Shown: in pieces, positions 1 through 64,000 of the stretch | How the letters are laid out: each line of letters begins with the position of its first letter | How positions within the stretch are numbered: position 1 is the first letter of the stretch | Assembly: GCA_050260415.1 (NCBI GenBank) | Contig: JBLNCE010000150.1 | Coordinates: forward strand, 5,313 to 69,312 | DNA length: 64,000 bases | Reading direction: 5' to 3' | Source of the DNA: Bacteroidota bacterium | GTDB taxonomy: Bacteria > Bacillota > UBA4882 > JAAYXC01 | Translations under genes and position numbers: made by a program | The notes under the pieces: model-generated | Told to the model about the DNA's origin: nothing | Databases searched by the model: none | The model's input: the letters and a program-made list of their open reading frames with translations, nothing else

Positions 1-1
1 C

Positions 2-322
2 GCCGTATATTTTATCTACGGGGTTTTCGTGGCCTCTCTTACGCCCAATATCGCGGCGCACGTGGCGGAGGATGTCCCGGTGGCGATGCGGGGCCGGGCT
101 TATGGGCTCATGCAGGGCGCCAACCCGGCGGGCGCTTTCCTGGCGCCCATGGCGGCCGGGCTCATCGGCCGGGTATTTGGCTTGCGGGGTGTCCTCCTGG
201 CTTTCGGCCTGGTCGCCGCGGGAGGAGCGCTCCTGCTGCGGCGCTGGAGACCCGGCGGCGCTTCACCTCAGGAAGCGCCTGCAAAATCGCGCGGCTTAGC
301 CTCCACAAACAGAGTGGGCTAA
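2..322 (+). CDS. MFS-type transporter, C-terminal fragment (5' end lies outside the window)
   Basis: Frame is open from the window edge. Hydrophobic TM-like segments (GAFLAPMAAGLIGRVFGLRGVLLAFGLVAAGGALLL). Resembles the C-terminal part of the complete MFS ORF at 60255-61496. Confidence 0.6.
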   Translation, partial: AVYFIYGVFVASLTPNIAAHVAEDVPVAMRGRAYGLMQGANPAGAFLAPMAAGLIGRVFGLRGVLLAFGLVAAGGALLLRRWRPGGASPQEAPAKSRGLASTNRVG

Positions 323-350
323 CGGGGGCGGCGGGGGTGGGTTCGCTCTC

Positions 351-788
351 TCACCGCCGCGGTCCGCGCCGGCGAAGGACGCGCAATTGGTCGGCCCGGA
401 TAGCCTTGGCATGACGGCGCTTCTCCCGTTCCTCCTCTTCCTCCCAGGCGTCGGCGCGTAACGCCCCTTTATCCGCCGCGCCCCTCAGGACGACGATCGT
501 CTCCCCCGCGTTAGGCCTGGTATACGGCGACCCATCCTCGCCGCGGTAAACCGTCTCCACGTGCATCCGGGCAAACTCCGACTCTTCCAGCCAACGGCGG
601 ACGAAGGACTTGATGACTGGAAAAACCTCGCTGTGCTTACCTTGCCCGTGGATAATGCGGACAACCCGGCCAGCGCGCGCGCGGGCGGCGTCCATCCCAT
701 CCGCCAGTCTGGCGCGGGCCTCAGCCAGATTGAGGCCATGGAGGTTGATGGTCTCCGTCGCAGCCACCTCTTCCCCGGCGGAATGCAT
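351..788 (-). CDS. Smr (small MutS-related) domain protein
   Basis: INLHGLNLAEARARL...VVRIIHGQGKHS matches the Smr LDLHG...HGxG pattern. Convergent with the MFS gene. Confidence 0.65.
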   Translation of the reverse strand: MHSAGEEVAATETINLHGLNLAEARARLADGMDAARARAGRVVRIIHGQGKHSEVFPVIKSFVRRWLEESEFARMHVETVYRGEDGSPYTRPNAGETIVVLRGAADKGALRADAWEEEEEREKRRHAKAIRADQLRVLRRRGPRR

Positions 789-980
789 CCGCCACGCGAC
801 GTTATTCCATACGGACGGGGTATGATCCTGCGTGCCAGCGGACGATTGCCAAGGCGGCGGAAAGCGGCCGGCAATAGAAGGGCACTCCGTGGCCGAGTTG
901 TGCCGCTGGTGTGTGGTAAATTCGGGCCAGGTAGCACCTCAAACGATAATAATTGACCCCTTCCCAGATAGGTTGAGCTG

Positions 981-989
981 TGTTATAAT
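981..989 (+). promoter_or_regulatory. extended -10 promoter element upstream of tRNA-Glu
   Basis: TGtTATAAT lies 17 nt upstream of the tRNA 5' end. No good -35 element. Confidence 0.4.
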
Positions 990-1005
990 AACTTACGCGT
1001 TTACC

Positions 1006-1081
1006 GGTCCCATCGTCTAGAGGCCTAGGACACCGCCCTTTCACGGCGGTGACAGGGGTTCGAATCCCCTTGGGACCACCA
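1006..1081 (+). tRNA. tRNA-Glu (anticodon UUC), CCA encoded
   Basis: Cloverleaf folded by hand: acceptor GGTCCCA/TGGGACC, anticodon loop CTTTCAC, T-loop GGTTCGAATCC, 3' ACCA. Confidence 0.9.
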
Positions 1082-1107
1082 TTCATTAAAAAAAGTGCAG
1101 CTAGAGG

Positions 1108-1136
1108 GGACTTCGGGTGAAGTCCTTTTCTTTTTG
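1108..1136 (+). terminator. intrinsic terminator after tRNA-Glu
   Basis: GGACTTC-GGGT-GAAGTCC hairpin followed by TTTTCTTTTTG. Confidence 0.7.
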
Positions 1137-1141
1137 CGTTT

Positions 1142-1605
1142 GGCTCTGTTCTGAGCAACGGTTGATCTAGAGTATCCACTTGGATCGTAGAATTGGTTTT
1201 GTGTTGATATCAGGGTCGCGGGAGGCACTATCCGTCCTCCCGCATCCTCCCGGACCAAAGGGTGTGATCGCACACCCTTTGGAATCCCGCGACCGGAACC
1301 AAGGTTCCTGGACCTCCTAATGATGGGGTCAAGATTCACGTCACCATCCATGGCTCCTGTGAAGGACCGTTCGGCGCATCCATCGCGCCTCAGTACTACG
1401 ATGGGCTTCGAAGCAGACGGCAGGCCGCGTCCGGCGGCCTATGCCGCGTGGCTCGACATCCATGTCTGCGCCGAGGGTTGCTTGGATGATTGCTTAAGAG
1501 GCTGTGGGGCTATAGATATAAGCTCTATAACTGCCGTCAGTACTGCCCGCCTTGTTGCTACTGCTTGATGGATGTGTAGGATCAACCATTCTACAGAACA
1601 GAGCC
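1142..1605 (+). other. candidate large structured ncRNA or MITE-like element (non-coding, closed by a 26-nt imperfect inverted repeat)
   Basis: GGCTCTGTTCTG-n6-GGTTGATC (1142-1167) pairs with GATCAACC-n6-CAGAACAGAGCC (1580-1605). Internal perfect helices at 1214-1223/1285-1294, 1255-1282 and 1295-1308. A T6 run lies at 1611-1616. No convincing ORF. Confidence 0.35.
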
Positions 1606-1838
1606 TTACGTTTTTTGGGTTAGGGCGAAGACATTCATGAGGATCTCAGCCCTGGCGAAAACGCTAAGGGCGGTGATCCGAGAATAAACCGCAAGCCTCC
1701 TCCAGATGCGGTCGAGAAGCTGTCGAGGGCATAATAAGCGGGAGGCAGGAAGCTTGCCATACTTCCTCCTCCCATGGCGCCCAATTTCTTTGTGTGGCAG
1801 GAGGCTGGCCATTTCTCCATACCACCATACCACCACTG

Positions 1839-1912
1839 CCCCCCCGGTGGGAATCGAACCCACGACGCTTACCTTGGCATGATACCCCTCTAATCCGCTG
1901 AGGTACGGGGGG
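1839..1912 (-). tRNA. tRNA-Gly-like (anticodon GCC), atypical, no encoded CCA
   Basis: Reverse complement folds as acceptor CCCCCCG/CGGGGGG, D-arm CCTC/GAGG, anticodon loop ATGCCAA (U33 and A37 present), T-arm GTGGG-TTCGATT-CCCAC. One G-A mismatch in the anticodon stem. C1-G72 is unusual. Confidence 0.6.
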
Positions 1913-1938
1913 TAAACCGTACAGTGGAGCGCAGAAAT

Positions 1939-1967
1939 ATTTTACCACTTGTTGCACGTAATGTAAA
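1939..1967 (-). promoter_or_regulatory. sigma-70-type promoter for the minus-strand tRNA
   Basis: On the minus strand: TTTACA, 17-nt spacer, TAAAAT with an extended TG (TGGTAAAAT). About 27 nt upstream of the tRNA 5' end. Confidence 0.5.
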
Positions 1968-2150
1968 CCTACGGCAACTTTTTATCGTAGCCCGCACTAC
2001 CTTATTCTCTGTCAGGCAGACCTTTTGCGAAACACACTCTCCTCCTTGAGTACCGTACCAGGCCCCTACGGGGGGGGAACGCTGCGCGTGCCTTTCCACA
2101 TATCGGTTTTCACTGCATCACCGACCGGCGAGACGTGGCAGTTATTGGCC

Positions 2151-2179
2151 TTGACTTGGCCTCCGGGTGATGCTATAAT
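2151..2179 (+). promoter_or_regulatory. sigma-70-type promoter for the tRNA-Val/Asp/Phe cluster
   Basis: TTGACT (2151-2156), 17-nt spacer, TGcTATAAT (2171-2179). 15 nt upstream of tRNA-Val. Confidence 0.7.
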
Positions 2180-2194
2180 AAACTTTGCCGTCGT

Positions 2195-2271
2195 GGTCGC
2201 ATGGCTCAGTTGGTTAGAGCGCTGCGTTCACATCGCAGAGGTCGCTGGTTCGAGTCCAGCTGCGACCACCA
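2195..2271 (+). tRNA. tRNA-Val (anticodon CAC), CCA encoded
   Basis: Acceptor GGTCGCA/TGCGACC, anticodon stem-loop CTGCG-TTCACAT-CGCAG, T-loop GGTTCGAGTCC. Confidence 0.9.
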
Positions 2272-2296
2272 TTTGTGGTCAAAGGTTTGCATATGC

Positions 2297-2373
2297 GGAG
2301 CCGTGGTGTAGCCGGTTAACATGCCAGCCTGTCACGCTGGAGATCGCGGGTTCGAGTCCCGTCGGCTCCGCCA
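2297..2373 (+). tRNA. tRNA-Asp (anticodon GUC), CCA encoded
   Basis: Acceptor GGAGCCG/CGGCTCC, anticodon stem-loop CCAGC-CTGTCAC-GCTGG, T-arm GCGGG-TTCGAGT-CCCGT. Confidence 0.9.
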
Positions 2374-2410
2374 TCACCCTTTCAGGAACAGACGCATAGC
2401 TTTGAGATGT

Positions 2411-2486
2411 GCCAAGGTAGCTCAGATGGTAGAGCAGGGGACTGAAAATCCCCGTGTCGGCGGTTCGATTCCGTCCCTTGGCACCA
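2411..2486 (+). tRNA. tRNA-Phe (anticodon GAA), CCA encoded; prophage integration target
   Basis: Acceptor GCCAAGG/CCTTGGC, anticodon stem-loop GGGGA-CTGAAAA-TCCCC, T-arm GGCGG-TTCGATT-CCGTC. The 3' 46 nt are duplicated at 59083-59128. Confidence 0.92.
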
Positions 2487-2488
2487 TT
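2441..2488 (+). repeat. attL core (48-bp direct repeat, inside tRNA-Phe)
   Basis: ACTGAAAATCCCCGTGTCGGCGGTTCGATTCCGTCCCTTGGCACCATT is identical to 59083-59130. Confidence 0.9.
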
Positions 2489-2544
2489 ATTATGCCACTT
2501 TAACTGGGATTTGTGTTTTATTGGGACCCGCTTAAGCTTTAATC

Positions 2545-2567
2545 GCTGTAATCAAATCGTAATCAAA
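2545..2567 (+). repeat. putative integrase arm-type binding sites (tandem GTAATCAAA)
   Basis: GCTGTAATCAAATCGTAATCAAA here versus GCTGTAATCAAATTGTAATCAAA at 58958-58980. Same orientation; each lies 57-103 bp from an att core. Confidence 0.5.
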
Positions 2568-2697
2568 ATATAAAATACCAGCTAAAGCGCCTATTGACTT
2601 TTCGTGATTCACGCCGCTATGTTGGGATGGGTGAGCCAACATGGATGGCGCACGGAGGCTAGGCTCGACCCAACCCGGTCCATGCGGCCGGGTTTTT

Positions 2698-3867
2698 CTA
2701 TGCACGGTATCTCGAGCGATCGGTGACGGCTTCTTCTCCCAACAACGCAACCGCCAGTTCCTGCATGGCGGCCTTCTTCCTGGCCATGCTGATATGGCCA
2801 TACGTATCCGCGGTTATCTGCACCCCGGCGTGCCGGGCGATGGCCGAGACCGTCTTAAGATCCACGCCCAGATCCAGGAGCAGAGAGATCGACGTGTGCC
2901 GCAGATCGTGCAGCCGCATATGAGGCAGTCCCGCGAACTCCAAATCCTCCCTGAATGCCTTATTCACATGGCTCACGTCTCGCGGATACCCAAGCGGATC
3001 CGTGAACAGCAGTGGGCCGTTCTCCCCGAGATCGGGGCAGGCCTCGCCAAGGTAGGCCCGTTCGTTCTCGCGCTGTTTAATAACCCTTTCGAACTCGGCG
3101 GCCAGGATAGGCAACAGCGGCAGTTCTGCCTCGCTGGCGTCGCTCTTAATCCAGAACTCCGGCTCCTTGCCTCCATGCACCAGGCCCTGAGTTATTTTCA
3201 CCACCAGCCGGTCAAGGTCAATGTCGGGGATTCGGATGCCTAGCAGTTCGGATCGGCGCAACGCCAGAAGTAGCAATGTCAGCCAGTACACCCAGCAAGG
3301 GCGCCCCCGTGTCACCCGTAGAAAGTGCTTTGCCTCTTCGACGGTCATCTGCCGGAATTTCTTCTTGTGTGCTCGCGGAGGATCGGTCAGCTTCGCCACA
3401 TTGGTTGTGATCAGTTGCCACTTGCAGGCCTGTTGTAGAGCCGCCCGTAGGGTTCGATGCGCATTGCGCACTGTCAGTGCCGACAGGCCTTTCGCGAGCA
3501 GGTCATGGTAGGCGTCTTGTATGATATCGGGAGTAAGCTTGCGGAGTAGATATTTCCCCAGCTTGGGACGCAGATAAAGCCGGATGTGCTTTTTATAGCC
3601 CCGTATTGTATTGGGGCTGAGGCCTTTTTTGTCTATATAGGCTTCCCAGCGGTCAAAGAAGGCGCTGACCTTTAGCTTGCTGTCAGGCAGAGGTTCTCCT
3701 TTATTGAGACGCGCCAGCATGTCCGCGCAATACGCTTCGGCATCGCGCTTGAGCCCGCGGATCGTCGCGGTATGATATTTCGGTGCGCCGGATTCATACC
3801 GCTCGCCAGTCGGGATGAAGACACGCCAAGAGCCTTTGCCCTGCGGTTGGATGTGCCCAGTGGCCAT
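2698..3867 (-). CDS. int: tyrosine recombinase / phage integrase
   Basis: C-terminal catalytic region HDLRHTSISLLLDLGVDLKTVSAIARHAGVQITADTYGHI (R..HxxR..Y pattern). N-terminal SAM-like domain. Adjacent to attL. Confidence 0.9.
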   Translation of the reverse strand: MATGHIQPQGKGSWRVFIPTGERYESGAPKYHTATIRGLKRDAEAYCADMLARLNKGEPLPDSKLKVSAFFDRWEAYIDKKGLSPNTIRGYKKHIRLYLRPKLGKYLLRKLTPDIIQDAYHDLLAKGLSALTVRNAHRTLRAALQQACKWQLITTNVAKLTDPPRAHKKKFRQMTVEEAKHFLRVTRGRPCWVYWLTLLLLALRRSELLGIRIPDIDLDRLVVKITQGLVHGGKEPEFWIKSDASEAELPLLPILAAEFERVIKQRENERAYLGEACPDLGENGPLLFTDPLGYPRDVSHVNKAFREDLEFAGLPHMRLHDLRHTSISLLLDLGVDLKTVSAIARHAGVQITADTYGHISMARKKAAMQELAVALLGEEAVTDRSRYRA

Positions 3868-3972
3868 TAGCTCACCCCTATCACGTCTCCGCCAGCAGGG
3901 TGCCCGTGCATGTATGATTGCACCATCATGGTGAATCTACCCCTCCATGTCTGGCTGGCGGCACAGTTCTGA

Positions 3973-4164
3973 CTATTTAGTGCAGATCACAGCGGAGTGA
4001 GGTATTTTCGCTGCTTCACGCCTGATTAAGTCTCTCATCGCGGAGTTAAGAAGCGGTGACAACAACAAAGTAGGCTCCCCATGCCCTCTGATCAGGAATG
4101 CCGAAATGCCATCGGGTAGATCGATAACATATTCCTGCAATCCAATACCTCCCTGCACGGGCAC
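3973..4164 (-). CDS. hypothetical small protein
   Basis: 63-aa ORF between the integrase and repressor genes, on the same strand. No recognisable motif. Confidence 0.3.
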   Translation of the reverse strand: MPVQGGIGLQEYVIDLPDGISAFLIRGHGEPTLLLSPLLNSAMRDLIRREAAKIPHSAVICTK

Positions 4165-4208
4165 ATTTTGGTGCTCGGCAGGGAAAGGCCTGCTATTAAG
4201 TTGTTTTG

Positions 4209-4898
4209 CTATTTATTTGCAGCTAACTGGCGAGAAATATTGAGAATTACTTCACGATCCCGGTCCGTCATCCGTTTCGTCAGCCCGACCATTTGCGTCA
4301 GGAATCGCCGCCAGTCCTCCACGCTTTCACCTTCCAACTCAAGATCGGTCGTGTAGATCATCAACTTCTGCGGCGCATCCTCGGTGGTGGCTGTGCGTTT
4401 ATCTGGTCTGCCGAGCAAATTATCCAGCGACACGCCGAATTCATCCGCCAGGCGGCAGAGGATCGTGGCTTCCGGTATGGTGCCGAGCTCGTACCGCGTA
4501 ATGGCGGCATAGGTAACTCCCACTCTACGCGCCAGGTCGTCGCGTTCAATCCCGGCGGCCGCCCGCAACTCCTGCAGCCTGTCCGCGAATGCCCGTTCCA
4601 GATCCGGATCGCGTTGGCGGCTGGGGCGCGTTCTGGCGGCGCGTTCATCGGCGAGCATCATGGCATTCGCATCGTTGGGCAGATCACGCGAGATCCGCAC
4701 CAGGTCTGTCGGATCAAGCGCGAGGTGCGGCGCGATCTTCCATAATGTCTCGACCCGAGGCCTGGTCCTGCTTCCGGATTCAATCCGCGAAATTTCCGCA
4801 GAATCAACCCCGGCCAGCCGCGCCAATTCCCGTTGACTGAACCCACGTTCCTCCCGGCGCCGCCGTATGATAGCCGCGAGTGATTCCTCCGCCGCCAT
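4209..4898 (-). CDS. prophage repressor-like protein with two tandem XRE-type HTH domains
   Basis: Two HTH_3-like units (RGFSQRELARLAGVDSAEISRIESG and IERDDLARRVGVTYAAITRYELG). Start chosen at ATG 4898, preceded by GGAGAG. Divergent from the cro-like gene. Confidence 0.75.
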   Translation of the reverse strand: MAAEESLAAIIRRRREERGFSQRELARLAGVDSAEISRIESGSRTRPRVETLWKIAPHLALDPTDLVRISRDLPNDANAMMLADERAARTRPSRQRDPDLERAFADRLQELRAAAGIERDDLARRVGVTYAAITRYELGTIPEATILCRLADEFGVSLDNLLGRPDKRTATTEDAPQKLMIYTTDLELEGESVEDWRRFLTQMVGLTKRMTDRDREVILNISRQLAANK

Positions 4899-4920
4899 GC
4901 CAATCACTCTCCTTTTTTTG

Positions 4921-5001
4921 ATTATAGCAACTGATGACAACATGACAAAGCCCCCTTGACAAACTTACTGATGTCATTTATGATTGTCATCATGGGAGGT
5001 G
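4921..5001. promoter_or_regulatory. divergent lysogeny/lysis switch: two face-to-face promoters overlapped by TGTCAT(CA) operator half-sites
   Basis: Rightward: TTGACA (4956-4961), 17 nt, TATGAT (4979-4984), then GGGAGGTG RBS. Leftward: TTGTCA (rc of 4943-4948), 16 nt, TGcTATAAT (rc of 4921-4929). Half-sites at 4932-4939, 4942-4948, 4969-4976 and 4984-4992. Confidence 0.6.
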
Positions 5002-5009
5002 ACCATTGA

Positions 5010-5273
5010 TTGCAGAGATTTGTCATCAACCTCGATGAACTGCGAGCTTTGACGCGGGCGGCCAGGGTCTCGACCAGGGCCGAACTGGCCAGGGGATTCG
5101 GAATCGACCAGGCGGCGGCCACGCGCATGCTTCAAGGGAAGTACCGTTCCGTCAACGCCCAGACCGCTGAACGTATGAGGTCGTTTTTTCAGAACCGCGG
5201 TCTGGATCCCACAGCACTGTTCAAGGGAGATGCGCAAAATGAACAAGCAGCATCCGCAGAGCGAGCATCCTAA
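5010..5273 (+). CDS. Cro/antirepressor-like small HTH protein
   Basis: TTG start 8 nt after the GGGAGGTG RBS. STRAELARGFGIDQAAATRMLQG is HTH-like. Position is divergent from the repressor. Confidence 0.55.
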   Translation: MQRFVINLDELRALTRAARVSTRAELARGFGIDQAAATRMLQGKYRSVNAQTAERMRSFFQNRGLDPTALFKGDAQNEQAASAERAS

Positions 5274-5556
5274 GCCGTTAGCCATTGCCCAAGCTCGATC
5301 GCCGCAGGATCTCCCGCTATTCCTCACGGTCCCAGAGGCGGCATCGATCCTGCGCCGCGGCACCGCATTCGTCTACCAGGCCGTGAACGAAGGCCGGTTG
5401 CCGGCGATCAGAGCCGGCCGCGGCGGCAAGATCATGATCAACCGCGACGAGCTATTCCGATGGGGGTCGAATCAGGAGACAATGGCCCCCGTTTCGCGTA
5501 ATTCGCCGATGCCAACGTCCAACACTACGAGGATACCTCGTGCGGTGCTTCAATGA
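5230..5556 (+). CDS. excisionase-family (MerR-like HTH_17) DNA-binding protein
   Basis: LTVPEAASILRRGTAFVYQAVNEGRLPAIRAGRGGKIMINRDELFRW matches the Xis/AlpA-type HTH pattern. The exact start is uncertain. Confidence 0.6.
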   Translation: MRKMNKQHPQSEHPKPLAIAQARSPQDLPLFLTVPEAASILRRGTAFVYQAVNEGRLPAIRAGRGGKIMINRDELFRWGSNQETMAPVSRNSPMPTSNTTRIPRAVLQ

Positions 5557-6215
5557 CAGCGCACCAACGGGTATTACGACTATTCACGAAAGGGGGTGAT
5601 TATGTGGCTCTGGTGTCAATCCGTGACCTGCGGCGGTTACGGGAGGGCATGGGGCTCACCAGAGAGGCGGCAGCAGAGAAATTGGGCGTCAGTGTGAGCG
5701 CACTACAACGGGCGGAAGAGGCAAATCGAAATCCATCATGGCGGCTCATTCGCCGCGCGGCTCTCCTATACGGCGAGGTTAACGTAGACGCTCCGGAGGG
5801 AGCGTTTTGCCTCACTCACGTTTACCGGCCGCGGATGGGGAAACGCCGTCCAACCTTGGATGAAGGCTGCGAGGCGGCACTCGTTCTTGCCAGGTTCCTT
5901 GGGCATGAACCAGTACCGAGGACTGTCATGGGGTACTTGCTCGAGGAGATCGCAGCGGAGAGCGCCGAGGCCGAACTAGCAGTAACAGGGCAGCGCAAGT
6001 CATTACTTCGGATGTTCGGGGCACCGGCACCGGCGCCGCCCGGAGAGGGAGAAGAAAAGGTCTTTACCGAGGCGGTGCTTGATCCGCTCGGACCGATGGC
6101 CGCAGGGTTCGCGGCATACGTAACGCAGCATCGGGATTTTGCACGAATGGCGGTGGAGAAACGAATGGCGCGGGCCTGTAGCAGAGGCGCCGCGCCGGTG
6201 GAAGTGGGGGCTTGA
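5553..6215 (+). CDS. XRE-type HTH domain protein with an uncharacterised C-terminal half
   Basis: LRRLREGMGLTREAAAEKLGVSVSALQRAEE is an HTH_3-like motif. ATGA overlap with the upstream gene. Confidence 0.55.
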   Translation: MTAHQRVLRLFTKGGDYVALVSIRDLRRLREGMGLTREAAAEKLGVSVSALQRAEEANRNPSWRLIRRAALLYGEVNVDAPEGAFCLTHVYRPRMGKRRPTLDEGCEAALVLARFLGHEPVPRTVMGYLLEEIAAESAEAELAVTGQRKSLLRMFGAPAPAPPGEGEEKVFTEAVLDPLGPMAAGFAAYVTQHRDFARMAVEKRMARACSRGAAPVEVGA

Positions 6216-6284
6216 TGGGCTGACGGGCCTCAAGCCATCCCTAGTCAACTTTCATTATAGCACGAAAAGGAGGCATGACAAAAA

Positions 6285-7172
6285 GTGTCATCAACGTCGG
6301 CCATCGTTTTGGCCAGCACGCTCAGCGGGATGGATCGAACGACATGGCTTACGCTTCGCCGGCGGGGCATCTATGGCTCTGATGCGAGGCTGATCTGCGG
6401 TGTATACTACCGCGAATTCGACGGACATCTCGAAACCGCGACTGATGTATGGTTGGAGAAAAGAGGTTGCACCGCGGCTCAGGAGGAAGCCGAGCTTGAC
6501 CTCGATGAGAACATTGCCAGGGCTTTTAGTCTCCGTACCGGGGTCATCGTCCGGCGCCGAGGAGTGATTCTCCAGCATCCGGAGCATCCGTTCATGCTGG
6601 CGGATCTTAACCGGGTGACCCACGAAGCGGCCGATGGGATCGGCGTGCTGGTGGTAATGTCCGGCGGCCTGGAGTTGCTACGGAACTGGGAGCAGGTGCA
6701 AGAGGCTTTCCGGATCCATGCCCTGCACGATATGGCCGTAACCGGATACACATATGCACACCTCGCCGCCCTCGTGCCTGGGAATCACGGGCTTGAGTTA
6801 CGCCTGGCGCGCGTGGTTCGGGACGAGCGGGCAATCTCTTGCCTGATCGAAATCGAGCGTGAATTCTGGGAGAATAACGTCCAGACGAACACTCCCCCAG
6901 TCGGCAACACGCAGGCCACAGCGAAGCTTCTGGCCACTCTCTATCCGGAATCACGTTCGATGGTGGTCGAGTTGCCACCGAGCGCCCGCGAGTTCTTCGA
7001 AGGGTACGACCGCGCCGATCAGGTGGTTCGCGAAGCCGAAGAGCACCGCGAGCATTATGCAAATCTGCTCAAAGGGATGCTCATGGATGCTGAGGCCGGC
7101 GTGCTTGACGAGTACAAAGCCGTATGGCGAACCACCGATGGACGGCGGCAGTTCAGCGTGATCAAGAATTAA
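6285..7172 (+). CDS. YqaJ-like viral recombinase exonuclease (PD-(D/E)XK fold)
   Basis: N-terminal TTWLTLRRRGIYGSDA is typical of the YqaJ/lambda-exonuclease family. Early-operon position. Confidence 0.65.
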   Translation: MSSTSAIVLASTLSGMDRTTWLTLRRRGIYGSDARLICGVYYREFDGHLETATDVWLEKRGCTAAQEEAELDLDENIARAFSLRTGVIVRRRGVILQHPEHPFMLADLNRVTHEAADGIGVLVVMSGGLELLRNWEQVQEAFRIHALHDMAVTGYTYAHLAALVPGNHGLELRLARVVRDERAISCLIEIEREFWENNVQTNTPPVGNTQATAKLLATLYPESRSMVVELPPSAREFFEGYDRADQVVREAEEHREHYANLLKGMLMDAEAGVLDEYKAVWRTTDGRRQFSVIKN

Positions 7173-7187
7173 CGAGGAGGAATTGGA

Positions 7188-8225
7188 TTGGCCAGTAATA
7201 CGATTACGGCCGCCGACGTAGCGCGACTTGAGACTCAGTTGGCCTCGCTCAAGCGCCAGGACATCGCCATGCTCGGCGACGGCCAGGTGTTCATTCGGCG
7301 GCTTCCGAACGGTGGGCAGATCCGGGCCGTCAAGGGCGCCATCGTGCTCAGGGAGCATAACGGTGAGATCGCCGGGATCCAAGGCAAATGGATGACCACT
7401 TCCAAAGGGTTCAACTCCCTGAATCAAATCGCCGGGCTCTCCATCATCACCCCTGAAAGATTGGTCCTGCCCAGCGGGGAGACCGTGGTCAACCCATACC
7501 CGCTGCAGGATCCGGAGAGCGGATCGATAGCCAAGGTCTGGGTGAGGAAGCTTGCAATCGGCTACGGTCCAACCGGCAATCTGGTCGTCACCAGCGCCAC
7601 GCTGCTCTACGACATCAAGATATACTTCATCCAGGACGTGCTCAAGAAGGTCAACAAGAGCAAGGATGCGGGCCGGGTGTGCCTGGAAAGCCAACTCACG
7701 GACAATGAGAAAGCCTCCGGCCTGTTCCTGCGTATCGACGGGCAGATGGGCATCTGGGCGAACTACTGTCACAGCGAGATCCTGACGGCCATGGAGACCT
7801 TCGTCAACAAGAAGCTCTTCGCCGAACGAAATGCCCAGAGCATTGCCGAACGGCTGGTCATGGCCAAGCACCCGGCTTTGGCGCATGCCGCCTATGTCGA
7901 TGTGACCGGGCCGGATAGAAACCATGCGACCCGTGTCCCGGTGGTCGGATTCGTGAACGACCTGACCCGTGAGCAGATGATGGACATCACTGCACAAGCT
8001 GAACGTGGAGACATCGAGATTCAGGTCGGCGGCCAGAAGGCTCAAGTCGTCGAGATCACGGGCGCCGCCTCGATGGAGGACATCGAGACCGAGAAAGACG
8101 CCGAAGAGGAGACAGCCACCAATACCACCACCGAACACTCGTCCCATGCTGAGACCGGCAACTCAAGCGGGCCATCGGGCGCTGCCCACAAATCGCTCTT
8201 TGATGTCGGAGGTGAACGGCTTTGA
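7188..8225 (+). CDS. hypothetical protein; possible single-strand annealing protein by position only
   Basis: 345-aa ORF immediately after the exonuclease, with an acidic C-terminal tail. No family motif recognised. Confidence 0.5.
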   Translation: MASNTITAADVARLETQLASLKRQDIAMLGDGQVFIRRLPNGGQIRAVKGAIVLREHNGEIAGIQGKWMTTSKGFNSLNQIAGLSIITPERLVLPSGETVVNPYPLQDPESGSIAKVWVRKLAIGYGPTGNLVVTSATLLYDIKIYFIQDVLKKVNKSKDAGRVCLESQLTDNEKASGLFLRIDGQMGIWANYCHSEILTAMETFVNKKLFAERNAQSIAERLVMAKHPALAHAAYVDVTGPDRNHATRVPVVGFVNDLTREQMMDITAQAERGDIEIQVGGQKAQVVEITGAASMEDIETEKDAEEETATNTTTEHSSHAETGNSSGPSGAAHKSLFDVGGERL

Positions 8226-10399
8226 TTGATGCGATTTATTACAGGAACCTCAAAGGCCAAACTTGCGCTCAGCAGCTCACCGGCCGTGACATCTTCATCG
8301 GGCCGAATGGATCCGGGAAGACCTCCCGGATCCAGGCCCTCGGCCTCTCCATGCTCGGCTACGTGCCGGGCAACGGCAAGACGGAGGCCGAGACATTCAA
8401 GTTGGCCACGGGCCAGGTTATGTCGGTTGGTTTGCATACTTCCGATCAGTTCGGATTCGAGCGCCAGTTCGTCAAGAATGAGGACTACAACCGCAAGACC
8501 GGCGAACGGACGGTCAAGATCACCCAATCCATCCAGGTCTTTCCCGGCCGGGGCGAGGCAAACGACACCCAGCGGAAGGCGCGGATCGCCGAGGAGGTCG
8601 GAAGCTTCCCGGTCATGCTCGACTTCAACGAGTTTCTCGCTCTCTCTGATGCCAAGCGGCGCGCCTTCTGGTACGGCCTCTCGCCGATCATGGCGTCTGA
8701 GTGGAGCAAGGACCGGATTCGGGAATACCTGGCCGAGCATCTCCTTACTCCCGAACTGCAACAAAATAACCCGGAGCACTACCAGGTCATGCAGGAACTG
8801 ATCGCCGAGGCCATGGCACAATTCCCGGCCGGCTACAGCGTCAGCGACGGCCTCCAGGCCATGATTGACTGGGTAACCCCCAAGCTCAAAACCGAGAAGG
8901 GCAAGAAGCAGGATGCCCAGGGCGCAGTGCGTCAACTGGCCGAACTCAAGAACAAGCTGGAGGAGACCGACCGGAACATCGAGGCCGAACGGGCCGAGTT
9001 GGAGAAACTCCGGCAGAAACTGGTCGAGGTTGAGAAGCAGATCTCCAGGGACACAGAAAAGAAGCGGATCTTCGACGAACGCAATCGCCGGATCGAGGAG
9101 TTGCGTAACATCATCGCCAGATTGGAAGCGCCAGAGAAGCCGGCGCAGGAGGAATCGGCGCCTGCACAAGAGGAGACAGTTAGTCTGGCGGACCTGGACA
9201 AGCAGCTTGCCGATCTTCGCGCGCAACTGGTCACTGTCGACTCATCGGCCGTTGATACGCTCGAAGCGAGGCAGACAGAGATCGCCGCGGCCGTCGAGCC
9301 TCTCAACAAGCGCAGGGAGGAACTCGCGGGGAAGCTCACCCAGAACCGGGCGGGCTTAGCCACGTTGGAGGAATCCCTCAAGACCATCAACGGGCTCAAT
9401 GGGGTCTGTGTCATCGACAAGCGGATCGGCTGTGACAAGGACTTCACCAAGTATCGCGCTTGGGTTGAAAAGAAGCGGGTAGAGGCCTCGGCGGAAATCG
9501 CCCGGCTCCAAACCGAACTCAATGGCGCGATCAAAGAACTCAACGCCCTCCTAGATGAGGAACGACAGAACAAGGAAACCATCCGCCAGTTGCTCGAGGA
9601 AGGGAAGAACGCCAACAAGCGAAACAGCGAACTCAATGAGCAGATCGCCGAACTGGAGCGCAAACGAAACGAGATCCTCACGGCTGACGATCGGCGTCAA
9701 GGCCAGATCAAACTCCATCGCGACGAACTCACCCGACTCATGAACGAGCCGGCAGACCCCATCGCCCCGTTGGATATTCTGGAAAAGCAGGCCGAGGGCT
9801 TCCGGACCAGGATTGAGGTGCTCACCGCCTCGGTCGAGGAGAAGACAAAGGCGCGGCAGACCCTCGTCTTGATGCAGCAGTCAATGCTAGAAAACAAGAC
9901 TGCCGAACTCAAGGCCGCCTGCCTGAAGAGCATCTCCGAATCACTTGGCCCCAAGGGCATCCAGGGCGAGCTTGTCAAGGAAGTTCTTGGCCCGATCAAG
10001 GATGACATCCAGGCGAACTTGCGAACCATGGGCTTCGATCGCGAACCGTTCTTCGAAACCGAAAGCGACACGGGCAAGGAGATCTTCCAGTTCGGGTGGA
10101 TTAACGAGAAGGGCCATCGGGTCAACTTCGACGCCTTGTCCGCAGGCGAGCAGACAATTTTTTTGGCTGCGATGATGACAACCATCATCAGCCGAGCCAA
10201 TCCCAAATTGAAACTGCTCGTCATCGATAACCTGAACCACCTGGATCGCCAGAATCTGCAGCTTGCGCTGAATGGGCTGGGGCGCATCTCTGGCCTGGAT
10301 AATATCGTGCTGGCCGGTGCAATCGAGTTCCCGTTCGAGGCGGACGGGTGGAAAGTGTGGTTGCTCCGGCCCGAGAAGGAGGCGAGCGAGGTTGCCTGA
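8222..10399 (+). CDS. SMC/Rad50/SbcC-like ABC ATPase with a long coiled-coil insert
   Basis: Walker A GPNGSGKTS. About 350 aa rich in heptads (E/K/L/Q). Signature-like LSAGEQ and Walker B LLVIDNLNHLD near the C-terminus. Confidence 0.75.
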   Translation: MIDAIYYRNLKGQTCAQQLTGRDIFIGPNGSGKTSRIQALGLSMLGYVPGNGKTEAETFKLATGQVMSVGLHTSDQFGFERQFVKNEDYNRKTGERTVKITQSIQVFPGRGEANDTQRKARIAEEVGSFPVMLDFNEFLALSDAKRRAFWYGLSPIMASEWSKDRIREYLAEHLLTPELQQNNPEHYQVMQELIAEAMAQFPAGYSVSDGLQAMIDWVTPKLKTEKGKKQDAQGAVRQLAELKNKLEETDRNIEAERAELEKLRQKLVEVEKQISRDTEKKRIFDERNRRIEELRNIIARLEAPEKPAQEESAPAQEETVSLADLDKQLADLRAQLVTVDSSAVDTLEARQTEIAAAVEPLNKRREELAGKLTQNRAGLATLEESLKTINGLNGVCVIDKRIGCDKDFTKYRAWVEKKRVEASAEIARLQTELNGAIKELNALLDEERQNKETIRQLLEEGKNANKRNSELNEQIAELERKRNEILTADDRRQGQIKLHRDELTRLMNEPADPIAPLDILEKQAEGFRTRIEVLTASVEEKTKARQTLVLMQQSMLENKTAELKAACLKSISESLGPKGIQGELVKEVLGPIKDDIQANLRTMGFDREPFFETESDTGKEIFQFGWINEKGHRVNFDALSAGEQTIFLAAMMTTIISRANPKLKLLVIDNLNHLDRQNLQLALNGLGRISGLDNIVLAGAIEFPFEADGWKVWLLRPEKEASEVA

Positions 10400-10550
10400 G
10401 TTGCTCAAGTGCGGCGTCCCCGACTGCAGCCGGGAGGAACCAGTGCTCTACAGCTACTACTGTCCCGACATCGCGCCAAGATCGATGGGGATCTCCATCT
10501 GCTCCGTCTGTCTCAAGGAGCGCAAGGACAAGGAGGCCGGCAAGAAATGA
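10392..10550 (+). CDS. possible small zinc-ribbon protein
   Basis: TTG-initiated 52-aa frame bridging the ATPase and helicase genes. KCGVPDC...CSVC cysteine pairs. Ends by overlapping the helicase ATG. Confidence 0.3.
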   Translation: MPELLKCGVPDCSREEPVLYSYYCPDIAPRSMGISICSVCLKERKDKEAGKK

Positions 10551-12406
10551 ACCTCCTTGACGGTCTGAATGATGCCCAGCGGGCGGCGGTGGTCTCCACC
10601 GCCCCCGTCCTCCTCTGTCTGGCCGGCGCCGGGAGCGGGAAGACGACAGTCCTCACCCGTCGCGTGGCCTACTTGCATCAGACACAGCGGATCGGCACGT
10701 CGAACATGCTTTGCTTGACCTTCACGCGCTTGGCGGGGAAGGAAATGAAGGAGCGCATCATGCGCCTGGTCGGGGAGCAGGAGGGCAAAAAGCTCTTTTG
10801 CAACACGTTCCATGCGTTCAGTGTTGCCGTCTTGCGCGACTGGGGCAAGCGGATCGGCATCGAGCCGAACTTCAGCATCTACGACCCCGAGGATCGGGAG
10901 TCTATCCTCGGCGGAATTATCGCCGACTTCGGCGGCCGGACCACTCTGAAGAAGGTCCTGGACCGGTTCGAGCATTGCCAAGACGTAAACGAGGAACGCG
11001 CCAAGTTTCCCGAAGAATGCCGTGTGCTTGAGGAATACGGGTATCGCTTACGCCAGAACAATGCCGTGGACCTGGACCGGCTCATCGACCTTGTAAACAA
11101 GCTTTGGACCCAGCACCCCGACGTGCTCCAGCACTACAAGCGCACCTACACCCACGTCTTCGTGGACGAATTTCAGGACACGAACGACGAACAGATGCGG
11201 CTCCTGGAGCTGCTTCATCCCGACAATATCTTCTTCGTCGGCGACGATTACCAGGCCATCTATGGATGGCGCGGCGCCCGGGTGGAGTTCATCATCGAGC
11301 TGCCGGCGTACCGGCCGGACTGTGAAGTCGTCAAGTTGGAGGACAACTACAGGAGCACCCATCCGATCGTGGCCGCGGCCAACGCCGTGATCGGCCACAA
11401 CGCGCACCAGACGTCCAAAACGCTTAGGGCCCATCGTGATGGACAACCGGTCTCGGTCAAGGTGCTACCAGACGTAGCGGAAGAGGCCGGGCAAATCATC
11501 CGCGACATTCGCGATCTACATGGCAGTGGCGATGTTGCCTCGTACCGTGATATCGCCGTCTTGGCCCGGACAAATGCGCATGTTGAACGGCTCAGATGGT
11601 ATCTAGACATGGCTTACATCCCGACAACCTTAGTCTCCGAAGGTGATGACCCGTTCAAGAAGCCGGATATAAAGGGCCTCATGGCGTGGATGGACATCAT
11701 GACGAACAACCGTGACTCCGTTAACCTGCAACGGGCTCTGGCCTTCCCGCAAGAGTTCATCCCCTATATCGCATTCCAGCAGATCAAGCTCGACGCCTTG
11801 CGGCGGGAAGTCTCGGTCCTGGACGCCGTGTTCGACTCGGCTCTCGCGAGCAAGTTCCGTGAAGTCGCGGGGCGGATCGGGGAGCGCCTGAAGTCGTGCG
11901 AACAGGGCACGGCCTCCGAGTTGCTCGGCATCCTCATCGACGAGCTCGGCGTCAGGAAAATGTACGAGGAGAAAGGGCTCACGAACCGTATGCAGGACGC
12001 GAACCGCGCCTATGCCGCAATGCTCCGCTGGGAGGATTCAAAGCGGGTGCTCGGCGAGGAATGCGGGGTCCGGGCGTTCCTGAAGTGGCTCCGGTACCGC
12101 GATGTCCAGGAGAAACTGATTCAGGAGCACCAGGACGCCGTACGGCTCATGACCGTACACGCCGCCAAGGGGTTGGAGTTCCCGGCGGTGTTCGTGGCCG
12201 GCGTGGCCGATGGAGTGTTCCCGTCGAAACGGGCTTTGGACATCGAGGAGGAGCGGCGCCTGTTCTATGTGGCGCTCACGCGCGCGAAGGACTACCTGAC
12301 CGTCACCTGTCCGCAGACTGTCGAGGGGTGGGGCGGGAAGCCATTGGTGGCGGGGCAGAGTAAGTTCCTTGCTGAGATGGGGGTGTCGCATGGTGCATGT
12401 TCCTGA
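10547..12406 (+). CDS. UvrD/PcrA/Rep-family superfamily-1 helicase
   Basis: LNDAQRAAV...AGAGSGKTTVL (motif I), VDEFQDTN (motif II), YRST, VHAAKGLEF, YVALTRAK. ATG at 10547 follows an AAGGAGG RBS. Confidence 0.9.
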   Translation: MNLLDGLNDAQRAAVVSTAPVLLCLAGAGSGKTTVLTRRVAYLHQTQRIGTSNMLCLTFTRLAGKEMKERIMRLVGEQEGKKLFCNTFHAFSVAVLRDWGKRIGIEPNFSIYDPEDRESILGGIIADFGGRTTLKKVLDRFEHCQDVNEERAKFPEECRVLEEYGYRLRQNNAVDLDRLIDLVNKLWTQHPDVLQHYKRTYTHVFVDEFQDTNDEQMRLLELLHPDNIFFVGDDYQAIYGWRGARVEFIIELPAYRPDCEVVKLEDNYRSTHPIVAAANAVIGHNAHQTSKTLRAHRDGQPVSVKVLPDVAEEAGQIIRDIRDLHGSGDVASYRDIAVLARTNAHVERLRWYLDMAYIPTTLVSEGDDPFKKPDIKGLMAWMDIMTNNRDSVNLQRALAFPQEFIPYIAFQQIKLDALRREVSVLDAVFDSALASKFREVAGRIGERLKSCEQGTASELLGILIDELGVRKMYEEKGLTNRMQDANRAYAAMLRWEDSKRVLGEECGVRAFLKWLRYRDVQEKLIQEHQDAVRLMTVHAAKGLEFPAVFVAGVADGVFPSKRALDIEEERRLFYVALTRAKDYLTVTCPQTVEGWGGKPLVAGQSKFLAEMGVSHGACS

Positions 12407-12501
12407 TGCTCGTATCAATCCACCGGAACCTCTTTCCCTCTGTATGGGCGACTGCAGCCGGTGTTCATCGGATCGTCAAGTAACCACGGCACGAAGATGG
12501 G

Positions 12502-12753
12502 GTGAATAACTTCGTGAGCGAACAGGTCAAATACCAGCCCCGCTGGGTGCAATACTGCCGAGTTCATCGAAAGCCGCTCGATTGCAAAGAGCCCAACCTG
12601 CCTTTCATGCTGTGGATTCAGTCGAAGTGGCGGGAGTGGGCGGCAGAAAAAGGCTTGCCCGCCAAGGCCTTGCATCACATCACGGCTGAGATGCATCGGG
12701 AGTTTGACGCGTGGCTTGAGAAATTGCCGGAAGAGAGGGATGGGAATGGTTGA
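12502..12753 (+). CDS. hypothetical protein
   Basis: 83-aa ORF (GTG start) in the co-directional early operon. Confidence 0.4.
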   Translation: MNNFVSEQVKYQPRWVQYCRVHRKPLDCKEPNLPFMLWIQSKWREWAAEKGLPAKALHHITAEMHREFDAWLEKLPEERDGNG

Positions 12754-12877
12754 GCCGCATAGCTGCTGGGAACAGTCGCTTGTCATCAAATGCGACGGAG
12801 TGACAGACACTCGTAAGTGCAAAGTTTGCGGCAGAGAATGGACCTGCCCCTGTAACTTTGACGAGGAATATGATTAA
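12746..12877 (+). CDS. possible Cys-rich small protein (43 aa)
   Basis: ATG overlaps the upstream stop (ATGgtTGA). MVEPHSCWEQSLVIKCDGVTDTRKCKVCGREWTCPCNFDEEYD. Below the ORF-track size cutoff. Confidence 0.35.
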   Translation: MVEPHSCWEQSLVIKCDGVTDTRKCKVCGREWTCPCNFDEEYD

Positions 12878-12921
12878 CCCGGCCTGCCGGGGGAGGCTGA
12901 AACCGGTGGAGGTGGATCAAG

Positions 12922-13122
12922 GTGCCTGAACATATTTCCAACCGGGAAAACGTTAGCTGGATCTTCCACTGCGCCGTTAGCGACCTGAACTGGGAGACCC
13001 ACATGAAGCGCCTGACAGATGAAGAGCTGCTCTATTGTGTTAAGCATTATCGCCTTACAAAGACCGGTGTGGCTAAAATGAGGGCCGAGGCGCGCAGACG
13101 GGGGCTTGAGGCGCAGGCATGA
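12922..13122 (+). CDS. hypothetical protein
   Basis: 66-aa ORF. ATGA overlap with the next ORF. Confidence 0.4.
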   Translation: MPEHISNRENVSWIFHCAVSDLNWETHMKRLTDEELLYCVKHYRLTKTGVAKMRAEARRRGLEAQA

Positions 13123-13367
13123 AACCAAAGATGAGAACTTATGGCCATGCCCTATTCGAACTGCAAAGGGACGTCTATCCGACATGCAACCGTCCTGGTT
13201 GCCACAGGATCGCGCGGTATCACGCGCAGTATGAAGGACGCGAAAAAGATACTCTTATCATGGTTCGAGAGGCGCTCTGCCAGAAGCATGCAAAGGAATT
13301 CGCGGTACGGTACGCGCTGACGATGCCAGATGCCGTACCCATGGCCAAAACCCAGATCGGCAGGTGA
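13119..13367 (+). CDS. hypothetical protein
   Basis: 82-aa ORF, co-directional and translationally coupled upstream. Confidence 0.45.
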   Translation: MKPKMRTYGHALFELQRDVYPTCNRPGCHRIARYHAQYEGREKDTLIMVREALCQKHAKEFAVRYALTMPDAVPMAKTQIGR

Positions 13368-13371
13368 CACG

Positions 13372-14301
13372 ATGTCCGTTGAGCTTGGCGGCCATACACG
13401 CATCAAGAACGAGGTGATGGAGGACCTGGCCCTAGCCGGTCCGGTCCTCGGCATCCATGAATGGCCGATCGTCGTCCTGGTCATGCGTGACTCATGGGGA
13501 TGGGGCGGTGGAGCGACAAACTGGACGCACTCTGCCTGGTGGCCGGCCAAGTTCGCGGAGTACACCGGATTCCACCGGGAGAGCCTGAGCCGCGCCCTGG
13601 CCAACTTGATTCGGGATAACGTCCTGATGGTCCGGGAGGAGGCAGATGGGACCCACCTAGCTGTGAACGAGCACACCAAGACCTGGACCGGAGCGCACCA
13701 GGTAGCCATGGATCACCTTGACCGTGACAAATTATCACGTGATAAATCATCACGGAAGAAAACCGCAGTTCAATGGCGTGACAAATCATCACGTGATGAA
13801 TCATCACGGGGGGGTGTGACAAATCATCACGGGGGGCGTGATGAATCATCACACCCAACAGGGCTCAACCCAAATAATGATGAGGCTTCCGGCGATCCTA
13901 AAGAAAGATCTAAAGAAAAAGATCTTAAAGATGCTGCTGCTATAGGGGAGGGCAAAGGGATGGTTGACTTCGATCCGGATCCGGGATTCGCCCAGGTCGA
14001 GAAGAAGTTGTTTGAGATCACAGGCCGATTGAGCGCGGCTGACACCCTGGCGATCAATGAGGCTCTGAAGGGTGCGACGCCAGAGATTATCTGCCGTGTG
14101 ATGGATGAAAAGGCGGCTAAGTTCGTGCCCAAGTATGAAGGGCACAAGATCAGCAGTTTCGCTTATTTCGTACCGGCAATCCGTGAGGAGGTTGCAGGCA
14201 ATGGCAAACATGGCAAACGGAGAATGGGGAGCCGCTCCCATAGCGCTCGGAACGACATTGCGGCCGGAAATGCGGACTATGCTGGACTCGTCCTGCGGTA
14301 A
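13372..14301 (+). CDS. phage replication initiator (lambda O-like N-terminal winged-helix) containing the iteron array
   Basis: N-terminal region (HTRIKNEVMEDLA...LVMRDSWGWG...FAEYTGFHRESLSRALANLIRDNVL) resembles replication protein O/replisome organiser N-domains. Followed by the DnaC-like loader. Internal iterons. Confidence 0.6.
   Translation: MSVELGGHTRIKNEVMEDLALAGPVLGIHEWPIVVLVMRDSWGWGGGATNWTHSAWWPAKFAEYTGFHRESLSRALANLIRDNVLMVREEADGTHLAVNEHTKTWTGAHQVAMDHLDRDKLSRDKSSRKKTAVQWRDKSSRDESSRGGVTNHHGGRDESSHPTGLNPNNDEASGDPKERSKEKDLKDAAAIGEGKGMVDFDPDPGFAQVEKKLFEITGRLSAADTLAINEALKGATPEIICRVMDEKAAKFVPKYEGHKISSFAYFVPAIREEVAGNGKHGKRRMGSRSHSARNDIAAGNADYAGLVLR
13724..13853 (+). repeat. six 16-nt iterons (putative phage ori) inside the initiator gene
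   Basis: GTGA(C/T)(A/G)AAT(C/T)ATCAC(G/A) at 13724, 13740, 13778, 13794, 13816 and 13838. The best copies are 7-1-7 palindromes (GTGATGA-A-TCATCAC). Confidence 0.7.
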
Positions 14302-15118
14302 CCGCCGGATTGTTATCGGCAAACGGGGTCAATGCCCCGACTGCGGCCAGGCCTATGAGCGCCGGACCTATGAAGGCCGGCTGACGGCCTGGACGCCGGT
14401 CTGTGGCTGCCTTGACAAGCGCATCGCCGCCGAGAGGAAGCGTCTGTGCGAAGATGCCGTGCGGCGCATCCGGCAGGATCGGATCGCTGAACTGTTAGAG
14501 CAGGCCCGCCTTGGCCCCAGGTTCGCCGAGGCGACGTTCGAGGGATATCATGATAGGCCGGGCACACGCCGGGCGTATCTGGAGGCCAGAGCCCTAGTGG
14601 AGCACTGGCCGGAACGGTCAAAGCGGGGCGAGGGATTGCTCCTGATCGGTCCCTGGGGGACGAGCAAGAGCTTCCTAGCCGCAGCCATCGTCAATGCACT
14701 GGTCAAGCGCGGTATGTCCGCGGTCTTCCAGAGCGTGCCCGACCTGCTGCGGCGGTTCCGGGCCACTTACGATCCGAGCAGTGCGGTCAGCGAATCGGCC
14801 ATCCTTGATGCGCTGGCCGAGGCCGATCTCCTGGTCTTAGACGATCTGGGCGCCGAGCGGTGGACCGAATGGACCGAGTCCCAACTGTACCAGGTGATTG
14901 ATGCCCGTTATCGCTGGCGGCGACCCCTGGTCGTCACCACGAACTTACAACTTGGTGGAGAAATCGAGAACACCATCGGATATCGGACGATGGATCGCCT
15001 GGTCGAGATGTGCCGCATGATCGAGACCTCCGGCCCCAGCCTGCGGGTCATGCAGGCGGAGGCGCGGAAACGGCAAGAACAGGCCAGCGGGGAGGGGCTG
15101 AAGGCGAATGAAGCTTAG
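14201..15118 (+). CDS. DnaC/IstB-like AAA+ helicase loader
   Basis: Walker A GPWGTSKS, Walker B LLVLDDLG, sensor TTNL. N-terminal CPDC...CGC zinc motif. Start at 14201 follows GAGGAGG but could be 14270/14279. Confidence 0.8.
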   Translation: MANMANGEWGAAPIALGTTLRPEMRTMLDSSCGNRRIVIGKRGQCPDCGQAYERRTYEGRLTAWTPVCGCLDKRIAAERKRLCEDAVRRIRQDRIAELLEQARLGPRFAEATFEGYHDRPGTRRAYLEARALVEHWPERSKRGEGLLLIGPWGTSKSFLAAAIVNALVKRGMSAVFQSVPDLLRRFRATYDPSSAVSESAILDALAEADLLVLDDLGAERWTEWTESQLYQVIDARYRWRRPLVVTTNLQLGGEIENTIGYRTMDRLVEMCRMIETSGPSLRVMQAEARKRQEQASGEGLKANEA

Positions 15119-15539
15119 TAACCGTCTCCTTGGCCAATTCACCGGCCAACTGACCCTGCAACTCGTGCGGGCCGGGTTCGGGCGCGCGGACCTGCAGCGA
15201 ATGCTCCTCATGGACCGTAGCACTGCCGGTAAATGGGTGACTGTAGCTCGGCACGGTCAGGATCCTTTCCCCTGCGGACAATGCGCTGTTGCCGGCCAAT
15301 GCCAAGCCGCGCCGGAACTCATACAGGCATATGCAGGGGTCATCCGTGCGGCTAGACAAGCGCGGAAATGCGTGGATTCCACGGCAGTGTTCGCCATGGT
15401 CTGCGCGAGCTTTGAGAGAGTAGAGGAGGAGGATGAACCCGATGAAGAGTTTTATCACGGTGTTACTGGTGATGCTGGGTCTGCCTGTGGTGGGAATGAC
15501 CAGCAACCTCGATCGGGCGGCTTTTTATGCGCACAATGA
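15108..15539 (+). CDS. hypothetical protein
   Basis: 143-aa ORF overlapping both neighbours. No motif recognised. Confidence 0.35.
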   Translation: MKLSNRLLGQFTGQLTLQLVRAGFGRADLQRMLLMDRSTAGKWVTVARHGQDPFPCGQCAVAGQCQAAPELIQAYAGVIRAARQARKCVDSTAVFAMVCASFERVEEEDEPDEEFYHGVTGDAGSACGGNDQQPRSGGFLCAQ

Positions 15540-15963
15540 TGACATCGTGCATGATGTCGAAATAGTGCGTCCGCCTCCGGCAGAGGAATGGCTTATCACG
15601 GCCTACTGTGCTTGCACCAAGTGTTGCGGTCGCTGGGCGCAGTACAACGGCGGCGGCTGGACGGCCAGCGGCGCCCGCGTCAAGGAGGGCGTGACCGTGG
15701 CCGTGGACCCCAAGGTGGTCCCGTTGCAATCGGTGGTCATCGTCGAAGGCCATCCCTTCTTGGCCCAGGACACGGGCAGCGCGGTGACCGGTCATCACGT
15801 GGATGTGTACTTCGGCGATCATGGCCAGGCCCGGCTGTTCGGGGTGCAGCGCATGGCCGTCACGGTGATCCGGCCAACCGATTGCGGCTACGGGGAAATG
15901 AGACGGCGTGTCGGTCAAATGTTGCTTGCCTCAAGGTGGGCGGGTTGGCCAAGGCGGCAGTAG
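15433..15963 (+). CDS. secreted 3D-domain (MltA/RlpA-like double-psi barrel) protein
   Basis: Signal-peptide-like N-terminus MKSFITVLLVMLGLPVVG. AYCACTKCCG...TASGARV...VAVDP...DTGSAV.GHHVDVYF matches the 3D-domain pattern. GAGGAGGAGG RBS. Confidence 0.65.
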   Translation: MNPMKSFITVLLVMLGLPVVGMTSNLDRAAFYAHNDDIVHDVEIVRPPPAEEWLITAYCACTKCCGRWAQYNGGGWTASGARVKEGVTVAVDPKVVPLQSVVIVEGHPFLAQDTGSAVTGHHVDVYFGDHGQARLFGVQRMAVTVIRPTDCGYGEMRRRVGQMLLASRWAGWPRRQ

Positions 15964-15978
15964 GGAGGTAATGCAAAG

Positions 15979-16368
15979 ATGTGGCTCATGACCAAGCACG
16001 GATTCTATTCGATAGTCCAGAAGGCTCCGGGAACATATCATGTGCGGGCTCGGGAAAAGCGAGACCTGCAGAATCTGATTAACCGCGTACGCGTACCGCT
16101 AGGACGCATCATCGAAACCCGGAAGGCAGATTATCGGTACCGGCTGTTAGTGGACGGTGACACTTTACTGCGCATCATGGAGTTTCTCGGCGACTCGATC
16201 AACTACGACAACTTCAAGGCCGAGATCGCGCGGACCCCGGACCAGGCGCGTAAGCCGTATCATCAGGTCTGGTCCATCTTGGCGTACGCCCTGGGCGCTT
16301 ATGGGGCACGCCCGGGAGGCTCACGAAGAGGCGCTGCGATGGCTAGGGGGGATGAAGTCTTTGTCTAA
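15979..16368 (+). CDS. hypothetical protein
   Basis: 129-aa ORF with protein-like composition. Confidence 0.5.
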   Translation: MWLMTKHGFYSIVQKAPGTYHVRAREKRDLQNLINRVRVPLGRIIETRKADYRYRLLVDGDTLLRIMEFLGDSINYDNFKAEIARTPDQARKPYHQVWSILAYALGAYGARPGGSRRGAAMARGDEVFV

Positions 16369-16987
16369 GGCGATCCGCTGTCATCAGGGTGATGGTGCGC
16401 CAAGGAAAAGATACGCGGTCATCCTAGCTGATCCACCCTGGCAATACAAGGTTTTCGATGAATCAGACGCTGCCCACGGTGCCGCCACGGCACATTATCC
16501 AACGATGCCTTTATCGGAGATCAAGGCGTTGCCCGTTGCCGACCTTGCGGAGGATGACTGCGTCCTGTTCCTGTGGGTGACTCCGCCCTGCCTCCCTGAA
16601 GGGTTGGAGGTAATCAAAGCATGGGGGTTTCGCTATGTGACCAAGGGCTTCAATTGGGTCAAGACTTATCCATCGGGGAAGCTGGTTATGGGGCTTGGCC
16701 ACTACACCCGGGCAAACAGTGAGGATTGCCTCCTAGCTGTCAAGGGAAGCCCAAAGCGGCTCGATAAGTCGGTCTCACAGGTCATATGGGAGAACATGCC
16801 CGAAACAGAGACGCTGATTACGCCTTTACGCGAGCATAGCCGCAAGCCGGATGAGCAATACCTGCGGATTGAAAGGCTCTTCGGTGGACCATACCTTGAG
16901 CTGTTTGCTCGCCGATGTTGGCCCGGGTGGGATGTCTGGGGGAACCAAGTTGCAGGCGGGATTGCTTTTGCGTCAGGGGGCGAATAG
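16352..16987 (+). CDS. MT-A70-family N6-adenine DNA methyltransferase
   Basis: ILADPPWQY catalytic DPPW motif; FLWVT...AWGF. Alternative start at 16301. Confidence 0.8.
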   Translation: MKSLSKAIRCHQGDGAPRKRYAVILADPPWQYKVFDESDAAHGAATAHYPTMPLSEIKALPVADLAEDDCVLFLWVTPPCLPEGLEVIKAWGFRYVTKGFNWVKTYPSGKLVMGLGHYTRANSEDCLLAVKGSPKRLDKSVSQVIWENMPETETLITPLREHSRKPDEQYLRIERLFGGPYLELFARRCWPGWDVWGNQVAGGIAFASGGE

Positions 16988-17018
16988 AGTGCTTCCATGT
17001 GCATTGCGTGAAGCGGTC

Positions 17019-17594
17019 ATGGGCGTCTTCACCGGCCGCCTGGTCCACCCGTTCATGTTGCGCCCTGGAGAGATCGACATCCTCGACATCGCGCATTCTC
17101 AAAGCCAGGCCTGCCGGTTCGGCGGCCACACGATGACATTCTACTCAAACGCCCAGCATGCATGCGAGGTCAGTTACCTGGTGCGTCATTGGGGCGAATC
17201 GACACTCACGCAGATCCTGGCCCTGTTCCACGACAGCGACGAGGCCTATTTCTACGACATATCGGCGCCCGTCAAGATTTTCTTCCCCGCCTACCGCCGG
17301 GCTGGCTGGCGGGCGCGCCAAGCTGTGTACCGGTACTTTACCGGGTCTGAGCCGACACCGGAACAGGAACGGGTAATCAAGATGGCAGACCTGGTCATGA
17401 CCGCCACGGAGGGACGGGCATTGATGCGCGGCTGGGAGAAATGGCCGAAGGTCGCTGGGATCGAGCCCCTGCCCAAGTGGCGCGGGCCGATATCGATGAA
17501 GGCCGCAGAAAAGGAGTTCCTGGATACATACGAGCGTCTGCAGGTAGAGTGGGAAAGCGAAAGGAGACAGGAGATGAGTTCATGCGCTGTCTGA
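17019..17594 (+). CDS. HD-domain phosphohydrolase-like protein
   Basis: H...HD pattern (AQHACEVS ... ALFHDSDEAY). Alternative GTG start at 16989. Confidence 0.55.
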   Translation: MGVFTGRLVHPFMLRPGEIDILDIAHSQSQACRFGGHTMTFYSNAQHACEVSYLVRHWGESTLTQILALFHDSDEAYFYDISAPVKIFFPAYRRAGWRARQAVYRYFTGSEPTPEQERVIKMADLVMTATEGRALMRGWEKWPKVAGIEPLPKWRGPISMKAAEKEFLDTYERLQVEWESERRQEMSSCAV

Positions 17595-18004
17595 GCGTTT
17601 GGCAGCCCTGGGCGTGGCTGATAATCCACGGGCCGGCGCCGGGCGGGCCAAAGGATGTCGAGAACAGGACCTGGTATACGAATTATCGCGGGCCTCTGTT
17701 GATCCACGCGGCAATGAAGTTCACTTGGGGTGAATATTGGACTGCTCATAACGTCTACCGCGGCATATCCAATCTTCCACGGGAGTCTTGGCCGCACTGG
17801 CCGGAACGTGAAGAACTGGCTCTTGGCTGTATCATCGGAGTTGTCGACCTGGTGGACTGCGTTCAGAACCACCCGTCGAAATGGGCCGAGCCCGGATGCT
17901 GGCATTGGCTCCTGGCCAACCCGCGCCCGGTCAAGCCGTTCCCCGTACGGGGGAGGCAAAAGTTGTTCGAGGTGCCGGTAGAGATTGAGGTGTTGGCGGG
18001 ATGA
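17582..18004 (+). CDS. ASCH-domain protein
   Basis: MRCLSVWQPWAWLI...VENRTW...LLIHA...GCIIGVVDLVDC is typical of ASCH/PUA-like fold proteins. Confidence 0.65.
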   Translation: MRCLSVWQPWAWLIIHGPAPGGPKDVENRTWYTNYRGPLLIHAAMKFTWGEYWTAHNVYRGISNLPRESWPHWPEREELALGCIIGVVDLVDCVQNHPSKWAEPGCWHWLLANPRPVKPFPVRGRQKLFEVPVEIEVLAG

Positions 18005-18085
18005 AAGTTGTCTTTTTGGACATCGAGGGATAACTGCGGCGTTGGCACAGAGGGCGATAGAGATTCTGAATTCTGGAGGTGCAAG

Positions 18086-18835
18086 ATGAACGGGCAACCA
18101 ATGTGCGAAGACATGGGTCGTGCTCAGTTGGAAAGCCTTTTGGCTCAAGTGGTGGCATTGAATGATAATACCCCTGTGATGGTGTTCCGGCAAATAATCC
18201 TTGACCAGTTTAATATGCTGGTGGAGAACCTCCGCGAAGCCCGACGCAATGCCATGAAGGCGTTTGACCGTGGCGTCATGGAGGGTCAGTCCAAGCAGGC
18301 GATCATCGAGATCCAGGCCCGGGATAGATTTCTAGCCAGGGTCCGCAAGGAAGAGTTCGAGCCGCTAAAAGCTGAGAATGATTCCCTGCGTGTTGCGCTC
18401 CGCGACGCGCAGGAGAGAATTGAGGAATTGCTGGCGGCGCTCCGCGATAAGTGTCTCGACCAGGTGCATGCCTGCCCGGAACTGGCCAAAAGGCTGGATG
18501 CGGAGGCCGCCATAACTGGGGCAGGGGAAGTCATTCAAATGTTGCTTGAGGATAGGGAGCATGAAACAGACTGTGATGCGTGCTCCTTTGGCGACCCGTG
18601 CGAAGCGGGTATGGAGATCTCAAGGCGGGCCGTGAACGCCGCGCGGTACTGGATGTCTACGGACTTCGGGCAGCGAGTTCAGCAGATGCGGGCGATAGTG
18701 GAGGCGGCCCGCAAGGTCGTATTCCTGGCTCGGACAACCGGTGGCACTGCCGGACGTGATGAGGAACTATGCGCGGGGCTTGATGCACTGGAGAAGGCGC
18801 TGGCCGCCTTGGATGGGGAGGGAAACAAGCAGTGA
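18086..18835 (+). CDS. hypothetical coiled-coil protein
   Basis: ATG after a GGAGGTG RBS. Heptad-rich sequence. Confidence 0.5.
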   Translation: MNGQPMCEDMGRAQLESLLAQVVALNDNTPVMVFRQIILDQFNMLVENLREARRNAMKAFDRGVMEGQSKQAIIEIQARDRFLARVRKEEFEPLKAENDSLRVALRDAQERIEELLAALRDKCLDQVHACPELAKRLDAEAAITGAGEVIQMLLEDREHETDCDACSFGDPCEAGMEISRRAVNAARYWMSTDFGQRVQQMRAIVEAARKVVFLARTTGGTAGRDEELCAGLDALEKALAALDGEGNKQ

Positions 18836-19095
18836 AACTGAAACACAGGTTGCCAAGCCCAATGGGCAGGCCATTGACGCCCGAGGAACTCCAAGTGGCG
18901 GCCAAGATGGTGAAGGCGGCTTGGGACTCTTGGAAACAGATGATTGACACGCTGGTCCCGCCACTCGTCAAGCTCTATCAGGACAGCACTCAGCCTTGCC
19001 CCCGGTGCCGCGGTAAGTCCCGTCCGCGAAGATGTCGCATATGCGACGGAGCCGGACTCGTGTGGAAGATTGGTCAAGAGGAGGTTCGGCCGTGA
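18832..19095 (+). CDS. small protein with DnaJ-type CxxCxG zinc finger
   Basis: CPRCRGKSRPRRCRICDGAG motif. Overlaps the upstream stop. Confidence 0.45.
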   Translation: MKLKHRLPSPMGRPLTPEELQVAAKMVKAAWDSWKQMIDTLVPPLVKLYQDSTQPCPRCRGKSRPRRCRICDGAGLVWKIGQEEVRP

Positions 19096-19307
19096 AGAGA
19101 GACAAGAATACTCAGCCCGCCATCAGGTCAACTTCAATCAACCCCACCGTCTTCGGCCCCGTCCGGTGGATCCCGTGCATAGGTGGATGCGGGCGGCACA
19201 TCCGGGTGGAGCGGGCCAGAGCGACATTCGGCCTGTGCCTTCAGTGTCTCCGGGCGGCGCGGGAGAAGGGGGGCGAAGGCCAGGATGTGGCGGCGGCGAA
19301 GGGGTAA
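19092..19307 (+). CDS. small Cys-rich protein
   Basis: GTGA overlap start. CIGGCGRHI...CLQC motif. Confidence 0.35.
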   Translation: MKRDKNTQPAIRSTSINPTVFGPVRWIPCIGGCGRHIRVERARATFGLCLQCLRAAREKGGEGQDVAAAKG

Positions 19308-19698
19308 ATGCCGAAGGTGCGGTATGTGCTGCAAGGCGATTGTCCTGCCTTGTTCTTGTTTGGATAACGCGGACAAGGCCAAGCCCAATAGCGACGTACA
19401 TTTTGCCCTGATAAACTGGAGGCCGCTGACCTACGAGCAAGCCGTCCAGATTAATCCTCACCATGGGCGGTATCAAGGGCGTGACGACCTAAGCTTCTGG
19501 CAATGCACTAAGATAGATCAAGAGACCAATCGATGTACTATACACAGGCATAAGCCGCGCATGTGTAAGAAGTACCCCTGGTATGAATACAAAACCATTC
19601 AAATAGGCCAGCTTCATGCTCCCGATTGCGGGTTCGCGGTTGATTGCATAGATGCGTCTTCGGCTTGCGATCCTTTGACAGCCCAGCAGGCAACATAA
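19285..19698 (+). CDS. YkgJ-family (CxxCxxCC) cysteine-cluster protein
   Basis: CRRCGMCC ... RCTIHRHKPRMCKKYPW is typical of the UPF0153/YkgJ family. Confidence 0.6.
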   Translation: MWRRRRGKCRRCGMCCKAIVLPCSCLDNADKAKPNSDVHFALINWRPLTYEQAVQINPHHGRYQGRDDLSFWQCTKIDQETNRCTIHRHKPRMCKKYPWYEYKTIQIGQLHAPDCGFAVDCIDASSACDPLTAQQAT

Positions 19699-19762
19699 CC
19701 GGAATGTCGAACTCTCCCATGGAAGCCAGAACCATGGGGGAGTTACCCTGCGGTACCGGCGC

Positions 19763-20128
19763 GTGTTGTGCGAGATCACCCTGCAAGACCTTCCCCTGCC
19801 GATCACGAGATGGCGGTGGCCCCTGGACGCCGAGCGATACATCGTGGACGTGCACCAGGCAATCATCAAGCAGAAGCAGGCGGCCGTTTTCCCGGCTCGG
19901 TTACGGGTCACCCCGGTTCTTTACCTCCCCCGGCCGGCTCGGCTGGAGGACGCCCGACAGATAATCGCTGTCTTCCAGTCCTCCCTTGAGGGATACATCA
20001 TCGCCGCGAACGATGCGGCCCATATCGAGGAAGGAGGGCCAATCGTGGTTGAGCTTCGGCCAGGAGTCACCCCGCGCATGGATGCGATCGTTACTCCCAT
20101 CGCCCCATTGCTAGGTGATCTCCCGTGA
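19763..20128 (+). CDS. hypothetical protein
   Basis: 121-aa ORF. Overlaps the start of the sigma-like gene. Confidence 0.45.
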   Translation: MLCEITLQDLPLPITRWRWPLDAERYIVDVHQAIIKQKQAAVFPARLRVTPVLYLPRPARLEDARQIIAVFQSSLEGYIIAANDAAHIEEGGPIVVELRPGVTPRMDAIVTPIAPLLGDLP

Positions 20129-20574
20129 CACGGGACCGGGCGGCGCTCCTCGATGCCTACTGCCACACCCTGGCGCTGATTCGCCGGCTCAAGGCAAGGG
20201 CAGTGGAGGAGGACAAACCCATCCTGGCTGGCATGGAAGCCGACCTTGGATGGACCGTCGAATACCTGGCCGGCGGCTTCCCTCCCCCGGGCCGGTCCCG
20301 ATCGCGGACCATCCCCGTTGACCCGCAGAAGGTTCTCGCGCGCATGAGGTACCCGGCCGCCCCCCCGCTGGCGTCACGCGAGCGGGCGCGGGCGCAAGTG
20401 GCAGCCGCTTTGGGGGTGCTTAGCCCGCAGGAACGAGAGGTGTTCCTGCTGGTGGCGGGGGAGGGGTTTTCCTTGGCGGAGGTTGCCGAGTTTCTCCGTG
20501 TCACCCGTTCGACCGCGCAAAGCTACTATGACCGGGCACGGACCAAGCTGCGTTCCCGTGTGCGTTTGTGCTGA
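20125..20574 (+). CDS. sigma-70 region-4-like HTH protein (candidate late-gene activator)
   Basis: LSPQEREVFLLVAGEGFSLAEVAEFLRVTRSTAQSYYDRARTKLR matches ECF/sigma region 4. Last gene before the packaging module. Confidence 0.6.
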   Translation: MTRDRAALLDAYCHTLALIRRLKARAVEEDKPILAGMEADLGWTVEYLAGGFPPPGRSRSRTIPVDPQKVLARMRYPAAPPLASRERARAQVAAALGVLSPQEREVFLLVAGEGFSLAEVAEFLRVTRSTAQSYYDRARTKLRSRVRLC

Positions 20575-20849
20575 CAATTTGAATCATGCCATACAACCGT
20601 TGACATATGGATGAGAGGATCTTTTTTATGAAGGGGTGACCCTTACTGTTTTTGTGATGGCGGCGGAGGCCTGGATGCGGCAAGGGATACCGCCCAAAGA
20701 TGATGGGGCGGAGTGGGAGGAAGGCAGCGCCGCGGCTGCAGAACGTGGCCAACAGCGGTCCAGGTCCTGAGTCCATGCGTGAGTATTGGCCGCCATCCGC
20801 GAATCATGGCCAGGCGAAGTCCTGGCCTTTCGATAGGCGAGTGAGATGC

Positions 20850-21440
20850 ATGGCAAAGAGAAAGCGCCGCAAGGTTCGAGAGAAGACTCCGCCGCCGCCC
20901 CCGCCAAAGCCCTGGGAACAGCAACAAGGGGAGACGGCGAAGGCGTTTGCGGCATTCTCCGCTTACCGGGATATGGGGGCCGAACGCAGTCTTTCAAAGG
21001 TCTCTCATGTGTTATCCAAATCCAAGCCCCTTCTTCAGCGTTGGTCGAGCACCTATAGCTGGGTGGAAAGGGTTGAAGCATGGGACCGATTCACCGCGCG
21101 CCAGGAACAGGAGGCAGCGCTCAAGGCTCGCCTGGACATGTCGGCGCGGCACGCAAAAGCGGCCATGGTATTGATGCAGAAAGCGTTGCAGAAATTGGCC
21201 AAGATGAAGCCCGAAGAACTGGAACCGGGCGATGTGGCGCGGTTCATCGATACTGCGGTCAAGATCGAACGAGTGGCACGCGGAGAGCCGGCCGACATCA
21301 TTCGAACGGAGGATGGCGGCGAGCGGACGGTGACCGACGATGAACGGAACGAGCTCGCCAAGAAGGTCCTCGGTGACAAGAGAGCCCGGCGATTACTCAG
21401 AGACCTATATCGATCAACTAGAGACGCTATGGAGAGCTGA
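20850..21440 (+). CDS. terminase small subunit (putative)
   Basis: Basic N-terminus MAKRKRRKV, HTH-like FAAFSAYRDMGAERSLSKVSHVL. Lies immediately upstream of the large terminase. Confidence 0.55.
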   Translation: MAKRKRRKVREKTPPPPPPKPWEQQQGETAKAFAAFSAYRDMGAERSLSKVSHVLSKSKPLLQRWSSTYSWVERVEAWDRFTARQEQEAALKARLDMSARHAKAAMVLMQKALQKLAKMKPEELEPGDVARFIDTAVKIERVARGEPADIIRTEDGGERTVTDDERNELAKKVLGDKRARRLLRDLYRSTRDAMES

Positions 21441-22851
21441 CGCCCGGGATAGCTTGGTCTTCTTTTGTGAGTACACCTCTAATGGCACCTGGCAGCCGGC
21501 GCCGCACCTGGAGATCCTTTGCGATCACCTGGAGGCGGTGGAACGCGGGGAGATCCGCCGGCTGATCGTCGATATGCCGCCTCAACATGGGAAATCCGAG
21601 GTGGCTGACCGCAAGTTCCCCGCGTGGTATCTGGGCAGACACCCGATGCGCCGTATCATGTTGACCGCGTATGGCGACGATCTGGCTTATGACTTCTCGC
21701 GCGCATCACGTGCATGCTTTGAGGAGTGGGCGCCGGAACTCTGGGGGCTGCGCCTGTCCGGAAGGAGTTTCGCGGTCGGGCGCTGGGATATCCTCAAGTG
21801 GAACGGCGGTATCACCGCGGGCGGCATTGGTGGCCGGTTGACCGGCCGCGGTGCCTGGTTGGCCATCGTCGACGACCCGATCAAGAACTGGGAGGAGGCC
21901 AACAGCCCCACCTACCGCGAGCGTGTCTGGAACTGGTATCAGACCGTCCTACGGCCGCGCGTTCATCCCTTGGGCGCCATCGTGGTCATCATGACCAGGT
22001 GGCACGAGGATGATTTGGTCGGCCGGCTGCTCAAACAGCAGGAACTGGGCGGCGAAAAGTGGACGGTCTTGAAACTCCCCGCCCTGGCCGAGGAGGGGGA
22101 TCCCCTCGGGCGGGTCCCGGGCGAGCCGCTTTGGCCGGAACGGGGATATACCCGGGAATGGTACGAAGAGACCAAGCGCGGCATGGCACCATTGCAGTGG
22201 GCGGCCATGTATCAGCAACGCCCAAGTGCGGCGGAAGGTAATCTGTTCAAGCGGTCCTACCTGCGGTATTTCACCCGAAAGGGTGATTTTTATTATCTGG
22301 CTAGGCCGGAGGGAGTCGAGAAGGTCCTGGCCAGGCGGTGCTGGATCTTCCAAACCTGCGACCCGGCGGCCTCTACTGATGGCTCGGCGGATCACTTCGT
22401 CTTGGCCACATGGGCTGTGACGCCGAAACGCAGTCTGTTGCTCCTCGACGTGGTACGCGAACGCTTGGAGGAACCGGATCAGCCGATCCTCTTCACTAAC
22501 GCGCAGAAGCGATGGCATCCCGCCCTGCAAGGCGTGGAGAAAAACGGGCTTGGCATCGCGCTGTACCAGCAATTGAAACGCCTGGGCCTGCCAATAGTCA
22601 GGCTAAAGGCGGATAAGGACAAGTACACCCGGGCGCTCCCGGCGGCGGCCAGGTTCTCCGCGGGCGAAGTGTTTCTCCTCGAAGGGGCACCGTGGCTTGG
22701 AGATTATGAAGACGAACTCCTCAGGTTCCGCCAGAACGCGGAACAGGACGATCAAGTTGATGTTACCAGTTACGCGGCCATCGTGCTCGTGCAGTACAGC
22801 GACAAGTACGGAGGATCCGCCGGCGGGGAAGCCAGTGCGAAGATCATCTGA
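21340..22851 (+). CDS. terminase large subunit
   Basis: Walker A-like PPQHGKSE, Walker B LAIVDDP, coupling motif MTRWHEDD, C-terminal RNaseH-like nuclease region. The start is uncertain and overlaps the TerS gene. Confidence 0.85.
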   Translation: MNGTSSPRRSSVTREPGDYSETYIDQLETLWRADARDSLVFFCEYTSNGTWQPAPHLEILCDHLEAVERGEIRRLIVDMPPQHGKSEVADRKFPAWYLGRHPMRRIMLTAYGDDLAYDFSRASRACFEEWAPELWGLRLSGRSFAVGRWDILKWNGGITAGGIGGRLTGRGAWLAIVDDPIKNWEEANSPTYRERVWNWYQTVLRPRVHPLGAIVVIMTRWHEDDLVGRLLKQQELGGEKWTVLKLPALAEEGDPLGRVPGEPLWPERGYTREWYEETKRGMAPLQWAAMYQQRPSAAEGNLFKRSYLRYFTRKGDFYYLARPEGVEKVLARRCWIFQTCDPAASTDGSADHFVLATWAVTPKRSLLLLDVVRERLEEPDQPILFTNAQKRWHPALQGVEKNGLGIALYQQLKRLGLPIVRLKADKDKYTRALPAAARFSAGEVFLLEGAPWLGDYEDELLRFRQNAEQDDQVDVTSYAAIVLVQYSDKYGGSAGGEASAKII

Positions 22852-22865
22852 CGGAGGTGCCCTTC

Positions 22866-24407
22866 ATGGCAGATCAGGCGGTTGTCAAGGCTCGGGTCAT
22901 CTCCGCGCCGGTGGCCAGCAATAAGATGGCCGAGGATCCCTTTGCCCAAATGTACGGGGATGGCGGTGTGCTCGAACCGCTCTACGATCAGCAAATTCTC
23001 TCCCAGTTGCCCGAGTACAGCGACATTCTGCCGCAGTGCATTGGGGCCATGGAGACCAACGTCGATGCTTTCGGATTCATGTTCGATGAGCAGCCTTGGG
23101 TAAAGAAGGACAAGGACGGTAAACTGCCGCCGGAGGCCGAGGCCGAGAAACAGCGCCTGAATGATTGGTTCGAGTACTGCAACCCCGAGCTATCGTTCAC
23201 GGCTATCCGGCGCCGCACTCGGCGAGACTTGGAGTCAACCGGGAATGCCTACTGGGAGCTGCTGCGCAACGGCGTAGGGGAGCTCGCCGGCATCGAGCAT
23301 ATCGAGGCTTACACCATGCGCCTGACCAAGCTTGATTTGGAACCGATCGAAGTCACGCTTCCGGTCGTGCGTAATGGTAAGATCGAGGAGATTCGATACC
23401 TGCGCCGGTTCCGCCGGTTCGTCCAGATCCGCGACAACAGGAAGGTGTACTTCAAGGAATTCGGCGATCCGCGGCCAATCGACGCCAAGACTGGGCGCGT
23501 TCTGAACGAGCAGGAAGCCAAGGCCGAAGGCGTACTCCTGGCCACCGAGGTCCTGCACTTCACGCTCTATTCCTCGGCGTCTCCTTACGGAGTGCCGCGG
23601 TGGATCGGCTGCCTGCCGGCGGTCATGGGGAACCGCAAGGCCGACGAGCTGAACGGCGGCGCCTTGGACAATGCGAATGTGCCGCCAATCGCGATCCTTG
23701 TGAACAACGGCCGCCTGGCGAAGGGTGCCACCACGACAATCAAGCGATTCCTCCAGGAGGGGAAGGGCATCGGCATGTTCACCAAGGCGCTCCTCCTGGA
23801 AGTCGATGCGCCGATCGGCGAGCAGCAGAACGCCAACGTTAAGATCGAGAAGCTCACCGATGCCCAGACCCGGGACGCCATGTTCGTCAAGTACGCCGAC
23901 GCTAACCGAAAGAAGACTCGTTCGGCGTTCCGGCTCCCTCCCCTCTACACCGGGGAGACGGATGACTACACCCGGGCCACGGCCGACGCCTCGAAAGAGG
24001 TTGCCGACGAGCAGGTCTTCGGGCCGGAGCGTGACGAGTTCGACTTCATCATCAACCGCCGGCTTATGCCCGTCCTGGGCGCGCGGTTCTGGCGGTTCAA
24101 GAGCCTGTCGGCCACGGTGGACAATGCGGCGGCCATGACTGAAATGCTCAAGGTCTTCATCGAAGCCGGCTTCACGGTTCGTGAGGCGCGCGCGTATATG
24201 GAGGAGATCTTAAACAAGCCTCTGACCGACCCGGAGAACGCTGACTGGCTTGACTTGCCCGTGTTCGCGGCCAAGAGCGGGCCGGCGCCCGAGCCGGTGA
24301 CCCCTGAAGAAGAGCAGGCCGCCGAGGATAGGCGCGTGGAGAAACTGACCAGGCTTTTGACCCGGGTCCGCAAGCAGATGGAGGAGGAGACGCTTGGCCT
24401 CTCTTGA
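22866..24407 (+). CDS. portal protein
   Basis: About 514 aa, directly after TerL. Sequence pattern resembles PBSX-type portals. ATG is 6 nt after GGAGGTG. Confidence 0.75.
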   Translation: MADQAVVKARVISAPVASNKMAEDPFAQMYGDGGVLEPLYDQQILSQLPEYSDILPQCIGAMETNVDAFGFMFDEQPWVKKDKDGKLPPEAEAEKQRLNDWFEYCNPELSFTAIRRRTRRDLESTGNAYWELLRNGVGELAGIEHIEAYTMRLTKLDLEPIEVTLPVVRNGKIEEIRYLRRFRRFVQIRDNRKVYFKEFGDPRPIDAKTGRVLNEQEAKAEGVLLATEVLHFTLYSSASPYGVPRWIGCLPAVMGNRKADELNGGALDNANVPPIAILVNNGRLAKGATTTIKRFLQEGKGIGMFTKALLLEVDAPIGEQQNANVKIEKLTDAQTRDAMFVKYADANRKKTRSAFRLPPLYTGETDDYTRATADASKEVADEQVFGPERDEFDFIINRRLMPVLGARFWRFKSLSATVDNAAAMTEMLKVFIEAGFTVREARAYMEEILNKPLTDPENADWLDLPVFAAKSGPAPEPVTPEEEQAAEDRRVEKLTRLLTRVRKQMEEETLGLS

Positions 24408-27400
24408 GCATATCGCGGCGTGCCTTCTGATCCCGGTCAGCAAGGACACCCGGGCAGACCTGATCGGCAAGCTGGACCTGGCCGGGATATTGGATACCAT
24501 CGGCAAGGTCGAGAGCAGCCTGGGCGTTCTCTATCTGCACTCGTGGGACACGGCCATGCAGGCTGCCATCGCCGCGGCCAGCGCGGTCTTCAACGCCGGC
24601 AAGGGGCCAATCGGGGAGAAGGACATCGCGGCCGCCCTGGATGCCATGGCGGAGGAACTCGGGCCGGGCATGCAGGAGCTGACGGCGGAGCAGGCAGGCA
24701 AGCTCTTGTCAGCCAGTTACCTCCTCGGCCGGCACCTAGCCGCGAAGTTCGCCGAGTTCACGCCCAAGCTCCAGCAGATCGACGAACTGGCGCAAGCGTG
24801 GCTCAAGGCTGACAACTTCTATTGGGTCGGGAATTACTACTCGGCCCAGCTCGGGCAGACCATCTCGGATGCCGTCAGACACCTGGCGATCGAACAAGGC
24901 CTCGGCCGCGATGACGTTGGTAGGGCGCTCAAGGCGACCTTCGGCAGCCAGTTCAAGGACCAGACCGGTACCTACTGGCGAGGCCTGGCCGGAACCGCGG
25001 CGGAACGCGCCCGGTCGTTCGGCGGGGTTCAGTCGCTCGTCGAAGCCGAGGTCGATGAGTACGAGATCCTCCCCGTGGGCGATGAGCGCACCTGCGACAA
25101 GTGCATGGAGCTCGCCAAGCACACCTTCCGAACCGAGCACGCTGTAGCCCTGCGGGATGCGGTCATGGCCGCGGACAATCCCGAGGCGATAAAGGCTTTA
25201 CACCCATGGCTTTCCATGGAGGAGGTCCAGGGCGCCAGCACAGAGGAACTGGTGGGGTTGGGCCAGGCCCTCCCCCCTTACCACTTCTGGTGCCGTTGCA
25301 CATACGTGGTCACCTCGTTCAGTGAGACGGTGGCCAAAGCCGTCCCGCTTGAACTGAAGGTCGAACAGCCGGCGCCGGCGCAGGAGACGTTGCCCGGCGA
25401 TCTGGGCAATCTGGAGTTCCTGGGCAGTGGGGCCCACCTGGGCGGCGCGGGTGAGAAGTACATCTACCGCGATCCAGCCACTGGCCAGGCGTATCTGTTC
25501 AAGCCGGCGGTAAGCAAGAGCGGCTCGCCTGAGCCATTCCGGGCCTACGTACAGCAGGGCGCCTCGGACGTGGCTAAGCGGATCTATGGCCCTGGTGACT
25601 TCATCGAGATCAAGGTCGTCACCGATCCGAATGGCCGCCTGGGGACGTTGCAGCAACTCCTGCCGGACGTCGCCGGCGACCTGAAGAAGATCCAATGGCA
25701 ATCGCTGACCCCGGAGCAACTGAAGCGCGTCCAGCGGGAGCACGTCCTCGATTGGGCGATCGGCAACTTCGATAGCCACCCGGGGAACTTCATCGCTGCT
25801 GGCGGCCAGATCTATGGCATTGACAAAGAGCAGGCTTTTCGGTACCTAGCACAGGGCGACTCCTGGAAGATGTCTCTGACCTACCACCCGAACGCCAAGT
25901 ATGGGGAGGTCGAGCCCCTCTACAATACGATCTACCGGGCTTTCGCCAAAAACGAGGTTGACCTCGATCTGCAGACGGTCCTCCCGGCTCTGCAACGGCT
26001 TGAAGCGATCCCGGACATCGAGTATCGAGCCATCTGGCGGCCATACGCGGAGGTCCTGAAGGGCAAGGGGCAGGCTGCAGAGGACCTGCTGGACCTGATC
26101 GTCAAGCGGAAACACGAGGTACGGGAGCAGTTCAAGGCATTTTACACCGACCTCCTGAAGGCGCGGTATGGCGGCGGTGGCAAGGCGTTCAAGGTCAAGT
26201 TCCTGTTCGCCGACGAGACAACCGGCTCAGGCCTCGAGGAGTTGCCCTTGGCCGCCCGCGTGCTGACCAAGGCGGAATTGCAGGCCATGGACCTTAAGAG
26301 CCTAAAGCAGTTGGCCAAGGCCCAGAAGATCAAGTACGGCTCCCAGATGAATAAGGCCGAACTCGTCGAGGCCCTGGCCGATCCGGATAACGCGGCGGCC
26401 GTGAGCGTGAAGGCCAAGGAGAGGCTCCGCGCGACGCTGGAGGCGAAGCTCGCCAGGCAGGCGCCAAAAGTCATTCCGATGCCCACCCCATTGGGGACGG
26501 ACCCCTTCGATGACCTGGCTGCGATTCCCGCCCGCCGGCATGGCGTGGCCGTGCGACGCGACAAAAAGATCGTCGAGGGGCAACAGGTCAATATCTGCCG
26601 GATCAACGCCGCGGGGCGTGAGGGTTGGCGGCTGAATTGCAAGATCACAAAGCCGCATCATGCTCAGATCGAGGCGGCCATGCGCCAGGCCGGAGCGAGG
26701 GAGACATACCTACGCCGGCCAATGGGCAACTGGACGAAGGGCGTCCTGGAATTCGACGACGTAGGCGGCAACGTCGTCAAGGCGTTGCAGATGACCACCC
26801 AGGCCCACGGTGCCACGGTCGAGATCCGTTTCGTGCCCGATGGGATCGATAAGATTCACGCCATGGATGGGTATTTCGAGGCGCGGGTCTTCGGCGCCCA
26901 GGGGCAGGCGGCGGCCACCGCCTTGAGAGAGTCGTTAGATAAACTCGGCCTGGCCGACCTGGCGGGAGTGCCCGGTCCGGAAGACGAGCAGATTATGCGC
27001 TTGTCCCGACTCCTTTGGCAACACGCTCCGGCGGTTGAAGCCAAGATGCCGCTGCAGGGCCGCACTGTGGATGCTCTGGAGCAGGCTTTACGCGGCGTGG
27101 GCGTTGACCCCGCTCGGGCCGCCCGCTTGGTAGAGAAAGAGGTTGTGCCGGGCTATGTCACGTATACTGATATTGAGGTCGCAAATGAATGCCGGCAAGC
27201 CGGGGCAATTTATGCCTGGTGCGGGGTCGAGGACCTCGATGACGTGGTAAAAATTGTATCCCCCGGTGGAACGGGTTTGGCCTCGACCAGGCTCCGATGG
27301 TTCGACTGCCTATCCGGGAAGGGAGCGAGCGAATCATCGGACATGAAATGCGGCGGCGCGGATAGCGCGTTCCTCCGTCTGGCTGTTCAATCTGTACAGG

Positions 27401-27759
27401 GGAAGGCGTCTTATAGTTCGTCGTTTGGGAATGGTGACTATCAGCTCATCTTCGATTTGAACGTTCTGGAACGAACAGACTGGTATTTCTACAGCAAAGA
27501 CAGTTTCGGCACGACCGCTCCGAGTTCGATGGCGCGGCGATTATCGCCCAAGGAATCGGTCACATATCTGAACAACAATTACCGCGGCGATAATGAGGTG
27601 ATGATGCGTCGCGGGGTAGGGCTGCAATATCTGACCGCGATCCATACCGATTCCGACTACAAACGGTTGAGCTTAATCAACAAGCTCAAGCAGCACGGGA
27701 TACATGAAATCAATCGGGTACCGGTGGAGAAGTTCGTCGTCGTACAAAGCCTTATATAG
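24394..27759 (+). CDS. 1121-aa polyvalent head protein: SPP1 gp7/Mu F-like morphogenesis domain fused to a protein-kinase-like domain, a Rho_N/SAP-like module and a low-G+C C-terminal domain
   Basis: gp7/MuF motifs DERTCDKC...PPYHFWCRCTYV (about 25081-25308). Kinase-like catalytic loop GNFDSHPGNFI plus YGIDKEQAF (25771-25830). LKSLKQLAKAQKIKYGSQMNKAELVEALA (about 26293-26380). The C-terminal roughly 200 aa are visibly AT-richer. Confidence 0.75.
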   Translation: MASLEHIAACLLIPVSKDTRADLIGKLDLAGILDTIGKVESSLGVLYLHSWDTAMQAAIAAASAVFNAGKGPIGEKDIAAALDAMAEELGPGMQELTAEQAGKLLSASYLLGRHLAAKFAEFTPKLQQIDELAQAWLKADNFYWVGNYYSAQLGQTISDAVRHLAIEQGLGRDDVGRALKATFGSQFKDQTGTYWRGLAGTAAERARSFGGVQSLVEAEVDEYEILPVGDERTCDKCMELAKHTFRTEHAVALRDAVMAADNPEAIKALHPWLSMEEVQGASTEELVGLGQALPPYHFWCRCTYVVTSFSETVAKAVPLELKVEQPAPAQETLPGDLGNLEFLGSGAHLGGAGEKYIYRDPATGQAYLFKPAVSKSGSPEPFRAYVQQGASDVAKRIYGPGDFIEIKVVTDPNGRLGTLQQLLPDVAGDLKKIQWQSLTPEQLKRVQREHVLDWAIGNFDSHPGNFIAAGGQIYGIDKEQAFRYLAQGDSWKMSLTYHPNAKYGEVEPLYNTIYRAFAKNEVDLDLQTVLPALQRLEAIPDIEYRAIWRPYAEVLKGKGQAAEDLLDLIVKRKHEVREQFKAFYTDLLKARYGGGGKAFKVKFLFADETTGSGLEELPLAARVLTKAELQAMDLKSLKQLAKAQKIKYGSQMNKAELVEALADPDNAAAVSVKAKERLRATLEAKLARQAPKVIPMPTPLGTDPFDDLAAIPARRHGVAVRRDKKIVEGQQVNICRINAAGREGWRLNCKITKPHHAQIEAAMRQAGARETYLRRPMGNWTKGVLEFDDVGGNVVKALQMTTQAHGATVEIRFVPDGIDKIHAMDGYFEARVFGAQGQAAATALRESLDKLGLADLAGVPGPEDEQIMRLSRLLWQHAPAVEAKMPLQGRTVDALEQALRGVGVDPARAARLVEKEVVPGYVTYTDIEVANECRQAGAIYAWCGVEDLDDVVKIVSPGGTGLASTRLRWFDCLSGKGASESSDMKCGGADSAFLRLAVQSVQGKASYSSSFGNGDYQLIFDLNVLERTDWYFYSKDSFGTTAPSSMARRLSPKESVTYLNNNYRGDNEVMMRRGVGLQYLTAIHTDSDYKRLSLINKLKQHGIHEINRVPVEKFVVVQSLI

Positions 27760-27770
27760 GGAGAAGCAAG

Positions 27771-28145
27771 ATGATCGACAAAAGAGTCCTGTATACTATT
27801 GACGGTCCTTGGTTTCATCAGAACGGCGGTCACGCCTTGGCCAACTTCGTCGAGATCAGAGATGGCAATACTCTTTGTTTCGTCGATCCGGGCTCGGGCC
27901 GCGGCCACATGTTCCCCGGGAAACTGTTGCGGGAGACAAAGGACGGCTTTGACTGGCATTGGCTGGTGCCGCCTTTCGGACCGCTTGAGGCGGAAGATCG
28001 GGGGACGGTTGCAGCCCGCGTGGTCACCCTGGCGCGGTACTATGACGAGCTCGTCCCCGCAGGGGTCGTGCGAAACCCCATCGAACCACGGCCGCAATCA
28101 GATCAGGAATTCTGGGAGTTGTACCGGAGGATGGCCAAGGGATAA
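27771..28145 (+). CDS. hypothetical protein (moron; possible partner or immunity protein of the upstream C-terminal domain)
   Basis: 124-aa ORF starting 12 nt after the fusion protein. Followed by a tandem 12-nt repeat and a weak hairpin with a T-run. Confidence 0.5.
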   Translation: MIDKRVLYTIDGPWFHQNGGHALANFVEIRDGNTLCFVDPGSGRGHMFPGKLLRETKDGFDWHWLVPPFGPLEAEDRGTVAARVVTLARYYDELVPAGVVRNPIEPRPQSDQEFWELYRRMAKG

Positions 28146-28231
28146 AATATTCCAGGAAATATTCCAGGGGATCCTGGCATACACGCCCGGGCGAAGAGCA
28201 CCGGGCTTTTCCATGCCTGCGAGGTGGGACT

Positions 28232-28840
28232 ATGGAGGTTTGCCTCGGAATCGAGCCGGTCATGCAACCCCGTCCTTCTCGAAATTCTGGCGGGGATTGC
28301 TTTGCTTGCGCCATGACGGCCGCGCTCAGGTATCTATACCCTGATGTCGAGACGACTTTTGATCGAGCGTTCGAACTGTTCCGCGAGAAATATTACCAGA
28401 GTGAAAAGACATGCATCGCGAATGATTGGGTCGGCCTGCAACATGCGCTCGACAAGGCCTGCGACGAGTTTGGGTCCCTTGAAGTCGAAATCGACATCGT
28501 CGATCCCCGCTTCAACCTAAAGCACTTCGGCTATGGTTGGCTGCTTGCCTTGGAGAGTGACCGCTATGTTCTAAGGTTGGAGGGATGGCTCCGGGGCGGA
28601 TGGGTGGCCTTCACCCAGATCTCCTTCTCCGGTGGCGGACCGCTGGCCGTAATTGACCACTTCGTACTGATCGACGGGGTCAGGAAGCTTTGGGAGCCGA
28701 TGGAATCAGGGGGGAGCTCCTTGAACGAGTACGTCCACGTGGTCTGCTCGGTCAAGGGGGCATATTGGATTCGCGCTTTGGACTTCCTGCGCAATCACGG
28801 CGGCGCGGCGCTCATGCTTTGCCGGCGCGAACAATATTGA
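28232..28840 (+). CDS. putative papain-fold cysteine peptidase (C39-like)
   Basis: NSGGDCFACAMTAAL (candidate nucleophile Cys) and IDHFVLIDG (candidate His), in the order expected for C39/papain-like enzymes. Confidence 0.4.
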   Translation: MEVCLGIEPVMQPRPSRNSGGDCFACAMTAALRYLYPDVETTFDRAFELFREKYYQSEKTCIANDWVGLQHALDKACDEFGSLEVEIDIVDPRFNLKHFGYGWLLALESDRYVLRLEGWLRGGWVAFTQISFSGGGPLAVIDHFVLIDGVRKLWEPMESGGSSLNEYVHVVCSVKGAYWIRALDFLRNHGGAALMLCRREQY

Positions 28841-28857
28841 CCGAAGAGGGAGGTGGT

Positions 28858-29328
28858 ATGGTGCTCGCGGAGATCAGCAAGGCGCGGACCCCGGCGAAGG
28901 GAGATCCAGGCGGGCAGCAGGTTGAGAGGGTCGTCGCCTTCAAGCGTGTCGATTCGGCGCAACAGATCGTCTATGGGGAGGTCTACATCCCCAATGTCCG
29001 GGACACGCACGGGAACTGGATGACAGCCGAGGAAATTGAGAAGATGGCCCACCGGTTCCTCATGAAGTTCCGCAATACACAGATCGACCTGCAGCACGAC
29101 ATGGAGCCTGATGAGGGCGCCGTGGTCGAGTCGTTCATCGCCCGCGAGAACGACCCCGACTTCACCCCGGGGGCCTGGGTACTGGCAACCAAGGTCTTCA
29201 AGACCGAGACCTGGACGGCCATCATGAACGGGGAGATCACCGGGTATTCCCTATATGGCCTGGGTGTTTTAATTCCTGACGAACCCGATGACGAGGGCGG
29301 AGAGGGAGGTGATACGGGTGGCCAATAA
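28858..29328 (+). CDS. XkdF-like prohead protease
   Basis: VYGEVYIPNVRDTHGNWMTAEEIEKMAHRFL resembles the PBSX XkdF family. GGGAGGTGG RBS. Precedes the scaffold and capsid genes. Confidence 0.6.
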   Translation: MVLAEISKARTPAKGDPGGQQVERVVAFKRVDSAQQIVYGEVYIPNVRDTHGNWMTAEEIEKMAHRFLMKFRNTQIDLQHDMEPDEGAVVESFIARENDPDFTPGAWVLATKVFKTETWTAIMNGEITGYSLYGLGVLIPDEPDDEGGEGGDTGGQ

Positions 29329-30181
29329 CCAGACCCCGCCGCCTGGGGAGCTTCGTGACGTCGATGTGCAGCTCGTGTCCCTGGTCGATAAGGGCGCGAA
29401 CCGCTGCAAGTTCAAGATCTTCAAGCAGGCAGGTGAGATCGTGAACAAGGTTTTGGGTAAACAGGATACGGCCATAGCGCCGGCACCGCCGCCGAGCTTC
29501 CAACAGCGCATGCAGGCCGAGGCCGCCGAGGAAGCGACCAGGAACGGTTTCTGGGCGTTCCGTTCGACGATTGAGGATATCCTGCGCAGTGAAGCCGTAA
29601 CGGACAAGCTCGCGGCGATCGGCGCGACCTTCGAGGAGTTCAAGACCTGGCTCCTGGCGCGGGTGACTCTCCTGGGCCTCACCAAGGCGGCCGAGGAGAT
29701 CAGCAGCATCGAGCGGGTTGTGCTCGAAAAGGCCGGCAAGAAGATCAGCGCCGAACGGTTAGGCAAACTCAAGGCAGCCTTGGCTGCCCTCAATGAGGTC
29801 GTGACCGAGGCCGAGACGGAAGACAACAATCCGGAAGGGGGAAAAACGAACGTGAGTAATTCCACCACGCAGACCCAGCCCGACAAGCTGGACGAGATCC
29901 TGAAGGCGGTGAACGGCATCGCCACCCGCGTCGAGGCTTTGGAAAAGGCCGCGGCGGGGACCGAACCGCCCACAGGCGATCCGCCGGCAGAAGAACCTCC
30001 CGCGGGCAACCCGCCGACCGACCAAACCGCGCAGAAGCTCGACGAGGTGCTCAAGACTGTCAATGGCATCGCCACCCGCGTCGAGGCTTTGGAGAAAGCC
30101 CGCGGCGGTTCCAACCGGATCCCCGAAACGACCGAAGTCAAAAAGGCTGAAGAGGGATTCTGGGGCGGCAATTTCATCTAG
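29318..30181 (+). CDS. scaffolding protein with an internal duplication
   Basis: Helical, Ala/Glu/Lys-rich. Duplicated KLDE(I/V)LK(A/T)VNGIATRVEALEKA segments separated by a Pro-rich linker. Position is before the major capsid gene. Confidence 0.6.
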   Translation: MANNQTPPPGELRDVDVQLVSLVDKGANRCKFKIFKQAGEIVNKVLGKQDTAIAPAPPPSFQQRMQAEAAEEATRNGFWAFRSTIEDILRSEAVTDKLAAIGATFEEFKTWLLARVTLLGLTKAAEEISSIERVVLEKAGKKISAERLGKLKAALAALNEVVTEAETEDNNPEGGKTNVSNSTTQTQPDKLDEILKAVNGIATRVEALEKAAAGTEPPTGDPPAEEPPAGNPPTDQTAQKLDEVLKTVNGIATRVEALEKARGGSNRIPETTEVKKAEEGFWGGNFI

Positions 30182-30269
30182 GCGGTAGTCTAGCAGCATA
30201 ACAAGCAGCAAGAGGCGCCAGGAGGCGCTTTCATTTTGCCTCGAATGCTGACAAATGGGGTGATGACAG

Positions 30270-31196
30270 TTGACCAGCAATCGCGCCATGCTGCGTAAGG
30301 ACGCGATCACCACCGGCGCTCTGGCGACCGGCGGGCAGCTCAACCCGCAACAGGCGGACAAGTTCATCGATTACATGGTGGAGCAGACGCAACTGCTCCA
30401 GGACGTCACGGTCATCCGGATGAACTCCAACAAGTACGATCTCGACACCATCGGCGTCGGCAGCCGCATCATCAGGAAGGCGGTCGAGGCCACGGAACCC
30501 ACGGAGACCGCCGGCATCAGCACCGGCAAACGGCAGCTCAGCACAACCGAGATCATCCTGCCGTTCGACATCTCGTTGTCGTTCCTTGAGGACAACATCG
30601 AGCGGGCGGGCGCGGAGGACCACATCGCGCGGCTCTTCGCGCAACAGTTTGGGAACGACCTCGTGGACCTGGCCGTCAACGGCGACGTAGACGCGGGTGC
30701 GGGTCCCGACCAGGCATTCCTCAGCATCGAGAATGGGTGGCTCAAGATCCTGTTCGCCGTTGGCTCCGGCGCTCACATCTACGACAACAACGCCAGTCAG
30801 GACTTCAAGGGCGTAGTCTTTCCGGCCATGCTGGCGCAACTGCCGAACAAATTCAAGAACAACCTGCCGGATCTGCGGTTCTATGTCTCGCCCACGGCCG
30901 AGGAGGCCTACAGGTCCCAGCTCTCCACGCGGCAGACGGCGCTCGGCGACGAGTACACAGCCACGGGCAAGCGCGCCGAATTCATGGGCGTCAAGGTCGT
31001 GCCCATCCCGTATCTGCCGGTCGATATCCACCTGCTCACCCCGCGGCTCAATCTGTGCGTCGGCATCCAGCGCCAGATGACCACGGACAAGGAGCGCAAG
31101 CCGCGCAAGCGGATCATGGAGTACACCATGACCGCCCGGATCGACTTTGAGGTGAAGAATCCGGACGCCGTGGTCGCTTCCAAAAACATGCCATAA
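30270..31196 (+). CDS. major capsid protein (HK97 fold expected)
   Basis: 308 aa, placed after the protease and scaffold. N-terminal QADKFIDYMVEQTQLL...IRM and LPFDISLSFLEDNIE are typical of this capsid family. Confidence 0.75.
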   Translation: MTSNRAMLRKDAITTGALATGGQLNPQQADKFIDYMVEQTQLLQDVTVIRMNSNKYDLDTIGVGSRIIRKAVEATEPTETAGISTGKRQLSTTEIILPFDISLSFLEDNIERAGAEDHIARLFAQQFGNDLVDLAVNGDVDAGAGPDQAFLSIENGWLKILFAVGSGAHIYDNNASQDFKGVVFPAMLAQLPNKFKNNLPDLRFYVSPTAEEAYRSQLSTRQTALGDEYTATGKRAEFMGVKVVPIPYLPVDIHLLTPRLNLCVGIQRQMTTDKERKPRKRIMEYTMTARIDFEVKNPDAVVASKNMP

Positions 31197-31238
31197 TCTT
31201 TCGCCCTCGATTATGGCCATTAAAGGAGGCAGGACATA

Positions 31239-31514
31239 TTGGCCAAGAACAACAACGCAAACCGAGGAGGTAACAAGGGGAAGATCGACGTCGTTCTCAC
31301 CGGCGCCGGATCGTTCGCCACGGGTAAGGTTCCCGGGCGGATCTTCATCCGGGGGAAGGCGGAGCCGGTCTCCGAAAAGGAGGCACGCCTTCTGTTGGGC
31401 ACGCAACTGTTCAAGCTCGATTCGGCGGGCGCGGATTTGCCTGCTGCCGACGACGATCCGCCCGCTGGTAGCGATCCCAACGAAACCGGTGAAAATGAAG
31501 AGGACGACGAATAA
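31239..31514 (+). CDS. hypothetical head-associated protein with an acidic tail
   Basis: 91-aa ORF after an AAAGGAGG RBS. C-terminus is Asp/Glu-rich. Confidence 0.45.
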   Translation: MAKNNNANRGGNKGKIDVVLTGAGSFATGKVPGRIFIRGKAEPVSEKEARLLLGTQLFKLDSAGADLPAADDDPPAGSDPNETGENEEDDE

Positions 31515-31528
31515 CAAGGGGGAGCAGC

Positions 31529-31756
31529 ATGGACAAGCAGAAACGGTTCGTGACTACCGACCTGGGCCTCGCGGCATATCTGAAGCTGCGAGGCCTGGTC
31601 CTTTCTTCGGTTGACAGGTCTGTCCCAAACGCGGTCACGTTCGTCTTCGAGGATGAACTCGATGTCTGCGAACAGCTCCGCATGGAGTACGTGAATAGCG
31701 ACTACTACCGGTTCAACGCCGAACTGCGCGGTGTGAAAAAGCTCGTGCATGGCTAG
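31529..31756 (+). CDS. small conserved phage protein (DUF5659-like, tentative)
   Basis: 75-aa ORF. TTDLGLAAYLKLRG...FVFED...Y pattern recalled from small phage proteins. Confidence 0.4.
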   Translation: MDKQKRFVTTDLGLAAYLKLRGLVLSSVDRSVPNAVTFVFEDELDVCEQLRMEYVNSDYYRFNAELRGVKKLVHG

Positions 31757-31767
31757 GGGGCGGGATC

Positions 31768-32385
31768 ATGTATTGCACGATAGAGGAACTGCGTGCCGAG
31801 GGCGTCACTACCGAGCAGGCAACCGATGACCGCCTGACGGAACTCATCGGCTTGGCCACGAACTACATCGACGCCATGACCGAGCAATGGTTCGAGCCAC
31901 GCGATCAGACGATACTGCTGGACGGGAACGACTCCTGCCTTCTGATGCTGCCGGTGTTCCTGATCTCGGCTACATCAGTCAAGGTTGACGGGGAGGATAT
32001 TACGGGGTACAAGATCTATAACCGCTTCGTGCCCGATGATAGGCTTGCGCCGGCTATTTACCGGGATGACAAATGGCCGGTCGGCGTTCAGAACGTCGAA
32101 ATAGCGGGGTCCTGGGGGTATGTCGATCAGAACTTTACCTACGAAAAGGTTACCCCGCCACGCATCAAACGTTGCTGCATGCGGCTCGTCATCCGTGACC
32201 TTGCTCCCCTCGGCGACCAGGCCGGCCAGGAGGACCGGAAGCGGACGCGGATCATCAGCGAATCGACGGACGGACACAGTTACACCCTGGCGCGGCTGGC
32301 AATGTTCCCCGCACTGACTGGCGATCCGGACATCGACGAGGTTCTTAGCTATTATAAGCGGTCTTGCCGAGTGGAGTTGATCTGA
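31768..32385 (+). CDS. head-tail connector (gp6-like adaptor), putative
   Basis: N-terminal YCTIEELRAEGV...TDDRLTELIGLATNYID resembles gp6-like connectors. Position after the capsid gene. Confidence 0.5.
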   Translation: MYCTIEELRAEGVTTEQATDDRLTELIGLATNYIDAMTEQWFEPRDQTILLDGNDSCLLMLPVFLISATSVKVDGEDITGYKIYNRFVPDDRLAPAIYRDDKWPVGVQNVEIAGSWGYVDQNFTYEKVTPPRIKRCCMRLVIRDLAPLGDQAGQEDRKRTRIISESTDGHSYTLARLAMFPALTGDPDIDEVLSYYKRSCRVELI

Positions 32386-32766
32386 ATGCGGCCTCGGCTC
32401 GTGCATCCCGTAGCATGTCAGATCCGGCGTATCAATCAGGCCGGTACCGAGACGGATCCCGTCTTCCGGGAGCCGGTGGCCGGCACCCAGTACGGCGATC
32501 CTGTCCCGTTCAGTGCTCAAGTCAAATACCAGCGCCACTCCCAACAGAACATGGTACCCGGCGGCGATTCTCCGCTCTCGGCCGGTAGCCTGACCATGGA
32601 GCGAACCGATTACGACCAACGGGGCGGGTTCGGAGTCGGGGACAAGATCGTCTCCATCGCCGGGGAGACGGTCGAGCTCTACCTAATCGATGTGCAGCCA
32701 GCGGGAGTCTATATGGGGCGTGCCTGGCTAATGCGCCTGGTGTTCGAATCGCGCCCGCGGGGGTGA
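32386..32766 (+). CDS. head-tail joining protein, putative
   Basis: 126-aa ORF abutting the upstream stop. Assigned by position. Confidence 0.45.
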   Translation: MRPRLVHPVACQIRRINQAGTETDPVFREPVAGTQYGDPVPFSAQVKYQRHSQQNMVPGGDSPLSAGSLTMERTDYDQRGGFGVGDKIVSIAGETVELYLIDVQPAGVYMGRAWLMRLVFESRPRG

Positions 32767-32770
32767 GGCT

Positions 32771-33331
32771 ATGGCCGGCGGCGGCCTGATCGGCGACTGG
32801 GCCAAGGCCAAGGCAATCCTGGACAACATAGACGCCAACTTCAAGCCCGCCTACAAGCGGGCTTTGGCGCGCGTTGGGGCCAAGGCTGAGAAGGCGCTCA
32901 AGGAAGGCATGACCTCCGGTGCTCCAGGCGGGCAGGCATATGCGCCGAATCATCCGTTCACGGTGGATCGCAAGGGTAGTTCCAAGCCGCTAATCGATAA
33001 CGCCGACCTGCGCAACAGCATTAGAGCGCGGCAATTCGATGGCGGCATATTCGTCGGTGTAAACCGGACGGCGCGGAACAAAGACGGCAAGCCGGAGATC
33101 AACATCGCGGCCATCCATGAACTTGGCGACGGCCAGGGCGGGGATCTGTACATCAAGGTCACGCCCAAGATGCGCGGGTATCTGGGCTCTCAGGGCCTAC
33201 ACTTGAAGGCTGACACCCAGTTCATCCGCATCCCGCGCCGTCCCACGTTCGAACCGGTGTGGGTGAAGGAGAAGGACGGCTGGGCCAAGGAGTTCGTCGA
33301 GGACGTGGCCCAAGGCACGATCGGGGGGTGA
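32771..33331 (+). CDS. virion morphogenesis / tail completion family protein
   Basis: PLIDNADLRNSI...IAAIHELG resembles Mu gpG/HK97 gp10-type proteins. Confidence 0.5.
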   Translation: MAGGGLIGDWAKAKAILDNIDANFKPAYKRALARVGAKAEKALKEGMTSGAPGGQAYAPNHPFTVDRKGSSKPLIDNADLRNSIRARQFDGGIFVGVNRTARNKDGKPEINIAAIHELGDGQGGDLYIKVTPKMRGYLGSQGLHLKADTQFIRIPRRPTFEPVWVKEKDGWAKEFVEDVAQGTIGG

Positions 33332-33335
33332 TGGT

Positions 33336-33902
33336 TTGCTCAAGCTGATATCCCGAACACTGGTCGAAAGACTGCAGGCCGCCGTCCTAGCAAATACGGT
33401 CATCACCACGCATAGCGACATCCTGGAGATCGCCCAGCTGCCGGTCCTGGTCGTGTTCCAGCCCGAGCTGGAGCCGGTTCGGCCGGACCATGCCAACGAG
33501 AACAAGGTGTCAAAGGACGAGGAGACCGGTACCTCTTTGACCACTCTGCCCGGCGGGTTTTACCATCTGGGATTCGACTACGAGATTACGGCCGAAAACA
33601 CACGGGAAGTCCTGACGATCGGCCAATCGCTGCTGGTCTGGTTATCCGCACATCCGTACCTGACGGTGACGGTGGATGACGTAGATCACGAGTTCGAGCT
33701 TGATGCACCGGATCCACTCTCGCGGCCCGGCAGAACAAGTGGGGCTAACCTGCGCCGGGCATCCGGTCGGTTGGTCATTCGTGACGTGGAGCTGCCGTCC
33801 GGAGTGTATCGCGTCGGCAAACTGGCCAAGCAGTTCCGGATCACGTATCAGAACGACCGCGGCGGCCAGGATGTTCTGCAACACAGTATGAAACGGGGGT
33901 GA
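33336..33902 (+). CDS. structural protein (tail terminator/sheath initiator region), hypothetical
   Basis: 188-aa ORF directly upstream of the sheath gene. Confidence 0.45.
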   Translation: MLKLISRTLVERLQAAVLANTVITTHSDILEIAQLPVLVVFQPELEPVRPDHANENKVSKDEETGTSLTTLPGGFYHLGFDYEITAENTREVLTIGQSLLVWLSAHPYLTVTVDDVDHEFELDAPDPLSRPGRTSGANLRRASGRLVIRDVELPSGVYRVGKLAKQFRITYQNDRGGQDVLQHSMKRG

Positions 33903-33906
33903 TTGA

Positions 33907-34116
33907 GTGTTTCGCGTAAAGAATGTGACCCGCCATCCGCTGACCATTGACCTGGGGGATAAGCGGTCCTTACACCTGCTGCCGCAGGCAGAGGAGAAGA
34001 TCTCCGACGCCGATGCGGGGGCACCGCAGGTCCGGGCACTGGTCCGGGGTGGACACATCCGCCTGACCCAGATCGATACGCCAGCCAAGCAGCCGAAGAA
34101 AGCTGGCGGGGATTGA
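33907..34116 (+). CDS. hypothetical small protein
   Basis: 69-aa ORF between structural genes. Confidence 0.4.
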   Translation: MFRVKNVTRHPLTIDLGDKRSLHLLPQAEEKISDADAGAPQVRALVRGGHIRLTQIDTPAKQPKKAGGD

Positions 34117-34139
34117 AACGGAATGAGAGGTGAGAGATA

Positions 34140-35672
34140 ATGCCCGAATTTTTGAGTGCGGGACATCATATCACGGAGGCTGAGCCGCAGGTCGTGACGA
34201 TCCGCGGGGTGCCCACGTCCACTGCCGCGTTCATCGGCATCTGCGAGCGTGGCCCCATCGGGGTGGCCACGCTCATTACAAGCTGGTCGCAGTTCGTCGA
34301 GAAATTCGGCGGATTCACGACGAATGGCTGGGTTGCCTATGCCGTGTATGGCCTGTTCTTGAATAACAGGGGCGCCCGGGCATACATCGTGCGGACCGCG
34401 CACTATACCGACGTCGGCGATCCCGACACCCTGACTGCGGTGGCCGCCACGGCCACGCTCAAAGACCGGCACAGCACGCCCGCGAACACACTCACGGTGA
34501 CCATGATTAACGGAGGCACCTGGGGCGACCGATTCAAAATCAAAATAACAGACGCGACCAAGGCGCCGACCAGCAAATTCCGCCTGGAGGTCCTGGAGAC
34601 CGTGAACGGTCAGGATCTGTTGCGCGAGGCCTTCGATGAGCTGAGCATGGATCCGGCCAGTGCGGACTATGTCGAGACGCGCATCAACGGCATCAGCAAG
34701 TACATCATCGTCGAGGATCTCGAAAGCGCCACCATGGCGCCGAACGACCGGCCGGCGGTGGCCACGACGTCCCTGGCCGGAGGCAACGACGGTCTGACGA
34801 ACTTGGCGGATACCGACTATATCGGCTCCGCCGCAGGGCGCACTGGATTCTATGCACTGGATGTTATCGCCGAGATGCTTCTGATTGCCGTTCCCGGCGT
34901 GACGACCTCGGCGGTGCAGAACGGTCTTCTGGATTACTGCGCCGGCCGGGCCGACTGCTTTGGCATCCTGGATTCGCCCCTGGGCGACACGCCGGATGAG
35001 GTCGTCGCCTATGTCCAGACCACCGCGAATTTCAATTCCACTTACGGCGCGATCTACTATCCCTGGGTGCAGATCATGGATCCGCTGACGCAACGGCCCG
35101 CACTGGTGCCGCCGTCCGGATTCGTCATCGGCGCGCATGCGCGGACGGACGGCGCCAAGGGCGTCTGGAAGACCGCCGCCGGCATCGAGGACGGCCGCCT
35201 AGCTGGGGTCATCGGTCTGGAGACCGACCTTGTGAACGACAAGGCGATCCGGGATGTGCTCTACCCGGCTCGCATCAATCCCATCTGCTCGCTCCGCGGC
35301 CTGGGGATCAGGGTCTATGGCGGCCGCACCCTGGATGGGGGAGGCAAGTTCCCGTACATCAACGAGCGCCGGACGTTTATCTTCTGCGAGCAGAGCATCA
35401 AAAACGGCACGCAGTTCGCCGAATTCGAGAACAATGAAGATCCGCTATGGAAGCGGCTGACCCGTTCGATCAATGCGTTCTTGCTCTTCGTGTGGAAACA
35501 GGGCGGGTTGCGGGGCCTGAAGCCGGCGGAGGCCTTTGCCGTTAAAGTCGATGCAGAACTCAACACTCAGGAGTGGATTGACCTTGGCATCGTGCGCGGC
35601 CAGGTGGGCTTGGCCACGCAGCGTCCGGCCGAGTTCATTTGGTTCGAGTTTTCGCGCAAAATCCAGGTGTAA
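34140..35672 (+). CDS. contractile tail sheath protein
   Basis: 510 aa. N-terminal IRGVPTSTAAFIGICERGP and C-terminal INPICSLRGLGIRVYGGRTL match sheath-family patterns. Confidence 0.85.
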   Translation: MPEFLSAGHHITEAEPQVVTIRGVPTSTAAFIGICERGPIGVATLITSWSQFVEKFGGFTTNGWVAYAVYGLFLNNRGARAYIVRTAHYTDVGDPDTLTAVAATATLKDRHSTPANTLTVTMINGGTWGDRFKIKITDATKAPTSKFRLEVLETVNGQDLLREAFDELSMDPASADYVETRINGISKYIIVEDLESATMAPNDRPAVATTSLAGGNDGLTNLADTDYIGSAAGRTGFYALDVIAEMLLIAVPGVTTSAVQNGLLDYCAGRADCFGILDSPLGDTPDEVVAYVQTTANFNSTYGAIYYPWVQIMDPLTQRPALVPPSGFVIGAHARTDGAKGVWKTAAGIEDGRLAGVIGLETDLVNDKAIRDVLYPARINPICSLRGLGIRVYGGRTLDGGGKFPYINERRTFIFCEQSIKNGTQFAEFENNEDPLWKRLTRSINAFLLFVWKQGGLRGLKPAEAFAVKVDAELNTQEWIDLGIVRGQVGLATQRPAEFIWFEFSRKIQV

Positions 35673-35685
35673 AGGGGTGAGATAA

Positions 35686-36141
35686 TTGGCTGGTAAGGCG
35701 CGCAGATACTACGACAAATTCAAATTCCGGGTGGAGATCGACGGCATCACCCAGGCCGGCTTCTCGAAGGCCGGGCCCCTGAAGGGCAGCGTCGAGGAAG
35801 TAGAGCACTACGAGGGCGGCGCGCTCCTTCCGGATAAGTCCCCCGGGCGTGGTAAGTTCGAGGACATCACGCTCGAGTATGGCGCCACGGATAACATGGA
35901 GCTGTACGACTGGTTCGCACAGGTCCTAAACGCGGCCCAGGAAACCGGCGGCGCCGATCCGGACGAGTACAAGCGCAACTTGTCAATCATTCAGCTCGAC
36001 CGCGCCGGGAACGAGGTCCAGCGATTCAACGTCTTTGGCGCCTGGGTCAAGGAGTTCGAGGCCGGCGACTGGGACAACTCGTCCAACGAGAAGACCATCC
36101 GGAAGGCGGTCCTTTGCATCGATTACTTCGAGCCCGCGTAG
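35686..36141 (+). CDS. tail tube protein (T4 gp19-like / eCIS tube family)
   Basis: FKFRVEIDGITQAGFSKAGPLKGSVEEVEHYEGG matches the conserved tail-tube N-terminal pattern. Confidence 0.8.
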   Translation: MAGKARRYYDKFKFRVEIDGITQAGFSKAGPLKGSVEEVEHYEGGALLPDKSPGRGKFEDITLEYGATDNMELYDWFAQVLNAAQETGGADPDEYKRNLSIIQLDRAGNEVQRFNVFGAWVKEFEAGDWDNSSNEKTIRKAVLCIDYFEPA

Positions 36142-36165
36142 GGCTGAGGAGGAACAGAAAACAGC

Positions 36166-36915
36166 ATGGACATGAAAAAATTGCCGAAGACCCTGGCCGA
36201 AGCCGAAATTCAACCAGGGGTTTTTCTTTTTCCGGGGCTGTGGGAGGGTGAACTCCGGGAGATGACCACGGCCGATGAGGACGCCCTCCTCAATCAGCGC
36301 CCAGGGCACGAGGGCGAAGCCGTCAACAAGGTTATGCAATCCTGCCTGGTCAAGCCCGAAGGAATCTCCGTCCAGGACCTCCTGATGGGAGACCGGCTCT
36401 TTCTGCTTTTCGCCTTGCGGCGGCTGACCCATGGTGACATCTATTCTTTGCGCGTAACGTGCCCCAGGTGTAATCACGGTTTTGTTTGGGATGAGTCTCT
36501 TGGGGACATCCAGGTCCAGTACCTGGCCGATCCGGCGTTCGCGGCGCCTGGTCATCTGTTTTCGTTCACACTGCCAAAGAGCGGCAAGATGGTCAAGTTC
36601 CGCCTCGGACGTGGCCGGGACGAGCAACGGCTCCAGGTCATCCGGCGCGAGAATCGGGACCGGCTGATGACCTCGCTCATGGCCATGCGCGTCGTTGAAC
36701 TCGACGGCGAGACGAACGTGACGCCCAAGTCCTTTGCCGCGTTGCCGGCATCTGACGCGGCCGCGTTGCGGACGGAGATCGAGGCCAGGGATTGCGGGGT
36801 CAATACCACCATCAAGGTGGAATGCCCCAACTGCTATCGCACCGATGAGATCGAGCTGCAACTCGACGCGGATTTTTTCGTACCGGGGAGGAGGCCGCGG
36901 CGCCAGGGCTCTTAA
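36166..36915 (+). CDS. tail assembly chaperone-position protein with two zinc-ribbon motifs (0-frame product)
   Basis: CPRCNH...CPNCYR motifs. Lies between the tube and tape measure genes. Ends shortly after the slippery T_TTT_TTC at 36873-36879. Confidence 0.6.
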   Translation: MDMKKLPKTLAEAEIQPGVFLFPGLWEGELREMTTADEDALLNQRPGHEGEAVNKVMQSCLVKPEGISVQDLLMGDRLFLLFALRRLTHGDIYSLRVTCPRCNHGFVWDESLGDIQVQYLADPAFAAPGHLFSFTLPKSGKMVKFRLGRGRDEQRLQVIRRENRDRLMTSLMAMRVVELDGETNVTPKSFAALPASDAAALRTEIEARDCGVNTTIKVECPNCYRTDEIELQLDADFFVPGRRPRRQGS

Positions 36916-37109
36916 CGCTGACCTCATGCAATACCACCGAACTGGCCGAGCAGGTCTTCTGGCTCATGTATCGGAGCTGGGGATCGGGACTCGGCCAACA
37001 GTTTTCCGAGGTTATGCGGATGCCTGTCAGGTGGCGCCTGCAGCTTTACGACCGCCTGATGGAGCGCCTCAACGATGAGGCGGAGGCACTGAATGGGAAG
37101 GGGGGCTGA
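36873..37109 (+). CDS. -1 frame extension of the chaperone gene (G/GT-like frameshift product, C-terminal part)
   Basis: The -1 frame is open from 36849 to TGA 37107-37109 and encodes ...TELAEQVFWLMYRSWGSGLGQQFSEVMRMPVRWRLQLYDRLMERLNDEAEALNGKGG. Its only internal ATG (36966) has no obvious RBS. Confidence 0.5.
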   Translation, partial: FFRTGEEAAAPGLLTLTSCNTTELAEQVFWLMYRSWGSGLGQQFSEVMRMPVRWRLQLYDRLMERLNDEAEALNGKGG

Positions 37110-37112
37110 GTT

Positions 37113-39683
37113 TTGGGACTGAACTACAGCATGATGGGTCTAGGCTTTCATTTTTTCGTCCAAGATGACGCCTCCCTAGGCCTCAACAAGATAGGACGCG
37201 AATTCGACAACGTGCAGGCCAAGGCGGAGGAGGCCTTCAATCACGCCAAGGCCGATTTGGATAAATTCGAGAAGAGCCTGGGCGCCTTGGGCGAACCCCG
37301 CGTGCAGGCGGCTCTTCGCGGTACCGGGATGGCCTTGATGGGGATCGGCACCGCCGGCCTGGCCGGGTTAGGCATGGCCGAACAGTCCTATGCTTCGTTC
37401 GAGCAAGAAATGCTCAATGCCCGTTCGGTCGCCCAATGGGCGGAACAGGACTACCAGCGCCTCAGCCGGTTCGCAATCAAGGTCGGCGCGGAGACGAAAT
37501 TTACGGCCAGCCAGGCCGCGGCGGCCATCTATGAGATCAGCTCCGCCGGCGTCACGGCGGTCGAGGAGATCGAAAAACTCACCATGGGCGTGGCCGCATT
37601 CGCAGCAGCCGGCGGCACGGACATGCCCGAAGCCTCCCGCGCCATCGTCTCTGCAGTGAATGGCTTCCGCCTGCCCATGGAGAAGGCGACTCACGTGGCC
37701 GACGTGCTCACAAAATCCGTGCAACTGAGCATGTTGCGCGCGGAGGAATTGCCCATCGCCGTGGGCAACATGGCCGGAATCGCCGGCCAGGTGGGGCAGT
37801 CGGTCGAGTCGGCCATGTCCGGCCTCATGGCGGCCAGAGCCGTGATCGGATCGGCCGAAGACGCGGCCACGTCTTACCGCGCGGCCATGATGCACCTGAT
37901 CGCGCCAACGAACGAGGCTTCGCGCATCCTTGATACGCTCGGCATCAGCCTCCGCGATCCGCAGGGCCGGATGCGGGCTTGGCCGGAGATCATCGAGGAG
38001 TTCCAGGCATCCTTCGCCGCGGCCGGCCCCCTGATCGATCAGTTCAGGCAGTTTGCCGGCGCCAGCGGCGATGAGCTGAAGGCTCTGGCCGAGGCATACG
38101 GTATGTCAGGCACACAGATCGAAGGGCTGGTCACCGCGGCCAATCAGGGGACGCAGGCATTTCAGGACTACGTTATCGCCACCGTCTTCGGCCAGGATGG
38201 GATCCGGGCCGTGACGGCCGGCCTCAATGCGCAGACCGTGGCCATGGTCGGCGGCCGGGAGGTTGCTCTGACCGGCGCAGAGGCTCTGAAATACTGGCAG
38301 CAACAACTGGAGGCCAGCGGCGGCACCGCGCAGACGGCCGCCGAGGTGCAGATGTCCGGTCTGAAAGGCGCCATGGAGGAACTGAGCGGAAGTATTGAAT
38401 CGGCGGGGCTGTCTTTGGCCGGCCCTTTGGCGGGACCCCTCAGGGGTGTGGCCAAATTGCTTACGTTCGTCACAAATATCGTCAATGGGCTGCCGAAGCC
38501 GTTACAGGCCGTGGCGTCCTGGTCGATCCTGCTCGGTTCCACCGGGCTGCTGGCTGGCGGCGGGCTCTTGATGTTCTTGAGCAAGGTCCCGGACATCAAA
38601 CGGGGCTTGGCGATTACACAGGTCTTGCTCAAGGACGTGGCGAGCGGGGCTACGATCGCGCGGGCCAAAATGCTGGCGCACGCGGCGGCCATGGGTGTTG
38701 TTAAGGTTGCCACCGCGGCTTGGACCGGTGTGCAGTGGCTACTCAACGCCAGTCTCTGGGGTTGCCCGATCGTCTGGATCGTGGCAGGTATCGCGGCAGT
38801 GGTTGCCGCGGTCGTTTTGCTCGTGAAGAACTGGCAGAAGGTCGTCGCGGTTCTGACGGGCTGGTGGAACTGGATCAAGACCACCTGGGGCAAGATGCCC
38901 GGCTGGTTGAAGTACGTGGTCGGCGCGGTCCTAGTGGTGGTGATGCCCTTTATCGGGATACCGCTGCTGATCGCATTGCATTGGAAACAAGTCTCCGGGT
39001 TCTTCAAGTGGCTTTGGGCTGGAATAGTCAGCGTGTTTCAGTCCGTGGTCGGGTTCTTCAAGCGATGGTGGACGGTCGTCCTCGCGGTGCTCTTTCCGTT
39101 TATCGGCCTCCCCATTCTCGTTATCAAGAATTGGAACAAGATCACGGCCTGGTTCCGCGGCCTGGGAACAACCATTGTGGAATCGATCAAATCGCTGCCG
39201 GAGTTGATCGGCGGGCTTTTGAAACGCGTCGTTGATGCCATCTTGGGCATTGGCAAGAAGCTTTTTGACGCCGGGAAGAAAGTCTTCGGCGGTTTATGGC
39301 AGGGAGTCAAGGACGCGCTTGGCATCCACTCGCCGAGTTACATCGAGCGTGCCATGTTCAACGTAGGCGACGCATCGCGCGGAACCCTGACGCAGCTCAA
39401 GCGCGACTTCGGGGAGATGAACCGGCTTTCCGCCAAGCCGTCCGTATCGTTCGTAGGCGGTCAGGTTATCGCCTTCCCGGCGCGTGTGGCGGCTTCTCCC
39501 GCGGCAAGCGCGACCGGAGGCAGATCCCCGCGGATTGCCAGGCCTGCTGCAGCAGATGCCCGCGGCGGTGGCGCCGTCCGGTCCACCGTCAGACAACCGG
39601 TGCAGCTCGTCCTGGACGGCCGGATTATCGCCGAAACGGTGCTAGAATTTGCGGAGGACCGGGATGACCGGGAGGTGAGCTGA
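37113..39683 (+). CDS. tail tape measure protein
   Basis: 856 aa, Ala/Gly-rich helical N-terminal half, multiple TM-like segments in the C-terminal half. Canonical position. Confidence 0.85.
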   Translation: MGLNYSMMGLGFHFFVQDDASLGLNKIGREFDNVQAKAEEAFNHAKADLDKFEKSLGALGEPRVQAALRGTGMALMGIGTAGLAGLGMAEQSYASFEQEMLNARSVAQWAEQDYQRLSRFAIKVGAETKFTASQAAAAIYEISSAGVTAVEEIEKLTMGVAAFAAAGGTDMPEASRAIVSAVNGFRLPMEKATHVADVLTKSVQLSMLRAEELPIAVGNMAGIAGQVGQSVESAMSGLMAARAVIGSAEDAATSYRAAMMHLIAPTNEASRILDTLGISLRDPQGRMRAWPEIIEEFQASFAAAGPLIDQFRQFAGASGDELKALAEAYGMSGTQIEGLVTAANQGTQAFQDYVIATVFGQDGIRAVTAGLNAQTVAMVGGREVALTGAEALKYWQQQLEASGGTAQTAAEVQMSGLKGAMEELSGSIESAGLSLAGPLAGPLRGVAKLLTFVTNIVNGLPKPLQAVASWSILLGSTGLLAGGGLLMFLSKVPDIKRGLAITQVLLKDVASGATIARAKMLAHAAAMGVVKVATAAWTGVQWLLNASLWGCPIVWIVAGIAAVVAAVVLLVKNWQKVVAVLTGWWNWIKTTWGKMPGWLKYVVGAVLVVVMPFIGIPLLIALHWKQVSGFFKWLWAGIVSVFQSVVGFFKRWWTVVLAVLFPFIGLPILVIKNWNKITAWFRGLGTTIVESIKSLPELIGGLLKRVVDAILGIGKKLFDAGKKVFGGLWQGVKDALGIHSPSYIERAMFNVGDASRGTLTQLKRDFGEMNRLSAKPSVSFVGGQVIAFPARVAASPAASATGGRSPRIARPAAADARGGGAVRSTVRQPVQLVLDGRIIAETVLEFAEDRDDREVS

Positions 39684-40381
39684 TGCCGTCGCACCCATAT
39701 GGGATCGACCCGAATCTGACCGGGTCTCATGCATATGGAGTAGACACCAAACTGGACCCTGCAAAGGCATATGGCGGCGCGTTGCGTCCCGTGCTTGAGG
39801 GCCAGGGAGCGGCCGCGACCCAGGCGACTCCGTTTGCTGCGCCCGCGCGGGCATCGCTCACCCGGATCGACACCGGGGAATCCGTGACGCTATTGGCCAA
39901 TCCTCACGCTCTGAATGACAGCAAGGCGGCGGAATACGATAGGCCTGAAGTGTCCAAGGCGGTCGCCCCACCGTTCAAGTTCAAGTTCGGAGGCTCCCGC
40001 GACATTACGTTCGCCTTCCGCCTGATCGCCCGGGGCAACGTGGATGAGATCGAACAACAGATCAATACCTTACGCAGTTTCACATTACCGGCCGGGCCGG
40101 CAAAGGATCCGCCCGTCGTAATGTTCGTCGCGGGCCAACTACAGGAGAAGGTTCGTGTCATGGAGATCCGTTCGACTGTTGATGCATGGACCCCCGCTTT
40201 GCGGCCGCGCGATGTCATGGTCGAGGTTACCCTATCAGTGGACTACGGCGTCAAACTGCCCGCACAACCAAAGCCCGCGGCCAAGAAAGTCGAGGTCGGC
40301 CGGCAGCAAGTACGGGATCGAAGCAAGACGCAGCAGCCTCCGGCGACGCCGGCACAGCGCGCATTCCCGGGATCCTGGTAG
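39683..40381 (+). CDS. baseplate-proximal tail protein (tube-fold/hub-associated), hypothetical
   Basis: ATG overlaps the TMP stop. Position is between the TMP and LysM proteins, as in P2/eCIS-like tails. Confidence 0.45.
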   Translation: MPSHPYGIDPNLTGSHAYGVDTKLDPAKAYGGALRPVLEGQGAAATQATPFAAPARASLTRIDTGESVTLLANPHALNDSKAAEYDRPEVSKAVAPPFKFKFGGSRDITFAFRLIARGNVDEIEQQINTLRSFTLPAGPAKDPPVVMFVAGQLQEKVRVMEIRSTVDAWTPALRPRDVMVEVTLSVDYGVKLPAQPKPAAKKVEVGRQQVRDRSKTQQPPATPAQRAFPGSW

Positions 40382-40399
40382 ATCGAGTGGGGTGATAGC

Positions 40400-40618
40400 A
40401 TGTTGCACCGGCCGGAGCTTTACGGGCGCGGCTCTCAATACATCGTCGAGGCCGAAGATTCGCTGTGTAGCTTGGCCAACCGTTACTACGGCAACCCACA
40501 TCTCTGGTGGGCCATCGCATCGGCGAACGGGATCAGCGATCCGACCATCGAACCGGAGCCAGGGTCTGTGATCCTCATCCCTGACTACACGGACGTGCTG
40601 AAGGTGATCGCGCAATGA
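40400..40618 (+). CDS. LysM-domain tail protein (P2 gpX-like)
   Basis: YIVEAEDSLCSLANRYYGNPHLWWAIASANGISDP...VILIP is a LysM motif. Confidence 0.75.
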   Translation: MLHRPELYGRGSQYIVEAEDSLCSLANRYYGNPHLWWAIASANGISDPTIEPEPGSVILIPDYTDVLKVIAQ

Positions 40619-41421
40619 TTACGGTCGAGGGAATCACCGCCGATCCCGTCAAGGTCATCTGGGAGACCGATCTGCACTTGATCGCCTCCCTGCAAATCGT
40701 TTATCCGGGAGACGCCGAGGTGCCGTTGGCCACGGGGCAGGCAATGCCGGAAGTCTCCTTTGGAGAGCCGGGGAACCTGCAGAAACTGGCCGGTTACCTG
40801 GTTCACCGAACGCGGGCCAAGGAACAACTCGTCGTCATCGCCCACGAATTCGGCGGGGCCTGGCGGGATCGGAATCGAGCCCTGTGGTCCGGCCCGCGAG
40901 CGGAAGCCCTGCGCCAGGTTCTGGCCCGGCACGGAGAGCGCGCCGCGCAGATCGCCGCACCCGGTGGGCAAAAGCTTTATACGCAACACGAATCCGATAT
41001 CGCCTTCCTGTACCGCCTGGCGGGCAATATCCCGATCTGGCGAGACGAGCAGGGTCGCGTCAATGTGGCGGCGCCATCCCGAATCGAGGTACGGGACATC
41101 ATCGAGTACGCGCCCGCGGCCGCGCCTGCACGGCGATATGTGGCCGCCGGCATCACGCCGGACGGCAAGGCATTCGAGATCGCAGTCGGGTCAGGGCTGA
41201 CGGTGCGGGTAACCGAGGCCTTCCACACGCCGGCAGAGGCTAAGGATCACCTGGAACGGTTGCACCAGGCCGAGGCTCGCGGCAGGCTCGTGGCCATGGG
41301 GCAGGCGGGGATCAGGGCCGGCTGTACGGTTGTTCTGTCGACCGGCCAGGAGCATCTGGTCATCCGAGCCACACATGAGGTGGTGGGCGCTGCATGGACA
41401 GTCATCTGCTCCCTGGCGTAA
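40615..41421 (+). CDS. baseplate hub / late-control gpD-like protein, putative
   Basis: Position between the LysM protein and the spike. ATGA overlap upstream. Confidence 0.45.
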   Translation: MITVEGITADPVKVIWETDLHLIASLQIVYPGDAEVPLATGQAMPEVSFGEPGNLQKLAGYLVHRTRAKEQLVVIAHEFGGAWRDRNRALWSGPRAEALRQVLARHGERAAQIAAPGGQKLYTQHESDIAFLYRLAGNIPIWRDEQGRVNVAAPSRIEVRDIIEYAPAAAPARRYVAAGITPDGKAFEIAVGSGLTVRVTEAFHTPAEAKDHLERLHQAEARGRLVAMGQAGIRAGCTVVLSTGQEHLVIRATHEVVGAAWTVICSLA

Positions 41422-41894
41422 AGCCCAAGTTGTTCGGCAAATACCGCGGCATCGTGGCCGTAGGTAAAGATCCAACAGGCAAGGGCCGGATCAAGGTAAA
41501 GATCCCGGCCCTGTTTGGTTTCAAAATCATGGACGCCTGGGCCTATCCGGTCCTGCCACCGCAGTTCGTCGGCGTTGATGTCGGGGAGACCGGCAAGTTG
41601 CAGTTTGATTGGCACGATGCCTCACTCAATGCACCGTCCATGGACTCGCCATCACTCAACGGCGTCGCGCAGGCCGGCGCTCAGGTAGTGCCCGGGACGA
41701 TCAGCGCGTCAACGGCTACAGCATCGTCGCTGACCGCAGAGCCCGGCAATGCGGGGACGTTCGTCCGCAAGAAGTTGCCATCGATTATCCCGGTCGAACC
41801 AGCCTCATGGGAGATCCCCGTGGGTACCGGCGTCTGGGTCGAGTTCGAGGCCGGGGATCCGGACAAGCCGATCTGGGTCGGGTTCTGGAAGTAA
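41394..41894 (+). CDS. baseplate spike, gpV / gp5 OB-fold (VgrG-like)
   Basis: FGKYRGIVAVGKDPTGKGRIKVKIPAL...GVWVEFEAGDPDKPIWVGFW is typical of gpV/Gp5 N-terminal OB-fold proteins. Confidence 0.75.
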   Translation: MDSHLLPGVKPKLFGKYRGIVAVGKDPTGKGRIKVKIPALFGFKIMDAWAYPVLPPQFVGVDVGETGKLQFDWHDASLNAPSMDSPSLNGVAQAGAQVVPGTISASTATASSLTAEPGNAGTFVRKKLPSIIPVEPASWEIPVGTGVWVEFEAGDPDKPIWVGFWK

Positions 41895-41910
41895 AGTAGG
41901 GGGTGAGCGC

Positions 41911-42285
41911 GTGCTGTTCCCGCTATTACACAACGGTGATGGCGCGTTCGCCTGGCCGGCGACGGAGATCGAGGAGATCGCGGCCACGATCCGGGTGATC
42001 CTGACGGTCATACCAGGCCAACACCAGCGTCTGCCCGACTTCGGCAACCACGCGGCGCTGCTCTTGTTCAGGAACCCGGGGCCGGGCCTGGAAGAGCGGA
42101 TCTCGGCGTTGATCAAGTTCGACATCGAGACCTGGGAGCCGCGGGCGCAGGTGGATTCGGTCGTCTCGGTCTACGACGATACGACGGCCAGCTATTACGT
42201 GGAGATCACCTGGTCGCCGAAGATATCCCCGGCCAACACACAACAGCGGATGTCTATCAGCCTCAGCCCTGAGGGGGTGTCCTGA
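41911..42285 (+). CDS. baseplate wedge protein gpW/gp25-like
   Basis: GTG start. IRVILTVIPGQHQRLPDFGN...IETWEPRA matches the GPW_gp25 pattern. Confidence 0.7.
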   Translation: MLFPLLHNGDGAFAWPATEIEEIAATIRVILTVIPGQHQRLPDFGNHAALLLFRNPGPGLEERISALIKFDIETWEPRAQVDSVVSVYDDTTASYYVEITWSPKISPANTQQRMSISLSPEGVS

Positions 42286-43685
42286 TGGCCCGGACTTATA
42301 CTGAGATTGCTACCGAATTACGACAGCGCGCCCGGCAACGCTGGCCGGCCTGGAATATGACCGCCGAGCACGTGGGCAATGTCATCCTGGATGGCGTTGC
42401 CGATGTGGTTGAGAAGAAGGAGTACGAGCAAGACGAACTCCTCGACAATGTAATGCCGGATACTACCTCGAGTTACGCCCGGCTGCTGCAATGGTCGCGT
42501 CTGCTCGGATATCCTGTCGCCTCGGCGGCGCCGGCTGAGGTTGAGCTGACGTTCTCCGTCGCCTCGGCAGCGCCGCTTGCCATCACAATCCCGGCGGGGA
42601 CAAAAGTCACCACGGCTGGCCCGGATCCCATCGTTTTTACCACTCTGGCGACCGTCCAGATCGCGGTCGGGCAGACGCAGGTCACCGTGGCCGCGCGGCA
42701 AGTCGAAGAACATTCCGAATCTCATACTGCGACGGGCGAACCGAACCAGACGTACAGCACGCTCCAGGGGCCGGTCTGGCTGGACAGCCTGCGCGTCTCC
42801 GTGGCCGGCGTCGAATGGGCGCTCGTGAACGACCTATTGGAGAGCGGCAACGCCGATCAGCACTATATGGCCGAGATCCAGGAGGACGGCAGAGTCTGGG
42901 TTGAGTTTGGCAACGGCTTACGGGGCATGGCCCCCGGCGCAGGTATCCAGATCGAGATCGCCTATCAGGCGACGCGCGGTGCGGTCGGCAACGTCGTGGC
43001 CGGCGCGCTGACCGTGATCGATTCGCCACTCTACGACGCCGCCGGATACCTGGCGGATGTCTCGGTGGTCAATGTCGAGGACGCCACAGGCGGTCAGGAC
43101 CAAGAGGACATGAACCACGTGCGTGACTCCCTGCCGCGCTGGGTCGTGACCAGCCGCCGCTGCGTGACCCCGACCGACTTCGAGGCGGCGGCCGAGTCCG
43201 TTGTCGGCGTGCTACGCGCGAAGGCGATGAATCACGATGACGACGCCAGTATCCCGAGCTTGACCATCCTGCTTTACGTGCTGCCGGAAGGCGGCGGCGC
43301 CCCCGGCCAGGCGCTCCTGGATGCGGTCACAGAGGAGTGCACGGTCAACCGTCCCAGGATCGCTACTCTGGTCCTGGACGTCCAGGCAGTTAAATACAAG
43401 ACGGCCAATGTCACCGTGCAGGTGACCAAGGAGGCCGGCTACGAGAACGCCGCGGTCCAGGCTGCCGTGGAGGCTGCAATAGATGCCTTCTTCGATTTTG
43501 CAAGGCTGGAGAACGAGGCCTATGCAATCAACTGGGGCAAGCCCATCTACCGAGCGAAACTGACGGCTTGGCTCACAAGCGTCCCCGGCGTGGCCAATGT
43601 GGACCTGACGGAGCCGGCGGCGGATGTGATCCCCGCAGCAGATGAGATCCCCGCACTTGGGACGGTGAGCGTCAATGTTATCTAA
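42285..43685 (+). CDS. baseplate J-like protein (gpJ/gp47 family)
   Basis: 466 aa following the gp25-like gene. ATGA overlap. Typical baseplate J size and order. Confidence 0.7.
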   Translation: MARTYTEIATELRQRARQRWPAWNMTAEHVGNVILDGVADVVEKKEYEQDELLDNVMPDTTSSYARLLQWSRLLGYPVASAAPAEVELTFSVASAAPLAITIPAGTKVTTAGPDPIVFTTLATVQIAVGQTQVTVAARQVEEHSESHTATGEPNQTYSTLQGPVWLDSLRVSVAGVEWALVNDLLESGNADQHYMAEIQEDGRVWVEFGNGLRGMAPGAGIQIEIAYQATRGAVGNVVAGALTVIDSPLYDAAGYLADVSVVNVEDATGGQDQEDMNHVRDSLPRWVVTSRRCVTPTDFEAAAESVVGVLRAKAMNHDDDASIPSLTILLYVLPEGGGAPGQALLDAVTEECTVNRPRIATLVLDVQAVKYKTANVTVQVTKEAGYENAAVQAAVEAAIDAFFDFARLENEAYAINWGKPIYRAKLTAWLTSVPGVANVDLTEPAADVIPAADEIPALGTVSVNVI

Positions 43686-46335
43686 GTACGGCATCCGGAA
43701 GACTCTGCAATTCAAGGCCTGGGAACAAGCTTATGCCACGGATCTCGACCCGGCCGGGTTCGCGAGGCCGGACCGGTACCTGCACCTGGCCCATGATATA
43801 AGTGCGCAGTTTTCGCGGCCGTCTACGGCGTGTGAACCGCAGGTGGGGGTTGGTGTTGTACGGTATAGGCCAGGGCCGTGGGCGGGAAGTCTGGCGGCCG
43901 TGACGGAGGAAGGCACTACGAACCTTCTTACGGCTAATCAGGCAAGCGTGGAGACGAATACAGCAGGATTTGTCCCGGTGTTGGGAGCAACTATCTCTAG
44001 GGACGTGACCGAATATTGGCATGGGGCCGCAAGCCTGAAAGTAATTACACCTGGAGCTGTACAAAATGAAGGGGTTTACGCTGATAACACGGCAGTATCA
44101 GCGACAACTGTTTATACCGGAAGCGCACATGTGAAGGCTCCTGCTGGGGCTGTTCTACACATTCAACTATCCGACGGAATAGATTTCGCTACTACGAAAG
44201 TGTTCACGGCAACTGGTAGTTGGCAAAGAGTTAGTGTTACCCATACAACTGACGCGCATACCAGTTTAAGGCTCTATATTAGAACTAATACCACTGTCCA
44301 AGCCATCACCTTCTACGTCGACGGCCTGGATATTCGCCAAGCGGCTTACCCTACTTCCTGGCATCCCCCCGGCACCTCCCGCGCCGCCGAACGGGTCTGG
44401 GTGCCGACATACGTTGCGGACGCGATTAACCCGACGAACCTGGTATCGGCTGACGTAAGCACGTGTGCGAATGGAATAACTGGTCTTGCGTCAGTTAACG
44501 ACGCGTTTACATTATCCTGGGATCAAACAACGGGATGGGACGACAGCAAGAGCTGTAAAGCGGTTAGCAATATAACAGGCACAGCGACGATTAACAATGC
44601 CGCCTCGACCGGTCGTATATCGGTGGCGCCTGGGCAAAAATTGCGCGCCCAGGTGCGAATAAAAGGGCAAACGGCTCCTGGGCGGACTGCGACTATAAGG
44701 ATCGAATGGCGAAAAGCTGACGGATCATACCTGTCATATGGAGGGCTGAGTTCAGCAATCGATATTAGCTCGGGCAATTGGACGTTGTTATCGTCAGGAG
44801 AGGCAATTGCACCAGAAGGGGCAGTTTACGCGAATATATCTGTGTATGTACTTAATGCTCAGCTAGGGGAAACCGTCTGGTGGGACGGCGCGATGATGTA
44901 CCGATCTGAGTACGGTGTGCGAAGCTACGTCCCGTCTGGATGTAGGCAGATTCTGAACGCCGTAACGGGGTCACTGGAAATCATGGTAAACGTGACTCCT
45001 GAGCTAAAGCGACAGATCCAGGTGCCTTCATTACAATATCCACGTGTTTTTAACGTAACGAGGGTTGGCAATGATTTGTATGCATTTGCGATGTGGCATA
45101 ATCCGACTGTGGCTAGTTTCAGAGTAGCTACTAGAGACGATGCTGGCAACATGGCTGACGGGATCATTGATGACGCGCTACTGCCTGACGGTTATCACAG
45201 GCTACGGTTTACTTGGTCAGAAACTGTGCTAAAAGTATTCATTGACGAGGTTCCGGTGCCTGTACTGACAATAAACGGTCATCGCTTGCCGTCTGCGCTC
45301 GCGGAAAGGTTTGACGTGCTCAGCGAACGCGGGTTGAATTATTTCGGCAACACGACAGCTTGTGACCTACGGTTTAGCAGCGTAGATCGGTCAGCGGAAA
45401 CGCCACCGTCCATGATGGGGCCTTTGCCAGTGGACGCCAACACTACGCTCCTATGCCCGCTAAACGGCGACCTTGAAAACAAAGCCCATCACGTCGCCTC
45501 CGGTTCCTACGTCGCCCTGCTCGACGCGGGCACACCCAAGACGATCTGGAGAGATCTCCGGCTGTCCGGGCAAGATCTTGGCACGGTCGCGATCAAGACC
45601 CGTATCTCCGAAGATGGCGAGAATTGGACTGCCCAGGTGGACGGCGTGGCCGGCGGCGCGGGGCATCTCCTGGAAGCGACGTTGACGCTCACACCCCAAA
45701 GCGGGCAGATCATCAGTCCCACGGTCGATGTACTGTTTGTGGACTATCTTATCCCAGCGCGCAGCCTCCCCATCCCGCTCAAAGATTTCGATCCGGAATT
45801 GGCTCTGCTCTGTGAGGTCATCGGGGAGGGATTGGCCGATCTGCAGCCTGGGCAGGCACTTGACGGGCTCCTGTCCGTGTCCAGCATGTCCGACGCGCAG
45901 GTCGCCCGATGGCTCAAGATCCTCGGGTGGAAACAGCGATGGCTGACGGACAAGCGCCGGCTGCTCAAGGCGCTCCTGACGCTCTACCGGCATGGCGGCA
46001 CGGTGCCGGGCCTGGTCAACGGGATCAAGCATTTTATTGGGCTTAACGTGGTCAAGGTCTGGGAGGCGTGGCCCGAGGCATACGCCCTGAGCCAGACGCT
46101 GACCGACGAGGAGAAGCGCGAGATCGTAGTCTACATATCCAACCACCCCTATGGCGAGAACACCCTGGCCATGGTACCCTATGCTCAGCAGGTGGTGGAT
46201 CTGCTAAAGCCGGCCCATGCACATGCGGTGGCAACGGTGCATAGGAACAAGGTACAGGACATTGGTCACGTCCTGATAACCGACTCGCGCATTTACCGAC
46301 AAACCGTGCAGTACGTGACGTATCTTCCCCTGTAA
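43675..46335 (+). CDS. tail protein gpI-like (C-terminal) with a large low-G+C insertion carrying two CBM/jelly-roll-like modules and a LamG-like module
   Basis: The C-terminal region (SMSDAQVARWLKILGWKQRWL...LLTLYRHGGTVPGL) resembles P2 gpI. 43930-45450 is visibly AT-richer and encodes two related roughly 150-aa modules. Confidence 0.6.
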   Translation: MLSKYGIRKTLQFKAWEQAYATDLDPAGFARPDRYLHLAHDISAQFSRPSTACEPQVGVGVVRYRPGPWAGSLAAVTEEGTTNLLTANQASVETNTAGFVPVLGATISRDVTEYWHGAASLKVITPGAVQNEGVYADNTAVSATTVYTGSAHVKAPAGAVLHIQLSDGIDFATTKVFTATGSWQRVSVTHTTDAHTSLRLYIRTNTTVQAITFYVDGLDIRQAAYPTSWHPPGTSRAAERVWVPTYVADAINPTNLVSADVSTCANGITGLASVNDAFTLSWDQTTGWDDSKSCKAVSNITGTATINNAASTGRISVAPGQKLRAQVRIKGQTAPGRTATIRIEWRKADGSYLSYGGLSSAIDISSGNWTLLSSGEAIAPEGAVYANISVYVLNAQLGETVWWDGAMMYRSEYGVRSYVPSGCRQILNAVTGSLEIMVNVTPELKRQIQVPSLQYPRVFNVTRVGNDLYAFAMWHNPTVASFRVATRDDAGNMADGIIDDALLPDGYHRLRFTWSETVLKVFIDEVPVPVLTINGHRLPSALAERFDVLSERGLNYFGNTTACDLRFSSVDRSAETPPSMMGPLPVDANTTLLCPLNGDLENKAHHVASGSYVALLDAGTPKTIWRDLRLSGQDLGTVAIKTRISEDGENWTAQVDGVAGGAGHLLEATLTLTPQSGQIISPTVDVLFVDYLIPARSLPIPLKDFDPELALLCEVIGEGLADLQPGQALDGLLSVSSMSDAQVARWLKILGWKQRWLTDKRRLLKALLTLYRHGGTVPGLVNGIKHFIGLNVVKVWEAWPEAYALSQTLTDEEKREIVVYISNHPYGENTLAMVPYAQQVVDLLKPAHAHAVATVHRNKVQDIGHVLITDSRIYRQTVQYVTYLPL

Positions 46336-46417
46336 CTCTGTCGGCGGGGGAAAGACAAGTGAGAGGCCCGGGCATTAGCGCCGGGCCTTTTCATGTCCGA
46401 ATACTGGAGGCGATCGC

Positions 46418-47866
46418 ATGTCGACAACCACTCCGCGGTACGGCCTGATCAAAAACGCGGTTACTGACTACCAGGACGACGCCATAGTCGCGAACCAGGC
46501 TGCCAACATGGAGAAAATCGAGCAGGAACTCGGCGAGCGGGAGGACGCGATGACTGCCCACCAGACGGCCGCCGAGCTCGCCCACCCGAACAGCAGCGTG
46601 ACCGACGTCAAGATTGGGAACCGCACCATCGCGGACAACCAGGCGCCCGGCAGCGCTACCGGCTTGCTCAGTGTTCTCCTAAACGGGATCGGATACATCA
46701 TCAAGGCGATCACGGGCAAGGCCAATTGGTACACGGCACCGGCTATTAGCCTGGAGACATTGAGCATTCACAAGACGCGGCACCAGCCTGGCGGTGCTGA
46801 CGCGCTTCCCACGGCTGCCCCGGCGGGTCTAGGTACGGCGGCGCAAGAGGGTGCGAGCACAAGTTTTGCGCGGGCCGATCACGTGCACGCGGCACTTGAC
46901 AGCACCAACCCTGCAGACGTGGGAACGGCAGCCGCTCCCGGATCTGCCACCGTGGCGGCCAGGAGGGATCATGTTCACAAACTCGGCGCTGGCTCGGCGA
47001 CTGATACGGCTATCGGCAATAGGACAATCAGTGACGCTAGTGCTCCCACCGGAGACAGCGGGGCCATCACTACGCTTTTCGGTTGGCTCGCGTACATGAT
47101 CAAAGCTATCACGGGTAAGAGCAATTGGCGGACGGCTCCGGCGATTAACCTGGAGAGTGTGAATGGGAAATTTGACGGCACCACGGGCCACAATCACGAT
47201 GGAACGGCCGGCAAAGGTCCCAAGATCGGTTCTGGCGGACTTGCAAACGATGCGGCAACTGATACAATAATTGGTAATAGGACGATTGCGGATACATCGG
47301 CCCCGACCAGCGATACCGGGACACTGACGAACCTGTTTTCCTGGTTGGGGTATATGATCAAGGCTATCACGGGTAAAAGCAATTGGCGGATGGCGCCGGC
47401 GACTACCCTGGAAGCCGCCAGCACATTTGCACCGCCGGGCATGATTGCAGCGTTTGGGCGTGACACTGCTCCTGCAGGATGGCTGGAATGCAACGGCACG
47501 GAGGTTTCCCGGACCACATACGCCGCGTTATTCGCTGCAATTGGCACGACGTTCGGTAATGGTGATGGTTCAACTACATTCAATCTGCCAGACTTACGTG
47601 GTGAGTTTATCCGTGGCTGGGATCACTTGCGCGGAATAGACCCTGCCCGGGCATTGGGCAGTGCGCAAAGTGATCAGCTAAAAAGCCACACGCACAGTGT
47701 TGTCAAGGCAAATTACGACACTGGAACGAGCGGGGGTAGTGCTACAGGAATTGTACTAGATGAGCGTACCCCGCCTTACGATGTCAGTTTTCCATTCTTA
47801 AGTTCTACCGGGGGCACGGAGACCCGGCCGCGCAACGTCGCCTTGATGTATTGCATAAAATTCTAA
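46418..47866 (+). CDS. tail fibre with three tandem repeats and a C-terminal phage tail-collar domain
   Basis: Triplicated IGNRTI(A/S)D..AP...G.L..L(F/L).W(L/I)(A/G)Y(M/I)IKAITGK(A/S)NW units. Collar motif YAALFAAIGTTFGNGDGSTTFNLPDLRGEFIRG. Confidence 0.8.
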   Translation: MSTTTPRYGLIKNAVTDYQDDAIVANQAANMEKIEQELGEREDAMTAHQTAAELAHPNSSVTDVKIGNRTIADNQAPGSATGLLSVLLNGIGYIIKAITGKANWYTAPAISLETLSIHKTRHQPGGADALPTAAPAGLGTAAQEGASTSFARADHVHAALDSTNPADVGTAAAPGSATVAARRDHVHKLGAGSATDTAIGNRTISDASAPTGDSGAITTLFGWLAYMIKAITGKSNWRTAPAINLESVNGKFDGTTGHNHDGTAGKGPKIGSGGLANDAATDTIIGNRTIADTSAPTSDTGTLTNLFSWLGYMIKAITGKSNWRMAPATTLEAASTFAPPGMIAAFGRDTAPAGWLECNGTEVSRTTYAALFAAIGTTFGNGDGSTTFNLPDLRGEFIRGWDHLRGIDPARALGSAQSDQLKSHTHSVVKANYDTGTSGGSATGIVLDERTPPYDVSFPFLSSTGGTETRPRNVALMYCIKF

Positions 47867-47884
47867 GAAACTACAGGAGAAAGG

Positions 47885-48910
47885 GTGGTTTATGTGAAGA
47901 GGGAATGGTTTCTATTATTGTTAGTCGCTTGCGTGACCCTTATCCCCATAGGGTGTTTTACATCTAAGATCAACCCACCCGACCCCAACCCCAAATTAAA
48001 GAATGAGCTACCGCTCTTTACTGAGGGGATAACAGGGTCGCAGCTCTCAAGGACGGTAAACCCTGATCCATGTGACTATCGTTGGTTTAACATTATCCCC
48101 GGCTTCTGCAAGGACTATAACGATTGGGTAATCAATGTCGCTAACCCGTTGGCGGAGACCCTAAAGGCACTCCCGCTGGAGCAGACCACAGTGCCGCTCA
48201 TCGGCTCACGAACTGGCACGGTAAGTTTTAACGGAGATGTGACCGATCCGGTATATACGAGGAAAGTAGTACTTACTGAAACTGATGTGGAAGGTGCGCA
48301 TAACTCGGTTGTTTTTATGACAAATGATGAAGGTACCAAATGGGATTTAATAATGCGCAACCCCCAAAACTGTTCAGCCACGGATGCAGGTAGGCTGATT
48401 GTTTATGAGGTTCGTTACCGATATTATGGCGATGATTCGCTTACAACACTTATGATGTATAATACCAATTCGTTTTTCGATGAGGCATATTGCCTGATAG
48501 ACATCCGGGAAACGCTCAGCACAAAAAAGGCCAAGATTCTCCTGGGTTCAGTAGACGATCAATTAGATCGGGTCACATTGCATCTATTTCTAAGTGTTAC
48601 CGATAAAACTACTATAAACAATAACATGACAGCCCGATTATTCCACAAAGATTTCTTGCCAATTGATAGTTGCCCCAATTACTTGGACTTTATGGAAGAG
48701 CTACCGGACAGCCCGGGATTGATTAACGATGTGGACCATCTAAAGTATTATGCCATGACCGATCCTAATGCTCCCGAATATGACGGATACCCGCCGTTGG
48801 TATCCTTAGACTTTAGCGGAGTTGGCGCCAATGCTGAGATGTTTCTAACACTGCATATTGATAGCGATTTGAATAGTAACCTCGACGCAGTTTATCATAT
48901 AACCGAGTAA
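47885..48910 (+). CDS. lipoprotein of unknown function (low-G+C moron)
   Basis: Signal peptide plus lipobox-like LIPIGC. The whole gene is conspicuously AT-richer than the prophage. Lies between the fibre and lysis genes. Confidence 0.6.
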   Translation: MVYVKREWFLLLLVACVTLIPIGCFTSKINPPDPNPKLKNELPLFTEGITGSQLSRTVNPDPCDYRWFNIIPGFCKDYNDWVINVANPLAETLKALPLEQTTVPLIGSRTGTVSFNGDVTDPVYTRKVVLTETDVEGAHNSVVFMTNDEGTKWDLIMRNPQNCSATDAGRLIVYEVRYRYYGDDSLTTLMMYNTNSFFDEAYCLIDIRETLSTKKAKILLGSVDDQLDRVTLHLFLSVTDKTTINNNMTARLFHKDFLPIDSCPNYLDFMEELPDSPGLINDVDHLKYYAMTDPNAPEYDGYPPLVSLDFSGVGANAEMFLTLHIDSDLNSNLDAVYHITE

Positions 48911-48992
48911 TCGAGTCCATCCAGAGATGATAATTCACTCCAACAGCCCGCACAACGCGGGCTGTACTATTATTTTCGGAGGTGATTGGCGC

Positions 48993-49274
48993 ATGAACGA
49001 GCAGACAGAGGCCGCAATCGTCGAAATGCTTGGGGTCATGCAGCGCGATCTGGGCGAATTGAAAGGCCAGACGAGTCAAATTCTGGTGCAGGCCAAACGG
49101 ACGAACGGCGCCGTATTGGACCACGAGCGGCGGCTGCACGAGCTTGAAACCGCCAGCGCTAAAGCCTCCGGTGCAAAGTCGGTCAGACATTCCATCGCGG
49201 AAAAAGCTTGGTCCGTATGCGAGAAGCTCGCAATCTTGCTCTGTGGAATCTTTGCGGGGAGATGGTTCAATTGA
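48993..49274 (+). CDS. XhlA-like membrane protein (lysis accessory)
   Basis: N-terminal coiled coil plus a single C-terminal TM (LAILLCGIFAGRWF). GGAGGTG RBS. Precedes the endolysin. Confidence 0.5.
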   Translation: MNEQTEAAIVEMLGVMQRDLGELKGQTSQILVQAKRTNGAVLDHERRLHELETASAKASGAKSVRHSIAEKAWSVCEKLAILLCGIFAGRWFN

Positions 49275-49867
49275 CCGTGCGTAAATTTTCCGTCTTGACC
49301 TTGGCCGAGTTCGACGCCTGGCTGAATGAGCAGAAAGTTTCCAGGACGATCAAGCTCGTTCAGAATCACCATACCTGGTGCCCATCATATAAGCACTTCA
49401 CAGGCCAAAACCACTCCCGGCTCCTGCTCAGCATGGAGGCATCGCATCTCGAACGCGGATTCGCGGAGATCGGGCAGAACCTGACGATCTTCCCCGACGG
49501 GCGGATCGCCATCTGCCGCGCAATCAATAGGATCCCCGCAGGCATCAAGGGCGCCAATGCAAACGGGATCTGCATTGAATGCATCGGTAACTTTGACGCC
49601 GGCGGAGATGTCATGAGCCATGAGCAACGAGATGCCATCCTAGACGTGAATGCCTTGTTGTGCAAACGGTTTGGGCTGGTACCGTCCACGGCCACTATTG
49701 TCTACCACGCTTGGTACAATCTCACCACAGGTGAGAGGGACAACGATGAAGGGCGAACCGACAATCAGCACAAAACCTGCCCGGGCACGGCATGGTTCGG
49801 TGGTAATTCGGCGGATGCCGCGCGGGCGCATTTTATTCCCGAAGTTATCAACAGGGGAAGGAGGTAG
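49262..49867 (+). CDS. endolysin, N-acetylmuramoyl-L-alanine amidase (Amidase_2/PGRP type)
   Basis: IKLVQNHHTW...GFAEIGQNLTIFPDG...ICIECIGNFD...VYHAW...TCPG matches the Amidase_2 pattern. Confidence 0.75.
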   Translation: MVQLTVRKFSVLTLAEFDAWLNEQKVSRTIKLVQNHHTWCPSYKHFTGQNHSRLLLSMEASHLERGFAEIGQNLTIFPDGRIAICRAINRIPAGIKGANANGICIECIGNFDAGGDVMSHEQRDAILDVNALLCKRFGLVPSTATIVYHAWYNLTTGERDNDEGRTDNQHKTCPGTAWFGGNSADAARAHFIPEVINRGRR

Positions 49868-49875
49868 AAACGAGC

Positions 49876-50157
49876 ATGCAGGAGCAGATCACACTACTTG
49901 ATGCCGGCCTGGTCGGCCTCGTGGTCGCGGCTACGGAGGCGGTCAAACGGCTAGTGTGGGTACCGGCGCGATTCGTCCCGGTCATCCCGATCCTCGTCGG
50001 CTGGATCTTGGCGATCCCCGCGGTGATCGTCGCGCGCGGCCGCGTGCCGCCTTTGGCGGTGTTTGTCGCCCAGGTATTTCTGGAGGGGCTGAAGATCGCG
50101 GCCGTCGCCATGGCCGCATTCAAGATCACCCATACGACGATCAAAGGAGGTAAATGA
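49876..50157 (+). CDS. holin, putative
   Basis: 93 aa with several TM segments and a charged C-terminus, adjacent to the endolysin. Confidence 0.6.
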   Translation: MQEQITLLDAGLVGLVVAATEAVKRLVWVPARFVPVIPILVGWILAIPAVIVARGRVPPLAVFVAQVFLEGLKIAAVAMAAFKITHTTIKGGK

Positions 50158-50885
50158 TGCTGTCCACGCGTGTGACGAAATGGGCGGTTGCCCTGATCGT
50201 TCTGGCCATTGCCGTCCTGCTGCTCCTGGGCGGTCTCCGGTGGGCGGGCGCGGCGATCGGGACCCTGGTTCTCGGTTGGCTGGCACGGAACCGGGGGCGC
50301 CCCGGTGCAGCCGTTCAGCATGCTGCTACGACAGCCCAGGGCGTCAAACAAGGGCAAGCTGCTGATGCTAAAGTGCAGCAGTCCCTCAATGCACAGGCGG
50401 ACGCCTTAAGGGAACGCCAGAAGAAACGGAAGGGCCTGGCCGGGCTTCTACTATTCATTTTCCCCCTGATCGTTTTCCTGGCCGCCCCCGTTACCCTGGC
50501 GGCGCCGGCCGCGCCGGATTGGCAGGAACTCTACAAGGCGGCCGAGGCGGATCTCGACCAGGCGCTCGCCATTATTGATGCGCAGCGGGCTCTCCTGGCC
50601 GAGAAGGACGCGCGGATCGGCGCGCTCCTCACCGAGATTGATACGTTGGCGGCTGAGTTGGTCACGACGGCGGCCGCGAAAGACGCTCTAATTGCTGCGC
50701 AGGCGGCGCAGATCGCGGACCTTCAGCGGCCAAGGTGGGGAGTTGGAGTAGGGGCCGAAGTCGGCCTTGACGGGCAGCCGGACTATTCTCTCCGGTTGAT
50801 TCGAGCCGGGCCTCTGTTGGGGCTTTCGGGGGAGTATGCAATACGCGAGCATGAGTTTCGCGGGGGATTCATCGTGTTCTGGTAA
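50154..50885 (+). CDS. membrane protein with a coiled coil and a C-terminal beta-rich segment ending in F-W (spanin-like?)
   Basis: Two or more TM segments, Ala-rich coiled coil, C-terminus ...EHEFRGGFIVFW. Last gene of the lysis cassette. Confidence 0.5.
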   Translation: MMLSTRVTKWAVALIVLAIAVLLLLGGLRWAGAAIGTLVLGWLARNRGRPGAAVQHAATTAQGVKQGQAADAKVQQSLNAQADALRERQKKRKGLAGLLLFIFPLIVFLAAPVTLAAPAAPDWQELYKAAEADLDQALAIIDAQRALLAEKDARIGALLTEIDTLAAELVTTAAAKDALIAAQAAQIADLQRPRWGVGVGAEVGLDGQPDYSLRLIRAGPLLGLSGEYAIREHEFRGGFIVFW

Positions 50886-50907
50886 CGGAACAATTACCTA
50901 AATAAAA

Positions 50908-50937
50908 GGGCGGGGATTATACCCCGCCCTTTTTATT
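50908..50937. terminator. bidirectional intrinsic terminator between convergent genes
   Basis: GGGCGGGG-ATTATA-CCCCGCCC flanked by an A-run upstream and a T-run downstream. Confidence 0.8.
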
Positions 50938-50938
50938 A

Positions 50939-51616
50939 TCACCTTGGTGGACTACAGACGCTACATGGCGTATAGCCACGCGCCTTGGCGTCCTTCAAAC
51001 TGATTGCAATGCTACTCTTCGACAGATAACGACATCCTGCACGGTGGTATTTTGCGCCCGTCTTTGTGATGTAGACAATGACATTTACGGTCGATGGTGG
51101 AGGTGATGGTGATGGCTTAATAACTACGGGCGTAGATGCCGGCACTGGTATTCCCCAAAGACCCCGTTTGCTCTCCCGAGCCTCTGTCTGAAATCGGGTG
51201 AAGAAATCGACATATTTCACGTTTGGGGGAATCGTGAGTAATTGGGCGTATCCGCCTATGAGCAACCGCGCATTGAACAGGCGTCCGCGCACCTCATTCA
51301 CATCACGCTCTTGGACATCCCTCTCTAAGAAGACCTGCGTTCCTTCAAGGTTCGCCTTTGTGAAATTCGAGGCCTCTGGGCCATAGAGCTGAACAACCTT
51401 GGTAGGGTCGACCGTCTCCGGAGTGTCTACTCCGATGAGCCGCACGGTTTCATCCCGACCGTCGAGAGTGATCAGGGAAGCATGGAATGTGTCTCCATCA
51501 ACAACCCGGGTGACCAAGACCGGAGTAAACTGATTTTGTTCTGCGGCCGCAATCCCCGCAACCAACATGGCGCCAATCGCCAATAGGGCTAGGTATATGC
51601 GGATTGGCCTCTTCAT
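50939..51616 (-). CDS. secreted thermonuclease (SNase/micrococcal nuclease family) with a C-terminal Cys/His motif
   Basis: Signal peptide MKRPIRIYLALLAIGAMLVAGIAAA. VVDGDTF...VRLIGVDTPE...G.EA..F....L is the SNase pattern. C-terminal KYHRAGCRYL...CSVC. Confidence 0.8.
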   Translation of the reverse strand: MKRPIRIYLALLAIGAMLVAGIAAAEQNQFTPVLVTRVVDGDTFHASLITLDGRDETVRLIGVDTPETVDPTKVVQLYGPEASNFTKANLEGTQVFLERDVQERDVNEVRGRLFNARLLIGGYAQLLTIPPNVKYVDFFTRFQTEARESKRGLWGIPVPASTPVVIKPSPSPPPSTVNVIVYITKTGAKYHRAGCRYLSKSSIAISLKDAKARGYTPCSVCSPPR

Positions 51617-51687
51617 GAACGACCCTCCTTAGGCATAAATTTCATTTGTCAAATACTACACAAGATATTGATTTCCTTTTGATGGGA

Positions 51688-51714
51688 TAAAAAAGGCGGG
51701 AAACGAATCCCGCC
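51688..51714 (-). terminator. intrinsic terminator of the leftward accessory operon
   Basis: On the minus strand: GGCGGGA-TTCGTT-TCCCGCC followed by TTTTTT. Confidence 0.7.
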
Positions 51715-51831
51715 CTTCTCTTTGAGTGAACTATTTGGTGAACTCCTTCAGGTCCGTAGGCTCCAACTGAATGTTCTTGGCTGAGCCTATCAGATGGCAG
51801 GATACATTACCGCCCCCATGTGCGGACCCTC

Positions 51832-53292
51832 CTAGAAGTTTTCGGTGCCCGTGGCGGCCGCCGGCGTTTCCTGCGGATACGGGATTCTCATTACCCTGCG
51901 TACCTCCCGGACGAGCTCCTTGCCCTTCAACGTTGGCGGAGCCGCGGTGGTGATGCTCCCGGGTTCCCCATACCAGAACCGGGGATTCTTGCCGCCCTTA
52001 TACTCCTGGTGCATACCGCCCGGGACGGAACCGCCGCCCTGATCGCCGAACTCCTCGCGGATCTGATCGAGGATCTGCTCATCCGTCGCTCCAGTCTCTC
52101 TCAGCGCCGCCCAGCGCTCTTTTGCCCCCGCGGTCATATGAAGAGCGCACCGCAGGCCTTCATCATATTCCTTGCCATCCTCCGCTAGCGCGGTTTCCTG
52201 TTCTCTGGTCTGTTCTTTTTCGGCCCTGTAGGCATCCACGGCGGCCTGGACGATGGGAAGCAACTTGGGCTTTTCGGCTTCGAGCGCGGCGGCGTAATCC
52301 GCGCCCTCGTTATCGCCGGGATAATACTCCATGAAAACCCATTCCGCAAGGGCGACGGCATCGTCCGCGTCATCCGGATATTCATCCATGGCCTTCCGGG
52401 TCAGCCTGGTAACTCTCTGCTCGTATGTTTCCTCGGGCTTTTCCTCCCCCGCCTCCTTGGCCGCCAGGCGCGCATAGATCAGTTCGACCTCCTGGCGGAC
52501 CATGGTGCGCTCCTCGTCCGTGGGTTCATCGGGGAACAGGTCGCCATCGGCCAGGATGGTCTCGACCAGGTTGTCGATTTCCGGCCGCGGCTCGATGCCG
52601 GCCAGAAGTTCCTCGGCTTTCTGGCGAACTTCCTGGCGGAATTGTTCCGCCCAAAACCGCTCGGCGGCCTGTTCGACCAGCGGCCGGACCTTGGCCTCAA
52701 ATTCGTCCTGCTCCCCTTCCTTCTGGTACCCGCCCACGGCCACCAAAACCGCCGCGAACAACTCGTCATCGGTGAGATCCTTCTCTCCCAGGGCCGTGAA
52801 GGTCTCCATTTCGACCAGGGCGCCGAAGGCGTCTTCCCTAATTCCGGCCAGGGCCCGCAAGACATAAGGCCGGGCCTTCTCGGATAGTTCCTCGACATTC
52901 CCGTCTTTGACCGGCCAGACGGTCGTGGCCACCCTCCGGATCAGTTCATCGAGGGGGACTTGAGGCTCTTTCTCATGCATGCTGGTGGCGATCCGGGCGA
53001 CATAGTCCCGCAGGCGTTCCTCGGTCATGAGAGGTGCGCGGGGCGGCTCCTCCTGGCGGTTGGCAGCGGCGAACACGCCGCCTAATTCATCGTCCTCACG
53101 GATCTTGAACGTGTACTCCTCGCCCTCGAGGTACCGGTCGGCCACCTCCCGCGAAGTGGTCTTAATCTTCGCGCCGATCTCGATCCCGTTGCCGGAAGAA
53201 ACGGCGCGCCTGAACCTAATCGTAAAAGTGATTTCCCCTTCGCCGTTTTCCGACGATGATTTCGCGATACACCGAAACCGCATATCTGCCAT
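51832..53292 (-). CDS. very acidic 486-aa protein of unknown function
   Basis: Good RBS (GGTAGGAGG). Long Glu/Asp-rich helical body after a beta-rich N-terminal segment. No family recognised. Confidence 0.6.
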   Translation of the reverse strand: MADMRFRCIAKSSSENGEGEITFTIRFRRAVSSGNGIEIGAKIKTTSREVADRYLEGEEYTFKIREDDELGGVFAAANRQEEPPRAPLMTEERLRDYVARIATSMHEKEPQVPLDELIRRVATTVWPVKDGNVEELSEKARPYVLRALAGIREDAFGALVEMETFTALGEKDLTDDELFAAVLVAVGGYQKEGEQDEFEAKVRPLVEQAAERFWAEQFRQEVRQKAEELLAGIEPRPEIDNLVETILADGDLFPDEPTDEERTMVRQEVELIYARLAAKEAGEEKPEETYEQRVTRLTRKAMDEYPDDADDAVALAEWVFMEYYPGDNEGADYAAALEAEKPKLLPIVQAAVDAYRAEKEQTREQETALAEDGKEYDEGLRCALHMTAGAKERWAALRETGATDEQILDQIREEFGDQGGGSVPGGMHQEYKGGKNPRFWYGEPGSITTAAPPTLKGKELVREVRRVMRIPYPQETPAAATGTENF

Positions 53293-53305
53293 GCTCTGAT
53301 ACCTC

Positions 53306-53518
53306 CTACCATCCTAATTCTTCGAGCTTCCACTCTTCGATACCGATGGTCACCTCCTCTCCTTCCTCAAGCGAATCCGGATCGTCAATCAAGCTCTTGG
53401 GTACCCACCGGCGATCGCCGTTCACCTCCAATAGGGCAGCCCGGGCGGTCATGCTAATCACCCGGGCAGTCACGTCGATGTAGTCTTGGCCTTCGCCGTC
53501 GAAGTCGTACATGCCCAT
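53306..53518 (-). CDS. hypothetical small acidic protein
   Basis: 70-aa frame from MGMYDF. Lies 13 nt upstream of the acidic protein gene. Confidence 0.45.
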   Translation of the reverse strand: MGMYDFDGEGQDYIDVTARVISMTARAALLEVNGDRRWVPKSLIDDPDSLEEGEEVTIGIEEWKLEELGW

Positions 53519-53522
53519 TCCT

Positions 53523-53846
53523 TCACCTTGCCGCTCTGGCCGCGGCCGCTTCCCGGGAGAGCATCTCCTTGCGCGCCGCCAAGAATTTCGTCTTATCCTT
53601 GGGCATGAAATCCGGAAGTATGTTGCACCCGCATTCAGTGCAAAGAACAACAGGCGGCGCGTCAGGCCAAGGGTGCGTGACTAACCGTCTGCTTCCGCAA
53701 TAGCGGCAGATCACTTCGATCTTCCAATAGTGCTCTGGGCATACGGCCAAGATTCGCGCGTTCGGCGCGGGCTCCTTGGTGAGTAAACAGGCGCCAGCAC
53801 AGAGAATAAGGAAAACAAACAGGATGACGGTCATGATAGTGGCCAC
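53523..53846 (-). CDS. membrane-anchored zinc-ribbon protein, hypothetical
   Basis: N-terminal TM (IMTVILFVFLILCAGACLL). CPEH...CRYC...CTECGC cysteine motifs. Confidence 0.5.
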   Translation of the reverse strand: MATIMTVILFVFLILCAGACLLTKEPAPNARILAVCPEHYWKIEVICRYCGSRRLVTHPWPDAPPVVLCTECGCNILPDFMPKDKTKFLAARKEMLSREAAAARAAR

Positions 53847-53849
53847 TAC

Positions 53850-54377
53850 TTAACCCTCCTTTGCCAGGGCTAAATCGCCCAGAATCGCGGCCTGATTGAG
53901 AGTCACCCGCTCGACGATGACCAGGGCGCCAGGCGCGTCCAGACCGGGGATAACGCCGGTATAAACCTTGCTGATCTGCCCATCCACCACCTGGTTGTCA
54001 TCATGCCATATGACATTCTTAAGGGCATCCTCGGTACTCCGCAGGAGTTTGGTCCGGTCGGGCTTTTTTGTGTGCAACGCAGGCGCGTTGGCTTTGAGCT
54101 GGCCGTTGGTGCGGTAGTGATCCCGTGGCCGTGGCATCACGAAGATGACCGATAACCGGAGAGGCCCGTCGAATATCATGCCATGATGACGCAATAAGGC
54201 TTGGTGGCCGGCTAGGCAGACCACCGATCTCCAGTCCTTGTTGCGCTTGTCGGCGTCATCGACCAGGATGGCCCGACCGGTCTTTTTGCTGACGCCGACG
54301 AACTTTTTTGACCCACCAGGAGCCGGGAGGCCGGGGACGAAGAACTTGAGTGTCTCCAGTACGGTCAACGGGAGCAC
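53850..54377 (-). CDS. rusA: RusA-family Holliday junction resolvase
   Basis: FFVPGLPAPGGSKKF...DKRNKDW...LRLSVIFVMPRP...KPDRTKLLRSTEDALKNVIWHDDNQV matches the RusA pattern. Confidence 0.8.
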   Translation of the reverse strand: MLPLTVLETLKFFVPGLPAPGGSKKFVGVSKKTGRAILVDDADKRNKDWRSVVCLAGHQALLRHHGMIFDGPLRLSVIFVMPRPRDHYRTNGQLKANAPALHTKKPDRTKLLRSTEDALKNVIWHDDNQVVDGQISKVYTGVIPGLDAPGALVIVERVTLNQAAILGDLALAKEG

Positions 54378-54547
54378 GGGCAGTCCTCCTTCCCCTTAGC
54401 CTCAGCTGCCAACACCCTCTGGCGCAATGCCAAGAGGATCTGTGCGCCCCTGCGGGCGTCTTCGCGGGTGAATCCGGCTTTACTGGTGAGTTGCCGAGTC
54501 AGTTCCTTGCGCGTGTCATTCTCACCAATGTCAATGATGGTCAACAC
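54365..54547 (-). CDS. hypothetical small protein
   Basis: 60-aa ORF overlapping the rusA start. Confidence 0.35.
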   Translation of the reverse strand: MLTIIDIGENDTRKELTRQLTSKAGFTREDARRGAQILLALRQRVLAAEAKGKEDCPCSR

Positions 54548-54550
54548 AGA

Positions 54551-54739
54551 TCACCTCTTCCTGTTCCGCCGCCGGGAGTCTCGTTCCATGAGCCGGCGTC
54601 TTTTTTTCTTGGTCTTTGCCTCTTTTGGTGGTCTTCTCGACCGGTGGCGAAACCTTGTGCGTCCCTGCCAGGGTTGGCGGCACGGCATAGGATCCCAATC
54701 TGGTACGTCCAGCCGAGGCGGGATCGGGATGACGATCAT
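54551..54739 (-). CDS. hypothetical small, highly basic protein
   Basis: ATGA overlap with the upstream gene suggests translational coupling. Arg/Lys-rich C-terminus. A competing frame exists at 54531-54770. Confidence 0.35.
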   Translation of the reverse strand: MIVIPIPPRLDVPDWDPMPCRQPWQGRTRFRHRSRRPPKEAKTKKKRRRLMERDSRRRNRKR

Positions 54740-55032
54740 TGTCGATCACCATCCCGCTTTGTTTCGTCAAGAAACCTCTTCAGACGACAGTCAGGTAGAT
54801 GTCCGTAGGCCGTAAACCGCCCGCATATCTCACATGCCAAACCACCAGGCCCGTCTATCCATTCAAGCTTAGTGAGTAGCTCGCGGGCCTCTTTGACCAA
54901 ACGGGTCAGCACCTTGACGCCGGTTTCGTCCATCAGGGCGCCAAGAGAATCTATAGGTTCGTTTGGGCCGAGGAGCAACGCATCGGCGCGCCGCTTAAAT
55001 TCTCGAATCTCCGTCTCCGTCACGATCATCAC
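54736..55032 (-). CDS. hypothetical protein
   Basis: 98-aa ORF. ATGA overlap with the DUF5131-like gene. Confidence 0.5.
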   Translation of the reverse strand: MMIVTETEIREFKRRADALLLGPNEPIDSLGALMDETGVKVLTRLVKEARELLTKLEWIDGPGGLACEICGRFTAYGHLPDCRLKRFLDETKRDGDRQ

Positions 55033-55793
55033 CTCCGTTTTGGTTCCGCAATAGCTGCCAACGCCGGCGGCAGCTCCCTTATGGGGAAGCGCTCCGCTAG
55101 TTCCCCCTTGACCCAGACCGGCACGTTATGCCGCCGGCATTCGATGATCAGGCTCTGAACCTGATTGTCAAGCGACCACTGAGCGGTAGATGTCTTTCCT
55201 CCGGTCAATTGGCCGATGACAGCCCACTTGACGCGCCGCCAAAGGGCATCCTCCATGGAGACCAAGCCAAGGAGAGGCTCGAAGGAGACCCATCCGTTCT
55301 CTTCAGGGAGTGACTGAACGCGCCATCGATCCCCGAGGCAGGTTACGGTCACGCCAAACCACCAGTTCTGATACATGGCCCAATCCTCGTGAGCTCGTCT
55401 CCATTGGCGATAGCGCCGGGCCATGTTCTCCGGGCACTTGGTCAGGAACAGATGAGCATGCCGCGGCGGGATGGGGATCGTCGGTTTCAGCGCACAGGCA
55501 TCCAACACGGCTTGCTGACGCTCTGCCGGTACCGCCGGATGCCACAAGTCGCCCATGTCCTGCACGAAGATCCGCTTCGGCTGGCCGGTCATGGGGTACA
55601 GGGCTGGAAGCCGCTCCGGGTGCCAATGGGGGACGAAGGCGCGGCACTCGGGGCACTCGACCAGATTGCGCTTGGCGAACCGTTTGGCGAAGCAATATGG
55701 GCATGGTCTGGGATCCGCCGCCGTACCCTCCGGCCCGTAGCACCCCCAACCGAGTGGATTGACTGTCTCGTCCACGTAATCAATCCTGGTCAT
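55029..55793 (-). CDS. phage Gp37/Gp68 family protein (DUF5131-like)
   Basis: N-terminal IDYVDETVNPLGWGC...CPYCFAKRFAKR and later FVQDMGDLWH match the remembered DUF5131 pattern. Confidence 0.65.
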   Translation of the reverse strand: MTRIDYVDETVNPLGWGCYGPEGTAADPRPCPYCFAKRFAKRNLVECPECRAFVPHWHPERLPALYPMTGQPKRIFVQDMGDLWHPAVPAERQQAVLDACALKPTIPIPPRHAHLFLTKCPENMARRYRQWRRAHEDWAMYQNWWFGVTVTCLGDRWRVQSLPEENGWVSFEPLLGLVSMEDALWRRVKWAVIGQLTGGKTSTAQWSLDNQVQSLIIECRRHNVPVWVKGELAERFPIRELPPALAAIAEPKRR

Positions 55794-55973
55794 CCGTCAG
55801 CCTCCCTTGTCATCTGATGACCCTCAGATATGGCCAGAACGCGATCAACACCACTGTGAACAGCGCCACGAGAAATAGGGGGTAGGCCAAGGAGCGATTA
55901 TACAAGCCGGGTCCCTCTTCACACAGCGAAAGCCCAGGCCCTCTGTGAAAGGACCTGGGCTGTACCGTTACGA

Positions 55974-57059
55974 TCACGCTACGACGGCCAATTCGCGCCA
56001 CTGGCTGGCCGGCAACGTGATGATCTCCCCGCCGACCCGCTCCAGGTCCGTGGCCCTCTCGTAGTCGTCGGCGGTATTGGCCAGGTTGGTCACGGCATTG
56101 GCAAGGCCCCACTGGCTAAGGTCGCCACCCTCGATGAGCCGCCGCAGCAGGCCGCCGCGCTCGTGCTCCCGCATGCTGAACCGCTCGACGACGCGATCCA
56201 GGACGGTCTCGACCGGCGCCTCAATCCGGCGGGTGCTGGCGTCCACGACTGTACCGCGGAGCTTCCCGAACTCCACCTCGTCGAAGGCGGACCGGATCAC
56301 ATCCTGGACCTGCATCATGAATGCCTTGTCCGTGGCCTTGCGGGTCTCGTCCCGGAAGAGCTCATAAAGGCTGTCCATGCCTTCGGCGCGCCGGCCGAGG
56401 TGGAACTTGCGCATGGCCCGGTCATTGATGACTGCACCGTTGAGGCAAACCAGACGATATAGAAGCGGCTCGACACAAACCGCACCAAGCCCGACTTCGG
56501 AGTTGGAAATCGAGATCCCGGCCTGGACAACGTCACCCTTTTTGACCTCAAAGGACAAACGTTCGGTCGTGACCTTGATGTACAGGTGCCGGTCGGTAAC
56601 CTCCGCCGAGACGACCTGCATCTGCTTGTCCTCCAGGAGGACGGGCAGCGCGACTTCGGCCAGGTCATAGTTGTCGATGGTGCGGTACCGGTCGCTGAGG
56701 AAGGCGCGCACATTACCGTCTAGGGTCCTAACGAGGCGCGGCGTGTTCTGGCGATTGAGCCAGAAGTTCAATTCGTTCGCGGCCATGATCGGGGAAGCGT
56801 TCTTCAGGCGCCCGTAATATTGGGCAGGGACGTTTGCGAATTCGCGGATCTGCCCCTCGGCCAGGCGGGTCAAAGGGAGGGTCTGGGCCTGGTCGTCGCG
56901 GCCCATGGTGAGGGTGAATGTGAGTTCGCCGTCATTTTGCATTGCTTGGGGGGTAGGGGCGATCTCCATCAGGTTGGTCGGGGCGACGTAATCCTTCTTG
57001 GTTTCGAGCTGGCGCTCCAGCTCACGAGCGAGGTCTACGAGAGAACGTCCTTCTTTCAT
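55974..57059 (-). CDS. DUF932-family (phage/plasmid-like) protein
   Basis: RAFLSDRYRTIDNYDL...GISISNSEVGLGA...RLVCLNG resembles DUF932/TIGR03299 proteins of plasmids, ICEs and phages. Confidence 0.65.
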   Translation of the reverse strand: MKEGRSLVDLARELERQLETKKDYVAPTNLMEIAPTPQAMQNDGELTFTLTMGRDDQAQTLPLTRLAEGQIREFANVPAQYYGRLKNASPIMAANELNFWLNRQNTPRLVRTLDGNVRAFLSDRYRTIDNYDLAEVALPVLLEDKQMQVVSAEVTDRHLYIKVTTERLSFEVKKGDVVQAGISISNSEVGLGAVCVEPLLYRLVCLNGAVINDRAMRKFHLGRRAEGMDSLYELFRDETRKATDKAFMMQVQDVIRSAFDEVEFGKLRGTVVDASTRRIEAPVETVLDRVVERFSMREHERGGLLRRLIEGGDLSQWGLANAVTNLANTADDYERATDLERVGGEIITLPASQWRELAVVA

Positions 57060-57079
57060 GCTTGCATCCTTCTTTCGGC

Positions 57080-57289
57080 TTATTTATTTGGCGCAGTTAC
57101 ACTCTGGAGTTCGTGCTCTTCCATCTCCGCATAGGGCCCGTTGTCGAGCTTTACGATGTACCGGATGAACTGCCGAACAGCGTTGCTGACATATTGGATG
57201 TCGAAAACCCGACCAAAGGCGCAGATCTGCGGAATGAAGACCCGCTCGTCCGGAACATACAGCGGATCTCCAAAAGCCTCAAACATCAA
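57080..57289 (-). CDS. hypothetical small protein (first gene of the leftward operon)
   Basis: 69-aa ORF, 20 nt upstream of the DUF932-like gene. AGGAGG RBS. Confidence 0.5.
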   Translation of the reverse strand: MMFEAFGDPLYVPDERVFIPQICAFGRVFDIQYVSNAVRQFIRYIVKLDNGPYAEMEEHELQSVTAPNK

Positions 57290-57300
57290 TGCACCTCCTT

Positions 57301-57470
57301 TGATGACAATATGTCTATGTCATCATGATAGACTGTCATCGACAATTTGTCAATAGGGGTGATGTAAATTGTCATCGGGGGGGGGGCTGAGACGTTTCGC
57401 CGCTTACTTATCGATGCCAGTAAGATATATAGCGATAGATATATATCGCAATTGATAGATCGAGCAGGGA
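57301..57470. promoter_or_regulatory. divergent control region: TGTCATCA operator copies, a G10 tract and an AT-rich repeat block (candidate centromere/operator of the TubR-like protein)
   Basis: TGATGACA-n9-TGTCATCA (57301-57325), further half-sites at 57334-57340 and 57369-57376, G10 at 57377-57386. GCGATA-GATATA-TATCGC palindrome (57432-57449) and GATAGAT repeats. Confidence 0.5.
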
Positions 57471-57483
57471 AGGGGGTGAAAAG

Positions 57484-57777
57484 GTGCTATGTGACGCATG
57501 CCGGACGGCCTTGGCGCGCGAGTTTGGCCCGGAGGAGTATCGCGTCCTCGATGTTCTGTTGAACGGCGGCGCTGTAGATCGGGCCATGGCCATGGCAAGA
57601 GAGGACATTCTGGCGAACTGTGATTCGTTGACCCTTGCGCGATTGCGGGATACTCTGTTGCGATTGTCCGCGACCAGGATGATCGATATCACCAATGGCC
57701 GGCGCGGCCTGGTCTACCTGACCGAGGATGGAACGGCAGCATTAAGAGCGTTCAAACGTGGAGGTGGACGAAGTTGA
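57484..57777 (+). CDS. winged-helix DNA-binding protein (TubR-like by position)
   Basis: 97 aa, GTG start after GGGGGTG. MarR/wHTH-like LTLARLRDTLLRLSATRMIDITNGRRGLVYLTEDG. Overlaps the start of the tubulin-like gene. Confidence 0.5.
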   Translation: MLCDACRTALAREFGPEEYRVLDVLLNGGAVDRAMAMAREDILANCDSLTLARLRDTLLRLSATRMIDITNGRRGLVYLTEDGTAALRAFKRGGGRS

Positions 57778-58901
57778 TCAAAATTGGAGTCGTGGGAGTC
57801 GGCCAGGCCGGAGGGAACATCGCCGCCGAATTCGGCAAATTGGGACATGAGAAGGCGGCCATCAACCTGAGCCTGGCTGATTTACGATCGCTGGAGGATC
57901 TCATTCCGGCACGGCTGACATTGGAGACCGGGGCCGGCGCGGCCAAGGACCCCGCGGAAGGATTCCGGGCCCTGGAGCGGAACGCGCAGCGGGTCATGGA
58001 ATTTCTGCGGCAGCAGTTCGCCGATTGCCAGGCGATCCTGGTGTCATTCAGCCTCGGGGGGGGGACCGGTTCCGGAGCCGGCCCGGGGGTCGTCGACCTG
58101 GCTGCGAACGTGTTCCCCGGGCGGCCGGTCGGGGCCATCGTCGTGCTCCCGGCCACCGAAGAGGCGCCCGTGGCCCAGGAGAACGCGGTCGAGGCATTCG
58201 CGGACCTGAGCAAGGTACGCGCCGGCGCAGTCCTGGTGGTGGACAATCAGCGGGCTTTCGAACTTCTGCGTGCGGAAAAGGCAGACGCTGGCCGCCGGGA
58301 ATTGTTCGAGGTCACAAACGGGACGGTCGCGCGGCTGGTCGACGATCTGATTAAGGTTCCCAGCATGGCCAGCGAACTGGGGAACGTGGATGAGGCGGAG
58401 GTCCTCGCTCTTCTTGGTGAACGCGGCCTGATGGTCATCGGGGAGGCCATTCTGACGGATGACGGCTGCGGGCCATCGAACGTGGCAGATACCGCAACGT
58501 TGATTCAGTACAGCCTGGAGAAAGGGGTATTCGTGCCGGCGGCCGGACGCGCAACGAAAGCGGCTGTGATCTGGCAGGCTCCCGCGGAGTGGACGCGGCA
58601 TCTCCGGATCTCCGAGGCATTGGATCCCTTGCCTGGGGAGGTCTTCGAGGGGATCTACGACGACGCGCGGGGGCGTATCCTGACTGTGCTCGCCGGTTTG
58701 CCCTGGCCGCTGACCCGGTTACATGACATCGAAAGCCGGCTTGAGTCGGCCAGGCCGGTCCTGGAGGAGACGGCGGCCGCGGTGCAGTCGATGGAGTACG
58801 AGCCGCGGGTCAAACCGGTCCTGGCAAGGAGGCCGCTTGGCGGCGGAGACGGGGAGCCGAGCGTGGAGGAGATACTCGGGAGGCATCGGCGGAGGCGGTA
58901 A
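57774..58901 (+). CDS. tubulin/FtsZ-superfamily GTPase (TubZ/PhuZ-like)
   Basis: T1 loop GVGQAGGN and tubulin signature T4 SLGGGTGSGAGP in the correct order and spacing. VVDNQ T7-like segment. TTG start after GGAGGTGG. Confidence 0.75.
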   Translation: MIKIGVVGVGQAGGNIAAEFGKLGHEKAAINLSLADLRSLEDLIPARLTLETGAGAAKDPAEGFRALERNAQRVMEFLRQQFADCQAILVSFSLGGGTGSGAGPGVVDLAANVFPGRPVGAIVVLPATEEAPVAQENAVEAFADLSKVRAGAVLVVDNQRAFELLRAEKADAGRRELFEVTNGTVARLVDDLIKVPSMASELGNVDEAEVLALLGERGLMVIGEAILTDDGCGPSNVADTATLIQYSLEKGVFVPAAGRATKAAVIWQAPAEWTRHLRISEALDPLPGEVFEGIYDDARGRILTVLAGLPWPLTRLHDIESRLESARPVLEETAAAVQSMEYEPRVKPVLARRPLGGGDGEPSVEEILGRHRRRR

Positions 58902-58917
58902 TGCTGCTTGGCGAGAC

Positions 58918-58947
58918 GGGGGAGAGACAGCTCTCTCCCGTTTTTTT
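58918..58947 (+). terminator. intrinsic terminator after the tubulin-like gene
   Basis: GGGAGAG-loop-CTCTCCC hairpin followed by GTTTTTTT. Confidence 0.7.
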
Positions 58948-58957
58948 GATCGTCATG

Positions 58958-58980
58958 GCTGTAATCAAATTGTAATCAAA
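58958..58980 (+). repeat. putative integrase arm-type sites (attR side)
   Basis: GCTGTAATCAAATTGTAATCAAA; one mismatch compared with 2545-2567. Confidence 0.5.
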
Positions 58981-59082
58981 GGGGCAGGGAAGGCGAGGAA
59001 AGACCGCGAAGTATAGGATGGGGAAAGGGGCAGTTAGCAGGAGATGAAGATAAACGGGGACGGGCGAAGAACTATGAAGAGA

Positions 59083-59130
59083 ACTGAAAATCCCCGTGTC
59101 GGCGGTTCGATTCCGTCCCTTGGCACCATT
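59083..59130 (+). repeat. attR core (orphan 3' part of tRNA-Phe)
   Basis: Identical to 2441-2488. Lacks the tRNA 5' half, so it is not a functional tRNA. Confidence 0.9.
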
Positions 59131-59144
59131 GTTTATTAGGGTGC

Positions 59145-59174
59145 AAGACCAGTGAGGAACTGGTCTTTTTGTTT
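59145..59174 (+). terminator. intrinsic terminator (probably the original tRNA-Phe terminator displaced by integration)
   Basis: AAGACCAGT-GAGGA-ACTGGTCTT followed by TTTGTTT. Confidence 0.7.
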
Positions 59175-59226
59175 GCCCTCCGTACCTTCCCATCGCGGAC
59201 AGTTTGGACAAGAGGAGGAAACCCCC

Positions 59227-60177
59227 ATGACAACTTCCGCCGAGCACGGCTACATCCTCGGCATGGGCACGGCTTGCCTGGACTACATCTGGCAGGTGGG
59301 CGCCTATCCCGCCGAAGACAGCAAGAGCCAGGCCGAGGGCGTGATGGTTCAGGGCGGCGGCCCTGTCGCCACGGCGTTGGTGGCCGCGGCGCGCCTGGGG
59401 GTCCCCAGCGCCTATTTCGGGACGCTCGGCGATGACCCGGCCGGGCGTGAAATCGCTGCCGGCTTGGCCCGGGAGCAGGTGGACATAGACCATCTCCGCG
59501 TGGTGCGGGGGACGTCCTCCCAAACAGCCGCAGTCCTGGTCAGTCGCGCCACCGGGCTGAGGACGGTCGTCTGGCACCCGGGCACGGTACCGCCGCCAAG
59601 CGCGGACGACCTACCCGAGTTCGTCTTGGGAAAAGCGCGTTTCCTGCACCTCGACGGCCACCATCCGGAGACGGCCCTGCCGCTGGTGCGTAAAGCCCGC
59701 GCGCTCGGGGTCTCCGTTTCTCTGGACGCGGGTAGCAACTATCCCTGGATGAAGGATCTGGCGCCGCTGGCCGACATCTTGATCGGGTCCGCGCGTTTCG
59801 GTAAGGACTTCACCGGCGCGGAAGATCCTGAACGGATGCTGGATTGCCTGGGGAGTCTCGGCCCCACGATGGTGGGTATAACCCTGGGCGCGTCCGGAGG
59901 CCTGATCGAGGCGCATGGTGAACGGTTCGGGTATCCGGGTTTTCCCATCGAGGCGGTTGACACAAACGGGGCCGGGGACGTGTTTCACGGCGCTTTTCTA
60001 AGCGCGCTGGCGCATGGTGCCGCGGCGCGGGACGCGTCTATCTTTGCAAGCGCCGCCGCGGCCTTGAAGTGCACGATGCCCGGCGGACGGTCCGGTATCC
60101 CCGCGCGCGCCAAGGTCCTGTCTTTCTTGCGGGCACGAGGCTTTACGAATGCGCGCGGGATTTCGTTCTTCGCATAG
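59227..60177 (+). CDS. PfkB-family carbohydrate kinase (ribokinase-like)
   Basis: GGGPVATALVAAARLG and the C-terminal TNGAGDVFHGAF signature. ATG after a GAGGAGG RBS. Confidence 0.8.
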   Translation: MTTSAEHGYILGMGTACLDYIWQVGAYPAEDSKSQAEGVMVQGGGPVATALVAAARLGVPSAYFGTLGDDPAGREIAAGLAREQVDIDHLRVVRGTSSQTAAVLVSRATGLRTVVWHPGTVPPPSADDLPEFVLGKARFLHLDGHHPETALPLVRKARALGVSVSLDAGSNYPWMKDLAPLADILIGSARFGKDFTGAEDPERMLDCLGSLGPTMVGITLGASGGLIEAHGERFGYPGFPIEAVDTNGAGDVFHGAFLSALAHGAAARDASIFASAAAALKCTMPGGRSGIPARAKVLSFLRARGFTNARGISFFA

Positions 60178-60254
60178 CAGCTTTAGCCATTTTCCCCTTG
60201 GACAGGCCGGATTGCGAGGCAGGAAAAGCGTTGTTCTCCGTGGAAGACTCGGTT

Positions 60255-61496
60255 ATGAAACCCGTACAAAGCATCAATTGGCGCCGCAACTTGGTATTTG
60301 CCTCGTTCGGGGTGGTTATGGCCGGGATCGTGTTTTCCCTCGTCTCGCCGTTCATCCCCCAATACCTGGCCGAACTCGGTGTCGGGCGTAACCTGGCCGT
60401 CTGGTCCGGGTTCGCCTTTGCGATCAACGCGTTCACCTACGGCATCATGGCACCAATCTGGGGCGGGCTGGCGGATCGCCACGGGAAGCGCATCATGCTC
60501 ATCAGGTCGGGCTTCGGTATTGCCTTGACCTATGTCCTGATGGGCCTGGCCCGAAGACCGTTGGAGTTTCTGGCCTACCGCGCGGTCAATGGCATGCTGG
60601 GAGGATTCATCCCCTCGTCCCTGATGCTGGTGGCGACCAATACGCCGGCTGCGGATCTTGGCTTTGCGTTGGGCGTGATTCAGACGGCCTCGTCGGTGGG
60701 GAGTATCATGGGTCCGCTCGTCGGCGGCGTCATGGCGAGCGCCCTTGGCGTCAGGACAGCCATGTTTCTCGGCGCCGGTCTGCTCTGTATCGCCGCGGCC
60801 GCGAGCTTCTATGGCACCAGGGAGGAGGTAACCCGCCGCGAAGGCGGGGCGGGATTTCTTACCGGCCTGCGCAGTACATTCTCCCGGGCCGACCTGCCGG
60901 CGCTCTTCCTCGTGATGCTCGCCGCGCAGATGGCGCTCATGGTCGTGCAGCCATCCTTGCCGATCTTCGTCCAATCCTTGGCCAAGAGACTCGACCAACG
61001 CCAGGTGACGCTGGCAACCGGGATCGTCTTCTCCTTGACCGGGGTCTCGACCGCCCTCGGCGCGCCCTTGCTCGGGCGGATCAAACGCTTGGACTACCGT
61101 TGGTCGCTGAAGCTCGGCCTCGTCGCGGCCGCGATCCTCGGCGGCTTCCAAGGGTTCACGCGGGATCTCTATCTCCTGGGCATCGAGCGATTCCTATTCG
61201 GCTTTGCCAACGCCGCGATCATCGTCAGCGGTAACGTCATCATCGCGCAGAGCGCGCCGGAGGGCGCGCGCGGGCAGGTATTCGGCGTCTTGAACGGCGT
61301 GGCCTCTCTCGGCTCCGTCCTCGGCCCCCTGCTCGGGGGATATGTGGCGAGCGGCTTCGGCTCGGCCGGGCCGTTCTTCCTCAGCGGACTGCTGTTCCTG
61401 GCAGGCCTCCCGTTGGTGGGAGGCGGTACCGGCGCGCCGTTATTTCTTTTCCCCAAACGAGCGCCCAAACAGGATAGCCACGCCCAGGGCGATTAG
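60255..61496 (+). CDS. MFS transporter
   Basis: 12-TM-like hydrophobic pattern. GGLADRHGKRIML motif between TM2 and TM3. ATG at 60255. Confidence 0.8.
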   Translation: MKPVQSINWRRNLVFASFGVVMAGIVFSLVSPFIPQYLAELGVGRNLAVWSGFAFAINAFTYGIMAPIWGGLADRHGKRIMLIRSGFGIALTYVLMGLARRPLEFLAYRAVNGMLGGFIPSSLMLVATNTPAADLGFALGVIQTASSVGSIMGPLVGGVMASALGVRTAMFLGAGLLCIAAAASFYGTREEVTRREGGAGFLTGLRSTFSRADLPALFLVMLAAQMALMVVQPSLPIFVQSLAKRLDQRQVTLATGIVFSLTGVSTALGAPLLGRIKRLDYRWSLKLGLVAAAILGGFQGFTRDLYLLGIERFLFGFANAAIIVSGNVIIAQSAPEGARGQVFGVLNGVASLGSVLGPLLGGYVASGFGSAGPFFLSGLLFLAGLPLVGGGTGAPLFLFPKRAPKQDSHAQGD

Positions 61497-62009
61497 GACG
61501 ACGGGCCACCATTTGACGATCAGTTCCGGGCGGGCGATGCCTTTGGTAAAGACGAACGCCACGGCGCCGGTGAGGATGCCGCCGCAGGCGGGAATCAGAA
61601 TCCCCGGATCGCGCCCGCGTCCCGCCGCCCACAGCACCATGAAGGCCAAGCCTCCGATGAAGGGAAAGGCGGGCCACCAGACCGCCATCTCGCTCCAGGA
61701 TAGGATCTCCCAGGCGAACAAGGCCAGAAAAGCCCCGATCAAAAGGGCGCCGATACCCACAAAAGCCAACCCTGGTTCATGGTCCGGCGTCAGTGCCCAG
61801 CCGACGAGAAAAGTCAGACCGCCCACGATGATGAATAGCGGCCAGATATTGTGCCAGCCGATGAACGGCAGGTTCAAACCGGGCAGCAGAAAAACGATGC
61901 CAAGCAGAACGAGGATAAACCCGAGCATCTGGCGGCCGGCCCGATCGGACATCCAAAACACCCCCGTCTCAAAAGCTCGCCTTATCTCCATAATGGCGGC
62001 ATACTTCAT
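61440..62009 (-). CDS. integral membrane protein (LiaF-N/DUF5668-like), hypothetical
   Basis: Several TM segments rich in G/L/F/W. Convergent with and overlapping the MFS 3' end by 57 nt. The start may be an internal Met. Confidence 0.5.
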   Translation of the reverse strand: MKYAAIMEIRRAFETGVFWMSDRAGRQMLGFILVLLGIVFLLPGLNLPFIGWHNIWPLFIIVGGLTFLVGWALTPDHEPGLAFVGIGALLIGAFLALFAWEILSWSEMAVWWPAFPFIGGLAFMVLWAAGRGRDPGILIPACGGILTGAVAFVFTKGIARPELIVKWWPVVLIALGVAILFGRSFGEKK

Positions 62010-62158
62010 AAATGTTCCGCATCAATAATTCGGTGGCCTCTCTTACCCTCCTGCCGTGGGGACGAATCCGATGGATTTCTCGGAAGCAGCCTCAGGCCAT
62101 GGGCTTGTCCCTGTGTGCTCCCCATATCTCGGCGGCGCCAGGCAAGATGTCCCAGAGC

Positions 62159-63076
62159 CTACCCGGCCGGCGGGCGTCCATACGCGCCGCCCGCGAAGTG
62201 ATCCTTGAGGCCGTTCACGATGGCGCCGGCGGCGCGTTTGTGAAACGTACAGCTACGCAGCCAGCCTTCCTCGACCGGGTTTGAGATGGTCGCAAATTCC
62301 ACCAGCACCACGGGTGCCGCAAGATCGGCCCAAGGTCGGCCGGCGCCGCATCCACGCGCCGGCAGCGGCAGCTTGCGGACGGCGGTTTCGTAGATGCAGA
62401 GCGCCAACGTTTGTCCCACGTCGTTTAGCCAACAAACCCTGGTGCCCGCTATCGATGGATCGGGGAACCACCCCGTATGCAACACGACCATGGCTTCGGC
62501 TCCGGCGCGGTCGGCGACGGCACAGCGGTCCGGCCAGGAGAGAGCGCGGTCGTCCTCCCGGGTCAAAGTAACGGCGCAGTCCAGGTGCTTCAGTTGTTCC
62601 GCCAGACAACGGGCCACCGCCAGCGTCATATCCTTTTCCAGCAGGTCGATAGGACCGCGGCCGCCGTGGTCCTCCCCGCCGTGGCCGGGGTCCACGACGA
62701 TTGCGCGGCCGTGCATGATCCGCCAGAGGGGGGCGCGCTGCAAAGCGATACAAAGCCGTGCCGGCAAGCCCGGAACGACGTACGCGGTCGATCCGGTCGC
62801 ATGATCGAGGACCAATGCAATGCGCAAGCCATGATCCTGCCGGGCGAGGGAGATCTCGTGCAGAAGGCCGTCGCATACCCTGATGCTCCCGTCAGGCATG
62901 CGCGTCCGCGCGTCCGGCAAGGTCACCACCAGGCGGCGCGGACCGTCGCTTTCCATCGTGTACCTGGCCGGATGGTCGGATTCGATCTGCACGAGGGTGA
63001 TACCGGCGAAACGGTTCAAGCACGGCTGTACGGCCGCGCTGATGTTGGTGACGATGGGCGCCTCATGGGTCATCAA
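62159..63076 (-). CDS. N-acetylmuramoyl-L-alanine amidase (Amidase_3 family)
   Basis: VVDPGHGGEDHGGRGP...EKDMTLAVARCLAEQL...HTG pattern. Confidence 0.75.
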   Translation of the reverse strand: MMTHEAPIVTNISAAVQPCLNRFAGITLVQIESDHPARYTMESDGPRRLVVTLPDARTRMPDGSIRVCDGLLHEISLARQDHGLRIALVLDHATGSTAYVVPGLPARLCIALQRAPLWRIMHGRAIVVDPGHGGEDHGGRGPIDLLEKDMTLAVARCLAEQLKHLDCAVTLTREDDRALSWPDRCAVADRAGAEAMVVLHTGWFPDPSIAGTRVCWLNDVGQTLALCIYETAVRKLPLPARGCGAGRPWADLAAPVVLVEFATISNPVEEGWLRSCTFHKRAAGAIVNGLKDHFAGGAYGRPPAG

Positions 63077-63174
63077 CCGGGATCAGCCTTTCACCTTTCA
63101 TAACTGCGCTCCCGCGGCCCTGCATAATATGCTAAGAGCATCCGTGGTGGTGCCCGTTTCCCGAAGGAGAGAAG

Positions 63175-63834
63175 ATGATGGAGAAAGACCGGGCCTACGC
63201 GCGGCTTCCGATTCGCACGCACGTCATCACCGAGCGGGACGATCTGGTCGAGGTCGTCGTGCGCTATACAAAAGGCTTGGTAGATCCCGGCGACGTGGTG
63301 GTGCTCTCGGAGAGCATGGTGGCCATCGCCCAAGGCCGGGCCATCATTTACAGCAAGGTCAGGCCGGGTATTTTGGCCAGGTTTCTCTGCCGTTTTCCGC
63401 AGAAACACGGCAGTCTGGCGACGCCGCAGGCCATGCAGCTGGCCATCGAAGACGCGGGCAGGGCGCGGGTCCTGGCGGGAGCCGTGGCGGCGGGGATTGG
63501 CCGTCTCCTGGGCCGTCGAGGCTGGTTTTTTGTCGTCGCCGGCCGGCACCTGGCCTATGTCGATGACATCGCCGGCACGCTTCCACCCTATGACCGGCAC
63601 ATCGTCTTGGGACCAAGGGAGCCGGAGCGCCTGGCCGGCCGGATCCGAGCCCGGATCGGCGTTGATGTGGCCATTGTCGATGTGAACGATATCCATTGCG
63701 TGGATGTCATCGCATACGCGGGCCGGCTCGAGCCGGAAGCTTTTCGGCAGGCCTTGATCGATAATCCCGCCGGGAACGACGATCAGCAGACGCCGATCGT
63801 GATCTTGAAGCGGATTAAGAGCGGCACGGAGTAA
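63175..63834 (+). CDS. CofE-like (F420-0:gamma-glutamyl ligase family) protein
   Basis: GDVVVLSESMVAIAQGRAI ... VAIVDVND ... NDDQQTPIVILK resembles the CofE fold family. Confidence 0.5.
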   Translation: MMEKDRAYARLPIRTHVITERDDLVEVVVRYTKGLVDPGDVVVLSESMVAIAQGRAIIYSKVRPGILARFLCRFPQKHGSLATPQAMQLAIEDAGRARVLAGAVAAGIGRLLGRRGWFFVVAGRHLAYVDDIAGTLPPYDRHIVLGPREPERLAGRIRARIGVDVAIVDVNDIHCVDVIAYAGRLEPEAFRQALIDNPAGNDDQQTPIVILKRIKSGTE

Positions 63835-64000
63835 TCCTGGAGGGAAAACCCGGACCCCAGGAACCGTCCGTCAAGTCTAGCCGGGTAAGAATCGTCCGGC
63901 GGAGATAGGTGATTGGTATGGACCCCGGCAGGTAGCCAGAATCATCGTCGCGAGCAGCCGGGCCATCAGTCGGCTTTCCGCCGGAAGGGTCCGCTCAGGA

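Follow-up and report, generated by a model that had tools for sequence, protein, structure and literature searches.

The prophage head cluster and its 1121-residue head protein

The 64-kb stretch of DNA analysed here (the window) carries what its gene content identifies as an integrated temperate, myovirus-like prophage, with an integrase gene at 2698-3867 and host-like genes beyond about 57 kb. On the forward strand, a large terminase gene (21340-22851; 90% identical to an L005 gene with a Terminase_6N match) is followed by a portal gene (22857-24407; 88% identical to an L005 gene with a Phage_portal match), by the gene under study (24394-27759) and by ORF124 (27771-28145), a conserved gene for a 124-residue protein. 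Further head genes, on the same strand, occupy 28861-31196: a prohead protease (a Peptidase_S78_2 homologue whose matching part starts at about 28861), a scaffold-like open reading frame (29288-30181) and another in the major-capsid position (30270-31196). The order terminase, portal, 1121-residue protein, protease, scaffold and capsid is syntenic with four relatives, and the gene lies directly 3' of the portal also in L004, L005 and L007.

The frame opens with a TTG codon, overlaps the end of the portal gene, whose stop codon is at 24407, and has a GGAGGAGGAG ribosome-binding site 5 nt upstream of its start. Since at least 23 orthologues (1109-1136 residues, 29-84% identity) align with it end to end, comparison indicates that it is a real, single gene rather than two or three separate ones, and the first-pass annotation was right to treat it as such. 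The product is a polyvalent head protein in which a MuF domain, a kinase-like domain, a helix-hairpin, a beta-rich domain and an ADP-ribosyltransferase (ART)-fold domain follow one another, and every motif quoted in that annotation was found in its place.

Residues 1-130 (24394-24783, forward strand) are conserved within the close family only and presumably form part of a head/portal-association module. They precede the MuF/SPP1 gp7 core (residues ~131-310; 24784-25323, forward strand), which contains the motifs DERTCDKC (230-237) and PPYHFWCRC (294-302) and the invariant residues D230, R232, C237, P294, H297, C300 and R301. The match of the protein to Pfam Phage_Mu_F (PF04233; E 1e-3, 20.3 bits) is below the cut-off of 29.6, as is that to TIGR01641 (E 1.8e-5, 25 bits; cut-off 39.65), but two full-length orthologues exceed the Pfam cut-off, P0026 with 51.1 bits and P0028 with 47.6 bits. 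Matches to PHROG minor-head families and the position directly after the portal agree with this, and the gp7/MuF assignment proposed earlier can be retained. In one orthologue, P0016, an intein is inserted at C300.

Kinase-like and ADP-ribosyltransferase-fold domains

In the AF2 model (pLDDT 89.3), residues 341-600 (25414-26193, forward strand) adopt a bilobal protein-kinase-like fold. A Foldseek search of the PDB gave 771 matches at E<=1e-3, the best 50 of the 771 being kinases or kinase-fold proteins; among the matches listed, the best TM score on the query belongs to the LepB N-terminal fragment. The catalytic residues are intact and sit in the expected secondary-structure elements. They include a Gly-rich loop at 349-355 (G350 kept in 51 of 54 relatives), the ATP-binding beta3 Lys, K370 (25501-25503; 54/54), the catalytic-loop pattern D460-x-H462-x-x-N465 (25771-25788; D460 and N465 each in 52/54) within GNFDSHPGNF (457-466), and a metal-binding Asp, D477 (25822-25824), which lies 17 residues past D460 within YGIDKEQAF (474-482) and is present in all 54. 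The kinase-like region that had been suspected after the MuF domain thus has both the fold and the residues.

No other segment of the protein is conserved as well as this domain (64-72% identity). It shares the fold and the D-x-H-x-x-N pattern followed by a metal-binding Asp with the atypical kinases of HipA_C, PI3_PI4_kinase and LepB type. However, it carries a signature of its own, G-I-D-K-E-Q with an invariant Q480, and its matches to HipA_C (7/19 orthologues, best E 6e-3) and PI3_PI4_kinase (5/19, best E 1e-2) all stay below the gathering score, the orthologue P0030 reaching 23.9 of the 27.1 bits required. These weak affinities are of the APH/PI3-4K sort that had been guessed. The kinase family as a whole has no match at curated cut-offs in Pfam, NCBIfam or PHROGs.

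Next comes a Rho_N/SAP-like helix-hairpin (residues 625-662; 26266-26379, forward strand), of which residues 634-662 read LKSLKQLAKAQKIKYGSQMNKAELVEALA. The Pfam Rho_N match is below the cut-off (E 1.4e-3) and PHROG matches reach E 2.7e-5, while the orthologue P0026 passes the Rho_N cut-off with 28.9 bits. The earlier identification of this hairpin is in this way weakly borne out, and we consider it a putative nucleic-acid-binding element. A beta-rich domain (716-850) and a helical linker (851-935) then follow (26539-27198, forward strand), modelled with a pLDDT of about 90. Foldseek found no confident PDB match for the beta-rich region, which accompanies the ART in 117 of the top 146 cluster representatives. 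The resulting beta+ART family comprises 2273 representatives at 50% identity, and none of its matches reaches a curated cut-off.

The C-terminal domain (residues 936-1121; 27199-27759, forward strand) is modelled with a DarT-type ART fold, the match being a moderate one. The top eight Foldseek PDB matches of residues ~905-1121 are all DarT1 or DarT2 (PDB 8BAQ, 7OMV-7OMY; PMC11543638), and 8baq aligns to the C-terminal module with E 1.9e-3, probability 1.00 and a TM score of 0.60 on the target but 0.32 on the 432-residue query. At the sequence level the 1121-residue protein has no PDB match, no match to Pfam DarT (PF14487) and none in PADLOC. Weak Pfam DarT matches do occur in relatives (1/19, 2/76 and, among diverse ones, 5/32; best E 9.9e-5), DarT being the commonest family among the weak Pfam matches of ART relatives, with Scabin-like also matched. 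Both are DNA-modifying families.

The ART invariants are R968, S979, D983, R995, R1027, D1029, D1036, R1049, N1067 and E1068; across 147 representatives there are twelve polar invariants, four of them Arg. R968 (27295-27297; 144/147), S979 (27328-27330) and E1068 (27595-27597; 147/147) stand at a constant offset of +916 from R52, S63 and E152 of DarT1 (PMC11543638), an equivalence based on spacing. The motifs TRLRW (965-969), ESSD (980-983) and DNEV (1066-1069), from which an ART of the R-S-E class had been guessed, contain or adjoin R968, S979/D983 and N1067/E1068. The guess was thus correct as to the ART fold and its motifs but not as to the class, which is DarT-like. A classical R-S-E ART (ADPrib_exo_Tox or Alt/VIP2) was rejected on the lack of a PF03496 or PF01129 match and of an ExE or QxE motif: Cys or Ala is found where an Arg was sought at beta1, and the Glu motif reads D-N-E here and x-N-E in the family. 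The H-Y-D class (ART-PolyVal, Tox-ART-HYD2) was also rejected, the strand-5 invariant being Glu and the strand-2 position Ser.

One feature departs from DarT1. The beta1 His of that enzyme, H17, takes part in NAD+ binding and contacts the 2'-OH of the adenosine ribose. Our protein has Cys there (C943), its close relatives have Ala, Ser or Thr, and His is kept in 64 of 147 ART relatives. Given the replacement by Cys, NAD+ use by the 1121-residue protein is not assured.

Predicted delivery, target and downstream gene

MuF-fused effectors are a known phage route for injecting enzymes. We regard the 1121-residue protein as probably a virion-packaged, two-enzyme polyvalent effector of the prophage. 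By analogy with SPP1 gp7, the MuF module would place a few copies in the procapsid beside the portal, and the remainder of the chain would travel into the host as cargo along with the phage DNA. The first putative enzyme would be an atypical protein-kinase-like phosphotransferase (residues 341-600), the second a two-part beta+ART module (716-1121) with the modelled DarT-type fold and the conserved Arg, Ser and Glu. The latter may ADP-ribosylate a host target with NAD+ as donor, the kinase may act on the same pathway or gate the ART, and ORF124 is a candidate antidote or chaperone.

The general plan has precedents, since phages are already known to encode MuF toxins and polyvalent proteins and to package ARTs (PMC5576092, PMC5512222, PMC9503650). 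As in the MuF polymorphic toxins and polyvalent proteins (PMC5576092, PMC5512222), effectors follow a MuF domain in a portal-adjacent gene of a temperate phage, with a small ORF on the 3' side and an ART, a frequent cargo there. T4 Alt and the Enterococcus faecalis EFV toxin (PMC5512222, PMC5576092) are precedents for a head-carried ART that acts on the infected cell, but they come from R-S-E families, act on proteins and are not paired with a kinase. The polyvalent ART of Iyer et al. 2017 (PMC5512222) is of the H-Y-D class, unlike the DarT-like Arg/Ser/Glu domain here, and the kinases in that work are another lineage, of Ser/Thr/Tyr type without a C-lobe, from Verrucomicrobia and Bacteroidetes. 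Jamet et al. 2017 (PMC5576092) list no kinase, and the word is absent from their paper.

The target of the ART is most likely a nucleic acid, given that the nearest structures belong to DNA-modifying ARTs, that four Arg are invariant and that a Rho_N/SAP-like hairpin lies upstream. An alternative scenario keeps this architecture but has the ART modify a host protein, like T4 Alt, or hydrolyse NAD(P)+ as a depletion toxin. Most of the packaged or MuF-fused ARTs described to date are thought to target proteins (PMC5512222, PMC9503650), ART-fold NADases are known (PMC13285283), and both the missing beta1 His and the restriction of DarT similarity to the fold level would fit. Yet no protein-targeting ART occurs among the confident Foldseek PDB matches of the domain, all top eight being DarT, and the weak Pfam matches as well as the arginines and the hairpin fit a nucleic-acid substrate. 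We consider this scenario the strongest competitor, though clearly less probable than the nucleic-acid reading.

DarT has been known as a toxin that defends against phages. Were a phage to package a DarT-like enzyme, the usual roles would be reversed, with a testable route to phage-driven ADP-ribosylation of nucleic acids. The setting also differs: DarT1 and DarT2 are toxins of two-gene toxin-antitoxin pairs in defence, whereas the ART here resides within a phage structural protein, behind a beta domain. Neither a DarG macrodomain nor a NADAR antidote is adjacent, and ORF124 and ORF202 lack Pfam, PHROG and NCBIfam matches.

ORF124 bears on a second alternative, that the gene encodes a MuF polymorphic toxin for competition or superinfection control rather than host takeover, with ORF124 as the cognate immunity protein of lysogens. 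A MuF N-terminus, a C-terminal toxin and an ORF of fewer than 150 residues in a temperate phage are the arrangement described in PMC5576092. ORF124 is conserved and translationally coupled: homologues (71% and 38% identity) lie directly 3' of the orthologues, their start overlapping the stop codon of the orthologue in L004 and L007, and an orphan homologue adjoins a type I restriction-modification system in Caldicellulosiruptor owensensis, with no toxin gene within 6 kb on each side. Moreover, ORF124 (71% identity) and the ART module (74-75%) have diverged together from the L005 relative, faster than the flanking genes (88-90%). On the other hand, ORF124 matches no Pfam, PHROG or NCBIfam family and no PDB structure and is confined to the close prophage group, with no copy found 3' of the gene for P0031, a distant kinase-ART protein. 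The C-terminus, variable in MuF polymorphic toxins, is the same in kind in all 23 orthologues. We thus hold this alternative to be possible but slightly less probable than a protein or NAD(P)+ target, and continue to favour a packaged effector directed at the host.

Linkage of the kinase to ADP-ribosyltransferases and origin of the C-terminal module

Of the top 146 representatives of the ART family, 33 carry the kinase domain upstream of the ART and 107 lack it. The domain is also fused to ADPrib_exo_Tox, a second ART family, in P0032, P0055, prophiFSQJ01-1 gp54 and Onyinye gp16, and kinase and ART are encoded by adjacent genes in L001 and in Kitasatospora and Streptomyces plasmids. Firmicutes prophages, mycobacteriophages, a T4-like phage and actinomycete plasmids all carry the pair. 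Judged from these domain arrangements, links between the kinase and ARTs recur, both as fusions and as neighbours, and involve two ART families that are unrelated. A literature search found no description of such a pairing. The counts are uncorrected for phylogeny, and some co-occurrence could be incidental since no effector is more common in polyvalent proteins than the ART.

Close parallels are the mycobacteriophage proteins described as 'minor capsid and ADP-ribosyltransferase fusion' (prophiFSQJ01-1 gp54, McProf gp54 and Onyinye gp16), which share the post-portal gene position and the plan of a head N-terminus, a kinase and a C-terminal ART. The kinase profile matches such proteins with E 5e-47 and 2e-32. 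They differ in having a VG15 N-terminus instead of this MuF subtype and an R-S-E ART (ADPrib_exo_Tox) instead of a DarT-like one, and in lacking the beta domain and ORF124. In their records the kinase domain is unannotated, and we flag it here.

The repeated linkage is the ground on which we suggest that kinase and ART share a pathway or that one gates the other. A pairing that spans two ART families, fusions and neighbours, and three kinds of mobile element is a Rosetta stone signal, which usually marks a shared pathway. Tentatively, this can be extended to an obligate two-enzyme unit delivered by mobile elements, in which the kinase would prime the substrate or donor or switch the ART, the DarT-like versions would turn a defence-type DNA/RNA toxin on the host, ORF124 would represent a new family of antidotes and the loss of the beta1 His specifically from kinase-linked ARTs would reflect a changed donor or regulation.

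A more doubtful proposal, and to us an unlikely one, is that the kinase fold is no effector of its own but modifies or gates the neighbouring ART, keeping it silent in the producer or activating it after injection. In Legionella, SidJ, a glutamylase with a kinase fold, reportedly inactivates the SidE ART. The linkage to two unrelated ART families, with the kinase usually upstream, would agree with such a role, and so would the association of the kinase with loss of the beta1 His, which is kept in 5 of 34 kinase-carrying ART relatives against 59 of 113 others (Fisher p 1.3e-4, ignoring phylogeny). Nevertheless, 51 of 55 kinase-search matches are without any other tested domain, one of the 51 being in a plain chromosomal context, most ART modules do without a kinase (the 107 of 146 above), and every canonical residue for phosphotransfer is preserved.

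Whether the last ~200 residues are compositionally foreign cargo, recently acquired by the phage, was raised by the first-pass annotation on account of their lower G+C. There is indeed a drop, though a modest one, with G+C at 0.528 in 27130-27756 against 0.635 in the rest of the gene, a dip of z = -1.7 relative to all 627-nt windows of the 64 kb, 5.8% of which are as low, and at third codon positions (GC3) the value is 0.61-0.68 instead of about 0.8. Part of it stems from amino-acid composition, as G+C at codon positions 1 and 2 declines to 0.42, and matching dips in G+C and GC3 are present in two orthologues, one 84% and one 49% identical. Synonymous divergence from the 84% relative does rise roughly threefold over the last 270 residues (dS about 2, compared with 0.5-0.75 upstream), which could be taken as acquisition; what it indicates is exchange between alleles, that is, mosaicism at the allele level only. 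The module is not polymorphic among orthologues: the C-terminal 186 residues align in all full-length relatives at 37-46% identity, and another ART occupies the C-terminus only in P0032 and the mycobacteriophage proteins, which differ elsewhere too. With the module present in every orthologue and part of an old family of 2273 representatives, a recent swap is very improbable.

Two large unannotated enzyme families, the kinase and the DarT-like beta+ART, can thus be recognised inside one MuF-fused protein. In profile searches the 1121-residue protein itself falls below every curated family cut-off (MuF, Rho_N, kinase and DarT), as would befit extra domains that are decayed or purely structural, serving as spacers or internal head proteins without catalysis, but this is highly implausible in view of the purifying selection that acts, by comparison with the 84% orthologue, on every segment (dN/dS 0.07-0.17) and of the catalytic-type residues, which do not vary among the 54 kinase and 147 ART relatives.

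The gene and its MuF part

The open reading frame at 24394-27759 on the + strand has a TTG start, with a ribosome-binding site (GGAGGAGGAG) 5 nt upstream, and overlaps at its start with the stop codon of the gene before it. Of the 31 other proteins found by the homologue search, 23 (1109-1136 aa) align with the 1121-aa product over its full length, at 29-84% identity. Thus, the ORF is one gene, as the first-pass annotation had read it, and neither an assembly artefact nor several genes. The motifs singled out in that annotation were all found at the residues it gave.

The locus belongs to the head genes. Upstream lie the large terminase (21340-22851), 90% identical to a gene with Terminase_6N on a related contig, and the portal (22857-24407), 88% identical to a related-contig gene with Phage_portal. 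Downstream follow a 124-aa ORF (ORF124), a 202-aa ORF specific to the window, a Peptidase_S78_2 prohead protease, a scaffold-like ORF and an ORF in the major-capsid position. This order, with a tail-sheath gene beyond, is common to three further loci, one of them a prophage in the chromosome of Biomaibacter acetigenes (CP033169). Thermoanaerobacterium sp. DL9XJH110, likewise a cultured host, also carries an orthologous prophage.

Residues 1-310 constitute the MuF/gp7 part. The window protein scores below threshold with Pfam Phage_Mu_F (E 1e-3) and TIGR01641 (E 1.8e-5) and matches several PHROG minor-head families, while orthologues aligned end to end pass the Pfam Phage_Mu_F cut-off. The invariant MuF residues are D230, R232, C237, P294, H297, C300 and R301. 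In an orthologue of 1471 aa (P0016), a Hint/intein insertion (residues about 318-671) interrupts the MuF PPxHxxCRC motif precisely at its invariant Cys, which is C300 in the window protein. Inteins usually occupy functionally critical sites. By analogy with SPP1 gp7, the MuF module would take the protein into the capsid, and the cargo would enter the cell together with the DNA. Residues 625-662 match Rho_N, below threshold in the window protein and above threshold in an orthologue.

The kinase-like and ART-fold domains

The best-conserved segment spans residues 341-600, with 64-72% identity versus about 50% for the whole protein. An AlphaFold2 model of this segment, built from 19 orthologues, shows kinase secondary-structure elements in canonical order (mean pLDDT 89.3). 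With this model Foldseek retrieved 771 PDB chains at E<=0.001, the best 50 of which are protein kinases or kinase-fold proteins; PknB has the best E-value and the N-terminal fragment of Legionella LepB the best TM on the query. Profile matches were weak (HipA_C, PI3_PI4_kinase), the only PDB sequence picked up with the kinase profile was a citrate synthase at chance level (E 0.8), and NCBIfam and PADLOC gave no match. K370 and D477 are conserved in every one of 54 relatives drawn from widely differing settings, and D460 and N465 in 52 of them. The proposal of a kinase, including its D-x-H-x-x-N flavour, is thus supported by the fold model, the structural matches and the retention of these residues. 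Such a kinase would move phosphate from ATP.

In the model of residues 690-1121 (pLDDT 90.7), a beta-rich domain (716-850) is followed by helices and then by an alpha/beta domain at the C-terminus. All of the best eight PDB matches are DarT1 or DarT2, DNA ADP-ribosyltransferases (ARTs), and E. coli DarT1 (8baq) aligns with E 1.9e-3, probability 1.0 and a TM of 0.60 normalised on the target. In a viral structure library, the model matched proteins from giant viruses, iridovirus 6, a betabaculovirus and phages, all of them uncharacterised. No PDB sequence was retrieved with the whole protein, the C-terminal profile or the ART profile, nor did the C-terminal module match NCBIfam or PADLOC. A full HMMER scan with the ART-domain profile recovered 2273 cluster representatives at E<=1e-3; R968, S979, D983, G987, R995, R1027, D1029, D1036, G1039, R1049, N1067 and E1068 show no or almost no variation across 147 of them. 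In diverse members Pfam DarT is the commonest weak match (5 of 32, best E 9.9e-5).

Three of the conserved residues, R968, S979 and E1068, correspond to DarT1 R52, S63 and E152 at a constant offset of +916, an equivalence drawn from spacing only. The DarT1 structure paper (PMC11543638) assigns R52 to phosphate binding and proton relay, describes S63 as the Ser in place of the H-Y-E Tyr, and names E152 as the catalytic Glu. The beta1 His of DarT (H17 in DarT1) is C943 in the window protein and Ala, Ser or Thr in close relatives, and it is kept in 64 of 147 members of the ART family. Taken together, the window ART probably works like a DarT-type ART, and would use NAD+, probably on nucleic acid. 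Membership of the DarT family itself was rejected, tests of the beta1 His, the profile threshold and an antitoxin partner all being negative. The classical R-S-E assignment, raised speculatively by the first-pass annotation, and an H-Y-D ART-PolyVal assignment are both ruled out by motifs and profiles.

The two domains are recurrently linked, a point that the first-pass annotation had not raised. The kinase domain lies upstream of the ART module in 33 of the best 146 ART representatives, a co-occurrence count uncorrected for phylogeny, including proteins of 2000-3000 aa without the MuF type of the window. The MuF protein P0032 and a further homologue (P0055) also have the same kinase domain, fused there to ADPrib_exo_Tox, an unrelated ART of the R-S-E type. 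Likewise, in gp54 of prophiFSQJ01-1, a mycobacteriophage "minor capsid and ADP-ribosyltransferase fusion", the kinase (453-710, E 5e-47) is fused to ADPrib_exo_Tox, and the same kind of fusion occurs in Onyinye gp16. Separate genes can also be found: a phage-like contig has a stand-alone kinase gene followed by two ART genes, and two plasmids (Kitasatospora pKP058, 41479-44829, and Streptomyces clavuligerus pSCL3) carry a gene with the kinase at its end, ahead of one that ends in a DarT-like ART. Downstream of this pair, both plasmids have two small conserved ORFs, one of about 160 aa (49% identity between the plasmids) and one of about 141 aa (45%); the first has no PDB match, and the plasmid ORF downstream of the ART gene is not recognisable as a macrodomain by sequence. 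The beta1 His is present in 5 of 34 kinase-linked ART modules versus 59 of 113 without kinase (Fisher p 1.3e-4, not corrected for relatedness). There are exceptions to the linkage, as most kinase-search matches are without the other domains tested and one is surrounded by ordinary chromosomal genes. The 2030-aa gp195 of Mycobacterium phage Phrappuccino begins with the same kinase-like domain and adjoins a virion structural protein, and no ART was recognised in it. We propose that kinase and ART would act on one pathway.

MuF-toxin and polyvalent proteins are established, and so are packaged ARTs (PMC5576092, PMC5512222, PMC9503650). Reported kinases of polyvalent proteins belong to a lineage other than that of the window kinase, and the reported polyvalent ART is of the H-Y-D type, unlike that of the window; a 2022 survey names Alt/VIP2 and N4-ART as MuF-fused ARTs. 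Both the kinase and the ART domain fall below the curated cut-offs in Pfam/NCBIfam and have no PHROG match. No account of a kinase paired with an ART in this way was found in the searchable literature, and a search for HopAG1 as a known kinase-ART effector yielded nothing usable. Since MuF effectors are known, both domains lie below cut-offs and the pairing was not found described, the kinase-ART head protein is a variation on the established MuF-toxin/polyvalent theme.

The C-terminal segment and ORF124

The first-pass annotation had also taken the low G+C of the C-terminal end as a sign of a recently swapped cargo module. The drop is real, with a G+C of 0.528 at 27130-27756 versus 0.635 in the rest of the gene and GC3 falling from about 0.8 to 0.61-0.68 at the 3' end, but it is modest within the window (z = -1.7; 5.8% of equal-sized windows are as low). 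The recent swap does not hold, since module and dip also occur in orthologues. The last 186 residues are present at 37-46% identity in all full-length orthologues, and comparison with an 84%-identical and a 49%-identical orthologue places the dip in G+C and GC3 at the same position, amino-acid composition accounting for part of it.

Compared with the 84% relative, dN/dS is 0.07-0.17 in every segment, indicating purifying selection, while dS climbs from 0.5-0.75 over the first 700 residues through about 1 in the beta domain to about 2, a saturated value, in the last 270. Identity to this relative is 74-75% in the ART region and 71% in ORF124, versus 88-90% in the flanking portal, protease and capsid genes. 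This pattern is consistent with either allele exchange or accelerated evolution of a segment comprising toxin and partner, and not with the acquisition of a new kind of cargo.

Homologues of ORF124 (27771-28145) lie directly 3' of the orthologues, their start overlapping the stop in two loci. An orphan homologue of 143 aa resides in Caldicellulosiruptor owensensis OL (CP002216; 6001-6432 of the extracted locus), adjoining a bAvd/23S_rRNA_IVP-like gene and a type I R-M system (HsdM, HsdS, HsdR), and no MuF-kinase-ART gene was found within 6 kb on each side. Searches of Pfam, PHROG, NCBIfam, PADLOC and the PDB with ORF124 gave no match, and five 110-aa matches (P0256, P0260-P0263) belong to the unrelated L004:10712-11101, in a syntenic locus, not to ORF124. 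The position of ORF124 fits the pattern of a small ORF after a MuF toxin (Jamet et al., PMC5576092), and its product may be an antidote or chaperone. A role for ORF124 as a general partner of ART modules is rejected, as it was not found 3' of more distant ART-carrying genes: it is non-homologous to the ORF 3' of P0031 (another homologue) and to the small ORFs 3' of the actinomycete plasmid ART genes.

The surrounding prophage

The window is an integrated prophage with host flanks, because a tyrosine integrase (2698-3867, - strand) lies near its left end and host-like genes occur beyond about 57 kb, namely an FtsZ/tubulin-family gene (57774-58901, +) and an MFS transporter (60069-61496, +) near the right end. 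The first of these two genes could encode either FtsZ of the host or a TubZ of the phage or plasmid type.

The 202-aa ORF (28232-28840, +; G+C 0.57), which separates ORF124 from the prohead protease, is missing from all three syntenic loci (L004, L005 and L007). With a Cys motif, GGDCFACAMT, and no Pfam, PHROG, NCBIfam or PADLOC match, it may be an inserted moron. The lowest G+C of the window, about 0.42 with GC3 0.49, is at 47885-48910 (+), a 341-aa ORF with a lipoprotein-like signal (…LLLVACVTLIPIGC…) and no match in a Pfam search. It is flanked by a tail-fibre-like gene (46418-47866) and a putative lysis region with a 219-aa ORF (49208-49867), and is a candidate moron or superinfection-exclusion lipoprotein. 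In the early region, a 725-aa AAA_23/SMC_N-type ATPase (8222-10399, +) is directly followed by a 665-aa UvrD-family helicase (10409-12406, +), a layout reminiscent of ATPase-plus-helicase defence pairs.

Follow-up and report, generated by a model that had tools for sequence, protein, structure and literature searches.

A TubR-TubZ cassette of the type III partition kind on a myovirus-type prophage integrated at tRNA-Phe

Introduction

Why should an ordinary-sized phage that integrates into a tRNA gene carry a tubulin-type DNA segregation module? Studies of such segregation have so far been confined to Bacillus and Clostridium plasmids, the c-st plasmid prophage and, in another form, the lytic jumbo phages. 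Among integrative conjugative elements, one survey recorded partition systems of types I and II and none of type III (PMC5587801). The question was raised by a stretch of 64,000 nucleotides (the window), in which a preliminary description had noted a TubR-TubZ-like cassette inside an integrating prophage and had regarded this setting as unexpected. The parts are already known and the setting on an integrating phage is new; it is less surprising than was claimed, because an actin-type system, AlpAC, is known in the integrated prophage CGP3 (PMC4446434). On balance we favor the reading that the cassette is a genuine TubR-TubZ module of a tRNA-Phe-integrating myovirus-type phage, homologous to type III partition systems and acting on extrachromosomal phage DNA. 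The features on which the argument draws are collected in Table 1.

Table 1. Positions of the features of the prophage and its tubRZ locus, numbered from the first letter of the window
Feature	Position	Strand	Basis or remark
tRNA-Phe gene	2411-2486		
attL core, within tRNA-Phe	2441-2488	+	exact 48-nt repeat
Tyrosine integrase	2698-3867	-	Xer/integrase family models
CI-like repressor, two HTH regions	4209-4943	-	PHROG transcriptional repressor families
Immunity-region operator cluster	4932-5028	.	TGTCATCR clustering
PR-like promoter, TTGACA-17-TATGAT, ahead of cro-like gene	in the 4932-5028 region		
cro-like gene	5010-5273		
Immunity-type operator cluster, four TGTCATCR half-sites	57301-57377	.	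site clustering, shuffles; conserved in L001, L002 and L090
Leftward sigma-70-like promoter, TTGACA-17-TATCAT	57325-57353	-	11/12 consensus matches; conserved in relatives
Candidate tubC / TubR operator and tubRZ promoter leader	57400-57470	.	repeats; identity among relatives tracks TubR
tubR, 97-aa adaptor, winged-helix sequence pattern	57484-57777	+	profile, hhalign, jackhmmer
tubZ, 375-aa tubulin/FtsZ-fold GTPase	57774-58901	+	PF00091, AF2 model, Foldseek, alignment with pBM400 TubZ
Intrinsic terminator closing the tubRZ operon	58920-58947	+	8-bp stem then T run; same arrangement in L001 and L002
GTAATCAAA twice, putative arm-type site, P arm	58961-58980	+	partly conserved in L001 and L002
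attR, copy of tRNA-Phe 3' end	59083-59130	+	exact 48-nt repeat, 56,642 bp from attL

Results

Identity of the 375-residue GTPase

From its T1 and T4 loops the larger ORF had been taken for a tubulin/FtsZ-family GTPase, and a profile and structure comparison had been suggested. This comparison confirmed a tubulin/FtsZ-fold GTPase, with better structural matches to TubZ than to FtsZ and PhuZ. The protein matched Pfam PF00091 at E=8e-21. Its T1 loop reads GVGQAGGN and its T4 loop GGGTGSG (T4 signature SLGGGTGSGAGP); the T7 loop N-x-D-x-x-E is intact (GNVDEAE, residues 203-209), and none of the three loops varies in these residues across the aligned family. Translation starts at a TTG codon preceded by the ribosome-binding site GGAGGTGG. 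An AF2 model was confident (pLDDT 83.6, pTM 0.86), and its best Foldseek matches in the PDB were the TubZ structures 2xka, 3v3t and 4ei7 (TMq 0.69-0.78), which cover TubZ-Bt, c-st TubZ and B. cereus TubZ. FtsZ structures gave a lower TMq of about 0.62, the Foldseek probability being 1.0 for both TubZ and FtsZ structures. The C-terminus is predicted to form a long helix (313-334), a disordered linker (334-359) and a terminal helix (364-372), and it ends in the basic peptide ILGRHRRRR. As modeled, the protein has the TubZ-type architecture of a long C-terminal helix, a flexible tail and a conserved basic peptide.

The closest characterized relative is TubZ of plasmid pBM400 from Priestia megaterium, which aligned over the full length with 28% identity (E=7e-39) and was collinear as far as the C-terminal peptide. 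The protein had been called shorter than typical TubZ. At 375 residues it is no shorter than TubZ of pBM400 (374) or c-st (358), and the statement is true only against the pBtoxis-type TubZ. FtsZ was rejected as its identity: the TIGR00065 equivalog model gave only 63.7 bits against a cut-off of 295.2, the FtsZ C-terminal domain PF12327 had no match in the protein in Pfam, and the gene lies inside a prophage. The resemblance to known systems had also been extended to PhuZ. The TubZRC part of that comparison stood, with pBM400 TubZ aligned over its full length, and the PhuZ part did not (phrog_4733 at E=0.085; TMq 0.55-0.63 against PhuZ-type models in BFVD). In phmmer searches the window TubZ scored 45.6 bits with c-st TubZ, 15.2 bits with TubZ-Bt and 4.9 bits with phiKZ PhuZ; by sequence it is about equally far from c-st TubZ and FtsZ, and very far from TubZ-Bt. 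A neighbor-joining tree with TubZ-Bm, TubZ-Bt, c-st TubZ, PhuZ, FtsZ and CetZ-like proteins as references grouped the window TubZ with those of the related loci L001 and L003 at 96%. Because deeper nodes had bootstrap values below 50%, we claim no deep placement. The gene is under purifying selection, with a dN/dS of 0.10 against L001.

The TubR partner

The 97-aa ORF described before as an overlapping partner is a true TubR homologue by sequence comparison. A profile of five homologues found 4asn, the TubR of pBM400, as its top PDB match (E=9e-5), and hhalign gave E=4e-4. A jackhmmer search seeded with the 97-aa protein reached TubR-Bm (6e-22), c-st TubR (1.6e-19) and TubR-Bt (5e-11), and it also collected 71 ORFs directly 5' of TubZ genes. 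AlphaFold, given two sequences as input, returned a pLDDT of 51, too poor to confirm the winged helix. The dN/dS of TubR is 0.095. The protein has an N-terminal CxxC that is kept within its own subclade. In type III systems the adaptor is small, about 10 kDa, and is co-transcribed from a gene directly 5' of tubZ; here the tubR gene overlaps the start of tubZ by 4 nt (GTTGA), which suggests translational coupling. Profile, structural and genomic-context tests thus agree on the TubR-TubZ cassette, resembling type III systems, that had been proposed. A third component, the MerR-like TubY, occurs in c-st and some Bacillus systems and is not universal; no TubY-like gene was found 3' of tubZ, where the terminator and then the att site come directly after.

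Candidate tubC and the immunity operators

The region 5' of tubR contains two repeat blocks. In the proximal block (57400-57470) the palindrome GCGATA-N6-TATCGC (57432-57449) and two GATAGAT repeats 20 bp apart (57434-57440 and 57454-57460) are present as had been reported, together with a 16-nt tandem repeat ATATATMGCRATWGAT at 57425-57456. A conserved TAnnAT -10 candidate, TAAGAT, lies at 57421-57426; no good -35 element was found for the tubRZ promoter. In the two comparisons made with relatives, the identity of this block was 0.68 where that of TubR was 0.79 and 0.42 where that of TubR was 0.50, while TubZ identity was steady at 0.81-0.86. Because it diverges in step with TubR, the block is the best candidate for tubC and for autoregulation. 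The adaptor TubR and its candidate site appear, from these alignments, to have diverged together while the motor TubZ stayed conserved. A tubC centromere typically has several direct repeats arranged in split blocks, ahead of tubR and across the promoter. The candidate is short, about 60 bp with 2-4 short repeats, as against about 130-350 bp for tubC in studied systems (PMC6009700). An Rfam search over the cassette region gave no match.

The larger, distal block (57301-57377), which the preliminary description did not include, has half-sites in common with the immunity region. It includes the palindrome TGATGACA-N9-TGTCATCA (57301-57325). The half-site TGTCATCR occurs 19 times against 4.3 expected, and only two clusters have at least three sites within 120 bp, this block and the one at 4932-5028; a cluster of four was reached in none of 100 shuffles. 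Since the TGTCATCA half-sites otherwise cluster only at the CI/Cro region, the distal block is taken as an immunity operator and not as tubC. It was also rejected as tubC on the ground that it shows no co-variation with TubR. From the location of the sites, the CI-like repressor is the probable protein that binds the TGTCATCA operators. The cluster overlaps the leftward promoter, which would drive an operon of a 69-aa ORF, DUF932, DUF5131 and RusA. With the cassette and an immunity-type operator cluster in one intergenic region, the locus is probably tied to the lysis-lysogeny switch. A link to the lytic switch is also suggested by prophage L008, whose tubRZ forms part of the rightward early operon and immediately precedes its replication genes.

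The prophage and its integration

The prophage in tRNA-Phe is of myovirus type, spans 56,642 bp and is complete, as are its structural and replication modules. This bears out the earlier view of a prophage with a tyrosine integrase and a tRNA att site, now defined by the 48-bp att repeat. The host contigs L171 and L172, 99% identical, break within the att core, and the relative L002 ends within it. A PfkB kinase is encoded in the host flank; none of its named relatives exceeds 47% identity. The GTAATCAAA pair between the terminator and attR is matched by a second pair at 2548-2567, on the opposite side of att. Because the pairs flank the att core on either side, they are probably arm-type sites of the integrase, and we preferred this role over tubC for the GTAATCAAA repeats.

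A low-copy extrachromosomal carrier, a hallmark of type III systems, was not found here: the element is integrated at tRNA-Phe. The phage might nevertheless have a dual lifestyle as a phage-plasmid, persisting as an episome at low copy number under certain conditions or in certain hosts, with TubRZ acting in classical partition as in c-st and the integrated copy as one of two states. Every characterized TubZRC serves an extrachromosomal replicon (PMC6009700, PMC8026635), and the closest characterized homologues are on plasmid pBM400, which itself has an integrase gene 2 kb upstream. Many related gut-phage loci also encode a further tyrosine recombinase, a short one, which might serve to resolve multimers. 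However, two independent relatives were caught integrated at tRNA-Phe, no episomal contig of the element was found, and no plasmid-type replication or protelomerase function was seen among the ORFs scanned. Replication looks lambda-like: the initiator is O-like and has iterons inside its gene, and the loader resembles DnaC. We therefore regard the dual lifestyle as rather unlikely.

The same replication module bears on the view that the pair starts or sustains phage DNA replication rather than moving DNA, as is reported for the RepX/TubZ replicons of Bacillus plasmids. In this respect tubZ is used to mark the replicon of p1593, a pBsph-like plasmid (PMC13239906), and CGP3 copy number falls two-fold upon loss of AlpAC (PMC4446434). 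In prophage L008, the gene directly after tubRZ is a DnaD-like replication gene. The phage studied here, however, has a separate and complete replication module with its own iterons, 43 kb from tubRZ, and neither an origin-like iteron array nor an AT-rich unwinding element of usual size was found beside tubRZ. A replicon function is accordingly improbable, and movement of the phage DNA is the reading that we retain.

Relatives and their spread

The pair recurs in other phages. Relatives are encoded on 100 viral contigs from IMG/VR, and in 81 of the 88 loci examined a short ORF terminates at, or close to, the beginning of TubZ. The family profile matched 769 protein clusters (50% identity) at E<=1e-30. 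At least two relatives adjoin host genes. One, at 85% identity, is also in the 3' end of tRNA-Phe, with a different host flank and the same layout. The MAG of the closest relative is labeled Patescibacteria, a label that looks doubtful.

A search of genome contigs found mainly a chromosomal Neobacillus clade; in Neobacillus chromosomes a related orphan gene is fixed and has no partner. This gene would fit a host-directed or defence role, in which TubZ disturbs host FtsZ and division or excludes other phages and the small protein is a regulator only. The moron-like placement of the cassette, which lies at the edge of the prophage and has a terminator of its own, would fit it too. Yet the small protein is a member of the TubR family of adaptors, and no PADLOC defence model matched TubZ or TubR. 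The conserved TubZ-type tail and the frequency of TubR-TubZ pairing favor an adaptor-motor mechanism, and we consider the host-directed role very improbable.

Discussion

These results are consistent with a TubR-TubZ module that handles the DNA of its own phage. For DNA binding, polymerization, the timing of expression and the biological role we infer the following. TubR would recognize short iterons at 57400-57470, which lie immediately 5' of its operon and inside the operon's leader, and by binding there it would repress the operon and mark the phage DNA. In type III systems TubZ forms treadmilling filaments with GTP, and TubR-tubC binds the TubZ tail. The TubZ found here, with its T7 loop intact, would likewise form filaments with GTP, and its basic C-terminal tail may engage the TubR-DNA complex. 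The integrated copy is already segregated by the chromosome; therefore the cassette would act on phage DNA outside it, after infection or after induction and excision. There it could position or spread replicating genomes, or keep genomes until integration or packaging. TubRZ of this kind has so far been studied only on plasmids and plasmid-like prophages, and so the cassette most likely handles phage DNA off the chromosome. By analogy, it is likely to position or segregate excised, replicating phage DNA as the tubulin counterpart of AlpAC in CGP3.

A TubR-TubZ pair that is conserved and under selection, on a tRNA-integrating phage of ordinary size, points to a job for a cytoskeletal motor while the phage DNA is briefly free, as does the recurrence of the pair on many contigs from uncultured phages. 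More tentatively, TubR-TubZ modules may be common among temperate phages that integrate in Bacillota-like hosts, where they have gone unstudied. They could form an apparatus based on tubulin and coupled to the lysis-lysogeny switch, which would segregate or position the genome in its extrachromosomal window. That window would comprise the time before integration, pseudolysogeny or forespore capture, and replication after excision. If this is true, 'partition' systems would be of general use to phages whose lifestyle is not that of a plasmid. The cassette is compact, with two genes and a candidate site of about 60 bp, and should be useful for studies of adaptor-filament coupling.

Comparison with known systems

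The cassette is most like TubZRC of pBM400. In both, tubR precedes tubZ with a 4-nt overlap, TubR has about 100 residues (4ASN being the top PDB match for the window TubR profile), and TubZ ends in a common C-terminal peptide, ...IL-x-(K/R)(Y/H)-x-(K/R/N)R. In contrast, pBM400 is a plasmid of 54 kb, not a phage integrated at a tRNA gene. Its non-coding DNA ahead of tubR spans 640 bp, against 194 bp in the window, where a divergent promoter under immunity control lies in the same region. The N-terminal CxxC of the window TubR is absent from TubR-Bm.

The TubZRC of the Clostridium botulinum phage c-st is likewise phage-borne. Its TubR was reached through the iterative search. Its TubZ matches in structure (3v3t, TMt 0.85); the sequence similarity is weak. 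However, c-st is a 186-kb non-integrating plasmid prophage, its tubC is about 350 bp long, and it has a downstream MerR-type TubY (CST188). TubZRC of pBtoxis from B. thuringiensis and RepX/TubZ of pXO1-type plasmids have the same fold and operon logic as the window system. 2xka gave the best Foldseek E-value and 4ei7 a TMq of 0.78. TubZ-Bt differs in its 484 residues, with N- and C-terminal extensions, and these systems are on large virulence plasmids rather than a phage.

PhuZ of the nucleus-forming jumbo phages phiKZ and 201phi2-1 is also a phage-encoded member of the tubulin superfamily, and it positions phage DNA; in contrast to the window system it has no TubR partner and a different C-terminal tail, and it belongs to lytic phages larger than 200 kb. 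AlpAC/alpS of Corynebacterium glutamicum CGP3 is actin-type (ParM-like) and has no sequence homology to the tubulin-type system described here, but it too combines a motor with a co-transcribed DNA adaptor in an integrated prophage. The AlpAC adaptor binds repeats 5' of its own operon, and the system works on excised CGP3 DNA following induction (PMC4446434).

Results

The two proteins of the cassette are members of the known TubZ and TubR families. The preliminary description had recognised a tubulin/FtsZ-family GTPase by its GTP-binding loops, GVGQAGGN and SLGGGTGSGAGP; both are present in the 375-aa ORF, and profile and structure comparison bore out the assignment. PF00091 (Tubulin/FtsZ, Pfam) covers residues 3-164 (E=8e-21), and the score with the FtsZ equivalog model is 63.7 bits, far under the 295-bit cut-off. 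The top PHROG, phrog_17961, is a family of unknown function. An AlphaFold model with 14 family members as input is confident (pLDDT 83.6, pTM 0.86). Both tubulin domains are predicted; a long helix towards the C-terminus (313-334) is followed by a disordered linker and then by a short, basic helix at the very end. In the PDB the model comes closest to the TubZ structures of B. thuringiensis (2xka), c-st (3v3t/4xcq) and B. cereus (4ei7). The query-normalised TM-scores are 0.69-0.78 for TubZ structures, about 0.70 for CetZ and about 0.62 for FtsZ, with E-values all similar. Among predicted viral structures, the model is closest to unnamed 'FtsZ' proteins from uncultured phages, and PhuZ-type proteins are clearly farther away. 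The PhuZ PHROG match is insignificant (E=0.085), and the likeness to PhuZ suggested earlier was not upheld. Conservation across the family includes T1, T4 and the T7 loop N-x-D-x-x-(D/E) (N204, D206, E209). Established biochemistry of FtsZ and tubulin shows that a polymerisation-activated GTPase requires T1, T4 and T7.

In pairwise phmmer comparisons the window GTPase scored 157.6 bits with TubZ-Bm of pBM400, 45.6 with c-st TubZ, 38-57 with FtsZ proteins, 15.2 with TubZ-Bt of pBtoxis and 4.9 with phiKZ PhuZ. A neighbour-joining tree resolved only a small clade (96%) of the window protein with its relatives at loci L001 and L003. From these scores and the tree, we place the GTPase in the pBM400-like TubZ branch, with no deep placement. 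The closest characterised relative was found by a tblastn search of plasmids, which matched the 'FtsZ' gene carried by Priestia megaterium pBM400, along with relatives of it. The alignment of the two GTPases (28% identity, E=7e-39) begins at residue 15 and runs to the end, taking in the terminal peptides, ILGRHRRR in the window and ILDKYQNR in pBM400. The pBM400 gene (374 aa) overlaps an upstream 101-aa gene by 4 nt, as in the window, and PDB 4ASN (TubR) has exactly the sequence encoded by this 101-aa gene.

Only one close homologue of the 97-aa partner was found among 5.8 billion proteins. A five-sequence profile that included partners from related loci had TubR 4asn as its top PDB match (E=9e-5; residues 8-91 against 6-89). 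An iterative search seeded with the window protein, run against all 5,855 ORFs in the fetched loci with three reference TubRs added, converged at 83 proteins and pulled in no unrelated ones. Seventy-one are encoded immediately ahead of a TubZ-like gene and 9 slightly farther upstream; the other three are TubR-Bm (6e-22), TubR of c-st (1.6e-19) and TubR-Bt (5e-11). The partner had been described as winged-helix-like. Its TubR membership held; the predicted structure was poor (pLDDT 51), so we infer the fold from homology. An N-terminal CxxC is invariant across the window TubR subclade (also L001, L002, L003, L090 and L010), whereas TubR-Bm, TubR-Bt and c-st TubR are without it; the motif may bind a metal or form a disulphide at the dimer interface.

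Features of the window
Feature	Position	Strand	Description
tRNA-Phe	2411-2486
att repeat	2441-2488; 59083-59130		exact; last 46 tRNA-Phe bases plus two more
GTAATCAAA tandem pairs	2548-2567; 58961-58980		flank att core by 57 bp and ~100 bp
Tyrosine integrase	2698-3867
Second operator cluster	4932-5028		between CI-like repressor gene and cro-like gene; TGATGTCA-N8-TGTCATCA overlaps TTGACA-17-TATGAT promoter
O/DnaD-like initiator gene	13330-14301
21-nt iteron GTGAYRAATCATCACGGGGGG	13739-13836		three copies, within initiator gene
66-nt direct repeat	29885-30100		two copies, inside ORF 29288-30181
113-nt direct repeat	46643-47412		three copies, inside 482-aa ORF 46418-47866
DUF5131 gene	55029-55793	-
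DUF932 gene	55974-57059	-
Block A	57301-57377		four TGTCATCR half-sites, incl. palindrome TGATGACA-N9-TGTCATCA
Leftward promoter	within block A		near-consensus TTGACA-17-TATCAT
G10 homopolymer	57377-57386		between operator block and candidate tubC
Block B	57400-57470		between block A and tubR
TAnnAT element	57421-57426		in block B
GCGATA-N6-TATCGC	57432-57449		in block B
tubR	57484-57777	+	97 aa; 4-nt overlap with tubZ
TubR CxxC	57490-57501		residues 3-6
tubZ	57774-58901	+	375 aa; TTG start, seven bases 3' of GGAGGTGG
Intrinsic terminator	58920-58947		3' of tubZ

The carrier proved to be an integrating prophage of about 56 kb with a tyrosine integrase and a tRNA att site, as first described; the att repeat gives 56,642 bp. 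The phage looks complete: it has a cro-like gene and encodes a CI-like repressor, a RecE-like exonuclease, an SbcC-like protein, a helicase, a RusA-like resolvase, an O/DnaD-like initiator, a DnaC-like loader, portal, large terminase, protease, tape measure, tail sheath and amidase. The iterons are probably the phage replication origin, by analogy with lambda. The GTAATCAAA pairs, partly kept in L001 and L002, are probably integrase arm-type sites. Both direct repeats lie in the structural-gene region.

The 194-bp intergenic region upstream of tubRZ has two parts that behave differently. TGTCATCR occurs 19 times in the window (4.3 expected). With one mismatch allowed, clusters of at least 3 sites within 120 bp are just two, block A and the second operator cluster, and none of 100 shuffles yielded a cluster of four. 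The palindromic operator motif TGATG(A/T)CA-N8-9-TGTCATCA forms exactly two clusters, at the CI/Cro immunity region and the divergent promoter beside tubRZ. They lie 52 kb apart in the prophage and about 4 kb apart across attP when circular, and suggest a lambda-like OR/OL arrangement. Block A was considered as tubC and rejected: because its half-sites cluster only here and in the immunity region, and it holds the leftward promoter, it is best read as a second immunity operator region, comparable to lambda OL/PL. This promoter would drive a divergent operon of a 69-aa ORF, DUF932, DUF5131 and RusA. DUF5131 resembles radical-SAM mobile-pair protein A, and its PADLOC matches are to the candidates PDC-M41B and PDC-M30B. 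The DUF932 protein is phage/plasmid-like, and the pair is kept in L001 and L002. The G10 tract, G5 in relatives, could be slippage-prone or a sequencing or assembly artefact.

The GCGATA palindrome and GATAGAT repeats noted earlier in AT-rich block B are present, with the two GATAGAT copies 20 bp apart. Block B also has a 16-nt tandem repeat. The TAnnAT element is kept in all relatives. Identity with L090 is 81% in TubZ, 78% in block A, 79% in TubR and 68% in block B; with L001 it is 86, 74, 50 and 42%, respectively. In these two comparisons the divergence of block B appears to track that of TubR, whereas TubZ and block A stay conserved, as would be expected if TubR were an adaptor and block B the site it recognises. 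No gene for TubY follows tubZ.

The dN/dS values, 0.10 for TubZ (against L001, dS ~1) and 0.095 for TubR (against L090), indicate purifying selection on both genes. The 85%-identical relative (L001, L002) keeps the order DUF5131, DUF932, small ORF, tubR-tubZ, terminator, GTAATCAAA, tRNA-Phe 3' end in a different host flank, and was thus independently integrated. Its host, the L001/L091 MAG (GCA_050260175.1), is labelled 'Patescibacteria group bacterium' and carries a 56-kb-class prophage, aconitase and LiaF-like genes; the label or binning looks doubtful. A 47% relative comes after lysis genes on a phage contig. L008, the 27% relative, belongs to a prophage edged on one side by an integrase adjoining host genes.

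Relatives were found on 100 IMG/VR contigs, and searching 1.84 billion representatives with a profile gave 769 clusters at E<=1e-30. Of the 88 loci with a TubZ gene that were examined, 81 have a small ORF whose end falls at the TubZ start or close to it. Among isolated phages in the collection, only Bacillus phage G (498 kb) has a detectable relative, gene 138 (JN638751.1 78698-79666; 25% identity), annotated without function. Many gut-phage relatives have a short tyrosine recombinase (~220 aa) 3-5 kb downstream of tubZ (L008 13998-14663, there additional to a full-length integrase, and about 25 IMG/VR loci, e.g. L016-L024, L032-L036); it may be a multimer resolvase, a plasmid-like trait. A ~370-aa relative (~29% identity) occurs in chromosomes of Neobacillus (dozens of species), Niallia, Mesobacillus and other Bacillaceae (L004-L007, L092-L170) among metabolic and transporter genes. 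No TubR-like ORF lies upstream in the loci with gene tables, and it appears to be a stand-alone orphan tubulin homologue.

Discussion

The pair forms an operon with translational overlap, sits in an integrated phage and recurs in phages, and sequence homology relates TubZ to the motor, and TubR to the adaptor, of type III segregation systems. Our proposed steps are based on the established TubZRC mechanism of pBtoxis and c-st. TubR would bind block B, repress its own operon and mark the phage DNA; TubZ would polymerise GTP-dependently into filaments, and its C-terminal peptide would capture the TubR-DNA complex. The model draws in part on PMC6009700. Because the chromosome already segregates an integrated prophage, the substrate must be extrachromosomal phage DNA, which would be present after infection or excision. 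The adjoining immunity operators, and the position of L008 tubR-tubZ within a rightward early operon directly ahead of a DnaD-like replication gene, would be consistent with lytic or early expression.

We consider it probable, with moderate confidence, that TubRZ acts on extrachromosomal phage DNA in an AlpAC-like manner, with lytic or early expression. A replication role seems improbable to us. Host-directed or defence roles seem very unlikely, and PADLOC defence models matched neither TubZ nor TubR of the window. In the literature searched, type III systems have been reported from plasmids and the plasmid prophage c-st. A true dual lifestyle, integrated and plasmid, is an alternative to which we give a minor chance.

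Type III systems were absent from a survey of integrative conjugative elements (PMC5587801), and the literature searched, incomplete in coverage, did not report TubRZ from any integrating phage. Known tubC sites lie upstream of tubR, consist of direct repeats in split arrangement, overlap with the promoter and are ~130-350 bp long (PMC6009700); the candidate site in block B is much smaller. The cassette thus departs from the known kind in its carrier, an integrating temperate phage of ordinary size, in its compact candidate centromere, and in an intergenic region shared with an immunity operator. For the favoured action on extrachromosomal phage DNA, the best functional analogy is the actin-like AlpAC of the integrated CGP3 prophage, in which a filament and an adaptor, binding repeats upstream of their own operon, increase the copy number of the phage DNA once the prophage is induced (PMC4446434).
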